Assembly: GCA_964558655.1 (NCBI GenBank)
Contig: CAZLEX010000002.1
Location: 65,600 to 129,599 of the forward strand
Source of the DNA: an uncultured Oscillospiraceae bacterium
Lineage (GTDB): Bacteria > Bacillota > Clostridia > Oscillospirales > SIG627
DNA: 64,000 nt
Direction of reading: 5' to 3'
Shown here: positions 1 through 64,000 of the stretch, one piece after another
Layout: each line of letters starts with the position of its first letter
Numbering within the stretch: the stretch's first letter is position 1
Notes under the pieces: model-generated
Told to the model about the DNA's origin: nothing
Database searches by the model: none
What the model saw: only the letters and a program-made list of their open reading frames with translations
Position numbers and translations under genes: made by a program

Positions 1-668
1 CAAACAAGGAAGATGTATCCAACAAGGCCGCGCAGCAGGTAATTTCCTGGACTCTTTCCGAAACATTGAAACTTTTGCACCCGTTCATGCCGTTTATTAC
101 GGAGGAAATATATCTTTCGCTTCCGCATGACTGCGAAAGTATTATGATTTCCGAATGGCCTCGTACAAGCGACGCACTTAAATTTGAAGAGACTGCCGAA
201 GAATTTGAAAAGATTATTTCGGCAATCCGTGCAATCCGTTTACGCAGAAACGAAATGAATGTATTGCCCTCACGCAAAACAAAGCTTTATGTCGTAAGCG
301 AATTTTCAAAACTCTTTGTAGATTCTTCGGCTTTCCTTGAGAAGTTGGCAAGTGTGTCGGAGGTTATTGCACTTGACGAATACACCGATGCCGATTCGGT
401 TGCGATAATTACCGACAGTGCGAATTTGTATATTCCGATGGCCGATATGGTCGACTTTGACAAAGAGCTTGAACGGCTTGAAAAAGAGCTTGCAAAAGCC
501 GAAAAAGAGATGGGAATTTTTGAAAAGAAACTTTCCAACACGGAATTTGTTTCGCGTGCTCCTGCGGCTGTTGTTGAGGCAGAGCGTGCAAAACTCGAAA
601 AATACAAAGCACAGCGTGAAAGTGCTCTTAAAGAAATCGAAAAAATCCGCATGAGACTCAAAAAATGA
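1..668 (+). CDS. valS: Valyl-tRNA synthetase, C-terminal fragment (5' end lies outside the window)
   Basis: The frame is open from base 3. It shows ...KLLHPFMPFITEEIY followed by the long Lys/Glu-rich C-terminal coiled coil typical of ValS. Stop TGA at 666-668. Confidence 0.9.
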   Translation, partial: NKEDVSNKAAQQVISWTLSETLKLLHPFMPFITEEIYLSLPHDCESIMISEWPRTSDALKFEETAEEFEKIISAIRAIRLRRNEMNVLPSRKTKLYVVSEFSKLFVDSSAFLEKLASVSEVIALDEYTDADSVAIITDSANLYIPMADMVDFDKELERLEKELAKAEKEMGIFEKKLSNTEFVSRAPAAVVEAERAKLEKYKAQRESALKEIEKIRMRLKK

Positions 669-690
669 CAAAAAAATCGCAATAAATATT

Positions 691-732
691 ATATCCTGTG
701 AATAGACGATATTCACAGGATATTTTATTTTT
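691..732 (+). terminator. Rho-independent terminator after valS
   Basis: Perfect 14-bp stem ATATCCTGTGAATA (691-704) / TATTCACAGGATAT (710-723) with a 5-nt loop, followed by TTTATTTTT. Confidence 0.75.
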
Positions 733-754
733 GCAAAAGAAAGGAAATGTTGAA

Positions 755-1072
755 ATGCCGGCAGAATTCAGTAAAAAAGAAAATGTTTTGATAATTTCGC
801 CCTGCGGAGAAATTGACCATCACGAAACAAAAAAGCTCAGAGATGAGATTGACAGGGAAATTGCCAAACTTTCTCCCGAAAAAATAGTGTTTGATTTTTC
901 CCGCACATCGTTTATGGACTCGTCCGGTTTAGGACTGATTCTCGGCCGTTACAGAAAAGCGTTAAATGCGGGGATAGAAGTCGAAATAGTAAATCCGGGA
1001 GAAAAAATTTCAAGGATTTTGATTATGGCGGGAATAGATAAATATATCAGTATCAAAGGAGTGGAAAAATAA
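755..1072 (+). CDS. spoIIAA: Anti-sigma-F factor antagonist SpoIIAA (STAS domain)
   Basis: STAS-type sequence (FMDSSGLGLILGRY) at the first position of a spoIIAA-AB-sigF operon. I chose the ATG at 755, preceded by AAAGGA, because the track start at 698 lies inside the valS terminator hairpin. Confidence 0.9.
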   Translation: MPAEFSKKENVLIISPCGEIDHHETKKLRDEIDREIAKLSPEKIVFDFSRTSFMDSSGLGLILGRYRKALNAGIEVEIVNPGEKISRILIMAGIDKYISIKGVEK

Positions 1073-1518
1073 TGAAAAAAGTAAAAATCAATGAAATAAA
1101 AGTTAAATTTAAATCGCTGTCTTCAAACGAATCCTTTGCGAGAGTCGTTATAACGGCGTTTTTGATGCCTTATTCTCCGACCGTCGAAGAAATAGCCGAT
1201 ATAAAAACAGCGGTATCGGAAGCCGTAACGAATGCCATCGTGCACGGATATAAATCGAATACGCAATGTACGGTTTCAATGCACGCATACATAACACAGG
1301 ACGGGACTTTGACGGTTACGGTTGCTGACAGAGGGTGCGGTATAGCCGATGTACATAAGGCAATGGAACCTCTTTTTACGACAGACGCCGAAAATGAAAG
1401 AAGCGGAATGGGATTTTCCATAATGCAGACATTTTCGGATAAATTGCGGGTTTCCTCAGTCGTCGGGAAAGGAACAAAAGTCACAATGATTCGCAAACTT
1501 TCGGAATTTTCAAAATGA
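1072..1518 (+). CDS. spoIIAB: Anti-sigma-F factor / serine kinase SpoIIAB (GHKL ATPase)
   Basis: GHKL motifs EAVTNAIVHGY, DRGCGI and GMGFSIM. The start overlaps the spoIIAA stop by 1 nt (TAATG). Confidence 0.9.
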   Translation: MKKVKINEIKVKFKSLSSNESFARVVITAFLMPYSPTVEEIADIKTAVSEAVTNAIVHGYKSNTQCTVSMHAYITQDGTLTVTVADRGCGIADVHKAMEPLFTTDAENERSGMGFSIMQTFSDKLRVSSVVGKGTKVTMIRKLSEFSK

Positions 1519-2216
1519 GCATAAATACAAAAGAGCGTATTATGAGTGCCAAAAACGGAAACGAAGAAGATTTTTCGGCACTTGTAAGCGAAAATATCGC
1601 TCTCGTCAAGAGCATTGCAAAGAGATTTGCCGACAGAGGTGTCGACTATGAAGATTTGGTACAAATAGGAACGATAGGTCTGATGCGTGCGATAAAAGGG
1701 TTTGATTTTAATTTCGGGACAACGCTGTCTACCTATGCGGTTCCTCTTATTATAGGTGAAATAAAAAGATTTTTGCGTGATGACGGATTGATAAAGGTGG
1801 GGAGGGAGGCGAAAACACTTTCCGCAAAAATTAAAAAATTTTCATCGGAATTTGAGCTGTCTTTCGGCAGAAGCCCGACGGTAGACGAAGTTTCCGCGTC
1901 GCTCGGAGTGGATTGCGAACAGATTGTTTTTGCACTTGACGCAACGCGTATGCCTTCTGCACTCGAATGGGAGGGAGATGACGGAGAGAGACATGAGATA
2001 CCGGCGGGATTTGACAATGTTGAAGAGAGTATTGATAAAATAGCGTTGGACGCCGCACTTCAAAAACTTTCTCCCTTTGAACAAAAGCTGATAAAGTTAC
2101 GGTATTACAAAGGGCTAACTCAGCAAAAGACGGCTCAGATTTTAGGCGTTACTCAGGTTAAAATTTCACGGGACGAGAAAAAAATCTGTGCAAAACTTAA
2201 AACTCTTCTTGAATAA
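1515..2216 (+). CDS. sigF: Sporulation sigma factor SigF
   Basis: Sigma-70 regions 2-4 are present (DLVQIGTIGLMRAIKGFD, YAVPLIIGEIKRFLRD, C-terminal HTH TQQKTAQILGVTQVKISR). ATGA overlap with spoIIAB. Confidence 0.9.
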   Translation: MSINTKERIMSAKNGNEEDFSALVSENIALVKSIAKRFADRGVDYEDLVQIGTIGLMRAIKGFDFNFGTTLSTYAVPLIIGEIKRFLRDDGLIKVGREAKTLSAKIKKFSSEFELSFGRSPTVDEVSASLGVDCEQIVFALDATRMPSALEWEGDDGERHEIPAGFDNVEESIDKIALDAALQKLSPFEQKLIKLRYYKGLTQQKTAQILGVTQVKISRDEKKICAKLKTLLE

Positions 2217-2220
2217 ACAC

Positions 2221-2249
2221 TTGAATTAAAATGCAATGTGTGCTACAAT
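2221..2249 (+). promoter_or_regulatory. Candidate sigma-A promoter for ackA
   Basis: TTGAAT (2221-2226), 17-nt spacer, TACAAT (2244-2249) with TG one base upstream (TGcTACAAT). It lies 41 nt upstream of the ackA start. Confidence 0.5.
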
Positions 2250-2289
2250 ATGTTTTGTAAATGAAATATTATGAAAAGAGGACAAAACA

Positions 2290-3492
2290 TTGAAGATACT
2301 TGTTATTAATGCGGGAAGCTCTTCACTGAAGTACCAGCTTATCGATATGACAGACGAGAGTGTGCTTGCAAAAGGACTTTGCGACCGAATCGGAATTGAC
2401 GGAGGTAATTTTAAGCACAAGGTTCCCGGCCGTGACGATTACAAACTTGATGTTGAAATGAAAAATCACGAAGAGGCTGTAAAGCTTGTTATCGATACCC
2501 TTACCGACAGCGAACACGGAGTTATTTCGTCTATGAGCGAGATAGGTGCGGTAGGACACCGTGTTGTTCACGGGGCTGAAAAGTTTTCAAAATCGGTTGT
2601 CATAAACGATGAAGTTATTGCTACTGTGGAGGAATGTTGTGAACTTTCTCCCCTTCATAATCCGAGTAACCTTACAGGTATCCGTGCTTGTGCCGAAATA
2701 ATGGGAGATGTTCCTCAGGTTGCGGTATTTGATACGGGATTTCACCAAACAATGCCCGATTATGCGTATCTTTATCCTATTCCTTACAAGTATTATACAA
2801 AATATCATATTCGCCGTTACGGTTTTCACGGAACATCGCACCGCTATGTTTCACAGCGTGCGGCAGATATGCTCGGAAAGAAGCCCGAAGACCTCAAGAT
2901 AGTTACCTGTCATCTCGGAAACGGTTCTTCAATTGCGGCAATTGACGGCGGAAAGTGCCTCGATACAACAATGGGTATGACACCTTTGGAAGGAATAATG
3001 ATGGGAACCCGTTCCGGTTCCATTGATCCTGCCATTATCACATTCCTTATGGAAAAGGAAAATATGTCCGTTGCCGATATTGATAAAATGCTTAATAAGC
3101 AGTCGGGTATACTCGGTATTTCCGAAAAGACAAGCGACAACCGCGATATCGAGCAGGGAGCCAGAGAGGGAGATCCTCGTTGTTCGCTTATTGAGTCTAT
3201 GCTTTGTCATCAGCTTACAAAGTATGTCGGAGGCTATATAGCGGCTATGGGTGGCTGTGACGCTATTGTCTTTACCGGAGGTATCGGAGAAAACAATCCT
3301 CACTACCGTAAGAGAGTTGCTCAAAAGCTTGAATTTATGGGAGTTAAGATTGACGATGCGAAGAACGACGCCGCAAAGCGCAACGGTCTTGAAGCCGATG
3401 TTTCGGCAGAAGGCTCTTATCCCAAAATTCTTGTAATACCCACCAACGAAGAACTTATGATAGCAAAAGATACATACGAGCTTGTAAAGTAA
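2290..3492 (+). CDS. ackA: Acetate kinase
   Basis: MKILVINAGSSSLKYQL N-terminus, FHGTSH and TGGIGEN motifs, 400 aa. TTG start. Confidence 0.95.
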   Translation: MKILVINAGSSSLKYQLIDMTDESVLAKGLCDRIGIDGGNFKHKVPGRDDYKLDVEMKNHEEAVKLVIDTLTDSEHGVISSMSEIGAVGHRVVHGAEKFSKSVVINDEVIATVEECCELSPLHNPSNLTGIRACAEIMGDVPQVAVFDTGFHQTMPDYAYLYPIPYKYYTKYHIRRYGFHGTSHRYVSQRAADMLGKKPEDLKIVTCHLGNGSSIAAIDGGKCLDTTMGMTPLEGIMMGTRSGSIDPAIITFLMEKENMSVADIDKMLNKQSGILGISEKTSDNRDIEQGAREGDPRCSLIESMLCHQLTKYVGGYIAAMGGCDAIVFTGGIGENNPHYRKRVAQKLEFMGVKIDDAKNDAAKRNGLEADVSAEGSYPKILVIPTNEELMIAKDTYELVK

Positions 3493-3506
3493 ATCAGAAC
3501 AGTAAA

Positions 3507-3541
3507 ATGCAGATACCGAAAAAACGGTATCTGCATTTTTG
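3507..3541 (+). terminator. Rho-independent terminator after ackA
   Basis: 12-bp stem ATGCAGATACCG / CGGTATCTGCAT with an A6 loop, followed by TTTTTG. Confidence 0.8.
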
Positions 3542-3551
3542 TGTGCCGAAT

Positions 3552-3590
3552 AAAAAATACCGGCGTGGCAAAAATGCCGTGCCGGTATTT
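3552..3590 (-). terminator. Rho-independent terminator after groEL
   Basis: AATACCGGC ... GCCGGTATT stem enclosing GGCA-aaaa-TGCC. On the minus strand it is followed by TTTTTTATT. It lies 19 nt past the groEL stop. Confidence 0.6.
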
Positions 3591-3608
3591 TGATATACAG
3601 ATGCTTGA

Positions 3609-5252
<1,644 letters not shown>

Positions 5253-5537
5253 TTATTCTACGATAGCGAGAATGTCGCTCTGTCTTACAACGATGTAATC
5301 GTTTCCGTCGATTTTGACTTCGGTACCCGAATATTTGCTTGTGATTACTCGGTCTCCGACTTTAACCGTCATTTTAACTTCGTTTCCGTCAACCATGCCG
5401 CCGGGACCTACTTCAACAACTTCGGCAACGGAAGGTTTTTCCTGTGCACTTGCAGTAAGAATGATACCGCTCTTTGTGGTCTCTTCAGCTTCAACCTGCT
5501 TGAGAACCACTCTGTCAAGTAATGGCTTTAATTTCAT
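5253..5537 (-). CDS. groES: Co-chaperonin GroES
   Basis: 94 aa, MKLKPLLDRVVLK...GIILT, immediately upstream of groEL. Confidence 0.97.
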   Translation of the reverse strand: MKLKPLLDRVVLKQVEAEETTKSGIILTASAQEKPSVAEVVEVGPGGMVDGNEVKMTVKVGDRVITSKYSGTEVKIDGNDYIVVRQSDILAIVE

Positions 5538-5579
5538 GATAATACCTCCTGATATATTAATTAATTTTTTTCATTTTAT

Positions 5580-5606
5580 TTAGCACTCTTTTTTATTGAG
5601 TGCTAA
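5580..5606 (-). promoter_or_regulatory. CIRCE element (HrcA operator) upstream of groES
   Basis: Perfect consensus TTAGCACTC-N9-GAGTGCTAA located 43 nt upstream of the groES start. Confidence 0.9.
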
Positions 5607-5680
5607 CTCACAGTACATATTTTACACTAAAGAATGGAAAAATCAAGGGTTTTTTTGATTATTCACATTTATTTAACAAT

Positions 5681-7675
<1,995 letters not shown>

Positions 7676-7743
7676 TTAAAAGTTTTACTGTTTAATTATA
7701 CTAAATATACCCTTAATTTGTCAAATATATTTTACGGCATTAT

Positions 7744-7800
7744 GAAAAAACGGGAGCCGCAGAAAACGGTTTTGCGACCGTTTTTATTACAGCTCCCGTT
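7744..7800 (-). terminator. Compound hairpin terminator after the GH2-ROK-SIS operon
   Basis: Outer stem AACGGGAGC (7749-7757) / GCTCCCGTT (7792-7800) encloses an inner hairpin AAAACGGT/ACCGTTTT. The minus-strand transcript continues with TTTTTTC. Confidence 0.6.
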
Positions 7801-7815
7801 ACAGTTCAGCTTTAA

Positions 7816-8436
7816 TCAGTCAAAAAGTATTTTTTCCGTTTGTGCACACAGATAATGGTACATCGGAAGATGATGCTCCTGTACTTTGAAAGTTTCGGTT
7901 TCCGGAGACCTGAGCGTAACATCGCAGAGTTTTGAAAGTTTGCTGTCTTTACAGCCGGTCATTCCGACGGTTTTCATTCCTATTGCTTTCGCCGCAATAA
8001 CCGCATTGACAACATTTGACGAATTTCCGGAGGTTGATATACCTATGAGTAAATCTTCTTTTCTTCCGTATCCGAATGTCATTTGAGCATACGCCATATC
8101 GGGTTCCACATCGTTTATATAGGCCGACAAGATGGCACATTGGCTGGGGAGGGAAATTGCGGGAACGGCTCTTTGAAGGTTTTTTGCGAATGTTTCGGGA
8201 TTTTCTGCATATCCTTCAAACATTTTGCACTCCTCTTGCGTAAGTTTCCTTTTCGACAAAAATCCTTTCATGAGTTCTCCCACAATGTGTTCGGCATCGG
8301 CACAGCTTCCACCGTTTCCGCAGACAAGGATTTTTCCGCCTTTATTGTATGTATCGACCATCATGGAGACGGTTTTTTCAAGATTATCTTTCATTCCGGT
8401 AAGTTCCGGATATCTTTGCATTAATTCGTTAATCAT
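7816..8436 (-). CDS. SIS-domain sugar-phosphate isomerase (GmhA/phosphoheptose-isomerase-like)
   Basis: GNGGSCADAEH and ISTSGNS motifs. I chose the ATG at 8436, preceded by GAAGAGGA, over the GTG at 8457. Confidence 0.75.
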   Translation of the reverse strand: MINELMQRYPELTGMKDNLEKTVSMMVDTYNKGGKILVCGNGGSCADAEHIVGELMKGFLSKRKLTQEECKMFEGYAENPETFAKNLQRAVPAISLPSQCAILSAYINDVEPDMAYAQMTFGYGRKEDLLIGISTSGNSSNVVNAVIAAKAIGMKTVGMTGCKDSKLSKLCDVTLRSPETETFKVQEHHLPMYHYLCAQTEKILFD

Positions 8437-9385
8437 TCTTTTTATCCTCTTCTTCACCTATTATTGCTACCGATATTGCGGCACAGTCGCCTATCGCCTC
8501 TCCCAATTCTGCGGGTAAAATTCTGCATACACTCCTTGAAGCGTAAAGACTCTCTTTCTCCAAAGTTTTTTGCATTGAATCTCTGAGCAGATTTTCGCTT
8601 CTCGTAAATATACTTCCTATGACGATGGCTTCGGGATTGAGGATATCCACAATAACAGCCAGCCCCCGTCCCAAATACTCTCCGCAAAGGCTGTATACTT
8701 CTTTTGCGTCCTCGTATCCTTCGTCGGCACGGTCGGCAATGATTTTTGCGTTTATCCCGTCAATACTGTCGCGGCTTTCGCAAAACGAAGGCTGTTTGCC
8801 CATTTGAAAAAGTTCGAGTGCACGGGTTTTTCCAAGCTGTGCTATTCCGCTTCCGCTGCAAAATCCTTCAAACGATCCGGATTTGCCAAAGCCTACGGGA
8901 CCGAAGCTGTCAAGTCTTATATGACCTACTTCTCCTGCCATTCCGCAGGTTCCGTCATAGAGATGACCGTTTAAAATAAGACCTGCTCCAAGCCCGGTAC
9001 CGAAAGTGAGAAAGACCATATTTTCCGTACCCTTGCCCGCACCGAATTTCCATTCGGCCAAAGCACAGGCGTTGGCGTCGTTTTGCAAATAAGCTTTAAC
9101 TCCGTATCTCTTTTGCAAAATTTCGGTTATGTGCACATCGTCCCAGCCGGGAAGATTGGGCGGAGACATGATGACGCCTTTTTTTGAATCGAGCGGTCCT
9201 CCGCAGCTTATTCCTATGGCATCTGCTTTGTCTTTTCCGATTACTCTATCCGTCACCTTTAAGATGTTCTCTAAAGTTGAGGCGAAATCCGATGTCTTAA
9301 ACTTTTCCTTTTCAATGACTTTTCCGTCATGTGCGGCTTTTACAACCGCACATTTCGTTCCGCCTATATCTATGCCTATATACAT
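8429..9385 (-). CDS. ROK-family sugar kinase
   Basis: N-terminal IGIDIGGTK ATP-binding motif, then GGPLD and GMAGEVGH. 318 aa. Confidence 0.85.
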   Translation of the reverse strand: MYIGIDIGGTKCAVVKAAHDGKVIEKEKFKTSDFASTLENILKVTDRVIGKDKADAIGISCGGPLDSKKGVIMSPPNLPGWDDVHITEILQKRYGVKAYLQNDANACALAEWKFGAGKGTENMVFLTFGTGLGAGLILNGHLYDGTCGMAGEVGHIRLDSFGPVGFGKSGSFEGFCSGSGIAQLGKTRALELFQMGKQPSFCESRDSIDGINAKIIADRADEGYEDAKEVYSLCGEYLGRGLAVIVDILNPEAIVIGSIFTRSENLLRDSMQKTLEKESLYASRSVCRILPAELGEAIGDCAAISVAIIGEEEDKKND

Positions 9386-9388
9386 AAT

Positions 9389-11689
9389 TTATTTTCCTTC
9401 TGTCAAAGCGTTAAATTTGTCAAGCCACTTTTTGTAAGATGCGAAATCAAACGGGGGGAGACCGGTAAGGTAGTGATTGTAGTAAATCTTGCCGTCTCTC
9501 TTCCATTCGATGACAAGGAAACGCTTTTCGGGATACATCATCTTTATGTAAGCGTCTTTGAAATTTGAATTTGCCTTTACTTTTATTGTATCCTGCGCGT
9601 ATACTTCGGAAGTGTCTATATCGTAAACTTTGTATTCGAGAACGGCATCCGAGAGGGTATCGTTTGACGCAACGACCGTATATACCCAGTCGTGCATTTC
9701 TTCTATCATTATCGCAATCGGTTCCTGAGAACGCTTTATGTAGTAGTATGCGAGTTTTTTGTCGAAGAAATAGTCAACGACCGCATCGGACATCTGAGGC
9801 CACCCGTCAAGTATATTCCACCACATGATACCGCTTGTGCGAGGCTTGTTTATTCTCATTCGTTCGATGAAGAATTTATCTGCCTCTGCCTGTGATATCT
9901 GAGACGCAAGGACAAAATCTTCGAGATTTTCCGGTTCAAAATCGAACAGCTGTTTTATCTGGTCCCACATGAGCCGTACTCTGAAATCGTTTCCGCCTTG
10001 ATCGGAAGAGTGGAGTGTCCACTGTTCGTTGAATATAGGCCATACACATTCTTCGTCAACCGTCTTTTTAATGGTTTCAACCGATGGACTTCCGTGATAT
10101 CCGGTCTCGCTTATAAAATTGGTGAGAGCGTTTTTGTAATAGTCGGCTTTGTAATAATCGCGGGAACCCCAGAGATGATTTTCCGTCAAAACATTGTTTG
10201 CTTCGGAATTGTATTTTTCAAATGTTTTTCCCGAAATATACGGAGAACTCGGAAGATAAGGTCTTCCGGCGTCGTGATGACATACGACATCTTTGAAAAT
10301 TTCTCTTGTGATTTTGTCGAAATCGGGATTGAAGTGGTCGGCGGTACAGGTACTGTCGAGTTCGTTGTCGCCCGCCCAAAGAATAATGGAGGGGTGGTTA
10401 CGGAATTTTCTGACGGCCCATGTTGCTTCGGAGCGTATGTTGTCGATGTATTCTTTTTCAAGAGACGGTCTTCCGCCGGCAAGCATGAAGTCCTGCCATA
10501 CCATAATTCCGTGACGGTCGCAGTAGTCGTAGAAAATTTTGTCTTCGTATACTCCGCCTGCCCATACCCTCAAAATGTTGCAGTGTGTATCGGTGAGAAG
10601 TCCCAAAGCCTTTTCGTATCTTAAACGGTCGCGGCTGTGATATGCGTCGAGCGGAACCCAGTTTGTTCCCTTGCACATAATCTCCACACCGTTTATTATA
10701 AACTTAAAGTGAGCGTTTTCTTCGTAAACGGTATCGGTGCGTTTCAGTTCCACCGTGCGTATACCCATATTCATTTTTTCACTTGCTTTGACTTCGCCGT
10801 CGGAAATAAGTTCGAATGTCACATCGTAAACATTCGCATCTCCGTAACCGTAAGGCCACCAAAGCTTCGGATTTTGAATTTCAATTTCAAATCTGAGAAG
10901 TTTGCTGCGGGTTTTGACCTTAACGGTCTTTTCAAACTTGCTATCTTTGCATACACCGGATACACGGACTTCGGAGTTGTTCTTTCCGAATTCGAAAAAG
11001 GGCATCTTTATGACGAATCTGAAACTCATGAGGGCTTTCTTTTCGTCTAAGCTGAACAGGTCGTAGCTACATTCTTCAAATCCGTACTCGTCTACTATCC
11101 ATATAGCAGCGTCTTTGTATATGCCGGCACTTACCGCACGCGGCATAATATCCCAGCCGAAACAGTGAGCGGGCTTTCTCATGAAGCAATGCATTCCGAG
11201 TCCCCAGTTTATCTGATACTTGCTGTATGTTTGGTTGAAAGCATACATAACAGCCGATTTGATGTGAACATGGAGAATATTGCGTTCTTTTACTTTTACA
11301 AAGTTTGTTATGTCGAAATTAATGTCGGTATAGGCATTATCCGACGAATATACTTTTTCGCCGTTTATGTAATAATCGGCAAAGCAGTCCACTGCTCCGA
11401 AATTAAGCTCAATACGGTTGTTTGCGGGAACCTCGTCAATTTGAAATTCTTTTTCGTACCACCATTCGTATGTTTCGAATATTTCATTTTTTTCGGTAGC
11501 CATACCTTTAAACAGTTCTTTCGGTATAACTCCGGCGTTTGCCAAATCCAATTCGACATTTCCCGGAACTGTTGCGTCAACACAGGCAACGCCCTCTTTT
11601 CCGAGTTCTTTAGGTTCGGAAACGGAAACGGTTTCGACGGGATAGTAGAATAATTTCCATTTTCCGTTTAAATCGATGATTTTTTTCAT
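9389..11689 (-). CDS. Glycoside hydrolase family 2, beta-mannosidase-like
   Basis: 766 aa. LWWPYGYG, the WAGDNE acid/base region and the SETGYHG nucleophile region resemble GH2 beta-mannosidases. No signal peptide. Confidence 0.8.
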   Translation of the reverse strand: MKKIIDLNGKWKLFYYPVETVSVSEPKELGKEGVACVDATVPGNVELDLANAGVIPKELFKGMATEKNEIFETYEWWYEKEFQIDEVPANNRIELNFGAVDCFADYYINGEKVYSSDNAYTDINFDITNFVKVKERNILHVHIKSAVMYAFNQTYSKYQINWGLGMHCFMRKPAHCFGWDIMPRAVSAGIYKDAAIWIVDEYGFEECSYDLFSLDEKKALMSFRFVIKMPFFEFGKNNSEVRVSGVCKDSKFEKTVKVKTRSKLLRFEIEIQNPKLWWPYGYGDANVYDVTFELISDGEVKASEKMNMGIRTVELKRTDTVYEENAHFKFIINGVEIMCKGTNWVPLDAYHSRDRLRYEKALGLLTDTHCNILRVWAGGVYEDKIFYDYCDRHGIMVWQDFMLAGGRPSLEKEYIDNIRSEATWAVRKFRNHPSIILWAGDNELDSTCTADHFNPDFDKITREIFKDVVCHHDAGRPYLPSSPYISGKTFEKYNSEANNVLTENHLWGSRDYYKADYYKNALTNFISETGYHGSPSVETIKKTVDEECVWPIFNEQWTLHSSDQGGNDFRVRLMWDQIKQLFDFEPENLEDFVLASQISQAEADKFFIERMRINKPRTSGIMWWNILDGWPQMSDAVVDYFFDKKLAYYYIKRSQEPIAIMIEEMHDWVYTVVASNDTLSDAVLEYKVYDIDTSEVYAQDTIKVKANSNFKDAYIKMMYPEKRFLVIEWKRDGKIYYNHYLTGLPPFDFASYKKWLDKFNALTEGK

Positions 11690-11721
11690 AAATGCTCCTT
11701 TTGTTTTTGTTTATTTCAGCC

Positions 11722-12411
11722 TTAACGGTCAGATTGATTTGTTCTTTTGAATTTTTGTTTCCAATATGATCCGCAAGCGATTATTTCAGCCAATATGCAA
11801 AGCGGTATTGCCGCAAAGAAATCCACCGACGAATGTTGTTTTACGAACATTGTCGAAACACATATCAAGGCACAGAAGAGAACGATAAGGGTTTTGGTCA
11901 GTGCGGAGGCGTCCTTTTCTTTAAGCCATACCGATGCAATGCCTATTGAGTATGCACAGTGCAGGGAGGGACAGACGCCGGTGTTTGTATCTACACTGTA
12001 CAGCAATTTCACACAGTCGGTTAAAAAATTGTCTCTCGGAAAAATTTCCGGTCTTAAATCCTGACGGCTCGGAAAAATTATGTATATTGCCATTGCCACA
12101 ATTTGCGTTACCGCTATGAAGATTTGCAGACGCTTAAAGTTGTCGATATTGTATAATGCAAAATATATCAAAGACCCTGCGATAAGAAAATACCATGCGA
12201 CATACGGAATTAAAAAAACTTCGCAGAACGGAATAATATCGTCGATAAAGCAGTGAACGGGCGTGCATTTTTCGACCGGAATAAAATTTTCGGTCAAAAC
12301 GAATAAAACAAGATACACCATCCACCATACCAAAAGTTTTAAATGCGAAAATCGCGGGTCCGAAAGTTTTGACAGCCTGAACTCACGGTAATCGACTACG
12401 GGCTTTTTCAT
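11722..12411 (-). CDS. PAP2-superfamily integral membrane protein
   Basis: Polytopic. It carries the three PAP2-like motifs in order: ...RQDLRP..., CPSLHC, KQHSSVD. Confidence 0.6.
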   Translation of the reverse strand: MKKPVVDYREFRLSKLSDPRFSHLKLLVWWMVYLVLFVLTENFIPVEKCTPVHCFIDDIIPFCEVFLIPYVAWYFLIAGSLIYFALYNIDNFKRLQIFIAVTQIVAMAIYIIFPSRQDLRPEIFPRDNFLTDCVKLLYSVDTNTGVCPSLHCAYSIGIASVWLKEKDASALTKTLIVLFCALICVSTMFVKQHSSVDFFAAIPLCILAEIIACGSYWKQKFKRTNQSDR

Positions 12412-13160
12412 TTTTCCTCCTTGTTTGTAGGGTAAAGTTTTTTCGGAATGTTTCTGTACGGAATAACCGTGTGATACGGGAGGGAGCGTGCCGTATTCGT
12501 AATTTGCTCTGAAAGATAAGCGGTGATTCTCTCTCTCTCTTCTTTCAAAGGCGACGACGGGGAGTATCTTGTCGGTTTACCTATGTACATTTTTTTCAGT
12601 TTCGGTGCTATGTAAAGCGGTACAAAGAGAAGTTCCTTGCCGCATTTTTTGTGATACATACTCGCAACATCGACGAATCTGTTCTGAAATTCGTAAAGTA
12701 TGTTGTTGTGTGGAACATTATGTTCCGGAAAAATTACAATGCTCGATCCCTCGCAAAGAAGGTTTATCGTCGTACGGAATGTCGACAAAAGCCGTGCGTC
12801 GTGATATACGGCTACCGTGTCGGCGTTTGTAAAAACAAGCTGTGAAAGCGGGGCTATAAGGTATGAAAGGACTTTGTAAAAAGGCCTGAGAAATTTTGGC
12901 TTTTCCGACCAAAAATCTTTATAGGCGTAAGAGGGAACATCTTTTATCTTCATCATTTCTCCGGCACACCAGGTATAACGGTTCGGAAGATATAACTCGC
13001 ATACGATAGGTCCGTTCATCTGAGAGTGATTGCCGACGAAAACAACCGGCTCGCCATCCGGAATGTTTTCAAGCCCCACGACTTCCGTTTTCGGATAAAT
13101 ATGTCCAACGACGAATTTTATCGCCTTGTATATCGGATATGTAATTTTTTTCTTTTTCAT
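12408..13160 (-). CDS. Lysophospholipid acyltransferase (PlsC/LPLAT)-family protein
   Basis: FVGNHSQMNGP (variant of the NHxxxxD block) and VIFPEH (FPEGT-like block). Start set at MKKKKITYP (13160). ATGA overlap with the downstream PAP2 gene. Confidence 0.6.
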   Translation of the reverse strand: MKKKKITYPIYKAIKFVVGHIYPKTEVVGLENIPDGEPVVFVGNHSQMNGPIVCELYLPNRYTWCAGEMMKIKDVPSYAYKDFWSEKPKFLRPFYKVLSYLIAPLSQLVFTNADTVAVYHDARLLSTFRTTINLLCEGSSIVIFPEHNVPHNNILYEFQNRFVDVASMYHKKCGKELLFVPLYIAPKLKKMYIGKPTRYSPSSPLKEERERITAYLSEQITNTARSLPYHTVIPYRNIPKKLYPTNKEEK

Positions 13161-13288
13161 TGCATTACCTGTGTTATTTATTAAAATAAGTTTAATGTCC
13201 CGACATTGAAAAGTCAATGGAAAAAAGGATAAAAAGGCAAAAAGTTTTGTCTTTTTATAGGGTTTGCGCGTTTAATTGCAGGTGCAAA

Positions 13289-14242
13289 TCAATAAAAATC
13301 CGTCCATATGTCGCCGTCGACTTCGTCCCCTCTTACCGAATTGTCGTAAAATTCGGATTCGGGCAAAATACTGATTTTACCGACTTTTGCCCCTTTTTCC
13401 AAAGTTAAGGAGATACTTAAAGTGTCCGACACTATTTCGGACGCTTCTCCGCTGTACGAAAGCGAAACCTCGCCTCTTATGACAATTCTGCCCGACACAT
13501 CGACATTATCCAATTTCATACTGCCGCTCACGCCGTCGGAAATTATCAAATCGGAACCGAAAGAGAGGTCTTTCAAAGTGAGTGAATTTGTTCTGATTAT
13601 TACATTCCCCGTAATGTTTTCCAAGTTTTCGAGGTCGTCGGCACTGTCGGCATACAGGGCAACAAGATTGTACATGACCTGTGCGAATTCAGCCCGTGTT
13701 ATGTTCCCACGCGGATTAAGTTTCCCGTATGAACCGCTCACATAACCTTTCTGTACCATAGAGGATATTGCTCCTCTTGCCCATACGGAAATATCTTCAA
13801 AGTCGGAAAAACGGGTAAGATATTCTTCGGAACCGTTTTCGTCCAAGCAAAACGCTCTTGCCAGGACGCAAAAAGCTTCTTCGCGAGTTACAAAATTTTC
13901 CGGATTCATGTGACCTGCTCCGTCACCCCGAAATACATTCATACAGTACGCTTTTGACATGGCATCTCTGTACCAGGCATTTTCGGGAATATCGGAAAAT
14001 TCGGAAATATCGGCAAGTGCTTCCGCACCGAAAGCTCTTGTGATGACCGTCGCCATCTGTGCTCTGGTCAGATAGTCACGGGGCTTCAGATAATTTCCCT
14101 CTCCCTTCAAAAGACCGTTGTCAACGGCACTTTGAAGAGCCTGTGAAGACCAGTCATCCGGCATATCTTCAAAGGCATAAACGGAAGAAGAAAAAATACC
14201 CAAAAGCATTGCCGCGACAAAAACATAAATTATTTTTTTCAT
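13289..14242 (-). CDS. Secreted SLH-domain protein
   Basis: Signal peptide (MKKIIYVFVAAMLLGIFSSSVYA) followed by three SLH-like repeats (FEDMPDDWSSQAL..., FSDIPENAWYRDAM..., FSDFEDISVWARGA...). Confidence 0.75.
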   Translation of the reverse strand: MKKIIYVFVAAMLLGIFSSSVYAFEDMPDDWSSQALQSAVDNGLLKGEGNYLKPRDYLTRAQMATVITRAFGAEALADISEFSDIPENAWYRDAMSKAYCMNVFRGDGAGHMNPENFVTREEAFCVLARAFCLDENGSEEYLTRFSDFEDISVWARGAISSMVQKGYVSGSYGKLNPRGNITRAEFAQVMYNLVALYADSADDLENLENITGNVIIRTNSLTLKDLSFGSDLIISDGVSGSMKLDNVDVSGRIVIRGEVSLSYSGEASEIVSDTLSISLTLEKGAKVGKISILPESEFYDNSVRGDEVDGDIWTDFY

Positions 14243-14302
14243 TACAGGATACTCCTTTTGGTGACCTTGTTCTTGAAAAATCAGGTTTTGCGGGAGAAAA
14301 AA

Positions 14303-14605
14303 TCAAAGATACTGTTCTATTTCTTCCTTTGTTCTGTAACCTATCAAAGTGTTTGATACTTCGCCGTTTTCAAAAATCAAAAGCGTCGGAATACTTACTA
14401 TGTTGTACTCTGCGGCAAGTGCGGGACAGTCGTCGACATTGACTTTGCCGACCGTTATATCCTGTCTTTCTTCGGCAATTTTTTCAATGTGCGGAGCAAT
14501 CATTTTGCAGGGACCGCACCATGACGCCCAAAAATCCACGAGTACTTTTTCGTTTTTGTTTACCGTCTCTTTAAAATTGTTTTGGTTAAGAATTATTTCG
14601 GCCAT
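14303..14605 (-). CDS. trxA: Thioredoxin
   Basis: 100 aa with the WCGPC active site. Confidence 0.95.
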   Translation of the reverse strand: MAEIILNQNNFKETVNKNEKVLVDFWASWCGPCKMIAPHIEKIAEERQDITVGKVNVDDCPALAAEYNIVSIPTLLIFENGEVSNTLIGYRTKEEIEQYL

Positions 14606-14616
14606 TTAAAACTCCT

Positions 14617-14820
14617 TTATTTGTGTTTGTAATAAAGCATACAGTGACAGTATCCCTCAAAATCGGGATCGGCTATCTGAGCCTTAAATTCGTCGCATAT
14701 GCATTTGTATTCTTCCTTTATTTCTCTGCGGCAGGGACAGTAACCGCCCCTTTTGGCGAGCCCTTCCTTTACGGTCTTTACTATTTCTTCGTTTTCGTTC
14801 AAAGTTATTTTCATTTTCAC
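14617..14820 (-). CDS. Mini ferredoxin-thioredoxin-reductase catalytic-subunit-like protein
   Basis: 67 aa with three CxC pairs, CPC (28/30), CIC (40/42) and CHC (58/60). This is the FTR catalytic-chain signature. It sits between cysK and trxA. Confidence 0.6.
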   Translation of the reverse strand: MKMKITLNENEEIVKTVKEGLAKRGGYCPCRREIKEEYKCICDEFKAQIADPDFEGYCHCMLYYKHK

Positions 14821-14821
14821 C

Positions 14822-15751
14822 TCAAAAAATGTTGCAGGATAAATACCGCTCTCCCGTGTCGGGCAAAAGAACTACGGCGTGAAGAGGAGTGCCTTTGGGC
14901 TGCCTTGACAAATATTTCACCGTTGCCGCAATTGCCGCACCGGAAGATATTCCAACGAGGAGTCCCTCGTTTTTCGCAATTTCACGGCAGGCATCGAGTG
15001 CTTCTTCGTCCGATACGGTCACAATTTCGTCAATGATGTCAAGGTTCAGTATTTCCGGCTTAAATCCCGCTCCGATACCCTGAATTGCGTGAGGTCCTTT
15101 TATCCCTTTTGTAAGAAAAGGAGAGGAGAGAGGCTCGGCACCGATAATTTTAATGTTCGGATTTTTTGCTTTAAGGTATTCTCCGACACCCGTTACGGTT
15201 CCTCCCGTTCCGATTCCCGCAACGAATATATCGACATTTCCGTCTGTGTCCTCCCAGATTTCCGGTCCCGTCGTTTTTATGTGAGATGCGGGATTTGCTT
15301 TGTTTGTAAACTGCGAGGGAATGAAAGAATTGGGTATTTCCCGTGCGAGTTCTTCGGCTTTTTTTATAGCCCCCGCCATTCCGAGTTTCCCGTCGGTCTT
15401 GACTACTTCGGCTCCGTATGCACGCATAAGGGCACATCTTTCGGGAGACATGGTGTCCGGCATTACGATAATTGCACGGTATTTGCGTTTCGCACAAACG
15501 GCACATAAGCCGATCCCGGTGTTTCCGCTTGTAGGTTCGATTATTACGGTATCCTTTGAAAGAAGTCCCTTTTCTTCGGCGTCGTTTATCATTTCGAGTG
15601 CGACACGGTCTTTTACCGAACCTGCCGGATTGAAAAATTCGACCTTTGCCGAAATTCTGAAATCAGTCCCTGCTTTTTCCTCGAAATGACTTAATCTTAC
15701 CAGCGGTGTTTTGCCTATGAGCTCTTCGATTCCGTTATATATTTTTTCCAT
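14822..15751 (-). CDS. cysK: Cysteine synthase A (O-acetylserine sulfhydrylase)
   Basis: PLP-lysine motif GSVKDR, then TSGNTG and GTGGT. 309 aa. Confidence 0.93.
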   Translation of the reverse strand: MEKIYNGIEELIGKTPLVRLSHFEEKAGTDFRISAKVEFFNPAGSVKDRVALEMINDAEEKGLLSKDTVIIEPTSGNTGIGLCAVCAKRKYRAIIVMPDTMSPERCALMRAYGAEVVKTDGKLGMAGAIKKAEELAREIPNSFIPSQFTNKANPASHIKTTGPEIWEDTDGNVDIFVAGIGTGGTVTGVGEYLKAKNPNIKIIGAEPLSSPFLTKGIKGPHAIQGIGAGFKPEILNLDIIDEIVTVSDEEALDACREIAKNEGLLVGISSGAAIAATVKYLSRQPKGTPLHAVVLLPDTGERYLSCNIF

Positions 15752-15879
15752 ACAATCATCTCCTTAATCAATAAAATTATACGCAATATACGATATTTTG
15801 TCAATGAGTTTACAATATTTTACAATTACGCTATTGACTTTTTTTCTTCGGGTGATAAAATTATCCGGAGGTGAAAAAA

Positions 15880-16596
15880 ATGTCATTAAAAAAGGAAATT
15901 GTCGTCACAAGTTTTGATGTAATGCCGGACAGCGTGATAAAGCCTTCGGCACTTTTCAGATATTTTCAGCAGACGGCACGCGAACATCTCGATTCTTTGG
16001 GACTGACTTTCGATGTGATGAAAAAAAACAATTGCGTGTTTGTTCTCACCCGCATGAAAACCCGTATTTACGAATCGATAAAAGGTTATGACGAAATATG
16101 TGTTGCGACTTCTTCGAGAAAAACAAAAGGAGCTGTTTTTATCCGTGATTTCAAGGTAACGAAAAATTCGCATCTTGTGGCGGAAGCGTCGACACAGTGG
16201 GCGATTATCGACCTTGAAAAGCGTATTCTCAGACGCCCTTCGGTTTATGCCGATTATTTCCCGGAAACCGAAGAACTCTGTTCGTTCGACAGCATTGAAA
16301 AATGTGCTTTTGAAAAGGAGTTTGAAAATCACTATGATTATAAAGTCACTTTTTCGGACATCGACGAAAATTATCATATGAACAATACCCGTTATTCCGA
16401 CATATGCCTTGATGCCGTAGACGGAATTGAAGAGGGAAAAACGATAGAAGAAGTGCTTATAGAGTTTAATTCGGAGGCGAGACTTTCCGACAGATTGTGT
16501 GTCGGGTATGAAAAAAACGATAATGCGTACTTGTTTTCGGCACAAAACGAAAATACGCAAAAGCATTGCTTTAATGCCGTAATTAAAATAAGGTGA
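15880..16596 (+). CDS. Acyl-ACP thioesterase
   Basis: Double hot-dog architecture, about 238 aa, and a typical FatA/B-like N-terminus. ATG at 15880 lies 8 nt after GGAGG, whereas the GTG at 15871 overlaps that RBS. Confidence 0.75.
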   Translation: MSLKKEIVVTSFDVMPDSVIKPSALFRYFQQTAREHLDSLGLTFDVMKKNNCVFVLTRMKTRIYESIKGYDEICVATSSRKTKGAVFIRDFKVTKNSHLVAEASTQWAIIDLEKRILRRPSVYADYFPETEELCSFDSIEKCAFEKEFENHYDYKVTFSDIDENYHMNNTRYSDICLDAVDGIEEGKTIEEVLIEFNSEARLSDRLCVGYEKNDNAYLFSAQNENTQKHCFNAVIKIR

Positions 16597-16612
16597 ACCT
16601 TTTCGGTTCGCC

Positions 16613-17152
16613 TTACTTTTTTTCCAAATATTTTATTGTTTTGAGTATCAGAAGCTGTGTTTTTCCATCATCTATCAAATTGCCGCAGACCAGCTCCTCT
16701 GCTTTTTGTATGGGTATTCGGACTATATCGAGGAATTCATCTTCGTCGGGGCTTTGAGTGCCCGAATACAGTCCGGTTGCAACATAAAGCTCTATTTTCT
16801 CGTCGCAGTAACCGGGAGAGGGGAGAAAAGAACCGAGATAAGTCATGTTTTTCGCTTTAAATCCGGTTTCTTCTTCAAGTTCCCTATGCGCACATTCCGG
16901 CGGGAGTTCTTCTTCCGCGTCGAGTTTTCCGGCAGGCAGTTCCAAAAGCTCTCTGCCTACGGGGTACCTGTACTGACGGACGAATATCAGGTCCCCGTCA
17001 TCCGTTACGGGTGCGATACATACGGCACCTTTGTGCCTTACGACATCACGCGACGATTGCCTGCCGTTTTCAAGTTCGACTTTGTCCGAATATACCGTGA
17101 GAATATTTCCTTTAAATTTAAGCTCCGATGACAGCTTTTTTTCCGTATGCAT
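16613..17152 (-). CDS. NUDIX hydrolase (ADP-ribose pyrophosphatase-like)
   Basis: Nudix box GKLDAEEELPPECAHRELEEETGF. Confidence 0.85.
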   Translation of the reverse strand: MHTEKKLSSELKFKGNILTVYSDKVELENGRQSSRDVVRHKGAVCIAPVTDDGDLIFVRQYRYPVGRELLELPAGKLDAEEELPPECAHRELEEETGFKAKNMTYLGSFLPSPGYCDEKIELYVATGLYSGTQSPDEDEFLDIVRIPIQKAEELVCGNLIDDGKTQLLILKTIKYLEKK

Positions 17153-17160
17153 ATTTTTAC

Positions 17161-18363
17161 CTAAAAGCTTATTATTTCGTTATAGGTCTCAATGGCGAAT
17201 TTATCCGTCATTCCCGACATATAAGTGATAATGGCTTTTTTATAGCTCCTTTCGTCCGTTATGTCAAAAACGGTTCTGTTTTTGTAAATGTTTGCGTCTT
17301 TTTCGGCGGTATATCCATGAAGCCAGTCGGTGAAACGGCGTATGAGTACCGGGTAGTACCGCGATATTTTTTCAAGCTCCTCATTTGTCTTTTCACCTTT
17401 GTAAGCACTTGCCAGCAGGGAAAAAATCTGATTTAAAACCAAATCGAAAAATTTGTCCGAATATTCCACTCTCTCACATCTGTATATGTTTTTCAAATTG
17501 AAAGCGTTCATCACATCCATAGCTTCTTTCAGTTCGGGAGAAAGCGCAACGCCTCTTTCGGGACTGCTGTTTTCGCATACATTGGATATAAAGCGGTTTA
17601 TCAGAACGGTATTGTTGATTTTTTCTCCGAGAACCTCCGAGAGTTCGTCCTGTAGACTTTCTATCATTCCTTCGTTTAAGATTCCCAGATGCACGGCGTC
17701 TTCCATGTCACGCCCTATGTACGATATTTTGTCCGAAATTTTTACCACGCACGCCTCATATGTGAACGGAGAATATTGGTTGGGACGGACAAAATTTTCA
17801 AGGTCTATAAATTCCTCGCGGGGAATAATACCGTCTTCGGACACTTCTCCGCAATGGGAAATAATTCCGTCACGCACGGCGTAAGTTAAATCCAGATTTC
17901 TTCGGCATTTGTCGTAATCTTCCAAAAGTTCTATGCTGTCGACCGCATAAAGACCGTTTTTTTCATGCCAAAATTCTTCGCCTATGTGTTCTTTGGACAG
18001 TTTTGAGAGAAATTTTTCTCCTTTGTGACCGAACGGCGGGTGTCCCAAGTCGTGAGATACCGAAATGGCACGCGTAAGTTCGGTGTTGAGGCCGAGATAC
18101 TTCGCAATGGTGTAGCTTATCGATTCAACATGGTTTACATGCTCAATTCTCGTACAGATATGGTCACTTTGCGGGGAGAAGAAGACCTGCGTTTTGTTCC
18201 GCAGACGGCGGTATGCCGAACAGTGAACAATTCTCGTGTAGTCTCTCAAAAAAGGGCTTCTCATATCTCCGTCCTGACGGTAAAGCTCACTCGTGCGGGA
18301 AATACATTCTTCCCACTTCGGATTTCCGGGCGACGCGGAATATTTTTCCAGAATGTTTAGCAT
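17161..18363 (-). CDS. dGTPase-like HD-domain triphosphohydrolase
   Basis: HD motif HDLGHPPFGH. I chose the ATG at 18363, 6 nt after GGAGG, over the upstream TTG at 18387. Confidence 0.85.
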   Translation of the reverse strand: MLNILEKYSASPGNPKWEECISRTSELYRQDGDMRSPFLRDYTRIVHCSAYRRLRNKTQVFFSPQSDHICTRIEHVNHVESISYTIAKYLGLNTELTRAISVSHDLGHPPFGHKGEKFLSKLSKEHIGEEFWHEKNGLYAVDSIELLEDYDKCRRNLDLTYAVRDGIISHCGEVSEDGIIPREEFIDLENFVRPNQYSPFTYEACVVKISDKISYIGRDMEDAVHLGILNEGMIESLQDELSEVLGEKINNTVLINRFISNVCENSSPERGVALSPELKEAMDVMNAFNLKNIYRCERVEYSDKFFDLVLNQIFSLLASAYKGEKTNEELEKISRYYPVLIRRFTDWLHGYTAEKDANIYKNRTVFDITDERSYKKAIITYMSGMTDKFAIETYNEIISF

Positions 18364-18409
18364 AACACCCCTCCGTTTCTTACTCAATTATAGCAGAAAG
18401 GAGGAATAT

Positions 18410-18703
18410 TTACAAGAGTTTTTTTCTTTTCGGCACTTTTCTGACGCATGGATATGAGCGGGAGATGAGGATAAGGTCGTCTCCTATTCTCTCAATGTCG
18501 GAAAAGGCGAATTTTTTCCATTCCCTCGCTTTAAGTCCGAAAGCGTCTTTATGAACGGGTACCGTAAAATATTTTATTTCACCGCTCTTCATGTCTATTT
18601 CGGCATCGCATATAAACCCGAGCCGTTCTCCCGTCGAGCAGTTTACAATTTCCTTTTTTTCAAGTTCTCTGAATGTGGCAAAAGCCGGGCAAGCGTCTTC
18701 CAT
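18410..18703 (-). CDS. YlmC/YmxH-family PRC-barrel sporulation protein
   Basis: 97 aa. The CSTGERLGFICDAEIDMKSGEIKYFTVP pattern is typical of this family. Confidence 0.7.
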   Translation of the reverse strand: MEDACPAFATFRELEKKEIVNCSTGERLGFICDAEIDMKSGEIKYFTVPVHKDAFGLKAREWKKFAFSDIERIGDDLILISRSYPCVRKVPKRKKLL

Positions 18704-18717
18704 GCAAACCTCCTAAA

Positions 18718-19443
18718 TCAATAGTAACCGTTGTGCCGTGTAATATCTTTTTTCAGCTGCCGTATAATCTTTTTTTCAAGTCTCGATATGTAAGACTGGG
18801 AAATTCCCATTTCGTCGGCAAGGTCTTTTTGCGTCATTTCACGGCTTCCGTAAAGTCCGAAACGCTTTGCTATTATCTCTTTTTCCCTTTGGGAAAGTCT
18901 TGACACGGCTTGACGGACGATAACTTTTTCTTCCTCTTCTTCAAGTCTTTCGTGCACATCTTTTTCGGTACTGCCGAGAATATCGGACAGCAAAAGTTCG
19001 TTTCCGTCCCAGTCGCAAGACAATGGCTCATCAATGGAAATTTCGAGTTTTTGGGAATTGATTTTTCTGATATACATAAGAATTTCGTTTTCTATACATT
19101 TTGAGGCGTAGGTCGCTATTTTTATGTTTTTGTCGGGACGGAAAGTGTTCAGAGCCTTAACCAGCCCTATCGTGCCGATTGAAACCAGGTCTTCGTTACC
19201 GATACCCGTGTTTTCAAACTTTTTCGCAATGTAGACGACAAGTCTCAAATTGTGTTCGATGAGTTTGTCACGGCAGGACTGTCTGTAACTTCCGTCTTCT
19301 GATATCAGTCCCTCTATCGCACTTTTTTCCTCCTGTGCACTCAAAGGTGCGGGGAGAGATTGAGTGCCGTTTGTATAGTATATTTCGGCGCAATTTTCTT
19401 TATGAAAAAATTTTTTGAGAAAAGCTTTGATTTTTTTAATCAT
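18718..19443 (-). CDS. sigE: Sporulation sigma factor SigE (pro-sigma-E)
   Basis: Sigma-70 regions 2-4 with an N-terminal pro-sequence. It lies directly downstream of the spoIIGA-like gene. Confidence 0.85.
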   Translation of the reverse strand: MIKKIKAFLKKFFHKENCAEIYYTNGTQSLPAPLSAQEEKSAIEGLISEDGSYRQSCRDKLIEHNLRLVVYIAKKFENTGIGNEDLVSIGTIGLVKALNTFRPDKNIKIATYASKCIENEILMYIRKINSQKLEISIDEPLSCDWDGNELLLSDILGSTEKDVHERLEEEEEKVIVRQAVSRLSQREKEIIAKRFGLYGSREMTQKDLADEMGISQSYISRLEKKIIRQLKKDITRHNGYY

Positions 19444-19454
19444 TTCGGTTTACC

Positions 19455-20234
19455 TCACCTTACAATCGGAATAATGCCGTCAAATCCGCAAAAATCGTTA
19501 CAGTGCGGATCGGGAAGCAGGAGAAAGTCCTCTTTGTCGTAATTTTTTCTGTCGAATTTTATTTTGTCGGGTACATATGCGTTAAGTACGGTTTTTCCCG
19601 TCGCACTTCTTACGGAAACGGGATAAAATTTTCCAAGAGATGAAAAATCCAGACGACTTGCGGCCTTTTTGCCTATGAAAATTATTCTTTTGCCGCTCGT
19701 CTGTTCAAATGCGAAGTTTCCGCTGTCAATCATCAGGGTAAGAGTTGCCTCTTTTTCTCCCGTTTTTATCTTTGCTTCAACGCATATTGCCTGCATGCTT
19801 CTTGCCGTTCTCTTTTGCAGAACCGTAAAAACGGTTTCGGCCGTAAGTGCAAGCATTATGACCGGAAGCGGAAGAAGTGCGGCGGAAAAACTTTTCCGTA
19901 TGACGCTTTCAATGGAGGTAAGAATTCCTCCGACGAATATTTCGGAACATAAAAATGTGAAAAAAGGGAATAAGGCGGGAGGCGGAAAAACGATAAGGCA
20001 CATCAAATACCCTGCGGGGAGCAAAATAAGACAGGAGAGAAATGTTTTTTGAAAAAGCAGAAACAGTGATACGGCACCTCCCAGAGCCGAGGCAAGGCAC
20101 AGTTTTGCCGTGTGCGGATTTTTATGCGATATACGGCAGGAAGCGTAAAGAGATATGTAGTCGATACAAAAATTCACAAAAAAGTATATGTCAATATAAA
20201 TTTTTATCACCTCGCATACAAATATATCAAACAT
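19455..20234 (-). CDS. spoIIGA: Sigma-E processing peptidase SpoIIGA
   Basis: Five N-terminal TM helices plus a C-terminal aspartic-protease-like domain (MIDSGN). It occupies the conserved position upstream of sigE. Confidence 0.75.
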   Translation of the reverse strand: MFDIFVCEVIKIYIDIYFFVNFCIDYISLYASCRISHKNPHTAKLCLASALGGAVSLFLLFQKTFLSCLILLPAGYLMCLIVFPPPALFPFFTFLCSEIFVGGILTSIESVIRKSFSAALLPLPVIMLALTAETVFTVLQKRTARSMQAICVEAKIKTGEKEATLTLMIDSGNFAFEQTSGKRIIFIGKKAASRLDFSSLGKFYPVSVRSATGKTVLNAYVPDKIKFDRKNYDKEDFLLLPDPHCNDFCGFDGIIPIVR

Positions 20235-20336
20235 CGGACACTTTTTTTGTCAAAAAAGCGGGAGAGCAAAGGAATATCAAAAAAATTGCCGGGCTTTTCG
20301 CTCTGTCGTATTGTAGGGTAAAAAGGCGTATTTCGT

Positions 20337-20365
20337 TTTGACAAGGCGTTGACGGTGTGATATAA
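20337..20365 (+). promoter_or_regulatory. Candidate sigma-A promoter for the metallophosphoesterase gene
   Basis: Consensus TTGACA (20337-20342), 17-nt spacer, TATAAT (20360-20365). Confidence 0.6.
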
Positions 20366-20436
20366 TATCTTTGAGATGTAATGATACTTTGCCTTCTATA
20401 TAAAATATAAAATAAAAAGCGAAAGGAAAAAGAAAA

Positions 20437-21273
20437 ATGAATTTTATTCACACAACTTTAAATGTGGGTGCGGAAGTGCCTTTTTCCGCAATTCATATAA
20501 CGGATACTCACATTGTGCTTTCCGATGACAGAGACGATGAACGCAAGGCAAAACTTGCCGAACAGCGAGGGGAGATTCCGAAGTTTACGGGTGCGTGGGA
20601 ACTGTTAAAAATAGCTTCGGAAATGTCGAAAAAAGACTCTCTTCCGATTCTGCATACGGGAGATTTTATCGATTTTGTATCTTATGCCAATCTGGACGCC
20701 GTAAAAAAATATGTAAGTGAAAACGATTTTTTTATGGCGGCGGGCAATCACGAGTTTTCTCTTTATGTCGGAGAAGCCGTTGAAGATGCCGCTTACCGAA
20801 ATCAGAGTCTTGCGAGAGTACAGGCGTCTTTTTCAAACGATATACGGTTTTCTTCCCGTGTTATAAACGGAGTAAATTTCATCGCGCTCGATAACTCCTA
20901 TTATTTGATTGAATATGAACAGCTGGAAAAGCTGAAAAAAGAAGTCGGCAGGGGAATACCGACGGTGCTTCTCGTGCATACGCCGCTGTATGAAGATGGG
21001 CTTTACAATTTTCATCGCAGACTTCATGAGGGACAGCCGACATTTTTGATGAATGTTCCCGAAGAGAAAACGGAGTATTACGATAAGAATAGCCGTGAGA
21101 TACAGCGTGCCGACGAAATTACACGGGAAGCATACGATTACATAACGAATACTCCTTTGATAAAGGCGGTTTTGTGCGGACATCTTCATTACGATTACGA
21201 CGGCGAAATTACTCCGTCTCTGCCTCAGATTGTGACGGGCTGGTCAACAATAAGAAGAATAGATTTTAAGTGA
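20437..21273 (+). CDS. Metallophosphoesterase
   Basis: Calcineurin-like motifs are present (ITDTH, GDFIDF, GNHE, GHLH). Confidence 0.7.
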   Translation: MNFIHTTLNVGAEVPFSAIHITDTHIVLSDDRDDERKAKLAEQRGEIPKFTGAWELLKIASEMSKKDSLPILHTGDFIDFVSYANLDAVKKYVSENDFFMAAGNHEFSLYVGEAVEDAAYRNQSLARVQASFSNDIRFSSRVINGVNFIALDNSYYLIEYEQLEKLKKEVGRGIPTVLLVHTPLYEDGLYNFHRRLHEGQPTFLMNVPEEKTEYYDKNSREIQRADEITREAYDYITNTPLIKAVLCGHLHYDYDGEITPSLPQIVTGWSTIRRIDFK

Positions 21274-21321
21274 AAAATGCGTCGGAATATCCCGTGAATT
21301 TGCACATTTTTGCGAAAAAGC

Positions 21322-21350
21322 TTGAAAAAAGCCGAAAAAGGTGGTACAAT
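21322..21350 (+). promoter_or_regulatory. Candidate extended -10 promoter for the LtaS-like gene
   Basis: TTGAAA (21322-21327), 17 nt, TGgTACAAT (21342-21350). This places the track start at 21341 inside the promoter. Confidence 0.55.
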
Positions 21351-21379
21351 ACCCAAAAAATTTATGTTATGAGGGTATT

Positions 21380-23311
21380 ATGAAAATAAATATCAGACCG
21401 GGACGACGCTTTTTTATATGTGCCGGCACAGTCATTGCTTTTTTGTTTCTGTGCCTGTTCGGAGTGTTTGAACTGCATATGGACGGAAGCGTTATTCGGC
21501 AGGGTGCCGTAATTGCGGGTTCTGCTTTGCTGTTTTTGACAGCTTCCATGATAAGTGTCAGTTTTAAAAAGAGTTATGCCGCATGGATTGCGGCGGCGTT
21601 TTTGTCCTTGCTCAGTTTTGTTTTCGGGCAAATTCTTTTGGACCTTTCTCCGTTTGACATGAAATTCAAAATTATTTTGTCGAATTTTATTTTGATATGT
21701 TTTCTTTACGCTTTTTCTCTCACGGTTTTTCCAAGTACCCGATTCGGTCTGGCACTTCCCGCACTTGTGCTTTTCGTTTTTCATTTTGTGAACTATTCCG
21801 TGTATATGTTCAGAGGGCTGGAATTGACGGTAAGCGATTTTTACTCCGTTAAAAACGCTCTGGGAATTGCGTCGAAATATTCTCCGTACTTTACTTCTTC
21901 GGCCTTTATCTCCCTTTCGGTTTTTGCCTCATGTTTCGTGATAATTCTTTCGTCTGACTTTCCAAAAGTTTCGAAAAAGTTCAGAATATGTTCTCTTGTT
22001 TCGTCTTTGGTATTACTTACGGGGATTTTTGCTGAGGCGAAATTCGGTCCGGGAGAAATTGAGTGGTTTGGAAAAAACGGGACAAAATACAACGGTGCAA
22101 CCTACAATGTACTTGTCGAATTGAGGTGCAACACCGTAAGTCCGGGAGAAAATTACAGTGCGGAGAGGGCACACGAGATTATAAGTTCTTACGGCACCGG
22201 TACCGAAAGCGATCCGGATTCTCCGCACATCATCGTGATTATGAGCGAGTCCTTTGCCGACTTGTCGGTTTTGGGAGAATTGACGCTTGAGGGAGACGAT
22301 CCGCTTGAATTTTTCAATTCGCTTACGGAAAACACTGTTCGCGGAAGTGCGATTTCTTCGATATTCGGAGGAGGAACGGCAACTTCCGAATGGGAATTTC
22401 TGACGGCAAACAGCGAGGCGTTTCTGCCCAACGGTTCCATTGCCTATCAGCAGTATATTACCGACCATTCATGGAGTATTGTGGCAGCTCTTAAATCCGA
22501 AGGGTATACCGCAGTTGCCATGCACCCGTATGAAAACGGCTTTTGGAGACGCAATACGGTTTACGACATCATGGGATTTGACGAAATGTATTTCATGGAC
22601 GACCTGAGCAGCGATGATACGCTCCGAGATTTTGTTACGGATAGGTCTCTTTATTCCGATATAATCGAACGCTTTGAATCAAAAGATGACGGCGAGAAGC
22701 TTTTTATGTTCAATGTCACTATGCAAAATCACGGAGGATATCTGTACGGTGATTTTCAATCAACCGTTACTGCGGGTAATTCGGCGTGGACCGATGTTGA
22801 CCAGTATCTTTCGCTTTTGAAAATTTCGGATGATGCATTGAAAGAGTTTGTGGGTTATTTTGAAAACATTGACGAAAAAGTTTGCCTTGTGTTCTTCGGA
22901 GATCATCAGCCGGCACTTAATGTTGACTTCTTCAATGTGCTTCTCGGCTCGTCCGAACCGGATTTAAACGATACGGTAAAGAAATATACAGTACCGTTTA
23001 TAGTCTGGACAAATTACGAAAGCGAAGAGTGTGACGGAGTGCTTACAAGTCTCAATGCACTTTCCTCAATCGTTTTGGATAAGGCGGGAATATCGCTTCC
23101 GGCATATATCGAATTTGTCAAAGATTTTTCCCAAACCGTTCCGGTTGTCACGCCGTTTTGCTATTTTTCAAAGACTTACAATGAGTTTGTTCCTCTTTCT
23201 CAAGCCGAAGGCGATGAGCTTGAATGGATAGAAAAATATAAAATTTTACAGTATAATAACCTGTTCGATAAGAGCGGACGAGTAGAGGTATTTAAGTATG
23301 AGACTTACTGA
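21380..23311 (+). CDS. LTA-synthase-family sulfatase-domain membrane protein
   Basis: Polytopic N-terminal half plus an extracytoplasmic sulfatase/alkaline-phosphatase-like domain. Start at ATG 21380 after GAGGG. Confidence 0.75.
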   Translation: MKINIRPGRRFFICAGTVIAFLFLCLFGVFELHMDGSVIRQGAVIAGSALLFLTASMISVSFKKSYAAWIAAAFLSLLSFVFGQILLDLSPFDMKFKIILSNFILICFLYAFSLTVFPSTRFGLALPALVLFVFHFVNYSVYMFRGLELTVSDFYSVKNALGIASKYSPYFTSSAFISLSVFASCFVIILSSDFPKVSKKFRICSLVSSLVLLTGIFAEAKFGPGEIEWFGKNGTKYNGATYNVLVELRCNTVSPGENYSAERAHEIISSYGTGTESDPDSPHIIVIMSESFADLSVLGELTLEGDDPLEFFNSLTENTVRGSAISSIFGGGTATSEWEFLTANSEAFLPNGSIAYQQYITDHSWSIVAALKSEGYTAVAMHPYENGFWRRNTVYDIMGFDEMYFMDDLSSDDTLRDFVTDRSLYSDIIERFESKDDGEKLFMFNVTMQNHGGYLYGDFQSTVTAGNSAWTDVDQYLSLLKISDDALKEFVGYFENIDEKVCLVFFGDHQPALNVDFFNVLLGSSEPDLNDTVKKYTVPFIVWTNYESEECDGVLTSLNALSSIVLDKAGISLPAYIEFVKDFSQTVPVVTPFCYFSKTYNEFVPLSQAEGDELEWIEKYKILQYNNLFDKSGRVEVFKYETY

Positions 23312-24269
23312 TGAACAAATCAAAAAAATTACAAAAGGAGTCTGTGCCGTAGAGCAGGAAGAAGGGTATTGGCGTTTTTTGCGTTTCCAGAAAGAAGTTC
23401 TCACGGAACTTTCGGTAATAGGCGAGGAAAAGCGTATACAATCCCTTGTTCCGTCGGGTGTAAGGTTTGATTTTTACACCGACAGCACTGAACTTAAAAT
23501 CGGAGTTAAAACCAATTATATTACCGGAAATTTCGAACTCTGGGTTGACGGACTGTTAACAGATGTTGCCGGTGCGTCGGACAGCGATGCCGAGTGTGAA
23601 AAATATGTTGAATTTAAGATGAATGGCGGGAAAAAGCATATAGTGCTTTATTTCCCGACTTACGGAATTGCACGGCTGTCGTCTGTTGAACTTTCGGACA
23701 ATGCTTGGTTTGAGCCGTGCGAGGAAAAACCGCTTGCGGTATTTTTCGGAGACAGCATAACTCAGGGATATACTACACATTGGTCGTCGTTAAATTATGT
23801 CGCAAGGCTTTCGAGAAAGATGAACATGGATTTTCATAATTTCGGCATAAGCGGAGATATATTCAATACGGTGGTGACGAAAGCTTCTCTTTCACGAAAA
23901 CCGGAATATGTTTTCGCCTCTTACGGCACAAACGACTGGAAAGAAGGAAAGGGTTTTCCGTCTGAGATAAAAAAGAATATGCGTGACTTTTTTGTTCGGA
24001 TTTGTTCCAAGTATCCGGAGTCGAGAATCATCGATATTCTTCCTATTTGGCGTGCCGACGCCGATAACGGATATCCTTTCAAGTTTGCCGAACTTTCCGT
24101 TCTTATGCGAGAAGTTCTTCGTGAATTTAAGACGGTTGAGGTTATCGACGGGCTGACACTCGTGCCTCATGTGCCTGCACTTTTTGCAGACAGAAGTCTT
24201 CACCCCAATGAAACGGGATTTGAATTTTACGCCGACGGAATTTTCAATTACTTATCGCAAAAGGGTTGA
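23298..24269 (+). CDS. SGNH/GDSL hydrolase with N-terminal beta-sandwich domain, copy 1
   Basis: Block I FFGDSITQGY, then YGTNDW and a C-terminal H (SLHPNE). N-terminal GVRFDFYTDS region. Confidence 0.8.
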   Translation: MRLTDEQIKKITKGVCAVEQEEGYWRFLRFQKEVLTELSVIGEEKRIQSLVPSGVRFDFYTDSTELKIGVKTNYITGNFELWVDGLLTDVAGASDSDAECEKYVEFKMNGGKKHIVLYFPTYGIARLSSVELSDNAWFEPCEEKPLAVFFGDSITQGYTTHWSSLNYVARLSRKMNMDFHNFGISGDIFNTVVTKASLSRKPEYVFASYGTNDWKEGKGFPSEIKKNMRDFFVRICSKYPESRIIDILPIWRADADNGYPFKFAELSVLMREVLREFKTVEVIDGLTLVPHVPALFADRSLHPNETGFEFYADGIFNYLSQKG

Positions 24270-24354
24270 TTTTACGAAAAAATATTGTAAAATAAATACA
24301 GACGGTGACGGAATTTTGACACCGTAAATTATACAGATAAAGTGAGATGATAAA

Positions 24355-25329
24355 ATGAAGCTTAATGACGAACAAATCAGGAAAATTACGAAAGGTGTTT
24401 GTACCGTAGAGCAGGAAGAAGGTCATTTGCGTTTTTTGCGTTTTCCGAAAGAAGTTCTTACGGAACTTGCAAAAATCGATCAGTCCAAGCACACGCAGGC
24501 CCTTGTTGCGTCGGGTATAAGGTTTGATTTTTACACCGACAGCACAGATCTTAAAATCGGTATTACAACGACTTACGCTACGGCGAATTTCGAGCTTTGG
24601 GTTGACGGGGAGCTTACAAGTGTTGCCGGAGCAACCGACAGTATGGGTGAGAGTAAATCCGTGGGATTCAAAATGAAGGACGGAAAAAAGCATGTAGTGC
24701 TCTATTTTCCGACTTACGGAATTGTACGGCTGTCTTCGGTCGAACTTTCGGACAATGCTTGGTTTGAGCCGTGCGAAGACAAAACTCTTGCCGTATTTTT
24801 CGGAGACAGCATAACTCAGGGATATACGACACCTTGGGCATCGCTGAACTATGTCGCAAGGCTTTCGAGAAAGATGGATGTGGATTTTCATAATTTCGGC
24901 ATAAGCGGAGATATATTCAATACGGTGGTGACAGAAGCCTCTCTTTCGCGAAAACCGGAATATGTTTTTGCCTCTTACGGCACAAACGATTGGGGATGCG
25001 GAAAATTTTCTCCCGCAGAATTCAAGAAAAATATGCGTGACTTTTTTGTTCGGATCTGTGCTAAGTATCCGGAATCGAGAATTATCGATATTCTTCCTAT
25101 ATGGCGTGCCGACGGGTACACTGATGCTTGGTACCCCTTTAAATTCGAGGAAATTTTCGTTCTTATGAGGGAAGTTCTTCGTGAATTTAAGACGGTTGAG
25201 GTTATCGACGGGCTGACACTCGTGCCTCATGTGCCTGCACTTTTTGCAGACAGAAGTCTTCACCCCAACGAAACGGGATTTGAATTTTACGCTGACGGAA
25301 TTTTCAATTATTTATCGCAAAAGAGTTGA
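24355..25329 (+). CDS. SGNH/GDSL hydrolase, copy 2 (tandem paralog)
   Basis: Same motifs as copy 1 and collinear over its full length. Confidence 0.8.
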   Translation: MKLNDEQIRKITKGVCTVEQEEGHLRFLRFPKEVLTELAKIDQSKHTQALVASGIRFDFYTDSTDLKIGITTTYATANFELWVDGELTSVAGATDSMGESKSVGFKMKDGKKHVVLYFPTYGIVRLSSVELSDNAWFEPCEDKTLAVFFGDSITQGYTTPWASLNYVARLSRKMDVDFHNFGISGDIFNTVVTEASLSRKPEYVFASYGTNDWGCGKFSPAEFKKNMRDFFVRICAKYPESRIIDILPIWRADGYTDAWYPFKFEEIFVLMREVLREFKTVEVIDGLTLVPHVPALFADRSLHPNETGFEFYADGIFNYLSQKS

Positions 25330-25415
25330 TTTTACGAAAAAATATTGTAAAATAAATACAGATCAAGCTGACAGAATTTTGACACAGTAATTATACAGAA
25401 AAGTGAGGTAAGATT

Positions 25416-26387
25416 ATGAAACTTGGTGTATTTTCTCCTGCATTGGCAACATTGTCCTTTCGCGAAATGATAGAATATCTTTCGAGTATCGGGGTAGAAC
25501 AGGTCGAAATGGGTGCGGGCGGCTGTCCCGGCAAAGCACATTTCGATCCCGAAGTATTGCTTGCCGATGAGAAAAAAATCGACGAAATAAAAAAGATTCT
25601 TCGCGACAACAACATGGAAATATCGGCTATCAGCTGTCACGGTAATCCCGTTCACCCGGATAAGACAGTTGCGAAGACATATCACGACGATTTCGAGCGG
25701 GCTGTTTTGCTTGCCGAAAAGCTCGGTGTTGAAACGGTAGTCGGATTTTCGGGTTGTCCCGGAGATTCGGAAAATTCAAAGTACTCAAACTGGGTCACCT
25801 GTCCCTGGCCCGTTGAATTCGGTACGATACTGAACTGGCAGTGGAACGAGGTTTTAATTCCCTATTGGAAAAAAGAAGCCGAATTTTGCAAAGCTCACGG
25901 AATTAAGAAGATTGCATTTGAAATGCATCCGGGATTTTGTGTTTATAACCCGGAAACCGTTCTGCGATTAAGAGACGCGGTCGGTGACATTATAGGTGCG
26001 AATGTGGATCCGAGTCATCTCTATTGGCAGGGTATGAAGCCGGTTGAGGTTATAAAGACGCTCGGGAAAGCCGGAGCCATTTATCACTTCCACGCAAAAG
26101 ACACCAAGATTGACGAGAGCAATACATCTGTAAACGGTGTGCTTGACAACAAGCCTTATGCCGATGTTCTCGGGCGTTCGTGGGTGTTCCGTACCGTCGG
26201 TTACGGTCACGGCAAGGAAGAATGGAACGATATCATATCGACTTTGAGAAAAGTGGGATATGACGGTACCGTAAGCATTGAGCATGAGGATTCTCTCATG
26301 TCTCAAAAAGAAGGGCTTGAAAAAGCGGTTCGCTTCCTTCGCGATGTTCTCATAAAAGAAGAATGTGCGAAAATGTGGTGGGTATAA
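25416..26387 (+). CDS. Sugar phosphate isomerase/epimerase (xylose-isomerase-like TIM barrel)
   Basis: 323 aa. Typical AP-endonuclease-2/TIM-barrel pattern (IAFEMHPG, HFHAKD, SIEHED). Confidence 0.8.
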   Translation: MKLGVFSPALATLSFREMIEYLSSIGVEQVEMGAGGCPGKAHFDPEVLLADEKKIDEIKKILRDNNMEISAISCHGNPVHPDKTVAKTYHDDFERAVLLAEKLGVETVVGFSGCPGDSENSKYSNWVTCPWPVEFGTILNWQWNEVLIPYWKKEAEFCKAHGIKKIAFEMHPGFCVYNPETVLRLRDAVGDIIGANVDPSHLYWQGMKPVEVIKTLGKAGAIYHFHAKDTKIDESNTSVNGVLDNKPYADVLGRSWVFRTVGYGHGKEEWNDIISTLRKVGYDGTVSIEHEDSLMSQKEGLEKAVRFLRDVLIKEECAKMWWV

Positions 26388-26408
26388 TTTAAAGTTAATC
26401 GATTTTAA

Positions 26409-26445
26409 GCGGTTGAGAAATTTTCTTTCTCGGCCGCTTTTTTTT
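26409..26445 (+). terminator. Rho-independent terminator; left boundary of the T7SS-like island
   Basis: 12-bp stem GCGGTTGAGAAA / TTTCTCGGCCGC (one G-U pair) with a 5-nt loop, followed by T8. Confidence 0.8.
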
Positions 26446-26601
26446 ATAAAAAAATTCCAATTTTTACATTTTAGGGTTATTTTTTTACAAATAGGACGAA
26501 AATTTTCCTTTTATGTGTATTATTTAACTGTATAAAATCGCGAAAAATGTAATATGTGCAAAAGAGCAGTGCTTTTACATACAGCAAGGAAGGTATCGAA
26601 A

Positions 26602-27369
26602 ATGAATTATATCGTTTCTGCCGAAACGGACATCGGTATATTTAAGAATACAAATCAGGACAGCCTGTCCGTTAAAATCATAAATACTCCTGCCGGAAGA
26701 ACGGCTTTTGCGATTCTGTGTGACGGTATGGGCGGGTTGTCAAAAGGTGAAACGGCAAGTGCATCGGTTATAAAAGCGTTCGATGCGTGGGTACTTAACA
26801 CTTTGCCGAGCGTTTGCACTTCGGGCTTTGACGAAAACACGGTCAAAACTCAATGGGAAGAAATATTGCAAAATATGAACTCACGCATAAAATCGTACGG
26901 AGCAAAACAGGGAGTTAAGCTCGGTACGACGGCTGTGATTTTGCTTTTGACCGATAAAAAATATTTCATCATGAATGTCGGTGACTCAAGGGTATATGAG
27001 ATAAGAGAAAATTTAGTGAAGCTCACTGAGGATCAAACATTTGTTGCACGCGAGGTTGCACTCGGAAATATGACTGCCGAGCAGGCCGAAAAAGACGAAA
27101 GACGCAGTGTACTTTTGCAGTGTATCGGAGCGTCGAACGCGGTATACCCAGATTTTTTTGTCGGTGAAACGAAGCAAAACGCGGTGTATATGCTTTGTTC
27201 GGACGGTTTTCGTCATGAAATTACGGAGCAGGAAATTTTTGACGGTTTTCGTCCGGAAGTCCTTGTGAACGATTCGGTTATGAAGCAAAATTCCGTAAAT
27301 TTAATCGAACTTAACAAACAGCGTAACGAGCGGGACAATATATCGGTTATTTTGGTAAGAACCTTTTAA
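26602..27369 (+). CDS. PP2C-family Ser/Thr phosphatase
   Basis: ILCDGMGG, LCSDGF and DNISVILV motifs. I chose the ATG at 26602 (MNYIVSAETDIG), preceded by AAGGAAGG, over the start at 26554. Confidence 0.9.
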   Translation: MNYIVSAETDIGIFKNTNQDSLSVKIINTPAGRTAFAILCDGMGGLSKGETASASVIKAFDAWVLNTLPSVCTSGFDENTVKTQWEEILQNMNSRIKSYGAKQGVKLGTTAVILLLTDKKYFIMNVGDSRVYEIRENLVKLTEDQTFVAREVALGNMTAEQAEKDERRSVLLQCIGASNAVYPDFFVGETKQNAVYMLCSDGFRHEITEQEIFDGFRPEVLVNDSVMKQNSVNLIELNKQRNERDNISVILVRTF

Positions 27370-27386
27370 TTTTAAGGGAGAAAAGT

Positions 27387-29054
27387 ATGCTTGAAATCGG
27401 ATCACTCGTAGACGGTAAGTATAAAATACTCAATAAAGTCGGGCAAGGCGGCATGAGCGTCGTATACCTTGCAATGAACGAAAAAGCGAATAAACAGTGG
27501 GCAGTCAAAGAAGTCAGGAAAGACGGCGTTTTGGATTTTGAATCGGTCAAGCAGGGACTTATTGCCGAAACCGATATTTTGAAGAAGTTGAGTCACCCAA
27601 ATCTTCCGAGTATTGTCGATGTTATAGATACAAACGATTCTTTCATAATCATCATGGATTATATACAGGGTAATTCCTTAAACAAGGCACTTGAAGAATT
27701 CGGTGCACAGCCTCAGGAGTTTGTAATCGAGTGGGCAAAGCAGCTTTGCGATGTTCTCGGATATTTGCACAGCAGGAATCCCGCAATTATTTACCGCGAT
27801 ATGAAACCCGCCAACATTATGTTAAAGCCTGACGGAAATGTAACTCTTATAGACTTCGGAACAGCCCGTGAGTATAAAGAAAAAAATCTTGCCGACACGA
27901 CTTGTCTTGGGACCGTCGGCTATGCGGCTCCCGAACAGTTCGGCGGTATGGGGCAGACAGATGCCCGCACGGATATTTACTGTCTCGGTGCGACGCTCTA
28001 TCATCTTGTAACCGGAATGAATCCGTGCGAGCCGCCTTACGAAATTAAACCCATAAGGCAAATCAATCCCACGCTGTCGGGCGGATTGGAAAGAATCATT
28101 CAAAAATGCACACGCAAAGATCCTCAGGACAGGTATCAGTCATGTGCCGAGCTTATGTACGCACTCGAACATCATGAAGAAATTGATGATGTTCACCGCA
28201 AAAAACAGAAGAAAAAAGTAAAAAAATTCGTCACCGCCTGTGCTATGACAGTTGTATTTGCAGCTGTGTCTTTGTGGGGATATATATCGGCCGAAGACAA
28301 GAAAAGCGAAAATTACGAGGTAATACTCAAGTCGGCACAGACAGAAGAAGATTACTATAAAGCGATTTTGACAGATCCGGCAAGAGAAGAAGCGTATTTG
28401 GAGTTCAACGGTTATTTAATAAACGATTTTGAGCTTTCAAAGGAAGAAGGGCAGTCTCTTTTAAAGCTTTATATAGGACTTGATAACAAAAAGACGAACG
28501 GATTTTCGGAAAATGTGAATGTTTTGGGACGGCTTAAGGAAAAGAATCCCGACGGATATAATAAAGTGTGTTACGAAATAGGGCTGTCTTTTCTGTTCTA
28601 TTACGATGTTAAGATTGATACGGACCGATACTCAAATGCTTCAAAGTGGCTCAGAGAGGTTAAAGATGTATATCCGATAGCCGAAATTTACTGTGACATT
28701 TCAGACTGTCTCGAACTTATCAAACAATACAACGGTTCGAAAATCAAGCAGACGGAAAAAATGTACGAACAGTATGCGAACCTTTGGGAAATGACGGTTA
28801 AATTAAAATCGGGTGCCGACGGATTTGACGGAGTGGATTCCAAATTACAGGTATGGAACGAAATTGTGAAAATGATTGATTCGAATGTCATTGAGCTTCT
28901 TGAGGTTACATCTTCCGAAACGATGATTGAATTTCTCAATTCAATTTCCGAAGATTCGGAAAAAGTCAAAAAATCCGTTCTGGAAGAAGATATAAAAGAG
29001 CTTAGGCTGTCTGTTTCGGAGACGGTGAAAAAAATCGAATCGGCCAAAGCGTAA
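27387..29054 (+). CDS. Transmembrane Hanks-type Ser/Thr kinase without PASTA repeats
   Basis: G-loop GQGGMSVVY, Lys in WAVKEV, catalytic loop YRDMKPANIM, then DFGTA and YAAPE. One TM (FVTACAMTVVFAAVSLWGYI) and an extracytoplasmic, largely helical domain of about 250 aa. Confidence 0.9.
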   Translation: MLEIGSLVDGKYKILNKVGQGGMSVVYLAMNEKANKQWAVKEVRKDGVLDFESVKQGLIAETDILKKLSHPNLPSIVDVIDTNDSFIIIMDYIQGNSLNKALEEFGAQPQEFVIEWAKQLCDVLGYLHSRNPAIIYRDMKPANIMLKPDGNVTLIDFGTAREYKEKNLADTTCLGTVGYAAPEQFGGMGQTDARTDIYCLGATLYHLVTGMNPCEPPYEIKPIRQINPTLSGGLERIIQKCTRKDPQDRYQSCAELMYALEHHEEIDDVHRKKQKKKVKKFVTACAMTVVFAAVSLWGYISAEDKKSENYEVILKSAQTEEDYYKAILTDPAREEAYLEFNGYLINDFELSKEEGQSLLKLYIGLDNKKTNGFSENVNVLGRLKEKNPDGYNKVCYEIGLSFLFYYDVKIDTDRYSNASKWLREVKDVYPIAEIYCDISDCLELIKQYNGSKIKQTEKMYEQYANLWEMTVKLKSGADGFDGVDSKLQVWNEIVKMIDSNVIELLEVTSSETMIEFLNSISEDSEKVKKSVLEEDIKELRLSVSETVKKIESAKA

Positions 29055-29065
29055 GGAGAGAGCAA

Positions 29066-29554
29066 ATGACATACGACATTTACAGATACATATTTATCGG
29101 TGCGGCAATACTTTGCGGTATAATGTTTTTGCTGTCGGTATACTTCTTTATATTCTTTAAAATACCGAGCGTAATAGGAGATCTCACCGGTGCAAATGCA
29201 CGCAAGGCAATAAAAAATATCCGTGAGCAGAACGAGGCAAGCGGAAATAAAGGATACAGAGTCAGCGGTTTTAACGAAGCACGGGGGAGACTAACCGACA
29301 AAATTTCCGGCTCCGGCAGGATTGTACAGCGTAATGCAGGGCAAATGGCCGGGATTAATACGGAGAAAATTTCCACCGCACAACTGACTTCGGACAGTGA
29401 AAACCTAACGACTGTGTTAGATAACTCTTTTCATGACGAAACTACGGTTTTGCACTCTCCGGAAGAGACTTGCGAAAACGCTTCTTTCGAAATCGAATAC
29501 GAAATTACTTTTATTCACACAGATGAAATAATTAGTGCGGAGGAATACATATGA
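29066..29554 (+). CDS. Single-pass membrane protein, unknown function
   Basis: One N-terminal TM helix followed by a polar tail. Tight spacing with flanking genes. I recognise no family motif. Confidence 0.5.
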   Translation: MTYDIYRYIFIGAAILCGIMFLLSVYFFIFFKIPSVIGDLTGANARKAIKNIREQNEASGNKGYRVSGFNEARGRLTDKISGSGRIVQRNAGQMAGINTEKISTAQLTSDSENLTTVLDNSFHDETTVLHSPEETCENASFEIEYEITFIHTDEIISAEEYI

Positions 29555-30063
29555 GTACAAGAGGAACGGACCGCGTATGGCTGTATATCTCAATAGCTTT
29601 CTTTTTTCTGTTTTCGGTAAGCTTTTTGCTTATGCCTTTCGGGGACAGTACCTCTTCCGAAAGCGTTTCGGTATATACACTTATTTCGGGATCTTTGTTT
29701 TGGATATCGCTATTGTCGGGAATTTTCACGCAGGTTTTTCTGTCGCACAGAAGAAAAAAATGGTATGTGAAAAATCATGTCATTGAGGGAAGATTTTCCG
29801 GAAAATTGGGGCTGGTTTCCTTCTTTTCCAACACTGAGGCGACAGTTGCCGATGTAATTTGCATGATAAGTTTTTCGGCTTTGGCAATCTCAATGGTTTT
29901 GACGCACGGTGTCGGATATGTATGTTACATTTTTCTTTCTGTGTTTGTTTTTTCTTTCAGTATGCACTGTATATTAAACGGAAAAAATTACTATCATATT
30001 GTAAATCGTGAAAAAATGCTTCGAAGCCTTGAAAAAAGGCGTGTGAATACGGTAAAAAAGTAA
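29551..30063 (+). CDS. Four-TM membrane protein, unknown function
   Basis: Four hydrophobic segments. ATGA overlap with the upstream gene. Confidence 0.5.
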   Translation: MSTRGTDRVWLYISIAFFFLFSVSFLLMPFGDSTSSESVSVYTLISGSLFWISLLSGIFTQVFLSHRRKKWYVKNHVIEGRFSGKLGLVSFFSNTEATVADVICMISFSALAISMVLTHGVGYVCYIFLSVFVFSFSMHCILNGKNYYHIVNREKMLRSLEKRRVNTVKK

Positions 30064-30080
30064 AGCAAATAGTTTCAATA

Positions 30081-31736
30081 GTGAAATATCTTTCCGATTT
30101 GGCAAATGAAGAAAATATTTCCGTACGGTCTTTATGGCTGCCTCCCATTCCTCCGAAAATTTTTATTGATGAGCTTGAGAAAAAATATCGGAATACATCA
30201 GTCGGGACAAATCTTTGTCCCATTGTCGGAGAATATGACGATCCGTTTAATCAAAAACAGGGTGTATTGACAGTACCGCTTTCATCTGAGGGCAACTGTC
30301 TTATCTACGGTTCGGCAGGTAACGGTAAAACTACTATGCTGACCGCAATAGCGTATTCGCTTATTCGAAATCACAGTGCCGAAGAGCTCAATCTTTACAT
30401 CATGGATTTCGGTTCTGAAACACTTAAAGTTTTTGAAAAAGCCCCGCAAGTCGGAGGTGTGATTGTTTCCTCAGATTCCGAAAAAACAATTAACTTCTTT
30501 AAAATGTTACATAAAGAAGTTGAACACCGTAAAAATCTATTTTCGGAGTTTGGCGGTGATTACGCCGGATATTGTAAAAATAGCGGCAAGACAGTTCCCA
30601 ATATTGTTGTTCTTATCAATAATTATGCCGGTTTTGCCGAACAGTATGAGGATTTAATCGAGTCTTTTGCTTTGCTTACCAGAGACGGTGTGAAATACGG
30701 TATTTATTTTGCCGTCAGTGCAAGTAATACCAACGCAATCCGTTATGTTATGGCACAGAATTTCAAAATGACTGTGTGTATGCAGCTTAACGATGCGACG
30801 GATTATTCCGTTGTAGTGGGTAAGACCGACGGACTTATTCCCTCAAAGTATAAAGGCAGAGGATTAGTGGCGTTGGACAGAGTTTATGAATTTCAAACCG
30901 CTTACTGCAGCGATGCAAGCGATACCTTTGAGTTTTTAAGCGAATATTGTGAAAAGCTTAAAGAAAATGCTACAATTTTTGCTAAGAAAATACCTGTTTT
31001 ACCGGAGATTGTCAATTTTGATTATGTTAAGGGAAACATTGCCGATTTGAAAAATGTCCCGGTCGGTATTTCAAAGAGGTCGCTCGATATTGTATCCTGC
31101 AATATTTTCGGTAAGGTTGCCTATCCTGTACTTTCGCAGGAAATCCGCCAGAGTGTAAGCTTTACGGAAGAATGGATTAAGGTTATTAGCACGCTTGCCA
31201 ATGTCGTCTGTATTGACGCTGAACAGATTCTCGATATTGAAGGTCAAAACAGCATTGATGTTGTCAGAGACAATTTTGAAGAATATGTTCACGCGCTTTT
31301 TGACGATACGGTAGAACGCAACAATACTTATAAAGACGCCGGAATGGATCCCAAATCTCTTGAAGCCTTCGAACACAAGGTTGTTGTGTTTGCGGGTTAC
31401 AAACGGTTTTTGAGTTTGCTCTCGGCTGACGGGCAGGAAAAGATAGGACTTGTTCTTCTGAAAGCCGAAACAATTTATAAACTGCATTTTATTGTTATCG
31501 ATTCCGTATCCGATTTCGGATCCTACAATTATGAAGCATGGTGTAAAAAACAGATTACAGGTGCCGAAGGAATTTGGGTTGGTGACGGAGTGGCGGATCA
31601 GTACACACTCAAGGTGAATAAGCTTACCAATGAATTGTACGAGGATATCGGTGACGAGTACGGTTATGTCTTTAACAGAAGCCGTCCGACGCTTGTAAAG
31701 TTACTTTCGTCTGTAGATAAAGAGGGGGAAGAATAA
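30081..31736 (+). CDS. FtsK/SpoIIIE-family ATPase, EssC/EccCb-like (two P-loop domains only)
   Basis: LWLPPIP linker motif, Walker A GSAGNGKTT and Walker B-like LYIMDFG, then a second degenerate domain with no Walker A. No TM segment and no FHA domain. GTG start. Confidence 0.8.
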   Translation: MKYLSDLANEENISVRSLWLPPIPPKIFIDELEKKYRNTSVGTNLCPIVGEYDDPFNQKQGVLTVPLSSEGNCLIYGSAGNGKTTMLTAIAYSLIRNHSAEELNLYIMDFGSETLKVFEKAPQVGGVIVSSDSEKTINFFKMLHKEVEHRKNLFSEFGGDYAGYCKNSGKTVPNIVVLINNYAGFAEQYEDLIESFALLTRDGVKYGIYFAVSASNTNAIRYVMAQNFKMTVCMQLNDATDYSVVVGKTDGLIPSKYKGRGLVALDRVYEFQTAYCSDASDTFEFLSEYCEKLKENATIFAKKIPVLPEIVNFDYVKGNIADLKNVPVGISKRSLDIVSCNIFGKVAYPVLSQEIRQSVSFTEEWIKVISTLANVVCIDAEQILDIEGQNSIDVVRDNFEEYVHALFDDTVERNNTYKDAGMDPKSLEAFEHKVVVFAGYKRFLSLLSADGQEKIGLVLLKAETIYKLHFIVIDSVSDFGSYNYEAWCKKQITGAEGIWVGDGVADQYTLKVNKLTNELYEDIGDEYGYVFNRSRPTLVKLLSSVDKEGEE

Positions 31737-31987
31737 TGAAAAAAGTGTTGGTAGAGGTTTTTGTACCCGTTATCGATACCCGTTACGATGTATTTATTCC
31801 CGGCAATTCTCAAATGTCGGAAGTTTTGGAACTTTTGAAAAAAGCTGTTGCCGATTTATCCGGAGGGCGTTTCGTTGCCACCGGAGATGTGGCTGTATGC
31901 TACCGTGAAAACGGTTCTATTATCAATGTTAACATGACGGTTTATGAACTCGGAATTCATAACGGCTCAAAACTCATGTTGATATAA
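31736..31987 (+). CDS. YukD/EsaB-like ubiquitin-fold protein
   Basis: 83 aa. Its beta-grasp-like sequence pattern (RYDVFIPGNSQMSEVLELL...ELGIHNGSKLMLI) and its position directly after the EssC-like gene match EsaB/YukD. Confidence 0.7.
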   Translation: MKKVLVEVFVPVIDTRYDVFIPGNSQMSEVLELLKKAVADLSGGRFVATGDVAVCYRENGSIINVNMTVYELGIHNGSKLMLI

Positions 31988-32010
31988 AAAATTTAAGGAG
32001 GTCATGAAAA

Positions 32011-32313
32011 ATGGCAAGAAACATTCAGGTAACCCCAGAACAATTGGAATCCACCGCAACACAAATTGATAGTTTGGCAGCAGACTATAAGTCTCAGTAT
32101 GATCTGCTCTATAAGGAAACCGATGCGATGGCTTCTACATGGAACGGAAAGGACAACACGGCGTTTACCAATCAGATCGCAGGCTTTAAGGACGATTTCG
32201 AGAAGATGCACACTTTGATGCTTAATTATGCCGATTTCTTAAGAAAAAGTGCAAAATCTTACCGTGATACGCAGGATACCGTTGTATCCGAAGCTCGTAA
32301 ATTACAGAATTAA
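32011..32313 (+). CDS. WXG100-family protein (EsxA-like)
   Basis: 100 aa helical hairpin with a central W-N-G (ASTWNGKD). Strong GGAGG RBS. Confidence 0.85.
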   Translation: MARNIQVTPEQLESTATQIDSLAADYKSQYDLLYKETDAMASTWNGKDNTAFTNQIAGFKDDFEKMHTLMLNYADFLRKSAKSYRDTQDTVVSEARKLQN

Positions 32314-32330
32314 CAGGGAGGAAACATAAA

Positions 32331-32630
32331 ATGGCAGACAACATTAAAATTTCAACACAAGTACTTACAGACACAGCTCAGAAAGTTCGTAATTGCAATA
32401 CTGCAATGGACGACAAACTTAAAGAAATCAATGACAAAATGGACGCTTTGGGAAGCACATGGAAGAGTGACGCAGCTACAGATATTCGTGACGCTATGAA
32501 CGCATTAAAATCGAAGTTTGAACAATACAAAAATGTCATTGAATCTTATGCAACATTCCTTGTAAATACCGCTCAGAGCTATGAGTCAACCGAAGGAGCT
32601 ATTCAGACCAACGCAAACGCATTTAAATAA
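32331..32630 (+). CDS. WXG100-family protein, variant W-K-S turn
   Basis: 99 aa with the same architecture. The turn reads GSTWKSDA. GGGAGG RBS. Confidence 0.75.
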   Translation: MADNIKISTQVLTDTAQKVRNCNTAMDDKLKEINDKMDALGSTWKSDAATDIRDAMNALKSKFEQYKNVIESYATFLVNTAQSYESTEGAIQTNANAFK

Positions 32631-32736
32631 TGCCGAATATTTGCAGGTGGGTGTTTACCCCACCCATCTGCCTAAATTTGAAAACGGTCAATATAAATTT
32701 ATTGTTTATATATAATTTTTACAGGAGAAGAAAAAA

Positions 32737-35151
32737 ATGAAATTGTTTAAGCGGATACTTTGTTTGAGTCTTTCTCTGATATTTGTTGCCCAGATGATGA
32801 TCGGTTGTTCGTCAAAGAAAACCGATGAGGAGATTTATCTTACCAAGGGAGAATTTTTTGCATATTTTGTTTACGAAAATAATATGACATCTCAAAAATA
32901 CAGTACACAGGAAATTCAAAATTGCGAAGACGGTTCTGTTGAAGCTGATATCATCGTTGAGTGGGGATATTTGCCTGAAAAATTGGCAAAGAAAAATTTG
33001 AATAAGCCGGTTGAAAAAGAAATTGTCGTCATGGTTTGTGCCAATGCTACATTTGGCTTAAAGAAAGGCAACTCCGCCGATATAAAAGATGCCGATTTAC
33101 TTAATGCTCCTCAATTAATTGCAGATGCGTATGCAAGCGGTTTTTTTGAATTAGAAAACGGATATTTTGACGGTGCACAGCATATGTCTTTCGCCGATTG
33201 CGAAGAAATAATGAATAAGGCGAAGAATTATACAGCCAATTTCCATTATGAAGCGAATACAGAAACGACTTCTACAGCAGAAGGCGTAAAAGAGCAAGAT
33301 ATTTCAAATTATGAAGACGGCGATATTTTTGTCGAATTTTTCGGGGACGAGGTAGTATTGGAAAACAGTATGGTTGTATCCTCAGAAGAAAAGTTATTCG
33401 AAACGAGTAATGATTCGTCAAAATTTGCCTTTTTGAGTGCGGGCACTTCTCCGCAAATAACTACACTTGAAAGTAAAGTTCAAGATAGCGAAACAACACT
33501 TTTGGCAAAAACACCGAGTCGTCTTAGTGTTAAAGATGTTACGGGCTTTTCCGCAACTTTTACAAAATCTGCATTTGAAGAATCACTTGGTAACCCACAA
33601 ATCGGGGATACAGTTGTAATAAAAAAATTTAAAGAAATAAGCAACGATTATTATGTAGGCGATGACGGTGAAATTATCGGTGTCCTGATTAGTATGGAAG
33701 TAAATGGTTCCAACTATATTTGTAAATTTAAATATCCTGATTTTGAAGAAGCAGTATCAAGCAAGAATATTGAAACAGCCAATGCTTCAAAAATAGATAC
33801 TGAAAAATATGAAATTTTTGAAACGAAAGTAGGCGGATGGGAATTAAGTTTTAATGTAACCTCAAGCTCTGTTGGCGTAACTGCGTCAAAAGGTTATACA
33901 ACTTATGAAACCGGAAGAAAGCAGGATTGGCAGAATTCCAAGCAAACGGTAAATGCGAAAGCTGAGTTCGAAATTAGCAATTTTAATGTTGATATCAATA
34001 ATTTAAAGAGCTTTGTAGATGAAAATAACGGTGAAGGGTTTATAAAAGTCACATGTGACACGACGATGGCTTTTTCACTAAGTCAAAGTTTGAGATATAC
34101 TCCCGATAGCAACAGAAACGGAAAATTTCCGTCAAACTGGTCCAATTCCAGATGGACAGATACCGATTCCAAAGGTGCAAAAGAAATTAAAATTGCCAAA
34201 ATCCCCATTGATGTGTATGGGGTTGCAAGTGTTAATGTATACATTTATTTAGAAATTTCCGTTGACGGAAAAATCGAGTTTTCGACATCTATTGATGGTG
34301 GCGGTGTACAAATTACCGCTAATAACGGAAATGTGTCCGTTCAAAAACTCGGCGAAAAAAAGTCTGAAGCAACTGCAGAAGTAAATTTACACGGCCGTTT
34401 TGGCATTGATGTAAGCGTAACACTTTTTAAATTTATAAATGTAATTGAATATGATATAGGTTTAGATCTCGATATTCATGCTGCGGTTAGTCTTTATTAT
34501 GAAAATAAATTGGAAGCAGACGGTGTATATGCCGATCAAGAAGGCTTAGAGGAATACGCGGCAGATGACAGTAAATTTAATTATTGTATAGGAGTTCAAG
34601 TTACAGTTAGCATTTCAGGTGAGCTGAAGGATTCGGGAGTGAAAAAACTTCTCAAGCTATTTTCAGCCGGAGATTCTTTGAATTTCTCGCATGAATTATG
34701 GACGGGAGGAATTCATATTGAAGACGGAGCTTTTGTTGATAAATGTACTCGCGGCGATGAGGTTGAAGAATCTGACAGCGATGAAGTGGTACTTAGCTCA
34801 TATAAAGTGATTCTCGAAGAAGGCGAGAGCGATTTTATTTCGCTGAAAGCAGTTCCTTCAGAAACTGTGAATTTATTGGATTCTAAGAATTCAATTACAG
34901 TTGAGAGTAACAATCCGGGTATTTGTACTGTAACCTACGACAAAACAAATAATTTGATAATTGTGGAAGCAGTAGGTGAAGGCAGTACCGAAATTGTAAT
35001 TAAAGCAAAAAAGGGTATAGTGTGGTGGAAGGATAACTGTGAGCAAAAAATATCGGTAACAGTTAATCCGTCTTCATACGGTGGTGAGTTTGAGGGTATT
35101 AGTTATATCATCACCAATCCTTATAACACACTAAATTTTAAATACATGTAA
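32737..35151 (+). CDS. Large lipoprotein with C-terminal Big_2-like Ig domain
   Basis: Lipobox ...MMIGCSS. 804 aa, with a C-terminal ISLKAVPSETV...GICTVTYD...VEAVGEGSTEIVIKA pattern typical of bacterial Ig-like group 2 domains. Confidence 0.7.
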   Translation: MKLFKRILCLSLSLIFVAQMMIGCSSKKTDEEIYLTKGEFFAYFVYENNMTSQKYSTQEIQNCEDGSVEADIIVEWGYLPEKLAKKNLNKPVEKEIVVMVCANATFGLKKGNSADIKDADLLNAPQLIADAYASGFFELENGYFDGAQHMSFADCEEIMNKAKNYTANFHYEANTETTSTAEGVKEQDISNYEDGDIFVEFFGDEVVLENSMVVSSEEKLFETSNDSSKFAFLSAGTSPQITTLESKVQDSETTLLAKTPSRLSVKDVTGFSATFTKSAFEESLGNPQIGDTVVIKKFKEISNDYYVGDDGEIIGVLISMEVNGSNYICKFKYPDFEEAVSSKNIETANASKIDTEKYEIFETKVGGWELSFNVTSSSVGVTASKGYTTYETGRKQDWQNSKQTVNAKAEFEISNFNVDINNLKSFVDENNGEGFIKVTCDTTMAFSLSQSLRYTPDSNRNGKFPSNWSNSRWTDTDSKGAKEIKIAKIPIDVYGVASVNVYIYLEISVDGKIEFSTSIDGGGVQITANNGNVSVQKLGEKKSEATAEVNLHGRFGIDVSVTLFKFINVIEYDIGLDLDIHAAVSLYYENKLEADGVYADQEGLEEYAADDSKFNYCIGVQVTVSISGELKDSGVKKLLKLFSAGDSLNFSHELWTGGIHIEDGAFVDKCTRGDEVEESDSDEVVLSSYKVILEEGESDFISLKAVPSETVNLLDSKNSITVESNNPGICTVTYDKTNNLIIVEAVGEGSTEIVIKAKKGIVWWKDNCEQKISVTVNPSSYGGEFEGISYIITNPYNTLNFKYM

Positions 35152-35174
35152 ATACTTTTGAATAGAGGGAAATT

Positions 35175-35687
35175 ATGGCGATTAATGTTAACACTGCAAA
35201 CAGTCAAGCCGAACAATTGAATAACAGCATTTCTCAGTTGCGAAATGCCCGTAAGCAGATGTTAGCATATAAATCTTCTGTTTCGGGCAGTTGGCAGGGG
35301 AAAGAAGTCAATTATATTTTGAAAGCAATCGACCAAGTCGTCGGAGATATTGACAGTGCTGTGGGTGAACTCGATTCATTGAGAAGCGATATCAAGAATG
35401 CGGCAGCTCAGATCAAGCGTGAAGAAGACGCTGCCGCAGCGGCTGCCCGTGCGAGAGCGGAAAAACAGCAAAAAATTACTTATGCACAGAATGTTTACGA
35501 CAGTGCAAGCGAGGAATTGGAGTCATTGACGGATAAAAGAAATAAGCTTGAAGAAAAGTTAAAGAGTGCTTCTTTTACGGAAAAAATTCGCATTTACGAG
35601 GAAATTAAATCCCTTGACAAAAAGCTTGAAGAGGCAAAGGACAAATGCGAAAGTGCGTACGATGCATTAAGGACGGTTAAAAGATGA
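35175..35687 (+). CDS. WXG-like coiled-coil protein (170 aa)
   Basis: The N-terminal 90 aa resemble a WXG100 hairpin with W-Q-G (SGSWQGKE). An Ala-rich linker and a further coiled coil follow. Confidence 0.55.
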   Translation: MAINVNTANSQAEQLNNSISQLRNARKQMLAYKSSVSGSWQGKEVNYILKAIDQVVGDIDSAVGELDSLRSDIKNAAAQIKREEDAAAAAARARAEKQQKITYAQNVYDSASEELESLTDKRNKLEEKLKSASFTEKIRIYEEIKSLDKKLEEAKDKCESAYDALRTVKR

Positions 35688-36790
35688 CCATGAATAAATT
35701 TAAAATCGAATATCTCGCCGATCAAAAGTTTCTTGTTGTTCATGGGCAAAAGGGACAGCAGATAAGCGAACGCGAGTATTATGCGATAAGCAAAGGTCAG
35801 ATACCGGGCTTGCTTCGCGCACAGTTAGTCAGAAAAGGAAATACATTCAGGCTGAACTATAATATATCCGGATATATTTCGCTAAGAGAGTTTCTCGTCA
35901 ATCCTCTCAGTAAGTCCACTTTTGTAAAACTTCTCGGCAACATTCTGGATAATCTCAAATTTTTGCAGAACGCTTACTACAACTATCAATTTATATTGAT
36001 GGATATGAATGCCGCGATGGTTAATCCCGCAACACAGCAGGTGAGCTTTGTTTATGTGCCGATAACCTTTTACGAAAGCGGTACAAATCTGAAAGATTTT
36101 TTGCTCGGTATCATTCAATGCTGTTCTTTTATTCCCGGAGAAAATACCGATTATGTCCGCGATTACATAATAATTCTCAATAGCGGAATTAATTTTTCGC
36201 TGTTTGATTTGGAGGAATATGTCAAAAGGCTGAAAATTGACGAACATACGGTTAAAAATGTCAAAAAATGCACTCATTGCGGCAGTGTGATTTTGCCCAA
36301 TGTCAATTTCTGTTCTTCCTGCGGAATGAAAATCTCCGGCCTGAATACAGATGACCGACAGGGAATATACGATCCTGCCGAAAGTATGCTTCAACCTTTG
36401 AAAAAAGGCGAAAGATTAAATTATTCGGCGGTGAACGGAAAAGAGCAGTATTGTGAAAGTGTGTCGGTAAATGTTATTAACGGAGATGGACAGGTAAGGG
36501 CGTACATATTCAGAATCAAAACAGGGGAACAGATACCGATTACATCGAATTTGTTCAGAGTCGGCAAAGATCCGAACGCTTGCGAATACTGCGTCAGAAA
36601 TAATCCCGCAGTGAGCAGATGTCACATTTTAATAAAACGGGTAAACGGTAAACCGTTTCTTACGGATTTAAATTCGACAAATAAAACTTACATTGATGGG
36701 AAAATGATTTTGCCGAATACGGATATACAGCTGTATGACGGCATGAACATAAGACTTGCAAACGAAGATTTTATATTTAAATTTTATTAA
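35684..36790 (+). CDS. FHA-domain protein with central zinc ribbon
   Basis: C-terminal FHA (FRVGK...VSRCHILI...LTDLNSTNKTYIDG). Double CxxC (CTHCGSV...CSSCGMK). An uncharacterised N-terminal domain of about 190 aa. Confidence 0.85.
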   Translation: MTMNKFKIEYLADQKFLVVHGQKGQQISEREYYAISKGQIPGLLRAQLVRKGNTFRLNYNISGYISLREFLVNPLSKSTFVKLLGNILDNLKFLQNAYYNYQFILMDMNAAMVNPATQQVSFVYVPITFYESGTNLKDFLLGIIQCCSFIPGENTDYVRDYIIILNSGINFSLFDLEEYVKRLKIDEHTVKNVKKCTHCGSVILPNVNFCSSCGMKISGLNTDDRQGIYDPAESMLQPLKKGERLNYSAVNGKEQYCESVSVNVINGDGQVRAYIFRIKTGEQIPITSNLFRVGKDPNACEYCVRNNPAVSRCHILIKRVNGKPFLTDLNSTNKTYIDGKMILPNTDIQLYDGMNIRLANEDFIFKFY

Positions 36791-36805
36791 GCGGGAGTTG
36801 AGAAA

Positions 36806-37099
36806 ATGTATCCGGAGTTTATAGCGATTTATGTAATGTTGGGCATTGTAATTTTAATGTTGGGAGCCGTTCTTTTCTTTTTGATTAAACTTATGAAGAG
36901 GAGCGGTGCAAATTCAAACAATTACTATATGCCGAACTATCAGGCAAACGATAATTATTACGGCGGACAGTATAGGGAACAGTATCCTCAGCAACAGTAT
37001 TCACAGCAGGGCGGCGGAGTGGTTTTTTGCAGACAATGTGCTTCACAGTTTGATTCTTCGCAGGCGTACTGTCCTCATTGCGGAGCGAGAAGACAGTAA
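36806..37099 (+). CDS. Small TM protein with Q/Y/N-rich linker and C-terminal zinc ribbon
   Basis: One TM helix, a low-complexity NYY..QYREQYPQQQYSQQGGG stretch, and CRQC...CPHCG. Confidence 0.55.
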   Translation: MYPEFIAIYVMLGIVILMLGAVLFFLIKLMKRSGANSNNYYMPNYQANDNYYGGQYREQYPQQQYSQQGGGVVFCRQCASQFDSSQAYCPHCGARRQ

Positions 37100-37120
37100 T
37101 TTTTACAGGAGGTGATAACG

Positions 37121-38428
37121 GTGAGCAGAACAAAAATCAATGTTTCGGCGGTAATTGACGCATCGGGGCAAATCAATTCCGCAAAAACTTATGTCTCTTC
37201 TGCTAAAAGCACATTCACCGGAGCAAAAAATGGCATTGACGGCAAAATAAAAAGCAGGTATAACATAAATAACAGGCTTGTTTCCGTTCAAAAGCAACTG
37301 TCGGATATTGACGGTAAGATAAGTAAAATTCGTGCCACCGTTCAATCGGGAGCAAACCTTTACCGTGAAACTGATGACAGAGTGAAGTCTTGGAGGAAAG
37401 ACTTGAATGTCGGCATGAATGTCAACGGTGCAGTCATAAGTAAATGGGCTTTATACTTTAAAAACAACGATGCCGACAATTCAAATGATATTTTCGGTTC
37501 CGACTCATTTAAAGTGTATGCTGATAAAAATAAAACGGAGCACTCCGAAGAATATTTCAAATCAAAAGAATACAGTAAGACCTCATCGTTTAAATCCGAC
37601 GGAGAATTTGACGATATAAGCGAGGATGCTGAAAAATGGAAAGAAAACAAAAAGAAAAAATTAGAAGATAAAGGACTCTATAGAGAAGAAAAAGAGACAA
37701 AGTACTATAACAAGGACGGAAATGAAATCAGCAAGGAAAATGCACCTAATTTTTATGAGCGTCAAGCTACACTTGGCGAGTGGAGCGTTGAAAATAAGAT
37801 TTCTGTTTCTTATTATGAAGGTACATTTGATACCATGCTTGGCGGTGTTGCAGCTGTTACAGTCGGAGAGGCGGAAATGCATGCGGAATTTTCAGCCGGT
37901 TGCTATATAATCGGAAGTGATGGGAAACAAGTTTTCAGTCCCGGCGTTAATGCGGAAGTTGGAGGTAGTGCAACTGCTTTTAATGTCACTTATGAGAATC
38001 AACTTTTTGGCGATGAAATGTTAGGTATGAATGTTGACGGTTCCGTTACAGCCCTCTCTGTTTCTACCGAAGTCGAACTAAATGTTAACTTTATGGGTAA
38101 AGATGAAAAAGGGAATGTTGTTTTTGACCCACAAGTTAATGTCGGTGTAGATGCTGAAGTCGTATTGGTTGAAGTAGAAGGAAGTGTTGGTGTTAATATT
38201 TTAGGCGGAGAGGCCAGTGTTTCCGGAAGTGTTAAGGTGGGCTTTGGAGCTAATGCCGATGTCGGATATAAAGACGGCGTATTTAAATGTGAAATCGGTG
38301 CATCTTTAGGTATTGGATTTGATGTGGGCTTTGAAGTGGATGTTGGCGGTATGGTGAATACCGCAGCCGATGTCGCTTCATCGGCTTGGGACGGCCTGAA
38401 AAACGGTTGGAACAGTCTTTGGGGATAA
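37121..38428 (+). CDS. Candidate T7SS substrate/toxin: helical N-terminus plus Gly/Val-rich C-terminal domain
   Basis: The N-terminal ~100 aa form a helical hairpin-like region ending ...LYRETDDRV. The middle is charged. The C-terminal ~190 aa show an alternating V/G/A/D pattern. GTG at 37121 lies 8 nt after AGGAGG, whereas the GTG at 37112 overlaps that RBS. Confidence 0.5.
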   Translation: MSRTKINVSAVIDASGQINSAKTYVSSAKSTFTGAKNGIDGKIKSRYNINNRLVSVQKQLSDIDGKISKIRATVQSGANLYRETDDRVKSWRKDLNVGMNVNGAVISKWALYFKNNDADNSNDIFGSDSFKVYADKNKTEHSEEYFKSKEYSKTSSFKSDGEFDDISEDAEKWKENKKKKLEDKGLYREEKETKYYNKDGNEISKENAPNFYERQATLGEWSVENKISVSYYEGTFDTMLGGVAAVTVGEAEMHAEFSAGCYIIGSDGKQVFSPGVNAEVGGSATAFNVTYENQLFGDEMLGMNVDGSVTALSVSTEVELNVNFMGKDEKGNVVFDPQVNVGVDAEVVLVEVEGSVGVNILGGEASVSGSVKVGFGANADVGYKDGVFKCEIGASLGIGFDVGFEVDVGGMVNTAADVASSAWDGLKNGWNSLWG

Positions 38429-38431
38429 AAG

Positions 38432-38857
38432 ATGAGCGAATATAAGTTTGTGCTATTTCTGATAATAGGAATAATTTTTTTGTTGATTCATTTGTTTGAT
38501 GTCAAAACCGATAATTTTCAATTTGAGCAATATGACGGCTTTGGAACTATAACAAGAATCAACATGAATGAAAGAGGCCGTACTTGGTATTATGTTGACA
38601 TTAATATCAACGGGCAAGTTTATAGTGCACAAACCGACGCTTATAAGATTGTTCCGAAAGGCGTTGATAAAGGTGATACGGTGTCGGTTAAATATCACTT
38701 TACAAAAAATGGTTTTGTAAGATGTTATATTACACAAGACGGTTTTGAACGAGTTATTCAAGAAAATCAAAATAAGACACCTATAATGTTATATATCGCA
38801 ATTATATGCTTTACTGTTTTTGCATTTATGTTCGTTAAAATTTTGTTGAATTTTTGA
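38432..38857 (+). CDS. Two-TM protein (TM, beta-rich domain, TM), candidate immunity protein
   Basis: It starts 3 nt after the candidate toxin gene. The topology resembles DUF3592-type proteins. Confidence 0.5.
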   Translation: MSEYKFVLFLIIGIIFLLIHLFDVKTDNFQFEQYDGFGTITRINMNERGRTWYYVDININGQVYSAQTDAYKIVPKGVDKGDTVSVKYHFTKNGFVRCYITQDGFERVIQENQNKTPIMLYIAIICFTVFAFMFVKILLNF

Positions 38858-38916
38858 AATAAAGATTGATAAATATTCATGACTATAGTATAATTAAAAA
38901 AACGGAGGTAATAGCT

Positions 38917-39198
38917 ATGTTTCAAGGTTTGTTGCCGATAGGTTCGGTAGTTCTTTTAAAAGATAGCACTAAAAGAGTTATGATTATAGGTGTTTGTCAA
39001 AAAGGTGCTAATGATCCGTCTAAGATTTGGGATTATGCAGGTGTAGTTTTTCCCGAAGGCTATCTTTCTGCGGATAAGGTCTTTCTTTTTGATACCAACC
39101 AGATAGGTCAAATATATCAGATTGGATATCTTGATGCGGAGTCTCTTGCATTTAAGGTTAAGGTTGATGAAGCAATTAAGAAGATCAGAGAAGAGTAA
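38917..39198 (+). CDS. DUF4176-family protein
   Basis: LPIGSVVLLKD...MIIG...WDYAGVVFPEG pattern. ATG at 38917 follows GGAGGT. I know this family as a T7SSb accessory. Confidence 0.75.
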   Translation: MFQGLLPIGSVVLLKDSTKRVMIIGVCQKGANDPSKIWDYAGVVFPEGYLSADKVFLFDTNQIGQIYQIGYLDAESLAFKVKVDEAIKKIREE

Positions 39199-39400
39199 TT
39201 TTGGTGAGCCGGGTCTTCTACTTGACTCTTTTGCATTTGCACAGAGATTATATCAATATAAATTGTTTGTAATGACATATTAAAATTACAGATGATGCTA
39301 CCGATGCAACGGTGGTTTGAGTGTAGCGCGAAAGATATCGCATTTCATTTGCAAAAAGCGGATTTTCGGTTTGAAATGACTTGAAAAAACGGTAGCGATA

Positions 39401-39444
39401 TGTTACAATATTGACGGTACGGCAAGAAGCTGTACCGTCAATAT
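39401..39444 (+). promoter_or_regulatory. Extended -10 element plus 13-bp perfect inverted repeat in the GH42 leader
   Basis: TGtTACAAT (39401-39409). ATATTGACGGTAC (39408-39420) / GTACCGTCAATAT (39432-39444) with an 11-nt loop, ending 20 nt before the GH42 start. Confidence 0.5.
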
Positions 39445-39464
39445 TTATATTTAGGAGAAAAAAG

Positions 39465-41504
39465 ATGTTTTTTGACGAGATTGTTCACGGCGTTCAGTAT
39501 TACCGCAGTCCCACACCGCTTCCGGAAGAATGGGAAACGGATATTCCCAATTTTGAAAAATACAATCTTGACGCTTTTCAGATAAGAATCAACTGGCGAT
39601 GGAACGAAAGGCGAGAGGACGAGTACGACTTTTCCGATGTTGACAGGCTTTTGGAACTTGCCGAAAAGAACGGTCGAAAAGTAATAATGAAATTCCTTTT
39701 GGAATGTGCGCCGCAATACATTTTTGAAAAATATTCAGGCACGAGAATAGGCTCCAAAGGCGAGCTTATACGACCGGGTTCGCACGGCGCGTTTTACGGT
39801 GGCTGGCTCCCTTGCTTTACCAATCCGTATGTTAGAGAAAGAGCCGTAAAATTTGTCGAAAAGGTTGCCGAACGGTACAGCACGAACAAAAATATCATTA
39901 TATGGAATGCATGGAACGAAATAAGGAACCGTCCCGTTGACGAATGTTTCTGCCCGCATTGCCGAAAAGCTTTCGGGGAATATCTGAAAGAAAAATATAC
40001 GACGGTAGAAAATTTAAATAAATTTTACGGAGTTGCCGAAGAAAGTTTTGAGACGGTAAATCTTCCGGTAATGGCACACGGATTTTGGGATATTTACGAA
40101 TTTAAAAAATTCAAGGGCAGTTACGAATTAAAAAACTACTTAAAATTTGTTTACGACGCTATAAGAAAATACGACAAAACAACTCCAATAATGGCTCATG
40201 TCGGAGCTTGCAGTGCCTTTCAGACGACAATAGGGGATATCTGCGACGACTACAATGTTTCGGGTGCCGTCGATTTTTACGGAACGAGTTTGCCGTTTGA
40301 TACAAGAATGTTTTCGCACGAAAATCGCATGAACATGATGACGCTTTGCGATTTCATGAGAAGTGTCGACGAGAATTACTTTATACACGAGATATATCCG
40401 AGTCTGGGTATGTTTAAGGTGTACGACACTCCGTTCGACATGAAATACAAGCTTTACTGCGGTTTGTCCTGCGGTGCAAAGGGGCTTGTTTACTGGCAGT
40501 ACAGAGCAGAAAGGCTCGGTATGGAAAATGACTGCTCGGGCATTATGCACATGGACGGAACGCCGAGAGATGTGGCAGAAGAAATTAAAAAATTCGGTGC
40601 CGACCTCAAGAAAGATATGTGTTATTTCAAAGACGCTTCGCCGGTTTCGCAAGATGCGGCAATCGTTTTCGACTTTAATTCACAGCTCATGGCCGAAATC
40701 GAAGAAAACTGTGTCGAATGTTTCGACTTGAAACTTTACACGGGGCTTTTTTACTATCATAACGAGCATAAGGGTATGTATAATCTTTTGAGAAATACCG
40801 ATTACAATGTCGGCTATGTGGAAACATCTAACCCCGAACTGTTCAAAAATTACAAAATGCTGTTGTTCCCGTATTACACAATGCTCGACCAAAAAATTCT
40901 TCCGTATATCGAAAAGTTTGTCTCCGACGGCGGAACCGTTATTTTCGGCGAAGGCTTCGGTATGAGGCAGGAAAACACCTGGATGAACCCATATAGCATA
41001 AAAGCCGAATGTTTAATGAACGCCAAAATGCTTCACAGGGTGGAGGTTTCCGACGATTTTGTAACTCTTTTTGGCAAAAAAACGCAGATATACCCTTACA
41101 AAACGCAGTATTGTGCGCAAAATGCCGAAGTAGTTGCAAGATTTGACGACGGCACGGCGGCGGCCTTTGAGATTAAGCACGGCAAAGGAAAGATATATCT
41201 TTTGGGATTTGCACTCGGCTATTCGTATTTAAAGACCGGTGACAAAGTGTGGCAGGAGTTTATAGACAAAATCGCCCGGAATGCCGGACTTGAAAAGTGC
41301 GTCTTCGGTGATTTTGAAAACGGAATATACGAAAGGCGAATGGTTTGTAAAGATAAAGAAATCGTTTTTATATTTAACAATTCCGAAAGTGTGAAAAATT
41401 TTGATTTAGGCAAAAAAATCGTTTCGTACGGTGCCGATGCCTGTATCAATGACAGCGTAATGACACTAAAGCCCGGTGAAATCGGTTACGCTGTAACCGA
41501 ATAA
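39465..41504 (+). CDS. Beta-galactosidase, glycoside hydrolase family 42
   Basis: About 680 aa. GH42-type N-terminus (HGVQYYRSPTP), NAWNE acid/base region and a Cys cluster (CFCPHC). ATG at 39465 follows AGGAGA. Confidence 0.85.
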   Translation: MFFDEIVHGVQYYRSPTPLPEEWETDIPNFEKYNLDAFQIRINWRWNERREDEYDFSDVDRLLELAEKNGRKVIMKFLLECAPQYIFEKYSGTRIGSKGELIRPGSHGAFYGGWLPCFTNPYVRERAVKFVEKVAERYSTNKNIIIWNAWNEIRNRPVDECFCPHCRKAFGEYLKEKYTTVENLNKFYGVAEESFETVNLPVMAHGFWDIYEFKKFKGSYELKNYLKFVYDAIRKYDKTTPIMAHVGACSAFQTTIGDICDDYNVSGAVDFYGTSLPFDTRMFSHENRMNMMTLCDFMRSVDENYFIHEIYPSLGMFKVYDTPFDMKYKLYCGLSCGAKGLVYWQYRAERLGMENDCSGIMHMDGTPRDVAEEIKKFGADLKKDMCYFKDASPVSQDAAIVFDFNSQLMAEIEENCVECFDLKLYTGLFYYHNEHKGMYNLLRNTDYNVGYVETSNPELFKNYKMLLFPYYTMLDQKILPYIEKFVSDGGTVIFGEGFGMRQENTWMNPYSIKAECLMNAKMLHRVEVSDDFVTLFGKKTQIYPYKTQYCAQNAEVVARFDDGTAAAFEIKHGKGKIYLLGFALGYSYLKTGDKVWQEFIDKIARNAGLEKCVFGDFENGIYERRMVCKDKEIVFIFNNSESVKNFDLGKKIVSYGADACINDSVMTLKPGEIGYAVTE

Positions 41505-41508
41505 AAAG

Positions 41509-41538
41509 AAGCTGTGAGCAGACCGCTCACAGCTTTTT
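41509..41538. terminator. Bidirectional terminator between GH42 and the EF-G paralog
   Basis: 11-bp stem AAGCTGTGAGC / GCTCACAGCTT with a 5-nt loop, flanked by an A-tract upstream and a T-tract downstream. Confidence 0.8.
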
Positions 41539-41668
41539 CAGTCTCGCATGAATGTATTTTTAAGGATACATAAAACAAAACTATGCCGTTTCATCAAAAC
41601 GATTTTACTGTTTTATTAAGGGCAACTTTTTTGCGAGATTCTTCTGAGGAATTAATTCAAAAGCAGTT

Positions 41669-43732
41669 TTAATCTTCGGCATCGGATTTACGCTCTGCAA
41701 TAATCTTCTGTGCGATATTTGCGGGAACTTCGGCATATCTTGAAAATTCAAAAGCGAAGCTTCCGCGTCCCTGCGTCATTGCACGGAGCTGTATTGCGTA
41801 TGTTGTCATTTCCGACTTCGGAACTTCGGCTTCGATAAGCGTCATGCCGTGTTCCTTTTCGTCCTGAGATGTACCCAAAACTCTTCCGCGTCGCTTGTTC
41901 AAGTCGCCTATTACATCGCCCATGTAGTCGTCGGGGACTTTCACCGTGAGGTTGCCGACAGGTTCGAGAAGTACGGGAGACGCATTTTTCAGTCCCTCTT
42001 TGAAGGCGAGATTAGCCGCCAGCTTGAACGCCATTTCGGAGGAGTCTACATCGTGGTAGGAACCGTCGTAAAGATTGGCTTTGAGGTTGACTACGGGGTA
42101 TCCCGCAAGCACGCCTTTCTGCATGGATTCCAAAAGTCCTTTCTCAACGGCGGGGTGGAAATTCTTCGGAACGGATCCGCCGAAAATCGACTCGGTAAAC
42201 ACGAGCCCTTCTTCTTCACCAGGAGAGAACTCAATCTTGACATGACCGTACTGTCCGTGTCCGCCCGACTGTTTCTTGTGTTTGCCCTCTGCCTGAACCG
42301 ATTTCTTTATGGTTTCACGGTAGGGGATTTTTTCGGGAGAAAGTTTTACGCTTGTACCGAAACGGGCTTTGAGTTTTGCGGTGAGCACATCGAGGTGCAT
42401 ATCTCCCAATCCCGAAATTACCATTTGTTTGGTTTCGGCATTGTTGACATATTTAAGGCTCAAATCTTCTTCGAGAAGTTTTGCGATACCTTGAGATATC
42501 TTGTCTTCGTCACCCTTTGCGAGAGGTTCTATCGCCTGCGAATAATAGGGCTTCGGAAATTCTGTCTTGTGATAGGTAATGTTTCCGGAGAGGGAAAGAG
42601 TGTCATTGGTGTTGGCTGAAATCAATTTTGCGGTGAGACCTATATCTCCGCATACCATTTCTTCGACCTCTGTCTGTTTTTTACCTCTTGCACAGTAAAT
42701 CTTCGCAATTTTTTCTTCGGTTCCCGTGCGGGAGTTTTTAAGCACCGTGTCTTTCTTCAAAAGTCCGTTCATGACCTTGAAAAAGCTCATCTTTCCGACA
42801 AACGGATCGGCTACGGTCTTGAATATGAAGATTGCCGGTTCTCCGTCGGGAGATATTTCGATATCTTCTCCCTCTTCCGACATTTCGTGGGTTCTGGAGA
42901 CAGGGCTGGTAAAGGATTTCGAAACTTTATGCAAAAGGTAATCGATACCTTCCATTGTGAGAGCCGAACCTGAGAAAACGGGGACGATGTCTCCGAGTTT
43001 AAGCCCGGTCTGGAGTGCCTCTGCGATTTCGTCGTCGGTAAAGGGCTCGTCGGCAAAATATTTTTCCATGAGCTCGTCCGATGTCTGAGCCAGTGCTTCA
43101 AAGAGCATATGGCGGTATTCGAGAATAAACTCGGCATTGGGATCGGGTACGGGTATTTCTTCGGCTGTGCCGTTTGTGTACTTGTACGCCTTGACTTTTA
43201 TGATATCGACATAACCGACGGTTTTGTGATTTTCGAAAAGAGGTACATAGAGTGGGCAGACCGCTTGACCGAAAAGTTCTTTCAAACGGTTGAGAATCGC
43301 CGTGAAGTTGATATTGCTCTCGTCCATTCTGTTTATGAAGAACGCTTTGGCAACACCTGCCTTTTCGGCTTCTTTCCATGCAAGTTCGGCACCTACCTCA
43401 ACTCCCGCTTTCGCGTCGATTACTATAAGTGCGTTACGCACAACACGCAGTGCCTGACATATTTCGGCATTAAAATCGAGATAACCCGGAGTATCTATAA
43501 AATTAATTTTCTTATTATCGTAGAATACGGGGGCTATTGCCGACGATACGGACATTTCACGCTTTATCTCTTCCGGATCGAAATCGCACACGGTGTTTCC
43601 TTCGGAAATCTTTCCGAGCCTATCCGTCTGTTTTGTGTAGTAAAGAAGAGCTTCGGCAAGAGAAGTCTTTCCGCTTCCGCTGTGTCCCAAGAGACATACA
43701 TTTCTGATTTGCCTTGATAAAATATCCGCCAT
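41669..43732 (-). CDS. Elongation factor G paralog (translational GTPase)
   Basis: G1 GHSGSGKTS, then DTPG and NRMD, with EF-G domains II-V. Start set at MADILSRQIRNV (43732). The 35-codon upstream extension has no homology signal. Confidence 0.85.
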   Translation of the reverse strand: MADILSRQIRNVCLLGHSGSGKTSLAEALLYYTKQTDRLGKISEGNTVCDFDPEEIKREMSVSSAIAPVFYDNKKINFIDTPGYLDFNAEICQALRVVRNALIVIDAKAGVEVGAELAWKEAEKAGVAKAFFINRMDESNINFTAILNRLKELFGQAVCPLYVPLFENHKTVGYVDIIKVKAYKYTNGTAEEIPVPDPNAEFILEYRHMLFEALAQTSDELMEKYFADEPFTDDEIAEALQTGLKLGDIVPVFSGSALTMEGIDYLLHKVSKSFTSPVSRTHEMSEEGEDIEISPDGEPAIFIFKTVADPFVGKMSFFKVMNGLLKKDTVLKNSRTGTEEKIAKIYCARGKKQTEVEEMVCGDIGLTAKLISANTNDTLSLSGNITYHKTEFPKPYYSQAIEPLAKGDEDKISQGIAKLLEEDLSLKYVNNAETKQMVISGLGDMHLDVLTAKLKARFGTSVKLSPEKIPYRETIKKSVQAEGKHKKQSGGHGQYGHVKIEFSPGEEEGLVFTESIFGGSVPKNFHPAVEKGLLESMQKGVLAGYPVVNLKANLYDGSYHDVDSSEMAFKLAANLAFKEGLKNASPVLLEPVGNLTVKVPDDYMGDVIGDLNKRRGRVLGTSQDEKEHGMTLIEAEVPKSEMTTYAIQLRAMTQGRGSFAFEFSRYAEVPANIAQKIIAERKSDAED

Positions 43733-43821
43733 TTTCCATACCTCCTTCGGCAGTATCTGTATATTTCTATTATACATGAAAAAACACCGTCTTTCAATAC
43801 CGTATTTAATTGCAGCACAGA

Positions 43822-43865
43822 GAAAAAAAGCCCGCACTTTTGGTTATTTTTCACAAAAGTGCGGG
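43822..43865 (-). terminator. Rho-independent terminator after the ABC-DUF1854-ABC operon
   Basis: 12-bp stem CCCGCACTTTTG / CAAAAGTGCGGG. The minus-strand transcript continues with CTTTTTTTC. Confidence 0.8.
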
Positions 43866-43894
43866 ATAAACATATGCTTTTTTGTTGTAAATGG

Positions 43895-46168
43895 TTATTT
43901 CTTCGCAATTGTTGACATGGTTCTCTGTGCCATGACCAAAGAAGCATAAATGCCGTTGAGCTTAAGAAGTTCCTCGTGAGTGCCGAATTCGACAATCTTC
44001 CCTTTGTCAAGCACAATGAGTTTCGTGGCGTTGCGGAGGGTGGACAGACGGTGGGCTATGGCGAAAGTGGTGCGGTCTTTGACAAGAGCCGAAATGGAAT
44101 TTTGGATTATCTGTTCGGTTTCGGTGTCCAGTGCACTTGTCGCTTCGTCGAGAATGAGTATCTTAGGGTTACGCAGTATAGCCCGTGCTATTGCGATTCT
44201 CTGCCGTTCTCCTCCCGACAGGGTATAACCTCTGTCTCCCACATAAGTCTGATATCCGTCGGGCAGTTTCATGATGAATTTGTGAGCACCCGCCGCTTTT
44301 GCCGCACGGATTATTTCTTCACGCGGCGCGTCGGGAGCGGCGTAGGAAAGGTTGTCGAAAACGGTGCCGGAAAATAGGAATGTTTCCTGAAGCACCACGC
44401 CCATCTGACTTCTCAGACAGTGCTGTGAAATGTTTCTGATGTCTGTGCCGTCGATTTTTACCGAACCTTCGCGGACATCGTAAAGACGCATTATCAGGTT
44501 TATCAGAGTGCTTTTTCCTACACCGGAACGACCGACAATTCCTATCATTTCGCCTTTTCCGACACTGAAAGAGATTTTTCTCAAAACATCCTCCGCATCT
44601 TCGTAACCGAAAGAAACATTGTCGAATTCAACATTCCCTTCAATCGTCATATCGTCTATGGCGTTCGGGCTGTCGGTAACATCGCCGGGTTCGTCGATTA
44701 TTTCGAAAATGTGAGTCATTGCAGTCGTTGCACGCTGAATGTATCGCGGCAGACGGGTGAGCCAGTCAAAAGAGTAATAAATCTGAGAGGTGAAAGCCGT
44801 GAACATGGTGAGGTCACCGATACTCATGCTTCCGCCTATAATGCGTTTTCCGACGAAAGCCATGACGAAATAGCTTCCGATACCGGTTATGTATGTCATG
44901 TAGGGGATAATCTTTGCCCATGTCACCTCGTTCTTTTCGGAGACGAGAGCGACTTTTTTTATGGCTTCGTCGTACTTTTTAATCTCTTTTTCTTCCATGC
45001 CGTAAACTTTGACGACTCTTATCCCGCGAAATACATCGTGGAGAACGGTGTTTGCGTCACTCTCCGTCATCCACTGGCGGTGATAGAGGCGGTGGGTAAA
45101 GTGCCAGACTTTTCTCACGACAAGCATAATAATCGGTGCGGGAATCATCACGAGGAGTGCCAGACGCCAATTGTAGATGAGCATAGCCGTGCCCACAAGA
45201 AGAATGATGACGGAATTTTCCACGAGCTGTGGGAGGAAGGTGACGAAAAAGTCGGATATTATGTCGGTGTCGCCTGTCATTCGGTTAATGAGGTCGCCCG
45301 AAGTCCTTTTCGACATTTCTCCCGTCGACATAAGCTGTATCTTATCAAAAAGAAGAGAACGCAGTTTTTTCGTGAGGTGCATATTTACACGGACGAGCAT
45401 ATTGGAACGGACTATTTCAAGCACTCGGTAAACAATTTGCAGAGAGGCAATGGATATGCAAAGAAGAACAATGCCCCTGAATACAGCCGAGCTTTCCTTT
45501 CCGCCGAAATCGCCTGACGGTGCGATATATCCGTCAACGAGAATTTTCTGGAGATAGGGATTTGCGATTTTTATGAGACTTAGTACGAAAAACAGGGAAA
45601 AAGCGAAAAAGAGCAGGGGAAAATCTTTTTTTACTATTCCGAAAAGCCTCTTTATATCGGAGGACTGTTTGTGACAGTGGAGGCAGACATTTACCCCTTT
45701 TTCAAACGGCTCGTGACATTTCGGACAGATACGCCTGTCGGGTTCGTAATGTATTTCCAAATCGGAATCGCCGTCGTATTCCAAAATTGTCTGAAGACAC
45801 CTTGCCGCATCGATGAGATAGGGTGCAAGGCTCATGTCGCAACGGCATATTTCCGTAGGCAGCCCGTCTTTTTTTCCCTCAAGGCTCACCGTGCCCACAC
45901 CCGTGCGCGTCGTAAATTCGGTAAAGCTGTCAATCTTAAAAGCTTGCACATTGGTCGGATCGCCCTCTTTTTCTCCCTCCCGTGCCGTGAAAATCATATT
46001 GCGGGTAACGCCAACCGCACCGCAGAGAGTTCTGTTTTCTTCATCGAGATTGAACGGGAAGCGGAAGAGGAGGGAAGTGCTTTCCTCCGAAATCCTGCCG
46101 TACAGACGGTTTTCGGCGGATTTTTGTTTATCCCGTAGGATTTTTCTCTCTTTTTTCCATACTTTCAT
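43895..46168 (-). CDS. ABC exporter half-transporter (TMD-NBD) with ~190-aa N-terminal extension containing a zinc ribbon
   Basis: Walker A GRSGVGKST, signature LSGGERQR and Walker B ILILDEA. Six TM segments. N-terminal CPKCHEPF...CLHCH. Confidence 0.85.
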   Translation of the reverse strand: MKVWKKERKILRDKQKSAENRLYGRISEESTSLLFRFPFNLDEENRTLCGAVGVTRNMIFTAREGEKEGDPTNVQAFKIDSFTEFTTRTGVGTVSLEGKKDGLPTEICRCDMSLAPYLIDAARCLQTILEYDGDSDLEIHYEPDRRICPKCHEPFEKGVNVCLHCHKQSSDIKRLFGIVKKDFPLLFFAFSLFFVLSLIKIANPYLQKILVDGYIAPSGDFGGKESSAVFRGIVLLCISIASLQIVYRVLEIVRSNMLVRVNMHLTKKLRSLLFDKIQLMSTGEMSKRTSGDLINRMTGDTDIISDFFVTFLPQLVENSVIILLVGTAMLIYNWRLALLVMIPAPIIMLVVRKVWHFTHRLYHRQWMTESDANTVLHDVFRGIRVVKVYGMEEKEIKKYDEAIKKVALVSEKNEVTWAKIIPYMTYITGIGSYFVMAFVGKRIIGGSMSIGDLTMFTAFTSQIYYSFDWLTRLPRYIQRATTAMTHIFEIIDEPGDVTDSPNAIDDMTIEGNVEFDNVSFGYEDAEDVLRKISFSVGKGEMIGIVGRSGVGKSTLINLIMRLYDVREGSVKIDGTDIRNISQHCLRSQMGVVLQETFLFSGTVFDNLSYAAPDAPREEIIRAAKAAGAHKFIMKLPDGYQTYVGDRGYTLSGGERQRIAIARAILRNPKILILDEATSALDTETEQIIQNSISALVKDRTTFAIAHRLSTLRNATKLIVLDKGKIVEFGTHEELLKLNGIYASLVMAQRTMSTIAKK

Positions 46169-46680
46169 AAGAACAGCTCTATCCTTCTGTAACTTTTTTT
46201 GCTAAGTTTCGCAAGGCTGGGAATTTCGTATCGGTTGCCGTCTATGTCCGAAACGACGGCACGGTCCTCGCCTATGCGGATAATGCTTCTGAAAGTGTCC
46301 TTGACCGTTATGGCTTTTTTGCCGGCGTCTGTCTCTATGCACCAATAGGAATTGCCGAATTTTTCCTCAAGCGATGTAATTTCGAGAATCTTCGGTATAA
46401 AATAGTGCCGTTCAAGCTCCCGCAGGAGCATATCTTCGGTGCTTTTGTCAAAAATGCCGATATCTTTTATTATTCCGAGTTCGTTTTTGTTTTCGTCCGT
46501 AACCGAAATGAAATTTTTCGGCATATCGTGCGGAAAAGCACGGCTCAGAAAGACTCTCACACTCTCTTTGCCGTCAACGCTTGCGAAAACGAATCCGTTT
46601 TTTTCGGTAAAAACGCAATTTTGTGCGTTCAGTGCGTAAATTTCGCCTATTGCGTTTTCGATTGATTCTTTTGTTTGCAT
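46165..46680 (-). CDS. DUF1854-like small cytosolic protein
   Basis: 171 aa, wedged between two ABC genes and overlapping the downstream one (ATGA). The family call rests on my recollection of this synteny and was not searched. Confidence 0.55.
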   Translation of the reverse strand: MQTKESIENAIGEIYALNAQNCVFTEKNGFVFASVDGKESVRVFLSRAFPHDMPKNFISVTDENKNELGIIKDIGIFDKSTEDMLLRELERHYFIPKILEITSLEEKFGNSYWCIETDAGKKAITVKDTFRSIIRIGEDRAVVSDIDGNRYEIPSLAKLSKKSYRRIELFL

Positions 46681-46682
46681 AT

Positions 46683-49019
46683 TTATTCCTCCACACCGAT
46701 GATTTTCAGTGCATCAAGCTGCATTTTGTAAAGTTTGTAATAATCGCCTTTTTTTCTGACGAGCTCTTCGTGAGTTCCGGACTCGGTCATTTTTCCGTCC
46801 TCTATGACGATAAGTCTGTCGGCATCTCTGAGGGTGGACAGGCGGTGAGCGATGATTATTGTCGTCTTGTCACGGGTAATTTCGGTAATCGCTCTCTGTA
46901 TACGCAGTTCGGTAGCCGTGTCCATTGCCGCCGTCGCTTCGTCGAGTATGAGAATTTTCGGATCCTTGAGAATTGCACGGGCAATGGATATTCTCTGAAG
47001 TTCTCCGCCCGAAAGACTGCGGTAACCGGTGCCGATTTTCGTGTTGTATCCGTCGGGATATTTTATGATGAAGTCGTGAGCTCCCGCCGCTTTTGCCGCC
47101 GAGATGACCTCTTCGTTTGACGCTTCGGGTACGGCGTAGCGGATATTGTCGGCTATGGTTCCGCAGAAAACATAGGTTTCCTGCGAGACTATGGCAACAT
47201 TTTGCCGAATGTAACTTGACGGAAGGTCTTTTACATTTACGCCGTCGATGAGTATTTCACCGTCATTCGTATCGTAAAGACGCATGGCAAGGTTTACGAG
47301 CGTGGACTTGCCCGCACCCGTGTGCCCGACGATACCTATTGTCTCACCCGGAGACACTTTAAACGAAACGCCGTCGATTACGCGGTGTCCCGGCTGATAT
47401 TCAAAGGAGACATTCCTGAATTCGACATCTCCCGAAGTTCTTTCGGGAAGCATCGGTTTTTGAGGTTCGGGTACTTCGGAGGGCGTTTCAAGTATTTGAA
47501 AGAGCCTGTACATTGCATTGAGACATTCGGAAAGCTGCTGATTGAAGCGGTTGAAAAAGTCAAGAGGTGTGTACATCATGGACATGAGCGATATGTATGT
47601 TACGAGAGTTCCGTATGTGAAATCGCTTTTTCCGTTCATTATCCCTTTTGCAACGGCAATTCCGCCTACCGCCCATACAGCCCATGTGCCTATTTCGAGG
47701 ACTGACGGAATGATGTTGCCTATGCGGTTTGAGGTTACTGTCGTACGGTAGCGGGATTCGGCAAGAGAGTCGCTCTTTTTTTTGAATTTTTCCGCCTCAA
47801 GCTTTTCACGGGAAAACGCCTTGACGACACGGTTTCCCAAAAATATATCGGAAACATAGGAGTTGAAACGGCGTCGGTGCGAGTATTCTCTTGCGTGATT
47901 TTTTCGCATGGTTTTCATGAAAAGGCTTCTTGAGAGCAAAAAGACGGGTATCGGCAACATGACAATGAGAGTGAGTTTTGCGTTCATGACGAAAAGCAGT
48001 ATTGCCACGACAACGATTTGTATGATGTTCGTGATAAAGTAGGGAAGTCCGTCCACGAAAAACCAATAGATAGATGTGGCGTCCCCGTTTATCTGCGTCA
48101 TTATTCCGCCCGACTGTCTCATGCTGAAATAGCTCAGAGACAGACGCTGTATCGCCGAAAATATCGTTTTTTTCAGGTCGTATGTCACTCTTGCCGAAAC
48201 TTTTGCCGTGACGATTGAGTGAAACATTGAAAATACGACCGAAATAAGCTTGGTAAGTGCGATGAGCAGTATGGCAAAAAATATTTTGCCGTAAAAATCT
48301 CCGTTTTTGTCAAGAACACGGTCGTAAAAAAAGCTTCCGCTTACAAACGGCGTGAAAATTCCCAGCACCGTCGACAGCACGACCATTAAAAGCACTGCCA
48401 GACTTTCTTTTTTGTACTTTGAGAAAAACGGAAGCATTTTTTTCAAAAGTCCTTTTGTGTCAAGGTCTTTGAGTGAGCGTCTGCCTCCGGGACCTCCCGG
48501 TCCGCCCGGTCCTCCGGGACCTCCCGGCCCCCCCGGATGGTGATGAGGAGTGCCTTCTTCGTGAGGCGGCCCCTCTTTTCCTTTCGGTTCGCTTATCCTC
48601 TCTCCCGCAAGGAAACGGCACAAATTCCACGCACCCTCTTTTTCACTGTTTGTGAAGTTTGCTACAACGGCGTTTTCGCTGCCGTCTTTTCGCAAGGCCG
48701 TTATCCGTCCGCCCGAAATAAATTCTTCGACGCAGAAGTTCTCCCATTCGTCAAGAGAAAAAACTTTCCAGAAGCGGATAGAAAATCCCGCGTCGCTCTT
48801 TCGGCGGGAAAAGAGACTTTTCTTTTCTTTCTCGAAAATTCCGCCGAGAGTTTCCAGTACTGCGACCTCTTCGTCGGTTGCGGCAACCCATGTATCGCAA
48901 AATTCCATGCACTGTCCCATATCGGCTCTGAAGCCGTATTTGATGTTTTGCACGGAAATTCCCCGTTCCTCAAATATGCCGCATATGTGAGGCGGGAAAA
49001 ATTTTTTTTCTTTTTCCAT
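46683..49019 (-). CDS. ABC exporter half-transporter (TMD-NBD) with ~200-aa N-terminal extension ending in HHH(PGG)6
   Basis: Walker A GHTGAGKST, signature LSGGELQR and Walker B ILILDEA. Six TM segments. Confidence 0.85.
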   Translation of the reverse strand: MEKEKKFFPPHICGIFEERGISVQNIKYGFRADMGQCMEFCDTWVAATDEEVAVLETLGGIFEKEKKSLFSRRKSDAGFSIRFWKVFSLDEWENFCVEEFISGGRITALRKDGSENAVVANFTNSEKEGAWNLCRFLAGERISEPKGKEGPPHEEGTPHHHPGGPGGPGGPGGPGGPGGRRSLKDLDTKGLLKKMLPFFSKYKKESLAVLLMVVLSTVLGIFTPFVSGSFFYDRVLDKNGDFYGKIFFAILLIALTKLISVVFSMFHSIVTAKVSARVTYDLKKTIFSAIQRLSLSYFSMRQSGGIMTQINGDATSIYWFFVDGLPYFITNIIQIVVVAILLFVMNAKLTLIVMLPIPVFLLSRSLFMKTMRKNHAREYSHRRRFNSYVSDIFLGNRVVKAFSREKLEAEKFKKKSDSLAESRYRTTVTSNRIGNIIPSVLEIGTWAVWAVGGIAVAKGIMNGKSDFTYGTLVTYISLMSMMYTPLDFFNRFNQQLSECLNAMYRLFQILETPSEVPEPQKPMLPERTSGDVEFRNVSFEYQPGHRVIDGVSFKVSPGETIGIVGHTGAGKSTLVNLAMRLYDTNDGEILIDGVNVKDLPSSYIRQNVAIVSQETYVFCGTIADNIRYAVPEASNEEVISAAKAAGAHDFIIKYPDGYNTKIGTGYRSLSGGELQRISIARAILKDPKILILDEATAAMDTATELRIQRAITEITRDKTTIIIAHRLSTLRDADRLIVIEDGKMTESGTHEELVRKKGDYYKLYKMQLDALKIIGVEE
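48483..48536 (-). repeat. In-frame (Pro-Gly-Gly)x6 coding repeat
   Basis: Minus strand reads CCG GGG GGG CCG GGA GGT CCC GGA GGA CCG GGC GGA CCG GGA GGT CCC GGA GGC. It is preceded by CAT CAC CAT (HHH) and followed by RR. Confidence 0.9.
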
Positions 49020-49072
49020 AAAATTACCTTATTTTAATAGGGTTGTTTTATTTATCGTTTGACTTTAAGTTC

Positions 49073-49100
49073 AGTTTACAGAAAAAAAAGGCAATGTCAA
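49073..49100 (-). promoter_or_regulatory. Possible promoter for the ABC operon
   Basis: Minus strand shows TTGACA (49100-49095), 16 nt, TAAACT (49078-49073). Confidence 0.35.
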
Positions 49101-49152
49101 TACTTTTTCAAAAAAATTAAAAAATTTATTTTTTCTTTTTTCGGATCGCGGG

Positions 49153-49181
49153 TTGATAAAAGAAAAAAAGTGTGATACAAT
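49153..49181 (+). promoter_or_regulatory. Candidate extended -10 promoter for gpmI
   Basis: TTGATA (49153-49158), 17 nt, TGaTACAAT (49173-49181). Confidence 0.6.
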
Positions 49182-49256
49182 AGTTGTATATTTTTGCAAA
49201 TCGGCGTACATCGCCCGAATAAGAACAGTGTTACAATGAAAAAGGAGTGCGAATAT

Positions 49257-50879
49257 ATGCTTGAAAAACTTAAAAACCGTCCTTTAACAAAGGGACCTCT
49301 TACACTTATAGTTATGGACGGAGTGGGACTTGGTAAACACAATGAGGCAAACGCCGTATGGCGTGCGAATACGCCTAATCTCGACAGGCTCATGAAGGAT
49401 TATCCCACCCTTACCCTCAAGGCTCACGGTACGGCCGTAGGTCTGCCCAGTGACGACGATATGGGAAATTCGGAGGTGGGACACAACGCAATCGGAGCGG
49501 GACAGGTTTACGCACAGGGTGCGAAACTCGTTACATCGTCCATTGAGACGGGCAAAATTTTCTCGTCTGACACATGGCACACTCTCGTTTCAAACTGCCT
49601 TGAAAAGAACGGTACATTCCATTTCTTAGGGCTTTTTTCCGACGGAAACGTTCACTCTCACATCGACCACCTGAAAGCTCTTGTAAAGAGAGCGGGCGAG
49701 GAGGGAGTGAAGAAGGTAAGAATTCATATTCTTCTTGACGGTCGAGATGTCGGAGAGACTTCGGCACTTGAATATGTGGATCCGTTTGAAGAGTATATCG
49801 CAGGGCTTCGCACCGACTCTTTCGATGTGAAAATCGCATCGGGCGGCGGACGCATGAACATAACAATGGACAGATACGAAGCGAATTGGGATATGGTAAA
49901 GAGAGGCTGGGAAACTCATGTACTCGGAGAGGGCAGACAGTTCGCTTCGGCACATGAGGCTGTTGTAACTCTCAGAAATGAAGGCGGTTACAGCGACCAA
50001 GACCTTCCGCCTTTCGTAATCGCCGAAAATTCAAAGCCGGTTGGCACAATAGAGGACGGAGACAGCGTTGTTTTCTTCAATTTCAGAGGCGACCGTTCCA
50101 TTGAAATTTCCAGAGCGTTTGAGGAAAAAGACTTTGACAAATTCGACAGACGGCGTTTTCCCGAAACGGTTTTCGCGGGTATGCTCGAATATGACGGAGA
50201 CCTTCATATTCCGTCAAGATATTTGGTGTCTCCTCCAGAAATCACCGACACTCTCGGCGAAAATCTCGCACTGCTCGGCGTAAGACAGCTCGCTCTTTCG
50301 GAGACGCAGAAATACGGCCATGTAACATACTTTTGGAACGGCAACAAATCGGGAAAATACGACGAGAAAACCGAAACTTACATTGAAATTCCTTCCGATG
50401 TCGTTCCCTTTGAACAGCGTCCGTGGATGAAGTGTGCCGAAATTACGGATAAGCTTATCGAAGCGATGAAGAGCGGCGAGTACGACTTTATCCGCGTCAA
50501 CTTCCCTAACGGCGACATGGTCGGACACACGGGAAGCATGGAGGCGACAATCGTTTCCATGGAAGCTCTCGACCTCTGCATCGGCAGAATTCTCGAATGT
50601 GCCGACAGTCTCGGAGTGGCGGTGCTTTTCACGGCAGATCACGGAAACGCCGACGAATGTCTGGAAACGAACAAAAAGACGGGAGAGGTCACATCGAAAC
50701 CCAAGACAAGCCACACGCTCAACCCTGTGCCTTTTATTTTCTACGACAATTTCTTCAAGGACAGTTACACCGTGCTTGACGGCAAGTGGGGACTTTCGAA
50801 CATAGCGGCGACCGTCGCAAATCTTCTCGGATACAAGGCGTCGGACAAGTGGGACGCTTCGATGATAGAGACAAAATAA
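49257..50879 (+). CDS. gpmI: 2,3-bisphosphoglycerate-independent phosphoglycerate mutase
   Basis: LIVMDGVGLG, the GNSEVGH catalytic Ser region and TADHGNA. ATG at 49257 follows AAAGGAG. Confidence 0.93.
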   Translation: MLEKLKNRPLTKGPLTLIVMDGVGLGKHNEANAVWRANTPNLDRLMKDYPTLTLKAHGTAVGLPSDDDMGNSEVGHNAIGAGQVYAQGAKLVTSSIETGKIFSSDTWHTLVSNCLEKNGTFHFLGLFSDGNVHSHIDHLKALVKRAGEEGVKKVRIHILLDGRDVGETSALEYVDPFEEYIAGLRTDSFDVKIASGGGRMNITMDRYEANWDMVKRGWETHVLGEGRQFASAHEAVVTLRNEGGYSDQDLPPFVIAENSKPVGTIEDGDSVVFFNFRGDRSIEISRAFEEKDFDKFDRRRFPETVFAGMLEYDGDLHIPSRYLVSPPEITDTLGENLALLGVRQLALSETQKYGHVTYFWNGNKSGKYDEKTETYIEIPSDVVPFEQRPWMKCAEITDKLIEAMKSGEYDFIRVNFPNGDMVGHTGSMEATIVSMEALDLCIGRILECADSLGVAVLFTADHGNADECLETNKKTGEVTSKPKTSHTLNPVPFIFYDNFFKDSYTVLDGKWGLSNIAATVANLLGYKASDKWDASMIETK

Positions 50880-50887
50880 AATCAGGG

Positions 50888-50909
50888 GGGACGCTTCGGC
50901 GTCCCTTTT
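50888..50909 (+). terminator. Rho-independent terminator after gpmI
   Basis: GGGACGC-TTCG-GCGTCCC followed by TTTT. Confidence 0.85.
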
Positions 50910-50912
50910 CTC

Positions 50913-50942
50913 TTGACAGGGGGACGGTGTTTGTTGTATAAT
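50913..50942 (+). promoter_or_regulatory. Candidate sigma-A promoter for the MBOAT operon
   Basis: TTGACA (50913-50918), 18 nt, TATAAT (50937-50942). Confidence 0.6.
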
Positions 50943-50972
50943 TCTTACATATAAATTTTATTCGGAGATATT

Positions 50973-52382
50973 ATGGTTTTTTCGTCATATAAATTCATTT
51001 TTCTTTTTCTTCTCCCGGTACTTCTGATATATTCTCTTCTGAAAAAGACGAAGAGAGCGTCTCTTGTGAAAATTTTTCTCGTTTTGTCCTCCGTCGTCTT
51101 TTATTCTTGGGGACAGGTGCGTTTTCTGCCGGTGTTTCTCATTACCATGACTGTCGGATATTTTTTGGCGGCGGGCATTTCAAAAAGCGATAAAAAGCCT
51201 TTGAGGATTTTTATGCTTGTGCTGGGAATTGCCGAAGGGCTGGGAGTTTTGTTCTATTATAAATACCTGAATTTCACTCTCTATTCCTTCAACCGCTTTT
51301 TAGGTACGGATTTTGTTCTTTCGCAGGTGATTTTGCCTCTGGGAATTTCCTTTTACACTTTCCAGATAATAACATACCTTGTCGATGTGTACAGAAAAGA
51401 GGCACCTCTCTGCCGTTTTGAAAATTACCTTCTTTACATAACTTTTTTTCCTCAGCTCGTGGTGGGGCCGATAGTGCGTCACCGTGACTTTCTCCCTCAG
51501 CTTACCGACGAAAACATTCTCAAAACCGACGGAGTGTCGGTTTCACGTGGGATAGTGCTTTTTTCGGTGGGGTGTGCAAAAAAGATTCTCATCGCCAACC
51601 CTCTCATCGACTTTGCTTACACCTATTACACCACCGATTCGACTTCTCCTCTTCTTGCATGGGGGGCGACAATAGCCTTTACATTCGCCTATTATTTCGA
51701 TTTTTCCGGATACAGCGACATGGCGGTGGGACTGGGAAATTTCTTCAACATTAAGCTTCCCTTTAACTTCAATTCCCCTTATAAATCGCGTAACATGGCT
51801 GATTTTTGGAGGCGGTGGAACATAAGCGTTTCCACTTTTTTCGACGATTATGTCTTTCGCAGCGTCTTTCGTTTCGGTGACGGTAAGGTCCGTCTCGTTG
51901 CGGCGACCTTCATAACATTTTTTCTTTCGGGTATCTGGCACGGAGCCGGCTGGAATTACATTCTCTGGGGAATAGCAAACGGAATACTTGTCGCAATTGT
52001 ACATCTTGCGACGCTTTACCGCATAAAACTGCCCGCTTTTCTGTCCTATTTTCTTACGGGAGCGTGCGTGCTCTTAACCCGTGTACTCTTTGATTCAAGC
52101 TCTTTTACCGAAATAAAAAAGACATATTCGCTTATGTTTTCTTTTGAATGGGACAGTTTTTCTTCTTTTTGGCAGAGTGTCACTCTCTTTGTCGGAGAAA
52201 ACCTTGAGGTGTGCATAATCATGCTTTTAAGTGCACTTATATGTTTCTTTTTCAAAAACACGAAGCAAATATCCGAAAATTATACTCCGTCGTACAAGTG
52301 GGCGCTTCTTTCGGCGTTTCTTCTCTGTCTGTCTCTCGCGAACATGACGGAAGTTTCGCGGTTTCTTTATTTTAATTTCTGA
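50973..52382 (+). CDS. MBOAT-family membrane O-acyltransferase (DltB/AlgI-like)
   Basis: 469 aa, polytopic. Conserved His in SGIWHGAGWNY, plus FWRRWNIS. Confidence 0.88.
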   Translation: MVFSSYKFIFLFLLPVLLIYSLLKKTKRASLVKIFLVLSSVVFYSWGQVRFLPVFLITMTVGYFLAAGISKSDKKPLRIFMLVLGIAEGLGVLFYYKYLNFTLYSFNRFLGTDFVLSQVILPLGISFYTFQIITYLVDVYRKEAPLCRFENYLLYITFFPQLVVGPIVRHRDFLPQLTDENILKTDGVSVSRGIVLFSVGCAKKILIANPLIDFAYTYYTTDSTSPLLAWGATIAFTFAYYFDFSGYSDMAVGLGNFFNIKLPFNFNSPYKSRNMADFWRRWNISVSTFFDDYVFRSVFRFGDGKVRLVAATFITFFLSGIWHGAGWNYILWGIANGILVAIVHLATLYRIKLPAFLSYFLTGACVLLTRVLFDSSSFTEIKKTYSLMFSFEWDSFSSFWQSVTLFVGENLEVCIIMLLSALICFFFKNTKQISENYTPSYKWALLSAFLLCLSLANMTEVSRFLYFNF

Positions 52383-52393
52383 GGAAAAAGAAA

Positions 52394-54220
52394 ATGAATG
52401 TAAAAAAATGGTTTGCGGTGTTTTTTTCAACGCTTCTCTTCCTCCTGCTTTTGTGGGCGGGGGTAAATTTCTTCGTCGATCCTTTCGGCGTGTTCGGAGA
52501 CACCCTTCTTTCATACAGCGAATACAGCATGACGCAAAACCCGCGTGTATCCAAAATTGCCTACCTTGACCGTCATTATGAGGAGTACGACGCATATGTC
52601 GTAGGCTGTTCAAAGTCAAGTTCACTTCCGACCGAAAGCCTGAACAAATATTTCGGAGCGAATTTTTACAACATGATAATGTACGGCGGAGATATGTATG
52701 ATATCGAAAAGACCGTTGAGTATATTCTCGAAAATTACACTGCGGGCAATATCGTCGTGGCAATAGGTCTCGAAGAGGCAAACGCGTTTAACACCGAAGC
52801 CGATGAAATAAAAGGCAATTTGCACGCAAAGGTTGACGGTTCGGGGCTTGTTCCGTTTTATTTCAAGTACCTTTTTCTCAATCCCGAATATGCACGCGAA
52901 AAACTCACATCGTATTTTAACCGCTCCTACCTCATAACTTCCCAAGAGGTCTTTGTTTCGGAAACGGGCACCTATAACAAGTCTCTGCGTGACAGCGAAA
53001 AAATCCCCGTGCTTGAGAAGTATCTCGAAGAAAATCCGGACTTTTCCGAAGGAGAGGGAAAGTACAAAATGAAAGACGCCGACAAGTGCGTCGAAAGTCT
53101 CGGCCGCATTGACGAAATGTGTAGGGAACACGGTGCGAAGCTCACGGTAATTGCCTGCCCGATATACGAGGGCGAGCTTAAGCTTTACGATGAGAGTGCG
53201 GTTATTTCCTATTATAAAAAGATAGCCGAAACGGTCGATTTTTGGAACTTTTCGGGGCATACGGCGGTAAGTTCGGAGCCGAGATATTTTTACGACTCTC
53301 TCCACTTCCGCAACTGCGTCGGAGAGATGATGCTTGCGAAAATGTTTTCCGACAGCGATGTTTTCGTTCCCGAAAAATTCGGAGAGTACATCACTTTTGA
53401 AAACCGCGAGGAGATGACGGAGTATCTGTTTTCTCCCGCCGAAGAAGAGAATACGGTGAAAAATCTTCCCGTGCTTATGTATCATCACTTTACCCTGACA
53501 GGTACGGAGGATACGGTGAGTGCCGAGCTTTTCGACGAACATCTTACGGCTCTGGAAAATGCGGGATATACCGTGATATCGCTTGCCGATGCCGAAAATT
53601 ATGTAAAACGGGGAGAGGAGCTTCCCGAAAAGCCCGTGCTCATAACCATAGACGACGGCTATTCGTCGGCAGTCGATATTGCCGCACCCATACTTGAAAA
53701 GCATAACGCACACGCCGCCGTCGCTGTCATAGGGTGTTCGATAGGGCACTCGACCTATAAAGATACGGATATCGGAATAACGGAGCATTTTTCGCTCGAA
53801 GAGGCTCTGCCCTATGTTAAAAACGGCACTTTGACCGTAATTTCTCACACATGGGATATGCACATGGTCAAGAGCCTTGACGGAGAGGATTGCCGTGAGG
53901 GAGTGCTCATGCTTGAGAGCGAGAGCGAGGAGGATTACCTTGAGGCTCTCGAAGAAGATTTTGAAAAAATAAGCAATGTGCTCTTTGAGGCGTACGGTAC
54001 GGAAGTGACGGCGGTAGCCTACCCTCAGGGGCTTTATTCGAAAATTTCCGAAGTGTTTTTAGCCGAAAAGGGCGTTAATATAACATTTACTACGGAATGG
54101 GGAACAAATCAGATAATAAAGGGCGTTGAGCAGACTTTGAGACAGCTGTGCAGATTTTCCGTTGACGGCGGTGTCGACGGGGAGACGCTCGTAAAAATAT
54201 TGGAAAGTGCAGGGTTATAA
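52394..54220 (+). CDS. Membrane-anchored fusion: DltD/SGNH-like domain plus CE4 (NodB) polysaccharide deacetylase domain
   Basis: N-terminal TM. Candidate SGNH block I is VVGCSKSSS and block V is YDSLHF. The C-terminal NodB motifs are LITIDDGY and HTWDMH. Confidence 0.7.
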   Translation: MNVKKWFAVFFSTLLFLLLLWAGVNFFVDPFGVFGDTLLSYSEYSMTQNPRVSKIAYLDRHYEEYDAYVVGCSKSSSLPTESLNKYFGANFYNMIMYGGDMYDIEKTVEYILENYTAGNIVVAIGLEEANAFNTEADEIKGNLHAKVDGSGLVPFYFKYLFLNPEYAREKLTSYFNRSYLITSQEVFVSETGTYNKSLRDSEKIPVLEKYLEENPDFSEGEGKYKMKDADKCVESLGRIDEMCREHGAKLTVIACPIYEGELKLYDESAVISYYKKIAETVDFWNFSGHTAVSSEPRYFYDSLHFRNCVGEMMLAKMFSDSDVFVPEKFGEYITFENREEMTEYLFSPAEEENTVKNLPVLMYHHFTLTGTEDTVSAELFDEHLTALENAGYTVISLADAENYVKRGEELPEKPVLITIDDGYSSAVDIAAPILEKHNAHAAVAVIGCSIGHSTYKDTDIGITEHFSLEEALPYVKNGTLTVISHTWDMHMVKSLDGEDCREGVLMLESESEEDYLEALEEDFEKISNVLFEAYGTEVTAVAYPQGLYSKISEVFLAEKGVNITFTTEWGTNQIIKGVEQTLRQLCRFSVDGGVDGETLVKILESAGL

Positions 54221-54221
54221 A

Positions 54222-54518
54222 ATGGATTTGAAAAAAGTATTTAAAAAAGCTCAAAGCGAAGTGACGGAGACCTTAGCCGATATCGATGCGGGAGAGGTGC
54301 TTGAGAAGTTTTTTCAACAGAAGAAACCGGACGCAAAACTTGACCGTGACACCAATCTTTTTGAAAACGGTTTTGTAAATTCCATGTTCGCTTTAGAGAC
54401 TGTCATGTTCATCGAAAAAACATTTAATGTCAAACTTGCGAAAAAGGATATCACGAAAGAAAACCTTTCAAGCATAAACAAAATGGTACTTCTTGTGGAA
54501 AGGCTTAAAAATGAGTGA
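54222..54518 (+). CDS. Acyl/peptidyl carrier protein, DltC-like
   Basis: 98 aa. ENGFVNSMFALETVMFIE resembles the DltC phosphopantetheine-Ser helix (GLLDSMGTV type). Confidence 0.75.
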   Translation: MDLKKVFKKAQSEVTETLADIDAGEVLEKFFQQKKPDAKLDRDTNLFENGFVNSMFALETVMFIEKTFNVKLAKKDITKENLSSINKMVLLVERLKNE

Positions 54519-55560
54519 AAAGATAAAATGCGTTGTTTTCGACCTTGACGGCACTCTCTGGGAGGGCACGCTTGCCGAAAGCGACGATGTTAAACTCAAA
54601 AAAGGCGTGAAAGAACTGCTCGAACAGCTTGACAGGCGGGGTATTCTCATGTCCGTTGCGAGTAAAAATAATTTTGACACGGCAAAGAAAATACTCTGTC
54701 GCGAGGGACTTTTCGACTACTTTTTACTTCCGCAAATAAGCTGGAATCCGAAATCGGCGGCTCTCGAAGAAATATCGGCGGGACTTAATCTTTCCCTTCG
54801 TGAGTTTGCCTTTGTCGACGACACGCCTGAGGAGAGGGACGAAGTGCTTTTCGCACACCCCGAAGTGAGAGTGTACGACGCCGAAGAACTCTTCGATATT
54901 CCCGAATATGAAGAATTTTGCCCGAAATTCGTGACGGAGGATTCACGCCTCCGACGCAAGCTTTATCAAAACGACCTGCGTCTCAAGGAGGACGAAAAAA
55001 ATTTTTGCGGAACCAACGAAGAATTTTTAAAGACTCTCGGCATGAAACTCACCGTGTCGAAAGTGACCGAAGGAGACCTGGAGAGAGTGGAGGAGCTCAC
55101 ACGGCGTACCCACCAACTCAATTCTACCGGACGCACATTTTCCTTTGAGGAACTTAACCGTATAAAAGACGACGAAAACTACATTTTTCTTATAGTTTCT
55201 CTTGAAAACAGGTACGGAGACTGCGGTAAAGTGGGGCTTGCCCTCATGGAAAAAAGCGATGACGCATATATCATAAAACTTCTCATCATGTCCTGCCGGG
55301 TGATGTCTTTGGGGATAGGTTCCGCCATGCTGGTCTACCTGTCCTCGCTGGCGGTGCGTGACAAAAAACGGCTGCTCGCAGATTTCGTATTTACCGACCG
55401 TAACCGTATTATGTATATCACATACAAAATGTTCGGCTTTTCGGACAACAGTGAGGACGACGCACCGTCGGCACTTCTGGAATGGGACGGAGAACCCAGA
55501 ACTATGCCGGATTTTTTCGAGGTACATGACGAGACGGGAGAAAAAGATGAAAGAGACTGA
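54511..55560 (+). CDS. HAD-IIIC / FkbH-like protein
   Basis: VVFDLDGTLWEG phosphatase motif I and a C-terminal LLIMSCRVMSLGIGS block. I recognise the latter as the FkbH-like Cys-containing motif. Confidence 0.8.
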   Translation: MSEKIKCVVFDLDGTLWEGTLAESDDVKLKKGVKELLEQLDRRGILMSVASKNNFDTAKKILCREGLFDYFLLPQISWNPKSAALEEISAGLNLSLREFAFVDDTPEERDEVLFAHPEVRVYDAEELFDIPEYEEFCPKFVTEDSRLRRKLYQNDLRLKEDEKNFCGTNEEFLKTLGMKLTVSKVTEGDLERVEELTRRTHQLNSTGRTFSFEELNRIKDDENYIFLIVSLENRYGDCGKVGLALMEKSDDAYIIKLLIMSCRVMSLGIGSAMLVYLSSLAVRDKKRLLADFVFTDRNRIMYITYKMFGFSDNSEDDAPSALLEWDGEPRTMPDFFEVHDETGEKDERD

Positions 55561-56059
55561 AGAAATACTTGCTTTTCTTGACAGGAGCGGTGTGAGTTAC
55601 GAAAAATTTCTACACGAAGAATGTAACACTATTCGAGAAAAGGCAGAGCTTGACAGCAGGTTTGGAATAAAAGCGAAACATTGCAAAAATATTTTTTTAA
55701 CCGATCGCAAACAGCGTGTGTTTTTCCTACTTGTGATACCTTTTGAAAAGACTTTCCGCACTGCCGAAGTGTCCAAACAGCTCGGAACATCACGCCTGAG
55801 TTTTGCAAGCGAAGAATTGCTTATGGAAAAGCTCAGGTGCCGTTCGGGACATCTTTCTTCTCTCTGTCTGCTTTACGACAGGGAGGAAGAAATAAAGCTG
55901 GTGCTTGACCGTGACCTTATGCGTGAGGAGGCTCTCTGTTTTCACCCGGCCGAGAACACCGTAACACTAACCCTTTCGACGCAGAGCTTTGTGTCCGAAC
56001 TTTGTCCGAAACTTTTTCACACACCCGTTTTTGTAACGGTAAGCACACCTATTCCGTAA
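55547..56059 (+). CDS. YbaK/ProX-like aminoacyl-tRNA deacylase-domain protein
   Basis: 170 aa with the ...HCKNIFL...VIP...SFAS...L...G.. pattern of prolyl-tRNA-synthetase-associated editing domains. ATG at 55547 overlaps the upstream gene by 14 nt. Confidence 0.65.
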   Translation: MKETEEILAFLDRSGVSYEKFLHEECNTIREKAELDSRFGIKAKHCKNIFLTDRKQRVFFLLVIPFEKTFRTAEVSKQLGTSRLSFASEELLMEKLRCRSGHLSSLCLLYDREEEIKLVLDRDLMREEALCFHPAENTVTLTLSTQSFVSELCPKLFHTPVFVTVSTPIP

Positions 56060-56080
56060 AATAAAACGGAGGTGTTATAT

Positions 56081-57562
56081 ATGAAAAAAATCAAACGCCC
56101 GAAAAAACGGGCGTGTTTTTTTGTCTGGATTTGGCTTAAATGTGAGGAGTGCGAAAAAGGATTTGAAAAAGATTTTAACGAAAGGTTCGTGATTGACCAT
56201 AATATTTTTCGTGACACTGTTCTCTATCTGTCCGAATACTCCACGACAATTATAGCCGCTGTCACGAAAGAACAGCTTGAAGATATATTGAAAGACCGTC
56301 GGTGTGAGGGAGTGAGCGAGTACAAACGGCTTTGTCCGAAAAAAATGTCGGAGAAAATTCTTTCTCAGATGAATTTCGCAACGCCTGTGCAACATGAGAC
56401 AAATGTGTCAGGTGTGATAGGAATGATTTCTGCCGAGCGGGAAATATTTTATTCGCCGTCTCCACAACTTATGACAGCCGTGAGGGAGGGAAGAATAAGC
56501 GTACTCGATTATCCCGTGCCGTCTGTTCCCGCTCTTCACCCTTCCGTTGTCCTCTCGCAGATTATAGGGGAAGAGGTTTATGCCGAAGGCGGAGTTTACA
56601 GAGGCGTCTGTCCCGACGCAAGCGTTGTTTTTTCGACTTCGGAAACCGAAACCGATGTGCTTCTCGCAACCGAAAAAATGATAGAGAGGGGAATAAAAAT
56701 CATTAATTTCAGTGCGGGCATTTTCTCCGACGGCTATACGGATTTTGACCGTCAGATAGACAGGCTTGCCGAGAGAAACTCTCTTCTGTTTGTCACGGCG
56801 GCGGGCAACAGGCGTTATGTCACAAGTCCGGGACGGGCATACAATGTGCTCTGCGTCGGCAATCTTCAGACCAAAGATTCTCCCTCGTCATTTCTCTCTC
56901 CCACTTGGAGTACCCGCTGTCCGAACGAGGTCAACTGCTCGGCGTTCGTCTCATCTCCCACTCTTGCACATAAGCCCGATGTATGTGCACCGGGTACATA
57001 CATTCCGTATGTTCTGCCTAATTACGAGGTGTACGCTTTGAACATCGGCACAAGCTTTGCGTGTCCGTGGGTATCGGGACTTGCTCTTCTTATTTCCGAA
57101 GAGCGTCGGGATATCCCGTCCCTCGCACTCAAGGCACTAATAGCTCTCTCCTGCAACACTTCGGTCGTGTCCTGTGCCGACAATCCCGCAATAGATGGGG
57201 AACCTTTTATGCGGGAGAGAACGGGATTCGGTGCGATTGATTTTTTATCCTCTCTCGAAATGGCACGCGGTGCCTTGATTGAGACTTTTTCGGGCACCGC
57301 TTTGACACGCACGGCGTTTTTAAGTGAGGGAGATACCCTTTTTGCCGCAGTTTGCTACAACGCGAATATCTCCCGTCCCGATGAAAATATCATTCTTGAG
57401 CTGTCGGTACAGGACAGTCGCATATCCTGCTTTGCACAGGGACAAAATCTGCATATTGTCAAATATTTTTCACCCTCTTCTCAAAGAGCCGTTATAAGCG
57501 TTTCGGGTAATATTCTTTCGGAATATGCCTTTGTCCTTTACATAAAAAAGCGGGAGATGTGA
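56081..57562 (+). CDS. S8 (subtilisin-like) serine peptidase with no evident signal peptide
   Basis: The Asp (FVIDHN), His (QHETNVSGVIG), Asn (TAAGN) and Ser (GTSFACPWVSG) blocks occur in the subtilase order. ATG at 56081 lies 8 nt after GGAGG. Confidence 0.8.
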   Translation: MKKIKRPKKRACFFVWIWLKCEECEKGFEKDFNERFVIDHNIFRDTVLYLSEYSTTIIAAVTKEQLEDILKDRRCEGVSEYKRLCPKKMSEKILSQMNFATPVQHETNVSGVIGMISAEREIFYSPSPQLMTAVREGRISVLDYPVPSVPALHPSVVLSQIIGEEVYAEGGVYRGVCPDASVVFSTSETETDVLLATEKMIERGIKIINFSAGIFSDGYTDFDRQIDRLAERNSLLFVTAAGNRRYVTSPGRAYNVLCVGNLQTKDSPSSFLSPTWSTRCPNEVNCSAFVSSPTLAHKPDVCAPGTYIPYVLPNYEVYALNIGTSFACPWVSGLALLISEERRDIPSLALKALIALSCNTSVVSCADNPAIDGEPFMRERTGFGAIDFLSSLEMARGALIETFSGTALTRTAFLSEGDTLFAAVCYNANISRPDENIILELSVQDSRISCFAQGQNLHIVKYFSPSSQRAVISVSGNILSEYAFVLYIKKREM

Positions 57563-57576
57563 CTCTCCCGTTTTTA
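57544..57576. terminator. Bidirectional terminator between the S8 peptidase gene and the holin cassette
   Basis: CGGGAGA-tgtgac-TCTCCCG, flanked by A7 upstream and T5 downstream. It overlaps both stop codons. Confidence 0.75.
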
Positions 57577-57801
57577 TCGCTTTTCGGACCGTATTTCCAG
57601 CTTTTCTATGCGGTGTTCGCAAACTTTGTTTTTTATTTCGAGCTGTGTAACCCTCTCCGACAGGTCGGTGCACACGCTCATTTTCTTTTCCAACTGTTCC
57701 AGACGGTATTTGACGAGCTTTTGAGTGGAGAAAACACCGCCGAAAGAACCCAAAGCCGTCCCCGCAAAACTGAGCAGGGCAACGATTACGGCGTCGGTCA
57801 T
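57574..57801 (-). CDS. Holin-like peptide with BhlA/UviB-type topology (N-terminal TM plus coiled coil)
   Basis: 75 aa. TM segment AVIVALLSFAGTALGSFGGVF, then a heptad-rich LEQLEKK...QLEIKNK...IEKLEI. ATGA overlap with the upstream holin. Confidence 0.5.
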   Translation of the reverse strand: MTDAVIVALLSFAGTALGSFGGVFSTQKLVKYRLEQLEKKMSVCTDLSERVTQLEIKNKVCEHRIEKLEIRSEKR

Positions 57802-58007
57802 TTCTCTTCTCCGCTCTCTTTGCCTGCGGCGTCCACATAACCTTCCGACAAAATGTAGGCTATGAGAGTTCCCGACGAAACGATGAGGGAACAGACCGTT
57901 ACAATTTCGCTTTCGGGGAATTTGAGAAGAACCATAACGGGTGTTACAAACCCCGCAACGCCCGACCAGAATTTACGGCTGGACAGTTTTCTTTTCAGTT
58001 CGTTCAT
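57798..58007 (-). CDS. Phage holin (two TM)
   Basis: 69 aa. The SRKFWSGVAGFVTPV...LIAYILSEGYVDA pattern is common in clostridial prophage holins. Confidence 0.6.
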   Translation of the reverse strand: MNELKRKLSSRKFWSGVAGFVTPVMVLLKFPESEIVTVCSLIVSSGTLIAYILSEGYVDAAGKESGEEK

Positions 58008-58186
58008 ATTTCTTCCTCCTCAATAACTATGTTTTCGCTTTCACGCAGCTTTTCCGACAGTTCGAGATATTCGTTTTCGCTTATACGGTCGAGCATGAGA
58101 AAGAGGTCGAGCTTTGAAAACAATGATTCGTGTGAATATTTTTTCTTTGACAGTATTATCAAGAGATATTCGTAAGTTTTATTCAT
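58004..58186 (-). CDS. XkdX-like small phage protein
   Basis: 60 aa in the position between tail fibre and holin. It has a ...DRISENEYLEL... motif similar to XkdX. Confidence 0.4.
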   Translation of the reverse strand: MNKTYEYLLIILSKKKYSHESLFSKLDLFLMLDRISENEYLELSEKLRESENIVIEEEEI

Positions 58187-58197
58187 TTTTTCTCCTT

Positions 58198-60246
58198 TCA
58201 GCTTTTGAGTTCAAGCAGGGATATGCGGGCGTCGAGAGTGACAAGGGTATCTATAATGCTTTCAAACACGCTTGAGGCGTCTCTCGTGTATTCAATGGAA
58301 AGTACGCCTTCCGACGCTTCGAGTGTGTTAAATTCCCGCAGAAGTTCGGCTTTTTCTCCGAGAGTTATCGGTACCTGTTCGGGTTCTTTTGACACATAGA
58401 GAAATTCAACGGGAAATTCTCCGTGACTTTTGGAGAGGAACGCCTGCACGCTTGAGGCGTCGGGAAAATCTTCGCTTTTCAGTTTCAGGTATATCTTGTC
58501 GCCTCTCACATGACAGCATTCTTCGCTTAGGTCGTCGGCATAGGGGAAATGAGTGCAAAATCCCATGTCGTAGTACATTCCCGGATAAAATTCTTTTGCA
58601 TCTTCAAGAGAGGGGGAGGTTAAGGAAAACACGGTGTATCCGTCCTCACACTCTTCTTCGAGCGCGACACTTTCGGTGCCGTCGGCGGTGTAGCGGGAAG
58701 TTCGGTATACTGTATGTCCTGCCTCCGTTCTTCCGGTTATAACGCTGTCGGCAAATTTTCCGCACTCTCCCGAAATCGAGCAGAGTGGGCGGGAGAGGGG
58801 AAGTGTATATATTTTTTCAAAGTGCTTTTCATATGTGCCGTCGGAGCCGAATTGCCTTATCATCGGAAAAACTTTGTCACAGCAAAGGCGTGTGTTAGCA
58901 TAGATATACAGACGCACTTTGACGACAGACGGGCTTTCCAGCGTAAATTCGGCGTCTCCCGAAACGGAACGGGCAATGTATGCCGATTTTTCGCTACTGT
59001 AAACGAACACTCCGCACCGTCCCGTGCCTCCGGACACGACATAGTGCCCCGCGTCGAGAGTGAAATCGGCGGGGGTAATTTCGGCGTAGGACTTCATGTC
59101 ACCCGTCTCTCCCGTAACGCTTACACAGCCGTCGCTTTCAACGCTGTATTTTACTCCTCCGCTTTCGTATTCGCTTTCTATGGTATACGGAAACGAAATG
59201 TAGTTTTTTCCGCAGTGACTTATGAAGATTTTCCCTGAGTCTCCCGCACTTTCTATCTTTACGGGGTTTGTGCGGGAGGGAGCGTGCTCCTGAAAAGAAG
59301 TCCCGGTAAGCTCGGCTTTTTCGGGGACTTTTGCGTCGGCGTCGTAAACCGTTATACGCTCTCCCGTGTATTTGCCGATTACGGCACTTGAGACAAGGAA
59401 GAGTTTTTCGCACACTTTGCCCAAAGCCTTTTCAACGCCTGATACACGCTCTTCACGCAGTTTTTCTCCCGCAACTCTGCCGCGTTCGGCACTTATGCGT
59501 TCGGCTTCCGCAAGCGAGCGTTCGTTTTCGGCACAAATTCTTTTTTGTTCTCCCTCTTCACGCAGTTTTTCGCTCTCCTGCCTGTCGTTTTCTCCCGCCT
59601 TCCTTTCGTATTCGGAAAGGGAGAGAGAACTGTCGCGGGAAAGAAGCGTGTCAATGCAGTCTTTTACACGCTCCAGCGACAAATTCATCGAATTTTCAGC
59701 CCCGCCGGTATGGGAGGCGATTCTTCGACATTCTTCGGCATAGCCCGAGCAGGCGAGGGTGCTGTCTTTACAGCTTTCTTCGGCACTCAGAGCGTTCTTT
59801 GCGGAAATTTCGGCGTTCTTTTCGGACGCTGCCGCTTCTTTTGCCGAATTTTCGGCTTCGTCTGCCTTTTCGCATACCTGTGAGACATACTGTGCGTAGG
59901 CGTTTTCACTCACGGTGGGCACCTCTCCCGAAGACAGCGTTCCCTCAACGAAAAATTCAGCCCGGTTTGTCGTTGATATGCTGTAAGTCCCGCATACTCC
60001 GAGAACGCTCACATAGACATTCCCACGCACCAGCACTTCGGCGGGAATGTAGTAAACGCCGCCGTCACGCACCCCCGCGACATCGTAGACGGTGGGACTT
60101 GAGGCGTGCCTGAACCTGACTGTGAGGGAATATCCGTCCCACTTTTTGTCACATTCGAGCGTAAAAGAGGCAAAGGCGACAGCACCTTCGGCGACGGTGG
60201 ATTGTCCCGATATTTCCAAACTTTGCCCTCTTACAAGAAATTTCAT
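58198..60246 (-). CDS. Phage tail-fibre / receptor-binding-like protein
   Basis: 682 aa from ATG 60246 (MKFLVRGQSL...). It has an N-terminal Ig-like BppU-type region, a long Ala/Glu/Ser coiled coil and a C-terminal globular part. The upstream 41 codons of the track ORF have no RBS logic. Confidence 0.6.
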   Translation of the reverse strand: MKFLVRGQSLEISGQSTVAEGAVAFASFTLECDKKWDGYSLTVRFRHASSPTVYDVAGVRDGGVYYIPAEVLVRGNVYVSVLGVCGTYSISTTNRAEFFVEGTLSSGEVPTVSENAYAQYVSQVCEKADEAENSAKEAAASEKNAEISAKNALSAEESCKDSTLACSGYAEECRRIASHTGGAENSMNLSLERVKDCIDTLLSRDSSLSLSEYERKAGENDRQESEKLREEGEQKRICAENERSLAEAERISAERGRVAGEKLREERVSGVEKALGKVCEKLFLVSSAVIGKYTGERITVYDADAKVPEKAELTGTSFQEHAPSRTNPVKIESAGDSGKIFISHCGKNYISFPYTIESEYESGGVKYSVESDGCVSVTGETGDMKSYAEITPADFTLDAGHYVVSGGTGRCGVFVYSSEKSAYIARSVSGDAEFTLESPSVVKVRLYIYANTRLCCDKVFPMIRQFGSDGTYEKHFEKIYTLPLSRPLCSISGECGKFADSVITGRTEAGHTVYRTSRYTADGTESVALEEECEDGYTVFSLTSPSLEDAKEFYPGMYYDMGFCTHFPYADDLSEECCHVRGDKIYLKLKSEDFPDASSVQAFLSKSHGEFPVEFLYVSKEPEQVPITLGEKAELLREFNTLEASEGVLSIEYTRDASSVFESIIDTLVTLDARISLLELKS

Positions 60247-60534
60247 ATTATCCCTTCTTTCTTTTTTGAAGGACCTCCACATACCTTTCCTTCTGCAAGT
60301 GATTATATCAAAGTGGGTGCATGACATACAATGACACGGATATGACGGGAAATGTTGATTTTTTAACAAATTTATGGTAGAATAACCTCAAACCGACGAC
60401 GGTGGAACGCCGTCGAAATGCCAACGCATTTAAAAATTTTCAAATTTTGTTTGAGAACATTGTATCATTAAACCGGTCGCACTGCGGTGAGACGACGGCT
60501 ACGCCGACTTCAAAGGCTATCGCCTTTGGGTTTA

Positions 60535-60543
60535 TGGTATAAT
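60535..60543 (+). promoter_or_regulatory. Extended -10 element upstream of the FkbM-like gene
   Basis: TGgTATAAT, 49 nt upstream of the start codon. Confidence 0.4.
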
Positions 60544-60591
60544 AGACAACAGGTAAATATTGCCTGAAATTTACGCATAAGGAGGGGGAAA

Positions 60592-61701
60592 ATGCCGGAA
60601 CTGAGAGACGCCGTAAAAGAAAAAGAGTCCCTGTGGGACTTTTTGGTTCAAAGCGGACGCAATATCGTGCTTTACGGAATGGGGGACGGAGCGGTCAAAA
60701 TTCTTTCGGTACTTGAAAAGTACGGGCTTCATGCGGCGGGAATTTTCGCTTCAGACGAATTTGTAAGATACAATGAATTCTGTTCCCACACCGTGAAAAA
60801 ACTCTCGGACATCGAAGAGGAATACGACGATTTCGTCATTCTCACGGCATTTGCGACAAAAATCCCCGAAGTGCGTGAAAAAATTTTTGCCATTGCCGAC
60901 CGTCACACTCTCTTTGTCCCCGATATAAATGTTTCGTCGGATCCGCTCGAAGTGTTCGACTGTAAATTTTTTAATGAAAATTACGAAAGGCTCAATCGGG
61001 TGTACAATGCTCTTGATACGCAAGAGTCGAGAGAAATGTTTGCTACCTTGATAAACTACAAGCTTTCGGGGAAACTTGAGTATCTCGCTCTTTTGGAAGA
61101 GTATCGTAGAAAAGCTTTGCCTCTGTTCGACATTTCCCAAGTGGAAAGTTTTGCCGACATCGGAGCGTATACGGGGGATACTCTCATCGAAGCGGTGCAA
61201 ACTTATCCGAATTTGAAACGGGCAGCCTGTTTTGAGCCCGACCCCAAAACATTCAAAAAGCTTGAAAAAACAGCTTCGACACTTCAGGCTGATGTTTCGC
61301 TTTTCAACGCCGCCGCGTCTGATGAGAATATAAAGGTTAATCTCTTTGCACAGGGAGGCAGAAACAGTGCCGTCAGTAAAAATTCCCTCGCACCGTCGGG
61401 TATGCAAAAAAAGCGTGAAATGTGCGTTGACGCACTGCGGCCGGACAGCGTCTGTCCCTTTGTACCCGACCTTATAAAAATAGACGCTGAGGGAAGCGAC
61501 TGTGACGCACTTGAAGGGTGTCGGGGATTTTTCTCACACGCTTCTCCGATTATTTTCGTATCCGTTTATCATAACAACCGCGACCTTTTTGAAATATACG
61601 AGAAAATTTGTGACATAAAAAAAGACTGCAAGTTCGCTCTGAGACAGAAATGCGAATACATTCCCGCCTGGGATATCGAACTTGCAGCGTATAACGGTTA
61701 G
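60592..61701 (+). CDS. FkbM-family methyltransferase
   Basis: The C-terminal half has the SAM-binding FADIGAYTGDT and IKIDAEGSD motifs of FkbM-type methyltransferases. Confidence 0.75.
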   Translation: MPELRDAVKEKESLWDFLVQSGRNIVLYGMGDGAVKILSVLEKYGLHAAGIFASDEFVRYNEFCSHTVKKLSDIEEEYDDFVILTAFATKIPEVREKIFAIADRHTLFVPDINVSSDPLEVFDCKFFNENYERLNRVYNALDTQESREMFATLINYKLSGKLEYLALLEEYRRKALPLFDISQVESFADIGAYTGDTLIEAVQTYPNLKRAACFEPDPKTFKKLEKTASTLQADVSLFNAAASDENIKVNLFAQGGRNSAVSKNSLAPSGMQKKREMCVDALRPDSVCPFVPDLIKIDAEGSDCDALEGCRGFFSHASPIIFVSVYHNNRDLFEIYEKICDIKKDCKFALRQKCEYIPAWDIELAAYNG

Positions 61702-62915
61702 TTCAGAACGCGTAAAACGGTCTTTGCCTCAATGCCTTGCTTCTTGAGTGCGTCGAGATGCGTGCGACAGCATACACCCGTCATTTCTTCGGTCATGACA
61801 TACAGATCTCCCTCGTCGTCAATAACACGGACTTCTCCGAACTCACTGCTCACCTTTGACAGAACATCGGGGGAAGACGGGAAGGACAGGAAGAAAATAT
61901 CCGAAACACAGTCGGGAGACACAACGCTATCTTCCGAAGAGGGATAACTCCAAAACGCTCTGTAAGCTTTGTCGGAGAGTGCGTCCATAACATCGGAAAC
62001 GATTGCCGAAGCGGTGGGCATTTTCCCCGCACCTCTTCCGCACAGGGTGACATCACCCGCAGCGTCACATCTGAAAGAGACGGCATTGAATACGCCGTCG
62101 ACGCTTGAGATTATGCGGCCGGGTCCTACGACAAAGGGAGCCGTTTCAACGCAGTATCCGTTTTCGGTTTTTACGCACCGTCCCAAAAGTTTTACGGCAC
62201 CGCCCCATTTTTCAGCCGCACGCACATCTTCCGGCTTGACGGAGGTGATACCCTGTACCGAAACCTTTTCGGGATCGTTGAACTTGCCCGTCACAATGTC
62301 GGTAAGTATACATATTTTACGGCAGGTGTCAATTCCGTTTATATCGTCGGAAGGATCACGCTCGGCATAGCCTTTTTCCTGTGCCGACGCAAGAGAGGTT
62401 TCGAAACTTTCGGAATATTTGTTCATCATGGTGAGAATATAATTCGTGGTGCCGTTGAGTATACCGCATATTTCTTCGACACGGTTCGCCGCAAGGCACT
62501 TGGAAAGAGGACGGATTACGGGAGTGCCGCCGCCCACGCTCGCTTCAAACAGATAGAACACGCCGTTTTCTTCGGCGGTCTTGAGAAGCTCGTGACCGAA
62601 TTTCGCAACGGTCTCTTTATTGGAAGTTACGACGCTTTTTCCCGCTTTAAGTGCCGCTTCGCTGAATTCTTTCGCAGGGTGAGCCCCTCCGAGACACTCA
62701 ACGACAAGTGACACATCGGGATCGTTTAAAATGACATTGAAGTCGGGAGTGATTCTGCTGCGGTAGGGGGATGTCGGAAAATCCCGCAGGTCGAGAATGT
62801 ATTTTACGAAAATTTCGTCCTGTATGCTTTTTGAAATTTTGTCTTTGTTTTTTTCGATAAGCTCGACCGTGCCGGAACCCACGACACCGAAGCCGAGAAC
62901 AGCAATATTTTTCAT
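61698..62915 (-). CDS. hom: Homoserine dehydrogenase
   Basis: N-terminal Rossmann motif VLGFGVVGSG, a catalytic-domain region ILNGTTNYILT and a C-terminal ACT-like domain. Confidence 0.9.
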   Translation of the reverse strand: MKNIAVLGFGVVGSGTVELIEKNKDKISKSIQDEIFVKYILDLRDFPTSPYRSRITPDFNVILNDPDVSLVVECLGGAHPAKEFSEAALKAGKSVVTSNKETVAKFGHELLKTAEENGVFYLFEASVGGGTPVIRPLSKCLAANRVEEICGILNGTTNYILTMMNKYSESFETSLASAQEKGYAERDPSDDINGIDTCRKICILTDIVTGKFNDPEKVSVQGITSVKPEDVRAAEKWGGAVKLLGRCVKTENGYCVETAPFVVGPGRIISSVDGVFNAVSFRCDAAGDVTLCGRGAGKMPTASAIVSDVMDALSDKAYRAFWSYPSSEDSVVSPDCVSDIFFLSFPSSPDVLSKVSSEFGEVRVIDDEGDLYVMTEEMTGVCCRTHLDALKKQGIEAKTVLRVLN

Positions 62916-63001
62916 TTTTCACCTCATATAAATAATACAAGTCATTCTATCATATAATGTAAAGTTTTTCAACAGTTTTTTTCAAAGGAGGCGTGTTTTT
63001 T

Positions 63002-64000
63002 ATGTATTTGCCGGAAAAAGGATACAAAAGAGTGTTTGTCATTGTGCTTTACGCACTGCTCGGAGCGTTCTGTATAAAGTACGGATTTAAGTACCTGAGT
63101 ATTGTTTTGATACCGTTCGGAATTTCCTGGCTCGTTGCCTATTTTCTTCAGAAGCCTGTCATGTTTCTGAAAAAGAAGTGCCATATTCCCGTGAAGCTTT
63201 CGGCGATAGTTTTGGTCGTGCTCACTTTGACGGCGGTCTGTACGGCGGTGTTTTTTCTCTCCGATAAACTGATTTCGGAACTTTCGGGACTGTACAGATA
63301 TTCCGAACTTAACGGCGAGAAGATAGTACAGGCGGCAGCCGACACTTTGGAAAAACTTAAAAACACAGTCCATAAACTTCCTCTGCCCGACTTTATGGAG
63401 GATACCGATATAGGCGAAAGAATCGGGACGGCATTGCTTAACGGAGTCGAAAACATAGTCTCGGGAGCAGTGGGGAAAATCCCCGCGTTTTTGACGACGG
63501 TGATAAACTTTGTTCCGAAACTCTTCATCTTTATTATAATTCTGATTTTTTCCTCCTGCTATCTTACTATCGATTTTCAAAAGGTCAACACTTTTATCCG
63601 TGCTCAATTCAACGGAGGGGTTGAAAAATTTCTCGTTGAGTTTAAGACTCTTCTCTTCGATGTTGCGGGCAAGTTCGTAAAAGCCTACATTATTTTGTTC
63701 TTTGTCACCTTTGCCGTTCTTTTGCTCGCTTTTGTCATCATGGGCTTAAAATTTGCTTTCATCATCGCACTCACCATAGCCATAATCGACCTTCTGCCCG
63801 TGCTTGGCAGCGGGACTGTGCTCATACCCTGGAGTATAGTGTCTCTCGTTCTGGGCAATTATTCGACCGCAGTCGAACTCATCGTTCTTTACCTTGCCTT
63901 AACCTTTATCCGCCAAATGCTCCTGCCGCGCATTATAGGCGATTTTGTCGGACTGCACCCGCTTGTGTCTCTATTGTCGATGTTCGTCGGGTTTGCCGTC
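63002..64000 (+). CDS. ytvI: Sporulation integral membrane protein YtvI (AI-2E/PerM family), 3' end outside the window
   Basis: My own translation from ATG 63002 gives 333 codons open to the window end. The ORF is absent from the track because no stop is reached. It is polytopic, with IDLLPVLGSGTVLIPW characteristic of YtvI. GGAGG lies 10 nt upstream. Confidence 0.8.
   Translation, partial: MYLPEKGYKRVFVIVLYALLGAFCIKYGFKYLSIVLIPFGISWLVAYFLQKPVMFLKKKCHIPVKLSAIVLVVLTLTAVCTAVFFLSDKLISELSGLYRYSELNGEKIVQAAADTLEKLKNTVHKLPLPDFMEDTDIGERIGTALLNGVENIVSGAVGKIPAFLTTVINFVPKLFIFIIILIFSSCYLTIDFQKVNTFIRAQFNGGVEKFLVEFKTLLFDVAGKFVKAYIILFFVTFAVLLLAFVIMGLKFAFIIALTIAIIDLLPVLGSGTVLIPWSIVSLVLGNYSTAVELIVLYLALTFIRQMLLPRIIGDFVGLHPLVSLLSMFVGFAV

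Follow-up and report, generated by a model that had tools for sequence, protein, structure and literature searches.

Introduction

[quoted passage not shown] Control by threonine phosphorylation, with an analogy to the T6SS, has already been proposed for this subtype, and Neobacillus is the genus named for it (PMC11217815). In Staphylococcus aureus, deletion of FHA1 or of the DUF destabilises EssC, and recruitment of EssB needs FHA2 (PMC9436818). In the T7SSb of Listeria monocytogenes and L. seeligeri, second essC copies are 5'-truncated, lack a start codon and are called pseudogenes. They begin at residue 771, part-way into the ATPase region, and are followed by the cognate effector set (PMC10327511).

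In this study, we analysed a 64-kb stretch of DNA (the window) carrying an island that is likely to be a chromosomal T7SSe-type locus of an uncultured Oscillospirales-like clostridial bacterium, with the 5' ~950-980 codons of tseC gone. The original prediction had read the island as a novel T7SS-like apparatus whose kinase, phosphatase and FHA protein stand in for lost parts. Its assignment to the T7SS, a kinase-phosphatase pair distinct from PrkC/PrpC and the conserved linkage of these genes all hold, whereas its claims of novelty, replacement and core loss do not.

Results

Gene content and boundaries

Open reading frame (ORF) and profile searches confirmed the 15 predicted genes, co-directional on the + strand from 26602 to 39198 and separated by short gaps. 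They encode a PP2C phosphatase, a transmembrane (TM) Hanks kinase, small membrane proteins, a 551-aa FtsK/EssC-type ATPase, a YukD protein and two WXG100 proteins, together with an 804-aa lipoprotein, a DUF6382-Zn-ribbon-FHA protein, a TM/Zn-ribbon protein, a candidate effector/immunity pair and a DUF4176 protein. The features of the locus are as follows.

26407..26449, +: left boundary of the operon, formed by the intrinsic terminator of a xylose-isomerase-like TIM barrel gene lying upstream (14-bp stem, 6 GC pairs, T8 tail)
26602..27369, +: TseF-type PP2C/PPM Ser/Thr phosphatase, 255 aa from ATG 26602 (PP2C_2, synteny, motifs)
27387..29054, +: TseD-type transmembrane Hanks Ser/Thr kinase with intact catalytic motifs (Pkinase, motifs, TM)
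29066..29554, +: g03, TseH/TseK-like single-pass membrane protein of 162 aa whose long tail is of low complexity (TM 13-31)
29551..30063, +: g04, 170-aa polytopic membrane protein with 3-4 TM (TM scan, homologue alignment)
30044..30060, +: deletion junction, placed by comparison with relatives
30053..31736, +: 5'-truncated tseC, EssC/EccC-family ATPase remnant with D2-D3 only (homology to full-length TseC)
31736..31987, +: TseB, YukD/EsaB-type ubiquitin-like protein, 83 aa (Pfam YukD 1e-5, synteny)
32011..32313, +: TseA1, WXG100 protein, 100 aa (WXG100 5e-16; TIGR03930 above cut-off)
32331..32630, +: TseA2, second, non-identical WXG100 protein, 99 aa (WXG100 5e-15)
32737..35151, +: TseI-like 804-aa lipoprotein, candidate wall-spanning component (sequence, orthologues)
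35175..35687, +: 170-aa WXG100-like coiled-coil protein (weak WXG100 match, 0.005)
35684..36790, +: TseJ, DUF6382 with Cys4 zinc ribbon and C-terminal FHA (Pfam, motifs, published TseJ match)
36806..37099, +: 97-aa single-pass membrane protein, TseK/TseH-like (TM 8-26; Zn-ribbon matches)
37112..38428, +: candidate secreted effector, 438 aa (architecture, modular homologues)
38432..38857, +: 141-aa two-TM protein, candidate immunity protein (TMs 6-24 and 117-135)
38917..39198, +: DUF4176 protein, probable start ATG 38917 (Pfam DUF4176 2e-26)
39407..39455, +: probable operon terminator 3' of the last gene (17-bp perfect hairpin, T-rich tail)

The predicted left terminator is real, with a hairpin at 26407-26439 followed by a T run, and on the right the 17-bp hairpin and its T-rich tail were located at 39407-39445. 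As for gene starts, that of the first gene probably lies at 26602 as proposed, and a Shine-Dalgarno sequence (aaggaagg) is found upstream of it; that of the DUF4176 gene had to be corrected, probably to ATG 38917, which is preceded by acggagg. Outside the island, the scan covered 24 larger flanking ORFs, all of which proved to be housekeeping or carbohydrate genes.

Assignment to T7SSe

Pfam and NCBIfam matches and the component set bear out a T7SS-type locus. Moreover, the locus belongs to the recently described T7SSe subtype, judging by its component set, its TseJ and TseC sequence matches and its synteny with 80 related loci, Neobacillus included. The FHA protein of the window matches the C-terminal TseJ sequence given in the supplement to PMC11217815 (46% identity, 2e-24), and the TseC N-terminus published there matches the ATPases of the relatives retrieved. 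Kinase, phosphatase and FHA protein are normal core parts of this subtype. Hence, the triad, taken before to be undescribed in a firmicute T7SS, is the published T7SSe set, for which the same hypothesis and the same T6SS analogy had been put forward (PMC11217815). No EssB/YukC, EsaA or EssA family matched among the cluster's own proteins in Pfam and NCBIfam profile searches, as had been noted. This absence is normal for T7SSe and not peculiar to the island: the "missing canonical membrane core" is a property of the subtype, and the real gap is ~63% of tseC.

Phosphatase, kinase and FHA protein

The phosphatase matches Pfam PP2C_2 (6e-9), has all of the metal-binding motifs DGMGG, SDG and DNIS, and shares 45-55% identity with syntenic orthologues in relatives. 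The kinase (Pfam Pkinase, 3e-50) retains its G-loop (19-27), K41, E61, YRD (136-138), DFG (156) and APE (181) motifs, and a single TM helix (residues 282-300) is followed by an extracytoplasmic helical domain; its orthologues, adjoining PP2C in relatives, are 48-62% identical. The original prediction had allowed that the two might be PrkC and PrpC, placed here by chance. By sequence, they are not this housekeeping pair, because no PASTA domain was found in the kinase and both proteins score below cut-off, at 207 versus 450 bits for the NCBIfam PASTA-kinase model, which covers the kinase domain only, and at 165 versus 230 bits for the Stp1 model. The linkage to the ATPase, also questioned at the outset, is conserved: among 42 fully flanked related loci, the kinase is present in at least 31, PP2C in at least 29 and DUF6382-FHA in at least 26. 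TseJ combines DUF6382 (2.5e-8), a zinc ribbon (2e-6; cysteines CTHC 196 and CSSC 210) and an FHA domain (1.6e-13) with its GK (294-295), SRCH (311) and NKT (333) motifs.

Other core, membrane and effector genes

The YukD match of TseB falls just below the gathering score, and TseB lies directly 3' of the ATPase gene in 42/42 fully flanked related loci. TseA2 exceeds the cut-off of NF035934 (ESAT6_2; 111 bits against 100). The TseI-like protein carries a lipobox (MIGC, Cys24) and, as in relatives, a Big_2-like Ig domain near the C-terminus (the Big_2 match on the L001 orthologue is weak), and has no C-terminal TM. An 803-aa orthologue in L013 is 54% identical, and lipoprotein counterparts of 696-803 aa occur in L008, L009, L012 and L028. 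Homologues of the 170-aa coiled-coil protein, likewise between the TseI and TseJ genes, are found in 25/80 loci. In the 97-aa protein, a Q/Y/N-rich linker leads to a C-terminal zinc ribbon, and its homologues lie directly 3' of TseJ in L008-L010, L014, L023 and L025. Those of g03 lie directly 3' of the kinase gene in L011, L012, L013, L018, L041 and L045-L047, and a subset of relatives also retains g04, again 3' of the 162-aa gene. No Pfam family matched the 804-aa protein, the 438-aa protein or the small membrane proteins, g03 among them.

The candidate effector consists of an N-terminal helical hairpin, a disordered linker and a Gly/Ala/Val-rich all-beta domain. The hairpin resembles LXG/WXG in architecture only. 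Modular homologues exist; no Pfam, NCBIfam or PDB sequence match was obtained, and an AF2 model (pLDDT 69.5) gave no convincing fold match. The 141-aa protein is a candidate immunity protein by position only, and no homologue of it occurs among the 80 related loci. DUF4176 is a family of Ltc-type toxin-specific chaperones (PMC12478183).

A truncated motor gene and its junction

The longest ORF of the tseC remnant encodes 551 aa from its sole start codon, GTG 30081. The product matches Pfam FtsK_SpoIIIE (2e-17), and Pfam and TM scans found no FHA domain and no TM helix in it. The earlier statement that FHA, TM and first ATPase regions are missing is correct, because the protein aligns with positions 742-1294 of the 1296-position NCBIfam EssC model (277 bits against a cut-off of 778) and in the PDB it matches the D2-D3 parts of EccC/EssC. 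Alignments of full-length TseC proteins to the window are confined to their residues ~947-1513; used as queries, these proteins revealed no N-terminal TseC sequence on either strand of the 64 kb. About 63% of tseC is missing, encoding two FHA domains, two TM helices, a DUF/D0 module and ATPase D1.

TseC protein homology (KKVKQIVSI) begins ~9 codons upstream of GTG 30081, with an in-frame stop 8 codons above the start of that homology, and this GTG is the operon's only start without a GGAG-type Shine-Dalgarno sequence. At the junction, the 3' end of g04 (…GAAAAAAGGCGTGTGAAT) is joined to the tseC D1-D2 linker (…CGGTAAAAAAGTAAAGCA). The g04 protein aligns to within 1-2 residues of the ends of its L011, L012, L013 and L018 homologues; its final 3-4 codons and stop codon come from tseC-derived sequence, and the DNA forming that stop is identical to L009 across GGTAAAAAAGTAAAGCA. 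Because homology precedes the start codon, the Shine-Dalgarno sequence is absent and the g04 stop is made of tseC-derived DNA, the truncation reads as a lesion, not a design feature. It is a lineage-specific deletion.

A GGT(T)AAAAA(T/A)G microhomology is common to both junction parents. This shared stretch of only ~7-10 nt, far under assembler k-mer lengths, makes it improbable that tseC is intact in the genome and that the contig was mis-joined or captured a minority deletion variant. The source does seem to be a metagenome-style contig from an organism not in culture, and several related metagenomic contigs have unusual ATPase ORFs (L003-L007 are split at differing points, and ORF P0017 is chimeric); yet the join is clean and lies inside a 132-kb contig, and an independent 5' truncation was assembled identically from two samples. 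The latter belongs to a second lineage (L001/L002), whose gene set is otherwise intact, and could mean that such states are tolerated or even selected.

An in-phase A_AAA_AAG heptamer occupies 30054-30060, just 5' of the g04 stop. A -1 slip here could yield a membrane-anchored g04::D2-D3 fusion of ~727 aa.

Survey of related loci

The survey drew on 80 related loci; 75 related GTDB loci had enough upstream DNA, and 42 loci were fully flanked. The closest match among GTDB representatives shows 70% identity. In 75/75 of the loci with sufficient flank, the ATPase orthologue is a single uninterrupted ORF (1514-1601 aa) whose N-terminal extension is ~980 codons long; counted from the point at which the window ORF begins, the frame stays open for 962-1056 codons upstream. 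None is naturally split at the D1/D2 boundary. A collection of 5.8 billion proteins contains the short form only once.

These data largely refute the idea of a short ATPase by design, in which a streamlined apparatus would use the stand-alone FHA protein, kinase and small membrane proteins in place of the EssC FHA, TM and D1 regions. The other genes are indeed all intact, co-directional and tightly spaced, the remnant retains every highly conserved residue, and the slip could supply a membrane anchor. However, in all 75 assessable relatives the same accessory genes accompany a full-length, FHA-bearing TseC; the short form is unique, TseC homology precedes its start codon, and a Shine-Dalgarno sequence is lacking. 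The sequence 3' of the heptamer forms no stimulatory RNA structure (z = 0.09), and the heptamer's phase is a 1-in-3 accident since its sequence was inherited from the tseC linker. We therefore regard a designed short form as very improbable.

The remnant is open over 551 codons and deviates at 0/112 columns that are at least 90% conserved (81 sequences), and 14/14 neighbouring genes are full-length relative to their orthologues. An undecayed remnant with full-length neighbours fits a very recent deletion and continued selection on the fragment equally well.

Discussion

Our results favour, as the likely explanation, a T7SSe locus inactivated, probably recently, through a deletion in tseC that removed at least 2.9 kb. 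If an intact system works like EssC/EccC, its TseC would form a membrane-anchored hexamer exporting the WXG100 pair TseA1/TseA2 as well as effectors tagged by a helical hairpin, in this case the 438-aa protein, which would have the DUF4176 protein as its chaperone. YukD-like TseB, the lipoprotein TseI on the wall side and the small membrane proteins would assist in export. TseD and TseF would control a phospho-Thr state, with the FHA domains of TseC, together with TseJ, as its readers. The deletion would have fused the tseC D1-D2 linker to the 3' end of g04, the gene of the 170-aa membrane protein, at the A-rich microhomology. Since the D2-D3 remnant left over has neither a ribosome-binding site nor a native start codon, translocon assembly by this locus is most likely no longer possible, and the system is most likely disabled, and recently so. 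The remaining genes and the remnant itself still look intact.

Comparison with known systems

The Listeria truncated essC shares with the window a 5'-truncated EssC-type gene opening within the ATPase region, and ESX-1 (T7SSa) shares a stand-alone D2-D3 polypeptide of ~550-590 aa from the D1/D2 linker. Both bear on an unlikely but not negligible alternative, namely that this is an accessory or orphan locus whose substrates are exported in trans by an intact T7SSe, or another T7SS, elsewhere; the remnant would then be a relic like the second essC of Listeria, or a soluble EccCb1-like substrate-recognition subunit. The truncated Listeria copies accompany the effector set of their variant (PMC10327511), EccC of ESX-1 is naturally split at the same boundary, and the remnant matches the EccCb model TIGR03925 (150 bits) and the EccCb1 structure (PDB 9jv8). 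The undecayed state of the remnant also fits, as do the extra T7SSe gene copies of L037 and L027 (WXG pair, second TseJ-like protein, second kinase or PP2C). However, a full-length essC of another variant lies directly upstream in Listeria, where only effector modules are duplicated, and eccCa1 (TM and D1) adjoins upstream in ESX-1, both genes having proper translation signals. The window has no such partner anywhere in its 64 kb (26 kb upstream, 25 kb downstream), its remnant lacks a Shine-Dalgarno sequence and native start, it is accompanied by the whole core set and not by effectors alone, and no related GTDB locus is split here. Inactivation by deletion thus remains the preferred reading.

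The H1-T6SS of Pseudomonas aeruginosa (PpkA/PppA/Fha1), like the Agrobacterium T6SS, also has a TM Hanks kinase, a PP2C and an FHA protein in a secretion locus, and T7SSe plausibly follows the same logic of phospho-Thr-dependent assembly or firing. The machines are nevertheless unrelated, their homology being limited to generic domains, and the main candidate phospho-reader of T7SSe, the FHA domains on TseC, is the very part deleted in the window.

With T7SSb (S. aureus Ess, B. subtilis Yuk), the locus shares an EssC-family ATPase, WXG100 proteins, YukD/EsaB, a DUF4176 chaperone and a toxin-immunity module whose N-terminal targeting domain is helical. Unlike T7SSb, the window has two WXG100 paralogues, no EssA, EssB/YukC or EsaA, an active-type kinase with intact motifs rather than a pseudokinase, and an effector without an LXG Pfam match.

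The closest agreement is with T7SSe, likewise of Bacillota: two non-identical WXG100 proteins, a YukD-like TseB, a TseC-clade EssC-family ATPase, the TM kinase TseD, the PPM phosphatase TseF, the DUF6382-FHA protein TseJ, TseH/TseK-like single-pass membrane proteins and a large Sec-exported Ig-domain protein (TseI-like), with no EssA, EssB or EsaA. The window differs in that tseC lacks its first ~950-980 codons (FHA x2, TM x2, DUF, D1) and in that its TseI-like protein is a lipoprotein without the C-terminal TM of the published example, close relatives being alike. In addition, PP2C, kinase, g03 and g04 lie upstream of the ATPase gene, whereas the published order places them downstream of TseJ, and the window adds to the core list the conserved 170-aa polytopic protein and the 170-aa WXG-like coiled coil.

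The gene island and its surroundings

Profile searches bore out the gene list and the co-directional arrangement of the original prediction, which had described a T7SSb-like island with a kinase/PP2C/FHA triad. Fifteen ORFs, all on the + strand, lie within 26554-39198, spaced by -4 to about 100 nt. Their products include PP2C_2, Pkinase, FtsK_SpoIIIE, YukD, two WXG100, DUF6382 plus zinc ribbon plus FHA, and DUF4176 proteins. The island and its boundaries comprise the following features.

Features of the island
26407-26449: terminator, left of the island
26554-39198, +: the fifteen ORFs
within the island, +: two small membrane proteins, one of 162 aa (single-pass) and one of 170 aa (polytopic; gene g04, 29551-30063, following the 162-aa gene)
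from GTG 30081, +: 551-aa FtsK_SpoIIIE protein, without TM helix and without FHA domain
32011-32630, +: adjacent, non-identical WXG100 pair (TseA1/TseA2)
within the island, +: 804-aa lipoprotein, without Pfam family
within the island, +: 170-aa WXG-like coiled coil
within the island, +: 97-aa TM/zinc-ribbon protein
37112-38428, +: 438-aa protein, accompanied by a 141-aa two-TM protein, neither in a family
39407-39445: 17-bp hairpin, right of the island

The G+C content is 37-40% in the island (window 28000-40000), compared with 42-47% in both flanks. No T7SS-related gene was found among the 24 flanking ORFs scanned, all of them housekeeping or carbohydrate genes, including acetate kinase, GroEL, LigA, GH2, GH42, EF-G and ABC exporters. 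The EF-G is 87% identical to that of an uncultured 'Clostridia' and 82% identical to those of Ruminococcaceae/Oscillospiraceae MAGs. Just 5' of the island, two tandem paralogous GDSL/SGNH lipase-acylhydrolase genes (23298-24269 and 24355-25329) share 79-94% nucleotide identity. Further away on the - strand, a 723-aa ORF (58198-60369) and a 269-aa ORF (12408-13217), the latter adjoining an SLH-domain protein (13289-14242), matched no Pfam family at E<=1e-5.

Assignment to T7SSe

By text search, the family name DUF6382 pointed to the study by Garrett, Higginson and Palmer (2024; PMC11217815), which defines T7SS subtypes c to j. There, T7SSe comprises two WXG100 proteins (TseA1 and TseA2), a YukD-like protein with a ubiquitin fold (TseB), a TM kinase with a conserved active site (TseD), a PPM phosphatase (TseF) and two small proteins that cross the membrane once and have short, unstructured parts in the cytoplasm (TseH and TseK). 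[quoted passage not shown] EssA, EssB and EsaA are absent from T7SSe, and the authors explicitly raise its phospho-regulation, citing T6SS as the precedent.

Judged by its gene set and by sequence matches to the printed TseJ and TseC ends, the island of the window is a T7SSe member. Its FHA protein is 46% identical (2e-24) to the TseJ C-terminus printed in the supplement of PMC11217815, matches Pfam DUF6382 (2.5e-8) and FHA (1.6e-13), has no TM helix, and carries the FHA motifs GK/SRCH/NKT, the same variant as the published TseJ. The closest relatives of the 551-aa ATPase (41-70% identity) are ATPases of 1514-1601 aa, among them that of Neobacillus, a genus named for T7SSe in the same study. 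The N-termini of ATPases in the retrieved loci match the printed TseC N-terminus, the best of them at 39-69% identity. Together, these identities point to a place for the 551-aa protein in the TseC clade. The TseB candidate scores 26.3 bits against a Pfam YukD gathering score of 27 (E 1e-5), and its slot is occupied in 42/42 fully flanked relatives. The single-pass proteins of 162 and 97 aa are syntenic in relatives and are candidates for TseH/TseK by architecture and position. The 804-aa protein carries a signal peptide of the lipoprotein type and, C-terminally, a Big_2-like domain, but no C-terminal TM helix; its close relatives are built likewise. The T7SS assignment stands, whereas the reading of the locus as a new class of phospho-regulated secretion machine has been overtaken, this class having been published in 2024 as T7SSe.

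The housekeeping PrkC/Stk1-PrpC/Stp1 pair consists of a PASTA-domain kinase and a Stp1-equivalog phosphatase in a conserved cell-division/translation neighbourhood. Such an identity was ruled out for the kinase and PP2C of the island by sub-cut-off scores, a missing PASTA domain and T7SS neighbours. The TseD-type kinase, with one TM helix at 282-300 and complete catalytic motifs, reaches 207 bits against the PASTA-kinase model (cut-off 450) and aligns to model positions 1-284 only, the PASTA domain being absent. The PP2C scores 165 bits against the Stp1 model (cut-off 230). Both genes have T7SS genes as neighbours, in the window and in relatives, and syntenic orthologues in related loci.

Conservation of the linkage in related loci

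Scanning one genome per GTDB species with an alignment of ATPase homologues yielded 80 loci. The best matches were in Acutalibacteraceae and other Clostridia MAGs (52-70% identity), followed by Neobacillus, Mesobacillus and Cohnella (41-44%). The 42 loci having >=9 kb on both sides were searched with the window proteins by tblastn, which gives lower bounds.

Fully flanked loci with each component (tblastn, lower bounds)
YukD: 42/42
WXG100 pair: 39-40/42
Kinase: 31/42
PP2C: 29/42
DUF6382-FHA protein: 26/42

The predicted linkage of kinase, PP2C, FHA protein and ATPase is therefore real and conserved among related loci, and gut and rumen Clostridia MAGs confirm independently that it is widespread and syntenic. 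The commonest order is TseC-YukD-WXG-WXG-TseI-coiled coil-TseJ-PP2C-kinase-162 aa-170 aa. In a second locus type, TseJ is followed by the 97-aa protein, an effector sharing the N-terminus of the 438-aa protein, and DUF4176. Both sets are combined in the window, where PP2C-kinase-162-170 sit 5' of the ATPase.

The closest relatives (loci L008, L009 and L043) encode a second TseJ-like FHA protein directly 5' of full-length tseC (6653-6973, 6654-6974 and 5001-5321, respectively), in addition to the TseJ 3' of tseC. In several of these loci, a search of the surrounding 10 kb revealed neither kinase nor PP2C.

A probable 5' deletion in tseC

The original prediction had taken the missing parts of the ATPase as an architectural novelty, a view at odds with the relatives and with the DNA around the start codon. 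As its sequence indicates, the short ATPase is a lineage-specific deletion remnant, a lesion in a T7SSe member and not a different family. A single ORF of 1514-1601 aa encodes the ATPase in 75/75 GTDB loci whose upstream DNA sufficed for the comparison, with 962-1056 codons open 5' of the point matching the window ORF start, and the window's ATPase forms a singleton cluster. TseC of L008, L013 and the Neobacillus locus L062 matches the window only at residues ~947-1513 (30024-31733). Nothing in the window corresponds to residues 1-946 of a full-length relative, and no tseC N-terminal sequence occurs elsewhere on either strand of the 64 kb. In line with this, the NCBIfam EssC model aligns only at 742-1294 of 1296 (277 bits, cut-off 778), and the PDB matches of the remnant are the D2-D3 parts of EccC/EssC, plus EccCb1.

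Homology extends 5' of the only start codon. The window frame reads …*KKACEYG-KKVKQIVSI-V(GTG 30081)KYLSDLANEE, the same stretch being …KEKKVKQIVSIVKYISDLANEE in L008 and …NTGKKVKQIVSIVKYLSDLANEE in L009, and GTG 30081 is the sole start in the operon without a GGAG-type Shine-Dalgarno sequence. The DNA of the window equals that of L009 over GGTAAAAAAGTAAAGCA; immediately 5' of this stretch, it corresponds to the native 3' terminus of the 170-aa gene (GAAAAAAGGCGTGTGAAT vs GAAAAGAGGAAGGTTAAAAAT in L011). Both parental sequences share the microhomology GGT(T)AAAAA(T/A)G at the junction, a plausible site of illegitimate recombination. That the join is an assembly artefact seems very improbable to us. 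The deletion spans at least 2.9 kb and removed both FHA domains (which carry GR/SxxH/NG motifs in relatives, as in the L008 sequence), both TM helices, the DUF module and ATPase D1.

Two other explanations were discarded. A naturally short or split ATPase had been suggested by the first protein search, with matches of <=962 aa only; it was given up in view of overlapping half-ORFs that sum to about 1500-1540 aa in their neighbourhoods and by single 1514-1601-aa ORFs in all assessed GTDB loci. An inversion or phase-variable rearrangement was rejected, as the junction has no significant repeats beside it, whether inverted or direct, and the 64 kb contain no N-terminal tseC; an inversion with a breakpoint beyond the window, which is conceivable, would likewise disrupt tseC.

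Other irregular loci were encountered. In a second lineage, represented by L001 and L002 from two independent metagenome samples, tseC (2819-5275 and 2929-5385, ATPase 59% identical to the window's) has a different 5' truncation, starting inside the D1 Walker A motif (P-loop; MTGSGKSE) beside an amino-acid permease/HD gene, and the remaining T7SSe gene set is intact 3' of it. None of the 75 species representatives has a 5'-truncated tseC. Decay of tseC is thus not unique, yet rare. In the distant loci L003 (8185-12799), L006 (7854-12451) and L007 (2655-7273), with 39% identity, ORF calling breaks the EssC-like ATPase into two ORFs, split at differing points (541+932, 700+816 and 951+603 aa, the L007 pair overlapping), which could be frameshift errors or real pseudogenes. 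Little surrounds them: a YukD-like gene plus two very short ORFs, by SpoIID, Abi_2 and trypsin-PDZ genes. P0017, a 684-aa ORF from a Logan contig, passes from TseC D1-D2 (79% identity to the window remnant) straight into the interior of a TseD-type kinase domain, and represents another rearrangement, or a mis-assembly, in a T7SSe locus.

The 438-aa protein

The 438-aa protein had no Pfam match at E<=10, including to the LXG domain, and no NCBIfam or PDB sequence match. It belongs to a sizeable uncharacterised family without a Pfam model. The C-terminal 72% recurs in many proteins on other, longer N-termini (584-593 aa in total length), which is a polymorphic-toxin pattern. In an AlphaFold2 model (pLDDT 69.5), residues 8-97 form a helical hairpin and residues 96-123 a disordered linker, after which come some ten long beta strands in which Gly, Ala and Val abound. 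Foldseek returned porin-like matches only for this model, with meaningless TM-scores of about 0.1. There is a small chance that this candidate effector is the first of a new family of toxins exported by T7SS, with a beta-rich and possibly pore-forming domain. Position alone makes the two-TM protein of 141 aa a candidate for the immunity function.

Discussion

In EssC, the TM segments hold the hexamer in the membrane. Deletion of FHA1 or the DUF destabilises the protein, and FHA2 recruits EssB (PMC9436818). Given the harm of FHA/DUF loss and the missing TM anchor, a D2-D3 fragment presumably cannot, by analogy with EssC, build a translocon. Moreover, the domain proposed as receiver of the kinase signal is the portion deleted, and the FHA of TseJ is the sole one left. 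A disabled T7SSe is therefore the most likely state of the locus. Its inactivation seems to be recent, since the remnant keeps 551 open codons and deviates at 0/112 columns conserved at >=90% (81 sequences), and the genes beside it are all full-length. An undecayed remnant is equally what a still-selected fragment would be expected to show, and for this reason other readings were kept in view.

We consider it rather unlikely that a tseC elsewhere in the genome serves the locus in trans, a situation for which the ESX-1 ATPase, naturally split at the same domain boundary, and the truncated, start-less second essC copies with effector sets of Listeria (PMC10327511) offer precedents. A dnaX-type A_AAA_AAG heptamer (30054-30060) lies in phase with the 170-aa gene, right before its TAA stop, and a -1 slip there would enter the remnant and yield a fusion of about 727 aa. 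Little weight is given to a functional short form made as such a membrane-anchored fusion: the phase fits, but no stimulatory structure lies 3' of the heptamer and the motif derives from the tseC linker, and programmed -1 frameshifting was rejected on these grounds. More generally, there is a slim chance that the remnant is still used and that 5'-truncated tseC loci (the window, L001/L002) are a selected state and not debris. The remnant may then act as a soluble substrate-recognition subunit, by analogy with EccCb1, with TseC encoded elsewhere, or it may join a membrane-anchored g04::D2-D3 fusion through the -1 slip.

The window locus is thus apparently a defective T7SSe member, and intact relatives, L013 for example, or cultivable Neobacillus species would be better subjects for T7SSe than this broken copy. 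The locus also provides a natural 5'-deletion allele of tseC whose junction is mapped, a warning for annotation, as pipelines would report a '551-aa FtsK/SpoIIIE protein' here and count the locus among T7SS. The 438-aa candidate effector adds an uncharacterised family with a beta-rich C-terminal domain and no Pfam model.

In T7SSb (Ess/Yuk), the EssB/YukC pseudokinase, EssA and EsaA/YueB are present, whereas none of them had a Pfam or NCBIfam match in the 15 cluster proteins and 24 flanking ORFs scanned. The published TseI has a C-terminal TM helix, unlike the 804-aa TseI-like protein of the window, the two being compared by description. LXG toxins carry the LXG domain (PF04740) at the N-terminus and a variable toxin domain behind it, with DUF4176/Lap partners. 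A kinship of the 438-aa protein with them may be suggested by its predicted N-terminal helical hairpin and disordered middle, its modular C-terminus and the adjacent DUF4176 gene. DUF4176 proteins are toxin-specific chaperones that bind the disordered middle region of LXG toxins (PMC12478183), a role that fits the arrangement found here.

Follow-up and report, generated by a model that had tools for sequence, protein, structure and literature searches.

Does a membrane-anchored Ser/Thr kinase with the layout of EssB/YukC and an apparently complete active site take the place of that pseudokinase in a T7SS, or does it belong to a signaling pathway that controls secretion? The question is raised by a locus in the window, that is, the whole 64-kb stretch of DNA analyzed here, where the initial annotation had placed a kinase of EssB-like architecture in the EssB position and suggested that it could represent an ancestral or alternative state of EssB. 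Our analysis upholds the EssB-like topology and the intactness of the catalytic motifs, as well as the lack of a recognizable EssB in this T7SS-type locus: neither the kinase nor any other locus protein matched the YukC (PF10140) or NCBIfam EssB models. The ancestral or alternative EssB state, however, was not supported, with the ectodomain, profile and kinase-domain comparisons showing no specific relationship to EssB. We propose, with moderate confidence, that the kinase, together with a PP2C phosphatase, TseH-like repeats and FHA readers, constitutes a regulatory phospho-switch of T7SSe, akin to PpkA/PppA/Fha, the secretion machine itself being incomplete in this genome.

That such a kinase can have the layout of EssB and yet an active site has been published before, in the paper that describes the variant secretion system T7SSe ("type VIIe") of gut Clostridia and reports for TscD the topology of EssB, no apparent sequence identity to it and a retained active site (Garrett, Higginson & Palmer, Microlife 2024, PMC11217815). 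By topology and gene setting, the 555-aa protein is best read as a TseD-type kinase. In TseD, as in TscD and TsdD (the kinases of T7SSe, T7SSc and T7SSd), an N-terminal cytoplasmic kinase domain whose active site is conserved is followed by a TM helix and a helical extracellular C-terminus, an arrangement found in the window kinase as well, and most of the T7SSe component list (PPM phosphatase, WXG100 pair, YukD-like protein, EssC-type ATPase, DUF6382-FHA protein and small single-pass proteins) recurs in the window locus. TseA, TseA2, TseB, TseF, TseH-like, TseJ and TseK-like proteins are present, TseC is represented only by a fragment, and TseI is absent (Table 1). The T-x-V-L repeats of TseH are not mentioned in the main text of that paper, nor, apparently, is the 4-TM protein (PMC11217815); what is new here is the four-gene module, the T-x-[V/I]-L repeats in the TseH-like protein and the truncation of the window's own system.

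Table 1. Features of the T7SSe-type locus (positions in the window)
Feature	Position	Strand	Evidence
Strong terminator-like hairpin closing the upstream sugar-metabolism gene; left locus boundary	26407..26439	+	14-bp stem, then T-run
PP2C/PPM Ser/Thr phosphatase, TseF-like, 255 aa from ATG 26602	26602..27369	+	Pfam PP2C_2 E=6e-9
TseD-like Hanks Ser/Thr kinase, 555 aa: kinase domain, one TM helix, helical ectodomain	27387..29054	+	
Cytoplasmic kinase domain, residues 12-251, catalytic motifs complete	27420..28139	+	Pfam Pkinase E=3e-50
Single TM helix, about residues 281-301, Lys/Arg-rich stretch on kinase side	28227..28289	+	Hydropathy scan
Extracellular helical-repeat domain, residues 302-555, family-specific	28290..29051	+	AF2 pLDDT 87.7
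TseH-like protein, 162 aa: N-terminal TM anchor, cytoplasmic tail; putative kinase substrate/FHA docking array	29066..29554	+	
Two T-T-V-L motifs of TseH-like protein, residues 115-118 and 126-129 (ENLTTVLD, DETTVLH)	29408..29452	+	
Membrane protein, 170 aa, about 4 TM helices, directly after TseH-like gene	29551..30063	+	Hydropathy
Apparent deletion junction: 3' end of 4-TM gene overlaps sequence homologous to tseC codons about 961-975	30024..30063	+	Comparison with L023, L006, L007, L008
C-terminal fragment of T7SS ATPase TseC/EssC, 551 aa from GTG	30081..31736	+	NCBIfam T7_EssCb_Firm, positions 742-1294 of 1296
YukD/EsaB-type ubiquitin-like protein (TseB-like)	31736..31987	+	Pfam YukD E=1.3e-5, 26.3 bits vs gathering score 27
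Two non-identical WXG100 genes (32011-32313, 32331-32630), TseA/TseA2-like	32011..32630	+	Pfam E=5e-16, 5e-15
Predicted lipoprotein, 804 aa, after WXG100 pair	32737..35151	+	N-terminal hydrophobic segment ending ...MIGC; kept in 19 loci
Helical WXG-like protein, 170 aa	35175..35687	+	Weak WXG100 match E=0.005; conserved upstream of TseJ-like gene
TseJ-like cytoplasmic protein: DUF6382, zinc ribbon, FHA	35684..36790	+	Pfam E=2.5e-8, 2e-6, 1.6e-13
TseK-like protein, 97 aa: N-terminal TM helix, Q/Y-rich tail, C-terminal zinc ribbon	36806..37099	+	
Candidate cargo set (putative role)	37112..39198	+	DUF4176 E=2e-26
438-aa protein, helical N-terminus, Gly-rich C-terminus (candidate cargo set)	37112-38428	+	
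141-aa membrane protein (candidate cargo set)	38432-38857	+	
DUF4176 protein (candidate cargo set)	38866-39198	+	

The catalytic residues that the initial annotation had listed as retained (G-loop, AVK lysine, the Asp of YRDMKPAN, DFG and APE) were all located by a script search: the GQGGMS G-loop at residues 19-24, Lys41 of AVK, the alphaC Glu61, the catalytic loop YRDMKPAN at 136-143 with Asp138, Lys140 and Asn143, DFG at 156-158 and APE at 181-183, in addition to the activation-loop Thr171/Thr172, Asp196 and Arg249. All Hanks-type sequence hallmarks, including the subdomain IX Asp and the subdomain XI Arg, are present, and, judged from these motifs, the kinase is apparently active. Within the family defined by its ectodomain, the catalytic residues are largely conserved (K41 in 28/30, D138 in 26/30, N143 in 29/30 and D156 in 27/30 representatives). 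The replacement of the His of HRD by Tyr, singled out earlier as a deviation, is real though not unusual, with Tyr in 20 and His in 9 of the 29 kinase-bearing representatives of this family. YRD is also the usual motif of AGC kinases, e.g., PKA. Catalytic residues have been lost in 3 of 28 kinase-bearing representatives, indicating that drift to a pseudokinase does occur within the TseD-type family.

Both catalytic domains of the locus are most similar to those of housekeeping signaling proteins. The NCBIfam model of the Stk1 family (NF033483) matched the kinase with E=8e-61 over model positions 1-284 of 563, i.e., the kinase half only, and with 207 bits compared to the family cut-off of 450, whereas the best PDB sequence matches of the kinase domain were 4eqm/9ymt (E=2e-35; Stk1/PknB/StkP); no PASTA repeats were found in the Pfam search, as had been noted from the sequence. 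The phosphatase, whose gene ends 17 nt upstream of the kinase gene, just as originally described, carries the DGMGG, SDGF and DNIS motifs and matched the Stp1/IreP family (NF033484) with E=2e-48; its ORF is open from 26554 (26554-27369), the ATG at 26602 being internal, and 255 aa is the product length called in close relatives. The affinity of the kinase to Stk1/PknB and of the phosphatase to Stp1, together with the stp1-stk1 gene order, points to a housekeeping pair as their source. Thus, a duplicated Stp1/Stk1-type pair in which the PASTA domain was replaced would fit these similarities, whereas an EssB precursor would not.

The hydropathy scan detected a sole hydrophobic segment in the kinase, at about residues 278-302; the stretch HRKKQKKKVKK before it implies that the kinase domain is cytoplasmic. 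In the predicted model, residues 263-315 form one continuous helix, and, apart from one small hairpin, the 254 aa at the C-terminus are helical (pLDDT 80-95), in agreement with the helical ectodomain of about 250 aa after a single TM segment that was originally described; the AF2 model of the kinase domain was poor (pLDDT 30-70, shallow alignment). The ectodomain has no Pfam match, and its family consists of only 98 representative clusters among 1.84 billion, nearly all with a kinase-length N-terminus.

EssB/YukC of T7SSb (6Z0F, 9QKS, 4ANO, 2YNQ; shown to be PDB entries by sequence search) has in common with the TseD-like kinase a kinase-like fold, a single TM helix and a helical extracellular domain, and both are encoded within T7SS loci. 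However, EssB is a pseudokinase, whereas the TseD-like kinase keeps all catalytic residues and, unlike EssB, is encoded together with a phosphatase and FHA domains that bear the canonical signature. The topology is that of EssB, and the active site is not degenerate. A full-length Foldseek search against PDB returned active kinases only because the kinase half dominates, and the ectodomain was therefore modeled and searched alone. This search retrieved nothing from PDB at E<=0.001; the top hits were weak and unspecific, to TPR proteins or designed helical repeats (TM 0.13-0.40), and none of the EssB/YukC entries was among the best 50 of 931 matches. Likewise, hhalign of the TseD kinase family against YukC alone or against a 17-sequence YukC/EssB alignment yielded probabilities below 1%, the YukC/EssB profile being shallow (the homologue search gave 26 mostly fragmentary proteins; the YukC query was checked against 9qks_C and 6z0f_A). 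We also considered the DUF6382 domain of the TseJ-like protein as a candidate for the missing EssB-like pseudokinase. Its 43-sequence profile found no PDB sequences better than E ~0.2, and JAK2 was the only protein matched, in the region from alphaC to alphaE; neither the TseD family nor YukC gave a significant hhalign result, and that against the YukC/EssB alignment was not significant either, though in a kinase-like register.

The PP2C, kinase, TseH-like and 4-TM proteins are encoded by a conserved four-gene module that travels with the ATPase, YukD, WXG100 pair and DUF6382-FHA genes in many Clostridia. The kinase gene is linked to ATPase/WXG100 genes, in two gene orders, in about 25 of the 80 loci retrieved with the ATPase fragment; the kinase/PP2C pair is always accompanied by a TseH-like repeat protein and often directly follows the TseJ-like gene, and the 4-TM gene, whose product has no Pfam or NCBIfam match, follows the TseH-like gene in at least 12 loci. 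The kinase is a conserved component of the secretion locus, not a chance neighbor. Other parts of the locus recur as well: the YukD-type gene comes after the ATPase in nearly all retrieved loci, the TseK-like gene follows the TseJ-like gene (whose product has no TM segment by hydropathy) in 24, and the 438-aa and DUF4176 proteins recur at the same position in 15-20. The relatives are gut and rumen metagenome-assembled genomes labeled Acutalibacteraceae, Lachnospiraceae, Eubacteriales and Ruminococcus, and in the closest of them a giant Ig-like surface protein is encoded beside the module. The locus has a GC content of 0.37-0.40, lower than the 0.42-0.43 of the flank.

With respect to the potential substrate of the kinase, the TseH-like protein has a TM segment at residues 4-40 followed by a positively charged juxtamembrane stretch, which by the positive-inside rule places its tail in the cytoplasm. 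Its relatives contain 2-14 tandem T-x-[V/I]-L repeats, the window's own protein having only two motifs, and the density of this motif is 2.52 per 100 aa in the TseH-like family compared to 0.04-0.05 in the other ORFs of the same loci, an enrichment of about 55-fold. Two copies of the motif, as ETTVL, directly precede the FHA domain of a 574-aa DUF6382-FHA paralogue in the relative locus L023. Known FHA ligands are pT-x-x-hydrophobic sequences and the ETTS of GarA. From their position, enrichment and resemblance to known FHA ligands, we propose that the T-x-[V/I]-L repeats are phospho-acceptor and FHA-docking sites. The candidate readers differ in their signatures: the FHA domains of TseC relatives show the canonical IGR...SG.H...STNGT pattern, in line with the conserved phosphothreonine-binding consensus reported for them (PMC11217815), whereas those of TseJ-type proteins keep SR.H and NSTN.T and in most cases have Lys for the first Arg (RVGK...SRCH...NSTNKT in the window protein), a substitution that could weaken phosphothreonine binding. 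Separately, the motif count of the WXG100 family was increased by a T-Q-V-L that the second WXG100 protein carries N-terminally; we take it to be the ordinary pattern of WXG100 N-termini and not a phospho-site.

Taken as a pathway, these components would operate as follows. The ectodomain would sense an envelope or cell-surface cue, maybe via the giant Ig-like surface protein, and the kinase would autophosphorylate on Thr171/172 and then phosphorylate the T-x-[V/I]-L threonines in the TseH-like tail, possibly also targeting the same motif before the FHA domain of the relatives' DUF6382-FHA paralogue. The phosphothreonines would be bound by the FHA domains of the TseC N-terminus and of TseJ-type proteins, and this binding would gate the assembly or firing of the secretion machine, with the PP2C resetting the switch. 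Under such a scheme, the module would work like PpkA/PppA/Fha of T6SS and not like the structural pseudokinase EssB, although the kinase may have a structural role in a membrane complex besides signaling. A more tentative extension, which we consider possible, is that the repeats form a multivalent phospho-docking array, with TseD writing, PP2C erasing and the TseC and DUF6382-FHA domains reading, such that the number of phosphorylated repeats sets the threshold for T7SSe assembly or firing; the occasional catalytic loss within the kinase family would, in addition, be a living example of drift to an EssB-like pseudokinase scaffold.

Two other accounts of an intact kinase in this setting have to be weighed against the phospho-switch. 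That the kinase fills the structural position of EssB/YukC, whether as an ancestral, still active state of the pseudokinase or as a parallel replacement, would account for the shared topology, the lack of an EssB homologue in the locus and the pseudokinase drift in 3 of 28 representatives, and in hhalign YukC residues 39-128 do pair with the TseD region from alphaC to DFG in a register that is kinase-like, albeit without significance. Nevertheless, we regard this possibility as improbable: the ectodomain and profile comparisons described above revealed no link to EssB, the catalytic domains and their gene order are those of an Stp1/Stk1-type pair, and the dedicated phosphatase, canonical FHA domains and repeat array favor reversible signaling, whereas the FHA domains of T7SSb EssC lack a phosphothreonine site (PMC11217815). 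The EssB-like layout is better explained by recruitment of an Stk1/Stp1-type signaling pair than by an EssB ancestor. The same affinity to the housekeeping Stk1 and Stp1 families could be taken to mean that the pair is general-purpose and merely lies beside a T7SS island with no specific role in secretion, and one relative indeed has about 21 kb, including at least a two-component system, between its kinase module and tseC. This seems to us very improbable given the absence of PASTA repeats, the tiny and specific ectodomain family, the linkage of the pair to T7SSe genes in many genomes, in two gene orders and always with the TseH-like protein, and the published definition of T7SSe, which counts the kinase and the phosphatase among the core genes (PMC11217815).

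A different concern is whether the locus of this particular genome still functions. The T7SS context is real, with YukD, two WXG100, DUF6382-FHA and DUF4176 genes, but the EssC-like ATPase named in the initial annotation is only a C-terminal fragment, from which the FHA domain, hydrophobic N-terminal region and FtsK/SpoIIIE domain (residues 672-868) are missing. In the TseC of L023, the FHA domain is at 117-178 and the FtsK domain at 672-868; tblastn maps residues 961-1529 of this protein to window positions 30024-31730, so that the last 569 of about 1,530 aa are left. The ORF with the ATPase match is 1,509-1,550 aa long in most of the 80 retrieved loci, the shorter ones being mostly cut by a contig end and only 4 or 5 genuinely differing in length. 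Close relatives hold complete tseC and tseI, and neither tseI, nor the second FHA gene of 570-600 aa, nor the remainder of tseC had a match elsewhere in the 64-kb window. On this comparison, about the first 960 codons of tseC appear to have been lost by deletion along with tseI and the second FHA gene, although an assembly error at the junction, where a heptamer A_AAA_AAG (30054-30060) lies just before the TAA stop, is possible. A natural EccCb-like split subunit is not our primary reading of the 551-aa ORF because the tseC homology runs upstream of the GTG into the preceding gene and the window contains no N-terminal partner. The kinase module in this genome is either orphaned or serving another copy elsewhere in the genome. 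That the whole locus is a decaying remnant, its kinase gene intact in sequence and no longer functional in secretion, is suggested by the reduction of tseC, which has no obvious start signal, and by the missing tseI and FHA gene, but we consider this unlikely. The remaining ORFs are all intact, with no internal stops, so any decay would be recent; the genome may have another, complete copy of the locus beyond the window; and split forms of the ATPase do exist, as in the relative locus L081 with ORFs of 998 and 530 aa and in the known split of ESX-1 into EccCa1 and EccCb1.

The T7SS variants of gut Clostridia are almost unstudied experimentally, and for the question of how any Bacillota T7SS is switched on post-translationally these loci offer a compact, testable circuit consisting of a sensor kinase, a phosphatase, a proposed repeat-array substrate and FHA readers. 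Phosphosite mapping and peptide-binding assays could start from the repeat motif, although the truncated ATPase makes this genome poorly suited to experiments.

Among the known systems, Stk1/PrkC/PknB and Stp1/PrpC come closest in sequence to the two catalytic domains and share with them the phosphatase-then-kinase order, but, in contrast to the PASTA kinases, the window kinase has an unrelated ectodomain and is linked to T7SS, not cell-wall, genes. In gene content, the locus resembles the Esr threat-sensing pathway of Actinomycetales, in which a kinase/phosphatase and an FHA output, often with zinc-finger modules, are encoded beside Esx genes and a filamentous surface protein (bioRxiv 2026, PMC13622651). 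For Esr, threonine phosphorylation of the FHA protein has been demonstrated experimentally, and the pathway controls Esx secretion (PMC13622651); it belongs to a different phylum, and its MoxR, vWA and beta-propeller sensor proteins were not seen in the window locus. In organization, there is a parallel with PpkA/PppA/Fha1 of T6SS (the Pseudomonas aeruginosa H1-T6SS; PpkA-TssL-Fha in Agrobacterium), where, as here, a single-pass Hanks kinase, a PP2C and an FHA protein are encoded inside a secretion cluster; we see in it a functional analogy and no homology between the two systems. PpkA has a periplasmic vWA-type domain, whereas the window kinase has a helical repeat ectodomain and, as its proposed substrate, a tandem repeat array; the secretion machine and the cell envelope differ as well. 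In T6SS, the membrane kinase and the FHA protein regulate secretion (cited in PMC11217815), a phosphorylated membrane or scaffold protein being read by FHA to trigger assembly, and by analogy we propose the same for the T7SSe-type locus described here.

The phosphatase-kinase pair is real and of an already described kind, namely the T7SSe kinase TseD together with its phosphatase. As the initial annotation stated, the catalytic motifs of the kinase are complete and the protein lacks PASTA repeats; the motifs are spaced as expected (Pfam Pkinase, residues 12-251, E=3e-50), and there is no PASTA match in Pfam. A single hydrophobic helix (residues ~281-301) is preceded by a Lys/Arg-rich stretch, which indicates that the kinase domain is cytoplasmic. 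The ectodomain is indeed predicted to be helical, the last 254 residues being modelled confidently as helices with pLDDT of 80-95 in the full-length model and a mean of 87.7 in the domain-only model. Over the kinase domain, the full-length model reaches pLDDT of only 30-70 because the alignment is shallow; catalytic activity is predicted from the motifs, not from active-site geometry.

A search with the TM helix and ectodomain as the query against 1.84 billion representative proteins recovered a small family of only 98 clusters, whose full-length members are 500-680 aa long and carry the matched part at residues ~270-550. In a 30-sequence family alignment the catalytic residues are mostly retained (K41 in 28/30, D138 in 26/30, N143 in 29/30 and D156 in 27/30), but three family members (P0141, P0185 and P0194) have lost them, and another representative (P0125) bears the same ectodomain on a secreted non-kinase protein. 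The Tyr in place of the His of HRD, singled out earlier as a deviation, is present but is no oddity: YRD is the commonest form in this family (20 of the 29 kinase-bearing representatives) and the usual motif of AGC kinases, and hence is not a warning sign.

With respect to EssB/YukC, no protein of the locus, the kinase included, belongs to the YukC/EssB families by Pfam or NCBIfam. Since Foldseek with the full-length kinase model returned active kinases alone, Staphylococcus aureus Stk1/PknB first, residues 262-555 were modelled and searched separately. Nothing in the PDB was matched at E<=0.001; the best matches were TPR and designed helical repeats (TM-scores 0.13-0.40, rmsd 8-19 Å), and EssB/YukC entries were absent among the 50 matches listed. 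Likewise, when the 30-sequence kinase-family alignment was compared using hhalign with Bacillus subtilis YukC (a query checked against PDB 9qks_C and 6z0f_A) and then with a 17-sequence YukC/EssB alignment, the probabilities were 0.55% and 0.35%, respectively. The nearest relatives of the kinase domain are Stk1/PknB/StkP (E=2e-35 in the PDB; E=8e-61 for the NCBIfam Stk1 family over the kinase half), those of the phosphatase are Stp1/IreP (E=2e-48), and the phosphatase-then-kinase gene order is the same as in stp1-stk1. We read these sequence relationships as pointing to a housekeeping-type phosphatase/kinase pair that would have been recruited, with its PASTA region swapped for a new ectodomain.

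The initial annotation correctly described an EssB-like layout with an apparently active kinase, and its central idea is already in print in general form (PMC11217815). The proposal that the kinase represents an EssB ancestor is not supported by the structure searches (50 ectodomain matches listed), profiles or family assignments, the closest kinases being Stk1/PknB. The annotation had set against that proposal a PrkC-like kinase devoid of structural similarity to EssB and never linked to T7SS; the kinase is PrkC-like and shows no such similarity among the matches listed, but its family is clearly T7SS-linked. Should the system contain anything reminiscent of the EssB pseudokinase, a candidate is DUF6382 of the TseJ-like protein (35684-36283), a cytoplasmic domain of ~190 aa fused to an FHA domain. 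The DUF6382 profile aligns with the alphaC-to-alphaE region of a kinase (JAK2) at a sub-significant E of about 0.2, and all hhalign comparisons, including that with the YukC pseudokinase, were non-significant though kinase-like in register; DUF6382 is a possible degenerate kinase-like domain.

Features of the T7SS locus and its surroundings, with family names of the locus products from Pfam and NCBIfam
Feature	Window positions	Strand
GDSL/SGNH esterase, 323 aa	23298-24269	
GDSL/SGNH esterase, 324 aa	24355-25329	
Terminator-like hairpin	26407-26439	
PP2C phosphatase	26602-27369 (ORF open from 26554)	+
Kinase, 555 aa	27387-29054	+
Single-pass protein (TseH-like), 162 aa	29066-29554	+
170-aa protein, ~4 TM helices	29551-30063	+
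FtsK/SpoIIIE-type ATPase, 551 aa	30081-31736	+
YukD-like protein	31736-31987	+
WXG100 proteins, two	32011-32313 and 32331-32630	+
Lipoprotein, 804 aa	32737-35151	+
Helical protein, 170 aa	35175-35687	+
DUF6382 + zinc ribbon + FHA protein	35684-36790	+
TM + zinc-ribbon protein, 97 aa	36806-37099	+
Gly-rich protein, 438 aa	37112-38428	+
Membrane protein, 141 aa	38432-38857	+
DUF4176	38866-39198	+
Terminator-like hairpin	39407-39445	

The locus is a tightly packed series of genes between two strong terminator-like hairpins, and the GC content of the T7SS block (0.37-0.40) is lower than that of the flanks (0.42-0.49). In relatives (loci L002-L005), the PP2C gene is closely preceded by a gene for a phage-type integrase. 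Together, the low GC, the bracketing terminators and the integrase suggest a mobile or island-like history of the block. Upstream of the locus, among sugar-utilisation genes, lies the pair of tandem paralogous esterases. At the other end, the 438-aa protein combines a helical N-terminus with a Gly-rich, glycine-zipper-like C-terminus and is followed by the 141-aa membrane protein and DUF4176; this segment (37112-39198) has the appearance of a set of T7SS cargo, immunity and accessory genes, and both the 438-aa gene and DUF4176 were found again in 15-20 related loci.

Using the ATPase fragment as the query, we retrieved 80 genome loci in which the gene families of the window occur repeatedly. 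Most stem from metagenome-assembled genomes with the labels Acutalibacteraceae, Lachnospiraceae or Oscillospiraceae, and a few from isolates, among them Caproiciproducens galactitolivorans (L029), a T7SSe carrier that can be cultivated. Across these loci the PP2C, kinase, 162-aa and 170-aa genes are kept together in two arrangements, either directly after a TseJ-like gene or, in the arrangement of the closest relatives, ahead of a giant Ig-like gene encoding 2,200-3,800 aa. In one relative (L086, 19610-21621), the giant Ig-like gene is directly followed by genes for a LytTR response regulator and for a histidine kinase; both are located on the stretch from the kinase module to the ATPase region and could provide a transcriptional control layer of the same system. 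At least 12 related loci have the 170-aa protein, with about four TM helices, directly after the 162-aa repeat protein; it has no family match in Pfam or NCBIfam and was not seen among the published T7SSe core components (PMC11217815).

The 162-aa family shares an N-terminal anchor and two motifs, one juxtamembrane and strongly conserved (IP..IGDL.G....K.I...RE.N), the other C-terminal and conserved (F.I......H..E.I); among the homologues from loci L001-L059, anchor and juxtamembrane motif are followed by 2-14 tandem short repeats with the core T-[E/T/Q]-[V/I]-L. The window's protein has two T-x-[V/I]-L copies (residues 115-118 and 126-129) and that of L058 up to 14, the density in the family being 2.52 per 100 aa versus 0.04-0.05 in other ORFs of the same loci, a ~55-fold difference. 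Two copies of this motif, as ETTVL, also immediately precede the FHA domain in a DUF6382-FHA paralogue of 570-600 aa, whose gene lies upstream of tseC in relatives. FHA domains commonly favour phosphothreonine with a hydrophobic residue at +3, and ETTS in GarA is a textbook example of a site written by a kinase and read by an FHA domain. In TseC relatives, the FHA domain shows the canonical signature IGR...SG.H...STNGT; TseJ-type FHA domains retain SR.H and NSTN.T, with the first Arg mostly replaced by Lys. Given the repeat enrichment, the placement of ETTVL, the FHA preference and the canonical TseC domain, we propose that the T-x-[V/I]-L repeats are phospho-acceptor and FHA-docking sites; the kinase would phosphorylate these candidate sites of the circuit. 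The repeats are unmentioned in the main text of PMC11217815.

Most of the 80 loci have an ATPase-matching ORF of 1,509-1,550 aa, and the window's 551-aa ATPase corresponds to the C-terminal end of these proteins, covering only positions 742-1294 of the NCBIfam EssC model. The locus is intact in other genomes, for example those of L023 and L007/L086. In tblastn, the roughly 1,530-aa TseC of a relative (L023) matched at 30024-31730 with residues 961-1529 only; its residues 1-960, TseI and the 574-aa FHA paralogue found nothing in the 64-kb window. The window's ATPase lacks both the FHA (117-178) and FtsK/SpoIIIE (672-868) domains of that protein, and the window is also without the giant Ig-like and 570-600-aa DUF6382-FHA genes, which in close relatives separate the kinase module from the ATPase. 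The tseC homology does not start at the GTG at 30081 but reaches back into the final codons of the four-TM gene, as would be expected at a deletion junction with microhomology. One relative has a naturally split ATPase (L081, 998 + 530 aa), as does ESX-1; the missing tseC part and genes may lie in a second locus outside the 64 kb, or the truncation may be an assembly error. The putative junction contains a slippery heptamer, A_AAA_AAG (30054-30060), in the zero frame of translation of the four-TM gene, whose TAA stop (to 30063) directly follows, and a -1 shift would enter the ATPase frame and yield a membrane-anchored ATPase fusion. Because the heptamer simply belongs to the native tseC sequence that encodes G-K-K-V-K in relatives, its placement is probably a coincidence and is treated as a curiosity only.

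Garrett, Higginson & Palmer (2024; PMC11217815) defined eight new T7SS variants, among which T7SSe comprises the WXG100 pair TseA and TseA2, the YukD-like TseB, the ATPase TseC with N-terminal FHA domains, the membrane Ser/Thr kinase TseD, the PPM phosphatase TseF, the single-pass TseH with an unstructured cytoplasmic tail, the large surface protein TseI with Ig domains, the cytoplasmic DUF6382-FHA protein TseJ and a second single-pass protein, TseK. The window agrees with T7SSe gene for gene, except for the truncated tseC and the missing tseI and 570-600-aa FHA genes. To this description the present analysis adds that four of the genes form a conserved module, that the TseH-like protein carries an array of repeats, that occasional members of the kinase family are pseudokinases and that the window's locus is truncated. 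The best-supported mechanism is a reversible phospho-switch; phosphorylation-based regulation has been proposed by analogy with T6SS (PMC11217815). In Actinomycetales, a kinase/phosphatase/FHA pathway has been shown by experiment to control Esx secretion (2026 preprint, PMC13622651), which supports the general logic of such a switch.

Follow-up and report, generated by a model that had tools for sequence, protein, structure and literature searches.

The 64-kb window analysed here, that is, the whole stretch of DNA under study, carries a four-gene cassette which is found in many uncultured gut Clostridia and probably conveys glycerate from glycolysis via a carrier protein and an MBOAT to a sugar polymer at the cell surface. 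On balance, and building on the observed gene set, domain folds, conserved catalytic residues and synteny, we favour a carrier-dependent MBOAT–SGNH pathway that adds a glycerate-derived acyl group to an extracytoplasmic glycopolymer of the envelope, and we rate the system as a new form of MBOAT–SGNH acylation. The initial annotation described the locus as a Dlt-like operon with an FkbH-type loader in place of DltA. The loader is supported by the occurrence of 51 FkbH loci and 18 adenylase loci on one chassis, whereas the Dlt-like label fits only in part, as more than one gene is exchanged: the MBOAT carries its own shuttle motif and the DltD-like protein extends into a fused CE4 deacetylase. 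We found no publication on an FkbH-fed MBOAT acylation system, in line with the initial annotation, which knew of no characterisation of the modification, and surface acylation with glycerate would, if true, represent a new kind of cell-wall decoration.

The operon comprises six plus-strand ORFs between positions 50973 and 57562, encoding in this order the MBOAT, the fusion protein, the carrier, FkbH, a YbaK-like and an S8-like protein (features are listed in the table). Adjacent genes overlap or are separated by gaps of 12-22 nt, with overlaps at the carrier/FkbH and FkbH/YbaK-like junctions, and the genes are translationally coupled. The proposed consensus promoter is indeed present and is the top-scoring site within 48-60 kb; likewise, the six co-directional genes and the bidirectional terminator were recovered, with the hairpin called on both strands. 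The upstream gene is gpmI (TIGR01307, 442 bits), which is followed by a terminator-like hairpin at 50888-50905, just before the operon promoter. Since relatives carry different genes upstream of the cassette, the gpmI neighbourhood is coincidental, as had been suspected. The reported absence of an adenylation gene was confirmed for the 64-kb window, both by tblastn with a DltA-like query from a related locus and by a survey of the ORFs, which revealed no AMP-binding gene. The window also contains no PPTase or GT2–GtrA gene, and no genes for a target polymer are obvious beside the operon.

Features of the acylation locus (positions refer to the window; aa, amino acids)
Feature	Position	Strand	Evidence or remark
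Sigma-70-type promoter, TTGACA-18 nt spacer-TATAAT	50913..50942	+	12/12 consensus positions
MBOAT acyltransferase, 469 aa, PatA/AlgI-type	50973..52382	+	Pfam MBOAT 3.5e-29
Acyl-shuttle hexapeptide FLYFNF, residues 464-469, MBOAT C-terminus	52362..52379	+	Tyr466 is the predicted acyl-Tyr site
Gene 2, fusion protein, 608 aa, membrane-anchored	52394..54220	+	Pfam sees C-terminal Polysacc_deac_1 only
Gene 2, N-terminal part: TM anchor (residues 3-28) and DltD-fold SGNH-like domain (~30-350)	52394..53443	+	Foldseek
Gene 2, C-terminal part: CE4 de-N-acetylase, PgaB/IcaB/PplD type, residues ~355-608	53457..54220	+	Pfam, profile, Foldseek
Carrier protein, 98 aa from ATG 54222 (ORF opens at GTG 54207)	54222..54518	+	PP-binding match under cut-off
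Predicted phosphopantetheine Ser54 of carrier	54381-54383	+	Invariant Ser
FkbH orthologue, 349 aa, HAD-IIIC phosphatase and GNAT-fold acyltransferase domain	54511..55560	+	TIGR01686
Cys262 of FkbH C-terminal GNAT-fold domain	55294-55296	+	SCRV block
ProXp-ala/YbaK-like deacylase gene, 170 aa	55547..56059	+	Pfam tRNA_edit 1.2e-18; start overlaps FkbH stop
S8-like peptidase gene, 493 aa, start ATG 56081	56081..57562	+	Pfam Peptidase_S8 1.2e-22
Terminator-like hairpin, end of plus-strand gene row	57546..57575	both	12-pair stem and T-run on +; 7-pair stem and T-run on -

The comparison covered 80 species-level genomes with the fusion protein. The order MBOAT–fusion–carrier–FkbH is present in 51 of them (type A loci), and its recurrence in unrelated neighbourhoods shows that the arrangement is more than chance; the MBOAT is adjacent in all but one of these loci (50/51). 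A further 18 genomes show the order amino-acid adenylase–GNAT–carrier–MBOAT–fusion (type B loci), and this adenylase is DltA-like and scores above the cut-off of TIGR01733 (354 bits). As both sets share the same chassis, FkbH on the one hand and adenylase plus GNAT on the other are alternative loaders. Carrier and loader lie in the same gene row in 69 of the 80 loci, each loader type together with its own carrier and MBOAT subtype. Furthermore, a GT2–GtrA fusion and a polytopic membrane protein of ~630 aa adjoin 12-13 of the FkbH loci, a layout reminiscent of polyprenol-phosphate-sugar systems, in which wall polymers are glycosylated on the outside of the cell.

The conserved core consists of the first four genes only (MBOAT, fusion, carrier and FkbH). 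The YbaK-like and S8 genes, originally counted as operon members, are lineage-specific and do not belong to the conserved unit. Among 86 loci, the YbaK-like gene, whose product has ProXp-ala as its closest solved structure (5vxb, 2e-16), was found only in L001 and L007-L009, and the S8-like gene is also restricted to the closest relatives. The S8-like protein has no signal peptide, its Peptidase_S8 match covers only profile positions 73-272, and it resembles a phage protease family (phrog_3677, 5e-14); the gene probably falls outside the acylation unit. Its coding sequence contains a terminator-like hairpin (56095-56114), which is intragenic because relatives conserve the N-terminus at the protein level.

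The closest solved structure to the MBOAT is DltB (8jem/6bug, 1e-20). However, its score against the DltB model TIGR04091 (155 bits) does not reach the cut-off of 375, and the protein ends in the hexapeptide FLYFNF; a DltB-type identity was rejected on these grounds, so that the original DltB/AlgI-like assignment holds for the MBOAT family and the PatA/AlgI type but not for DltB. W279-R-R-W282 is invariant among 60 relatives, and H323 (WHG), F464 and Y466 are conserved in at least 97% of 60 sequences. The core is followed by two extra hydrophobic segments (409-427 and 444-462), and the protein combines the conserved His with a C-terminal FXYXXF on two extra TM helices, as expected for the PatA/PatB class. 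All MBOATs of type A loci terminate in FLYF[QNDS]F, and all complete ones of type B loci in F-I-Y-x-x-[FYI], mostly SEFIYKQ[FY]. There is no separate gene for a DltX microprotein and no small ORF upstream of the MBOAT, where the 90-nt gap is occupied by the promoter; with the shuttle motif fused to the MBOAT, DltX is not needed.

The FXYXXF motif and its role in DltX and PatA have been described: PatA auto-acylates the Tyr of this motif, which then serves PatB as acyl donor, and DltB, DltX and DltD use the same shuttle route with the acyl group delivered by DltC (PMC12148441). The MBOATs with a fused motif studied so far use acetyl-CoA as donor and no carrier (PMC12148441). The motif would therefore also suit an explanation that we judge quite improbable, namely that the MBOAT works with the fusion protein as a conventional O-acetylation/deacetylation pair dependent on acetyl-CoA, as in PatA/PatB/Ape1 or AlgI/AlgJ, while the carrier and FkbH serve another purpose, such as a lipid or small-molecule pathway. 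Three loci (L074, L080 and L084) contain the MBOAT–fusion pair without a nearby carrier or loader, and stand-alone relatives of the SGNH domain are likewise found beside an MBOAT without a carrier (e.g. L089), which suggests that such pairs may work with acyl-CoA. Nevertheless, most loci have a dedicated carrier and loader, with two unrelated loader types and matching subtypes; moreover, the operon genes overlap or abut, and the FkbH loci share no other conserved enzyme able to consume glyceryl-carrier protein.

In the product of the second gene, the N-terminal half has no Pfam match, and DltD is not matched even at E = 10. In an AF2 model of the protein (pLDDT 91.9), however, the N-terminal domain matched DltD structures by Foldseek (3bma, 6o93, 6pfx and 7dxm; E 3e-4 to 3e-3, prob 0.98-1.0) as well as PatB (7tjb). 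S73 (GCSK), D301 and H304 (DxxH) do not vary across 36 sequences, and the model is consistent with an extracytoplasmic SGNH-fold partner with a putative Ser-His-Asp triad. The predicted DltD-like membrane-anchored protein was thus correct in fold and anchor, but the fused CE4 deacetylase, visible with Pfam and Foldseek, had been overlooked. This domain matches Polysacc_deac_1 (PF01522, 2.8e-11, 43.9 bits vs a cut-off of 23.1), BpsB, PgaB, IcaB and PplD in a profile search against the PDB (1e-27 to 1e-23), and PplD (2.5e-15) and PgaB (6e-15) by Foldseek; its scores stay below the equivalog cut-offs for PgaB and IcaB. Its invariant residues are D420, D421, H485, H490, H364, Y543 and P544. The fusion of the SGNH domain to an intact CE4 deacetylase points to a polymer containing N-acetyl-hexosamine as the target, and the CE4 domain may act either as acceptor maker or as acyl remover.

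For the carrier, the annotated DltC likeness is limited: the Ser of the predicted Ser-containing helix is invariant in 70 carriers from both locus types, but the scores remain below the cut-offs of the DltC models (NF003464, 29.5 bits vs 68; TIGR01688, 21.7 vs 52.35) and of PP-binding (PF00550, 17.6-17.8 bits vs 20.8). An Sfp-type PPTase gene adjoins the cassette in 12 FkbH loci. The assignment of the fourth gene as HAD-IIIC/FkbH-like was clearly correct, with 244.8 bits against TIGR01686 (cut-off 146.65) over profile positions 3-322 of 323. The residues D11xD13xT15, S51-K-N53, K81, D103-D104 and S261-C-R-V264 remain unchanged across 39 sequences, and an AF2 model (pLDDT 91.3) has the HAD and GNAT folds. 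Over more than 90% of its length, the protein shares 49% identity with FkbH of a Streptomyces extender-unit cassette (3-hydroxyacyl-CoA DH/ACP/acyl-CoA DH/FkbH) and 47% with the FkbH homologue of a B. cereus NRPS/PKS cluster, and the HAD motifs and Cys262 align identically in these two PKS-context proteins. Judged by this identity and by the literature, FkbH would make glyceryl-S-carrier from 1,3-bisphosphoglycerate. We know of no other candidate for an FkbH substrate with two phosphates.

In the absence of tailoring genes, FkbH is expected to yield glyceryl-carrier protein. It is unlikely, in our view, that the architecture is kept while the acyl group differs from plain glycerate, either because FkbH accepts another phosphorylated acyl phosphate or because glyceryl-carrier is altered before export, for example by oxidation, dehydration to lactyl or pyruvoyl, or O-methylation through unlinked or nearby enzymes. 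All known pathways tailor their FkbH products (methoxymalonyl, hydroxymalonyl and tetronate), a gene of the FkbM methyltransferase family lies 3 kb downstream (60592-61701) and recurs near the cassette in L001, L007-L009, L057 and L076, and a metallophosphoesterase or CotH kinase gene is found directly 3' of FkbH in other loci. Yet no conserved tailoring gene is present in the core of the 51 FkbH loci, and all HAD phosphatase residues are kept, which fits a substrate with a second phosphate; the identity to extender-unit FkbH enzymes also argues for an equal first reaction. In the window, no dehydrogenase, methyltransferase, KS or FabH gene adjoins the cassette.

An FkbH beside an ACP is typical of polyketide or tetronate-type clusters, and aeruginosin/suomilide clusters with FkbH domains also contain MBOAT genes. 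The locus could accordingly be read as a fragment of such a cluster, in which glycerate would be supplied by FkbH and the ACP and the MBOAT would acylate a small molecule, a role that has been proposed in some aeruginosin clusters. This is very improbable, since KS, FabH-like, NRPS and PKS genes are absent from the window and from all 51 loci, the partner protein, of DltD-fold/CE4 type, is extracytoplasmic and anchored in the membrane, and the MBOAT carries the shuttle motif of polymer acylation.

Returning to envelope acylation with glycerate, we infer the following donor, acyl group, acceptor and sequence of steps. By orthology to characterised FkbH enzymes, FkbH would react with 1,3-bisphosphoglycerate to form 3-phosphoglyceryl-S-Cys262, its HAD domain would remove the 3-phosphate, and the GNAT-fold domain would pass the glyceryl group to the phosphopantetheine thiol on Ser54 of the carrier. 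In analogy to DltB/DltX and PatA, the MBOAT, using His323, would then take the acyl group off the carrier thioester and deliver it across the membrane to its own Tyr466, from where Ser73 of the SGNH domain could pick it up and hand it to the polymer. The CE4 domain may de-N-acetylate an N-acetyl-hexosamine of the acceptor, either freeing an amine for acylation (an acetyl-to-glyceroyl swap) or modifying a neighbouring residue. Candidate acceptors are lipoteichoic acid, a secondary wall polysaccharide or a PNAG-like polymer, presumably containing GlcNAc or GlcN. To our knowledge, no clostridial wall polymer has been reported to carry glycerate as an ester or amide. In C. difficile LTA, glyceric acid is attached by a glycosidic bond and its carboxyl is free (PMC13558421), and it is therefore not the predicted product.

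A bolder version, which we put forward tentatively and regard as rather doubtful, is an acyl swap fed by glycolysis, in which the CE4 domain de-N-acetylates GlcNAc and the SGNH domain re-acylates the amine or a nearby hydroxyl with glycerate. The GlcNAc may belong to a teichoic-acid-type or secondary wall polymer, and in some species the GT2–GtrA fusion and the 630-aa membrane protein may install the sugar outside the cell. If true, the surface would be decorated with N- or O-glyceroyl-glucosamine at a level tracking glycolytic flux, the adenylase loci would do likewise with an (N-acetyl)amino acid, and both would form a modular family of programmable machines for envelope acylation in gut Clostridia.

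Compared with known systems, the general logic is that of the Dlt pathway: a loader in the cytoplasm would charge a small phosphopantetheinyl carrier, an MBOAT with DltB as closest solved structure would move the acyl group outward using an F-x-Y-x-x-F Tyr shuttle, a membrane-anchored DltD-fold SGNH protein would carry out the final transfer, and the sister (type B) loci even use a DltA-like adenylase. However, the loader is an FkbH phosphatase/acyltransferase instead of DltA and the expected acyl group is glycerate instead of D-alanine, DltX is replaced by a motif on two extra helices of the MBOAT, the DltD-like domain has no DltD sequence-model match and is fused to a CE4 deacetylase, and the DltB and DltC equivalog scores are far under their cut-offs. 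The acetyl-CoA-dependent O-acetylation systems PatA/PatB/Ape1 (peptidoglycan), AlgI/AlgJ/AlgX and WssH/WssI share the conserved MBOAT His, the C-terminal FXYXXF and the two additional TM helices, and they also have a separate membrane-anchored SGNH transferase and a hydrolase (PMC12148441). In contrast to the system described here, with its carrier and dedicated loader in 69 of 80 loci, they use acyl-CoA and no carrier, and their hydrolase is a separate SGNH esterase rather than a CE4 de-N-acetylase fused to the transferase. With PgaB, IcaB and PplD, the C-terminal domain of the fusion protein shares the residues for metal binding and base function (Asp-Asp/His/His) as well as the N-terminal His that characterises the permuted PgaB type, but it sits behind an acyltransferase domain and a TM anchor, scores far under the PgaB and IcaB equivalog cut-offs, and has no PNAG synthase genes near its operon. 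Finally, FkbH, OzmB, ZmaN and the tetronate FkbH-like enzymes belong to the same curated family (47-49% identity, HAD motifs, Cys block) and are likewise encoded beside a dedicated stand-alone ACP. Unlike in these PKS-type systems, the FkbI/FkbK dehydrogenases, the FkbG methyltransferase, a FabH-like enzyme and a PKS are absent here, and the sole conserved downstream partners of FkbH are the MBOAT and the extracytoplasmic SGNH–CE4 protein.

The strongest support for the initial proposal, that an FkbH enzyme stands in place of the ligase DltA, comes from comparison of related loci, whose gene content indicates a single machinery for export and transfer that is loaded either by FkbH or by a DltA-like ligase. 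Among about 185,000 species-representative genomes (one genome per species), 297 carry a relative of the second gene of the operon (gene 2), and we counted loci in the best 80 of these 297 by tblastn and clustering of their ORFs. All 80 are metagenome-assembled genomes (MAGs), almost all labelled Clostridia or Bacillota, and many come from animal and human guts. The order MBOAT–fusion–carrier–FkbH (type A) was found in 51 of the 80, with the MBOAT adjacent in 50 and the remaining contig beginning inside the cassette. In another 18 (type B), an amino-acid adenylation enzyme and a 267-aa GNAT protein accompany carrier, MBOAT and fusion. This adenylation enzyme scores 354 bits with TIGR01733, above the cut-off, and 320-340 bits with DltA models, below the cut-off; its GNAT companion might conceivably N-acetylate the aminoacyl moiety. 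The other 11 comprise six truncated contigs, three MBOAT–fusion pairs and two fusion genes alone. Since the flanking genes vary between lineages, the linkage within the cassette is functional rather than inherited synteny.

The row of co-directional genes originally described in the window is real, as ORFs, promoter and profile matches confirm, but corrections were needed as to what gene 2 is, to which class the MBOAT belongs and which genes make up the unit. The promoter-like site stands after the terminator-like hairpin of gpmI (TIGR01307, 442 bits in the profile search). We ruled out gpmI as a functional neighbour because relatives carry other upstream genes. Within the operon, the MBOAT stop (52382) is followed by the gene 2 start (52394) and the gene 2 stop (54220) by the carrier start (54222), while the FkbH ATG (54511) precedes the carrier stop (54518) and the YbaK-like ATG (55547) the FkbH stop (55560). 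An Rfam search found no RNA family in the window.

Features of the window and of related loci (L numbers) in other genomes
Feature	Position	Strand	Details
LtaS-like protein, 656 aa	21341-23311	+	C-terminal sulfatase domain (residues 295-570) after long N-terminal region
Ser/Thr protein kinase (555 aa) and FtsK/SpoIIIE-family ATPase (551 aa) genes	27387-31736	+	
ABC exporter genes (ABC_membrane + ABC_tran)	43895-46168; 46683-49019	-	N-terminal extension of ~190 aa each
Promoter-like site, TTGACA + 18 nt + TATAAT	50913-50942	+	perfect 12/12 match
MBOAT gene	50973-52382	+	profile search, 3.5e-29
Gene 2 (fusion)	52394-54220	+	profile search: Polysacc_deac_1 domain in C-terminal third
Carrier gene	54222-54518	+	profile search: weak PP-binding and DltC-like signal, every score under cut-off
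FkbH gene	54511-55560	+	TIGR01686, 244.8 bits (cut-off 146.65)
YbaK-like gene	55547-56059	+	profile search: tRNA_edit
S8 gene (sixth gene)	56081-57562	+	profile search: Peptidase_S8
Strong terminator-like hairpin	56095-56114		7-bp stem with 6 G-C pairs, then T-run; S8 codons 5-12, right after YbaK-like gene
Terminator-like hairpin	57546-57575	both	after the six + strand ORFs
Three small genes (75, 69, 60 aa) and 723-aa coiled-coil-rich protein	57574-60369	-	match phage families
FkbM-family methyltransferase gene	60592-61701	+	3 kb downstream of operon
Type B example	L049 2277-9827		
Other type B loci	L034, L041, L045, L048, L050, L052, L056, L063, L064, L066-L068, L072, L073, L079, L085, L086		
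MBOAT–fusion without nearby carrier or loader	L074 4436-7678; L080 6498-9830; L084 2028-5303		beside tilS-ftsH
Stand-alone 355-aa SGNH relative	L089 313-2813		next to MBOAT and SASA-domain protein
GT2–GtrA fusion, ~630-aa protein and Sfp-type PPTase at cassette	L006 13172-16197; L019 2987-6544		
Also with GT2–GtrA fusion etc.	L015, L020-L023, L033, L037, L044, L046, L047, L054, L081		

By its conserved residues and relatives, the loader of the window is a genuine member of the FkbH family. HAD motifs I-IV (D11xD13xT15, S51-K-N53, K81, D103-D104) and the S261-C262-R-V264 block are kept in 39 homologues, and an AlphaFold2 model (pLDDT 91.3) combines a HAD domain like that of MDP-1/BF1531 with a C-terminal domain of GNAT fold, a fold which binds pantetheine arms. 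Neither sequence nor profile searches found a solved FkbH structure; they matched only the HAD part of BF1531 and MDP-1. Against plasmids (tblastn), identities were bimodal, at 43-51% to FkbH genes inside PKS/NRPS clusters and 24-30% to other HAD-IIIC proteins. The Streptomyces canus gene (49%) ends a 3-hydroxyacyl-CoA dehydrogenase/ACP/acyl-CoA dehydrogenase/FkbH cassette, and that of Bacillus cereus pBCA1 (47%) has an ABC exporter on one side and an NRPS on the other within a hybrid NRPS-PKS cluster, a position which we take to be that of ZmaN in the zwittermicin cluster. ZmaN is part of a four-enzyme route to hydroxymalonyl-ACP (PMC5355916). The window cassette and the conserved core of the related loci hold no dehydrogenase, O-methyltransferase, FabH-like or PKS genes, and plain glyceryl-S-carrier protein is therefore the expected FkbH product. 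Alternatively, tailoring could alter the acyl group: seven loci, including the window, have a gene for an FkbM-type methyltransferase in the vicinity, which might add an O-methyl to the glyceryl group or to a sugar. Besides the window, these are the close relatives L001 and L007-L009 and the distant L057 and L076 (33-36% identity). The idea of a secondary-metabolite cluster finds no support, as KS, NRPS and FabH-like genes are absent from all of these loci. A large protein collection holds 1284 FkbH homologues; few of the matches listed are named, and these come from Clostridia or Bacillota MAGs as "HAD-IIIC family phosphatase" only.

The carrier scores below the family thresholds, yet the Ser at the head of helix II is invariant in 70 carriers, within G[FY][VI]NS[LM]FALE in type A and DG[LV][LI][DE]S[FL]DI in type B. 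In 12 type A loci, the gene immediately upstream of the MBOAT encodes an Sfp-type phosphopantetheinyl transferase (PPTase; PF01648, 1.7e-14). By tblastn, the window itself holds no Sfp-type PPTase, DltA-like adenylase, GT2–GtrA fusion or 630-aa membrane protein.

The MBOAT has DltB as its closest solved relative (1e-20), but reaches only 155 bits with the DltB equivalog model (cut-off 375) and is about 50 residues longer than DltB. Its C-terminus reads VSRFLYFNF and is preceded by two hydrophobic segments (409-427 and 444-462). Every type A MBOAT in the related loci ends in FLYF[QNDS]F, every complete type B MBOAT in F-I-Y-x-x-[FYI], mostly SEFIYKQ[FY], and conservation among 60 sequences is at least 97% at H323 (in WHG), F464 and Y466. 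In the Dlt pathway, the FXYXXF "acyl shuttle" is carried by the microprotein DltX, while in PatA, AlgI and similar MBOATs it is fused at the C-terminus on two extra helices; PatA auto-acetylates the shuttle Tyr, PatB then takes the acetyl group from PatA, and pathways of this type have no carrier protein because they use acyl-CoA (PMC12148441). The MBOAT of the window has exactly this fused arrangement, and a carrier gene stands in the same operon; the window therefore joins a fused-shuttle MBOAT, as known from acetyl-CoA systems, with loading through a carrier protein, as in Dlt. One could argue that the MBOAT–fusion pair runs on acetyl-CoA while carrier and FkbH serve another product, as MBOAT–fusion loci without a carrier exist; those beside tilS-ftsH and the stand-alone SGNH relatives may belong to the same family and depend on acyl-CoA. 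However, a loader and its matched carrier share the operon in 69 of the 80 loci (best 80 of 297), which speaks against this alternative.

The second gene had been described as a membrane-anchored DltD-like protein, which is right at the level of fold but missed a whole CE4 de-N-acetylase domain. Residues 1-369 have no Pfam match even at E = 10, and a gene 2 profile found only CE4 proteins among PDB sequences (PplD, PgaB and IcaB, 1e-27 to 1e-23) and not DltD, so that we rejected DltD membership by sequence; the relation is one of fold only. In an AlphaFold2 model built from an alignment of 36 full-length homologues (mean pLDDT 91.9), Foldseek against the PDB matched the N-terminal domain to DltD (3bma, 6o93, 6pfx, 7dxm; probability 0.98-1.0) and PatB, and the C-terminal domain to PplD, PgaB and IcaB (E 1e-15 to 1e-11). 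Invariant in this alignment are S73 (in GCSK) and D301-x-x-H304, a predicted SGNH-type triad, as well as D420-D421, H485, H490 and H364, the metal and base residues of PgaB type; these residues fit two active enzymes. Residues 3-28 form an N-terminal anchoring helix, and both domains should therefore face outward, as in DltD. Stand-alone relatives of the N-terminal domain (~355 aa) adjoin an MBOAT without a carrier, which places the domain in a wider family of MBOAT partners. The large protein collection holds 798 gene 2 homologues; the matches listed span essentially its full length, and the few named ones are from Clostridia or Bacillota MAGs ("polysaccharide deacetylase family protein"). 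We found no cultured or plasmid-borne host of the cassette: the N-terminal domain has no match among 72,556 plasmids, and the members of the gene 2 cluster are all MAG proteins bearing that same name. Very long antisense ORFs lie opposite gene 2 (52622-53863 on the minus strand of the window, 413 aa; L081 7728-9632, minus strand; up to 638 aa in relatives); we treat them as composition artefacts, though their recurrence is striking.

Gene order, domain folds, conserved catalytic residues and modular synteny are direct observations, and the chemistry would run as follows. FkbH would convert 1,3-bisphosphoglycerate to glyceryl-S-Cys262 and pass it on as glyceryl-S-phosphopantetheinyl-Ser54; His323 of the MBOAT would catalyse acylation of Tyr466 on the outer side; from there the SGNH domain would take up the acyl group on Ser73 and hand it over to a polymer; and the CE4 domain would de-N-acetylate the same polymer. 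The CE4 domain may thereby free an amine for acylation, an acetyl-to-glyceroyl swap, or may be a trimming or regulating hydrolase, by analogy to Ape1 of the Pat pathway. The glyceric acid of Clostridioides difficile lipoteichoic acid (LTA) is glycosidically linked with a free carboxyl (PMC13558421), and we therefore rejected it as the predicted product. As to the target, PgaB, IcaB and PplD, which the CE4 domain resembles, de-N-acetylate surface polymers that contain GlcNAc. In 12-13 of the type A loci, but in none of type B, the cassette is flanked by a GT2–GtrA fusion and by a polytopic membrane protein of ~630 aa that has no Pfam match and is possibly a GT-C glycosyltransferase. By analogy to CsbB/GtcA/YfhO-type systems, the pair looks like polyprenol-phosphate-sugar systems that glycosylate teichoic acids or wall polysaccharides outside the cell. 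The LtaS-like protein has the architecture of an LTA synthase, and the organism may therefore make polyglycerol-phosphate LTA. These three features are hints at the target and do not pin down the acceptor.

Among the related loci, the last two genes of the operon are restricted to the four closest (L001, L007-L009); they are accessory. The YbaK-like protein is closest to the Ala-tRNA(Pro) deacylase ProXp-ala (2e-16) and could act as a hydrolase in proof-reading or be a passenger without relation to the pathway. The S8-like protein lacks a signal peptide and matches a phage protease family; it keeps the His (LHPSVV), Asn (AAGN) and Ser (GTSFACP) motifs and has a conserved GMISAERE where subtilases have the catalytic Asp motif, which may mean an unusual triad or an inactive protease. 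The hairpin in its gene could attenuate read-through from the acylation genes into it; that the hairpin is the operon terminator was rejected as its simplest reading, as it lies inside the protein-conserved S8 N-terminus. The four genes beyond (phrog_1863, phrog_2310, virion structural protein) also come after the S8 gene in the same four relatives and look like a fixed phage-derived module. Elsewhere in the window, the N-terminal extension of the second ABC exporter holds a (PGG)n low-complexity run. Large proteins without Pfam match (32737-35151, 37112-38428) come after the kinase and ATPase genes, and together these could form a secretion or conjugation-type module.

Full-text literature searches found no described system that combines FkbH or HAD-IIIC proteins with MBOAT, Dlt or polysaccharide acylation, except for unrelated aeruginosin clusters and a mention of the FkbH-domain gene cj1302 in the flagellar glycosylation locus of Campylobacter. 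If this locus is indeed linked to glyceroyl-modified pseudaminic acid, it would be a cytoplasmic precedent for glycan glyceroylation; unlike the window cassette, it has no MBOAT. To our knowledge, characterised FkbH enzymes all come from the biosynthesis of polyketides and non-ribosomal peptides; here they would gain a role in primary metabolism and the cell envelope, with a glycolytic intermediate as direct donor for surface modification. How well cells resist lysozyme, cationic peptides and phages, and how they are recognised by the immune system, depends in part on MBOAT–SGNH acylation of envelope polymers (D-alanylation, O-acetylation). With relatives of gene 2 in 297 genomes, and many of the best 80 from guts, a surface chemistry of abundant commensals is at stake. 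If FkbH and adenylation enzymes are interchangeable, the outward acyl relay would be a general chassis for different cytoplasmic activating enzymes. What is new here is the combination, in a predicted MBOAT–SGNH pathway of polymer acylation, of carrier protein, shuttle fused to the MBOAT, loading by FkbH and a CE4 domain fused to the transferase. We know of two MBOAT–SGNH configurations, Dlt with its carrier and separate DltX, and the acetyl-CoA systems with a fused Tyr shuttle and no carrier; the cassette, with carrier protein and fused shuttle together, would represent a third.
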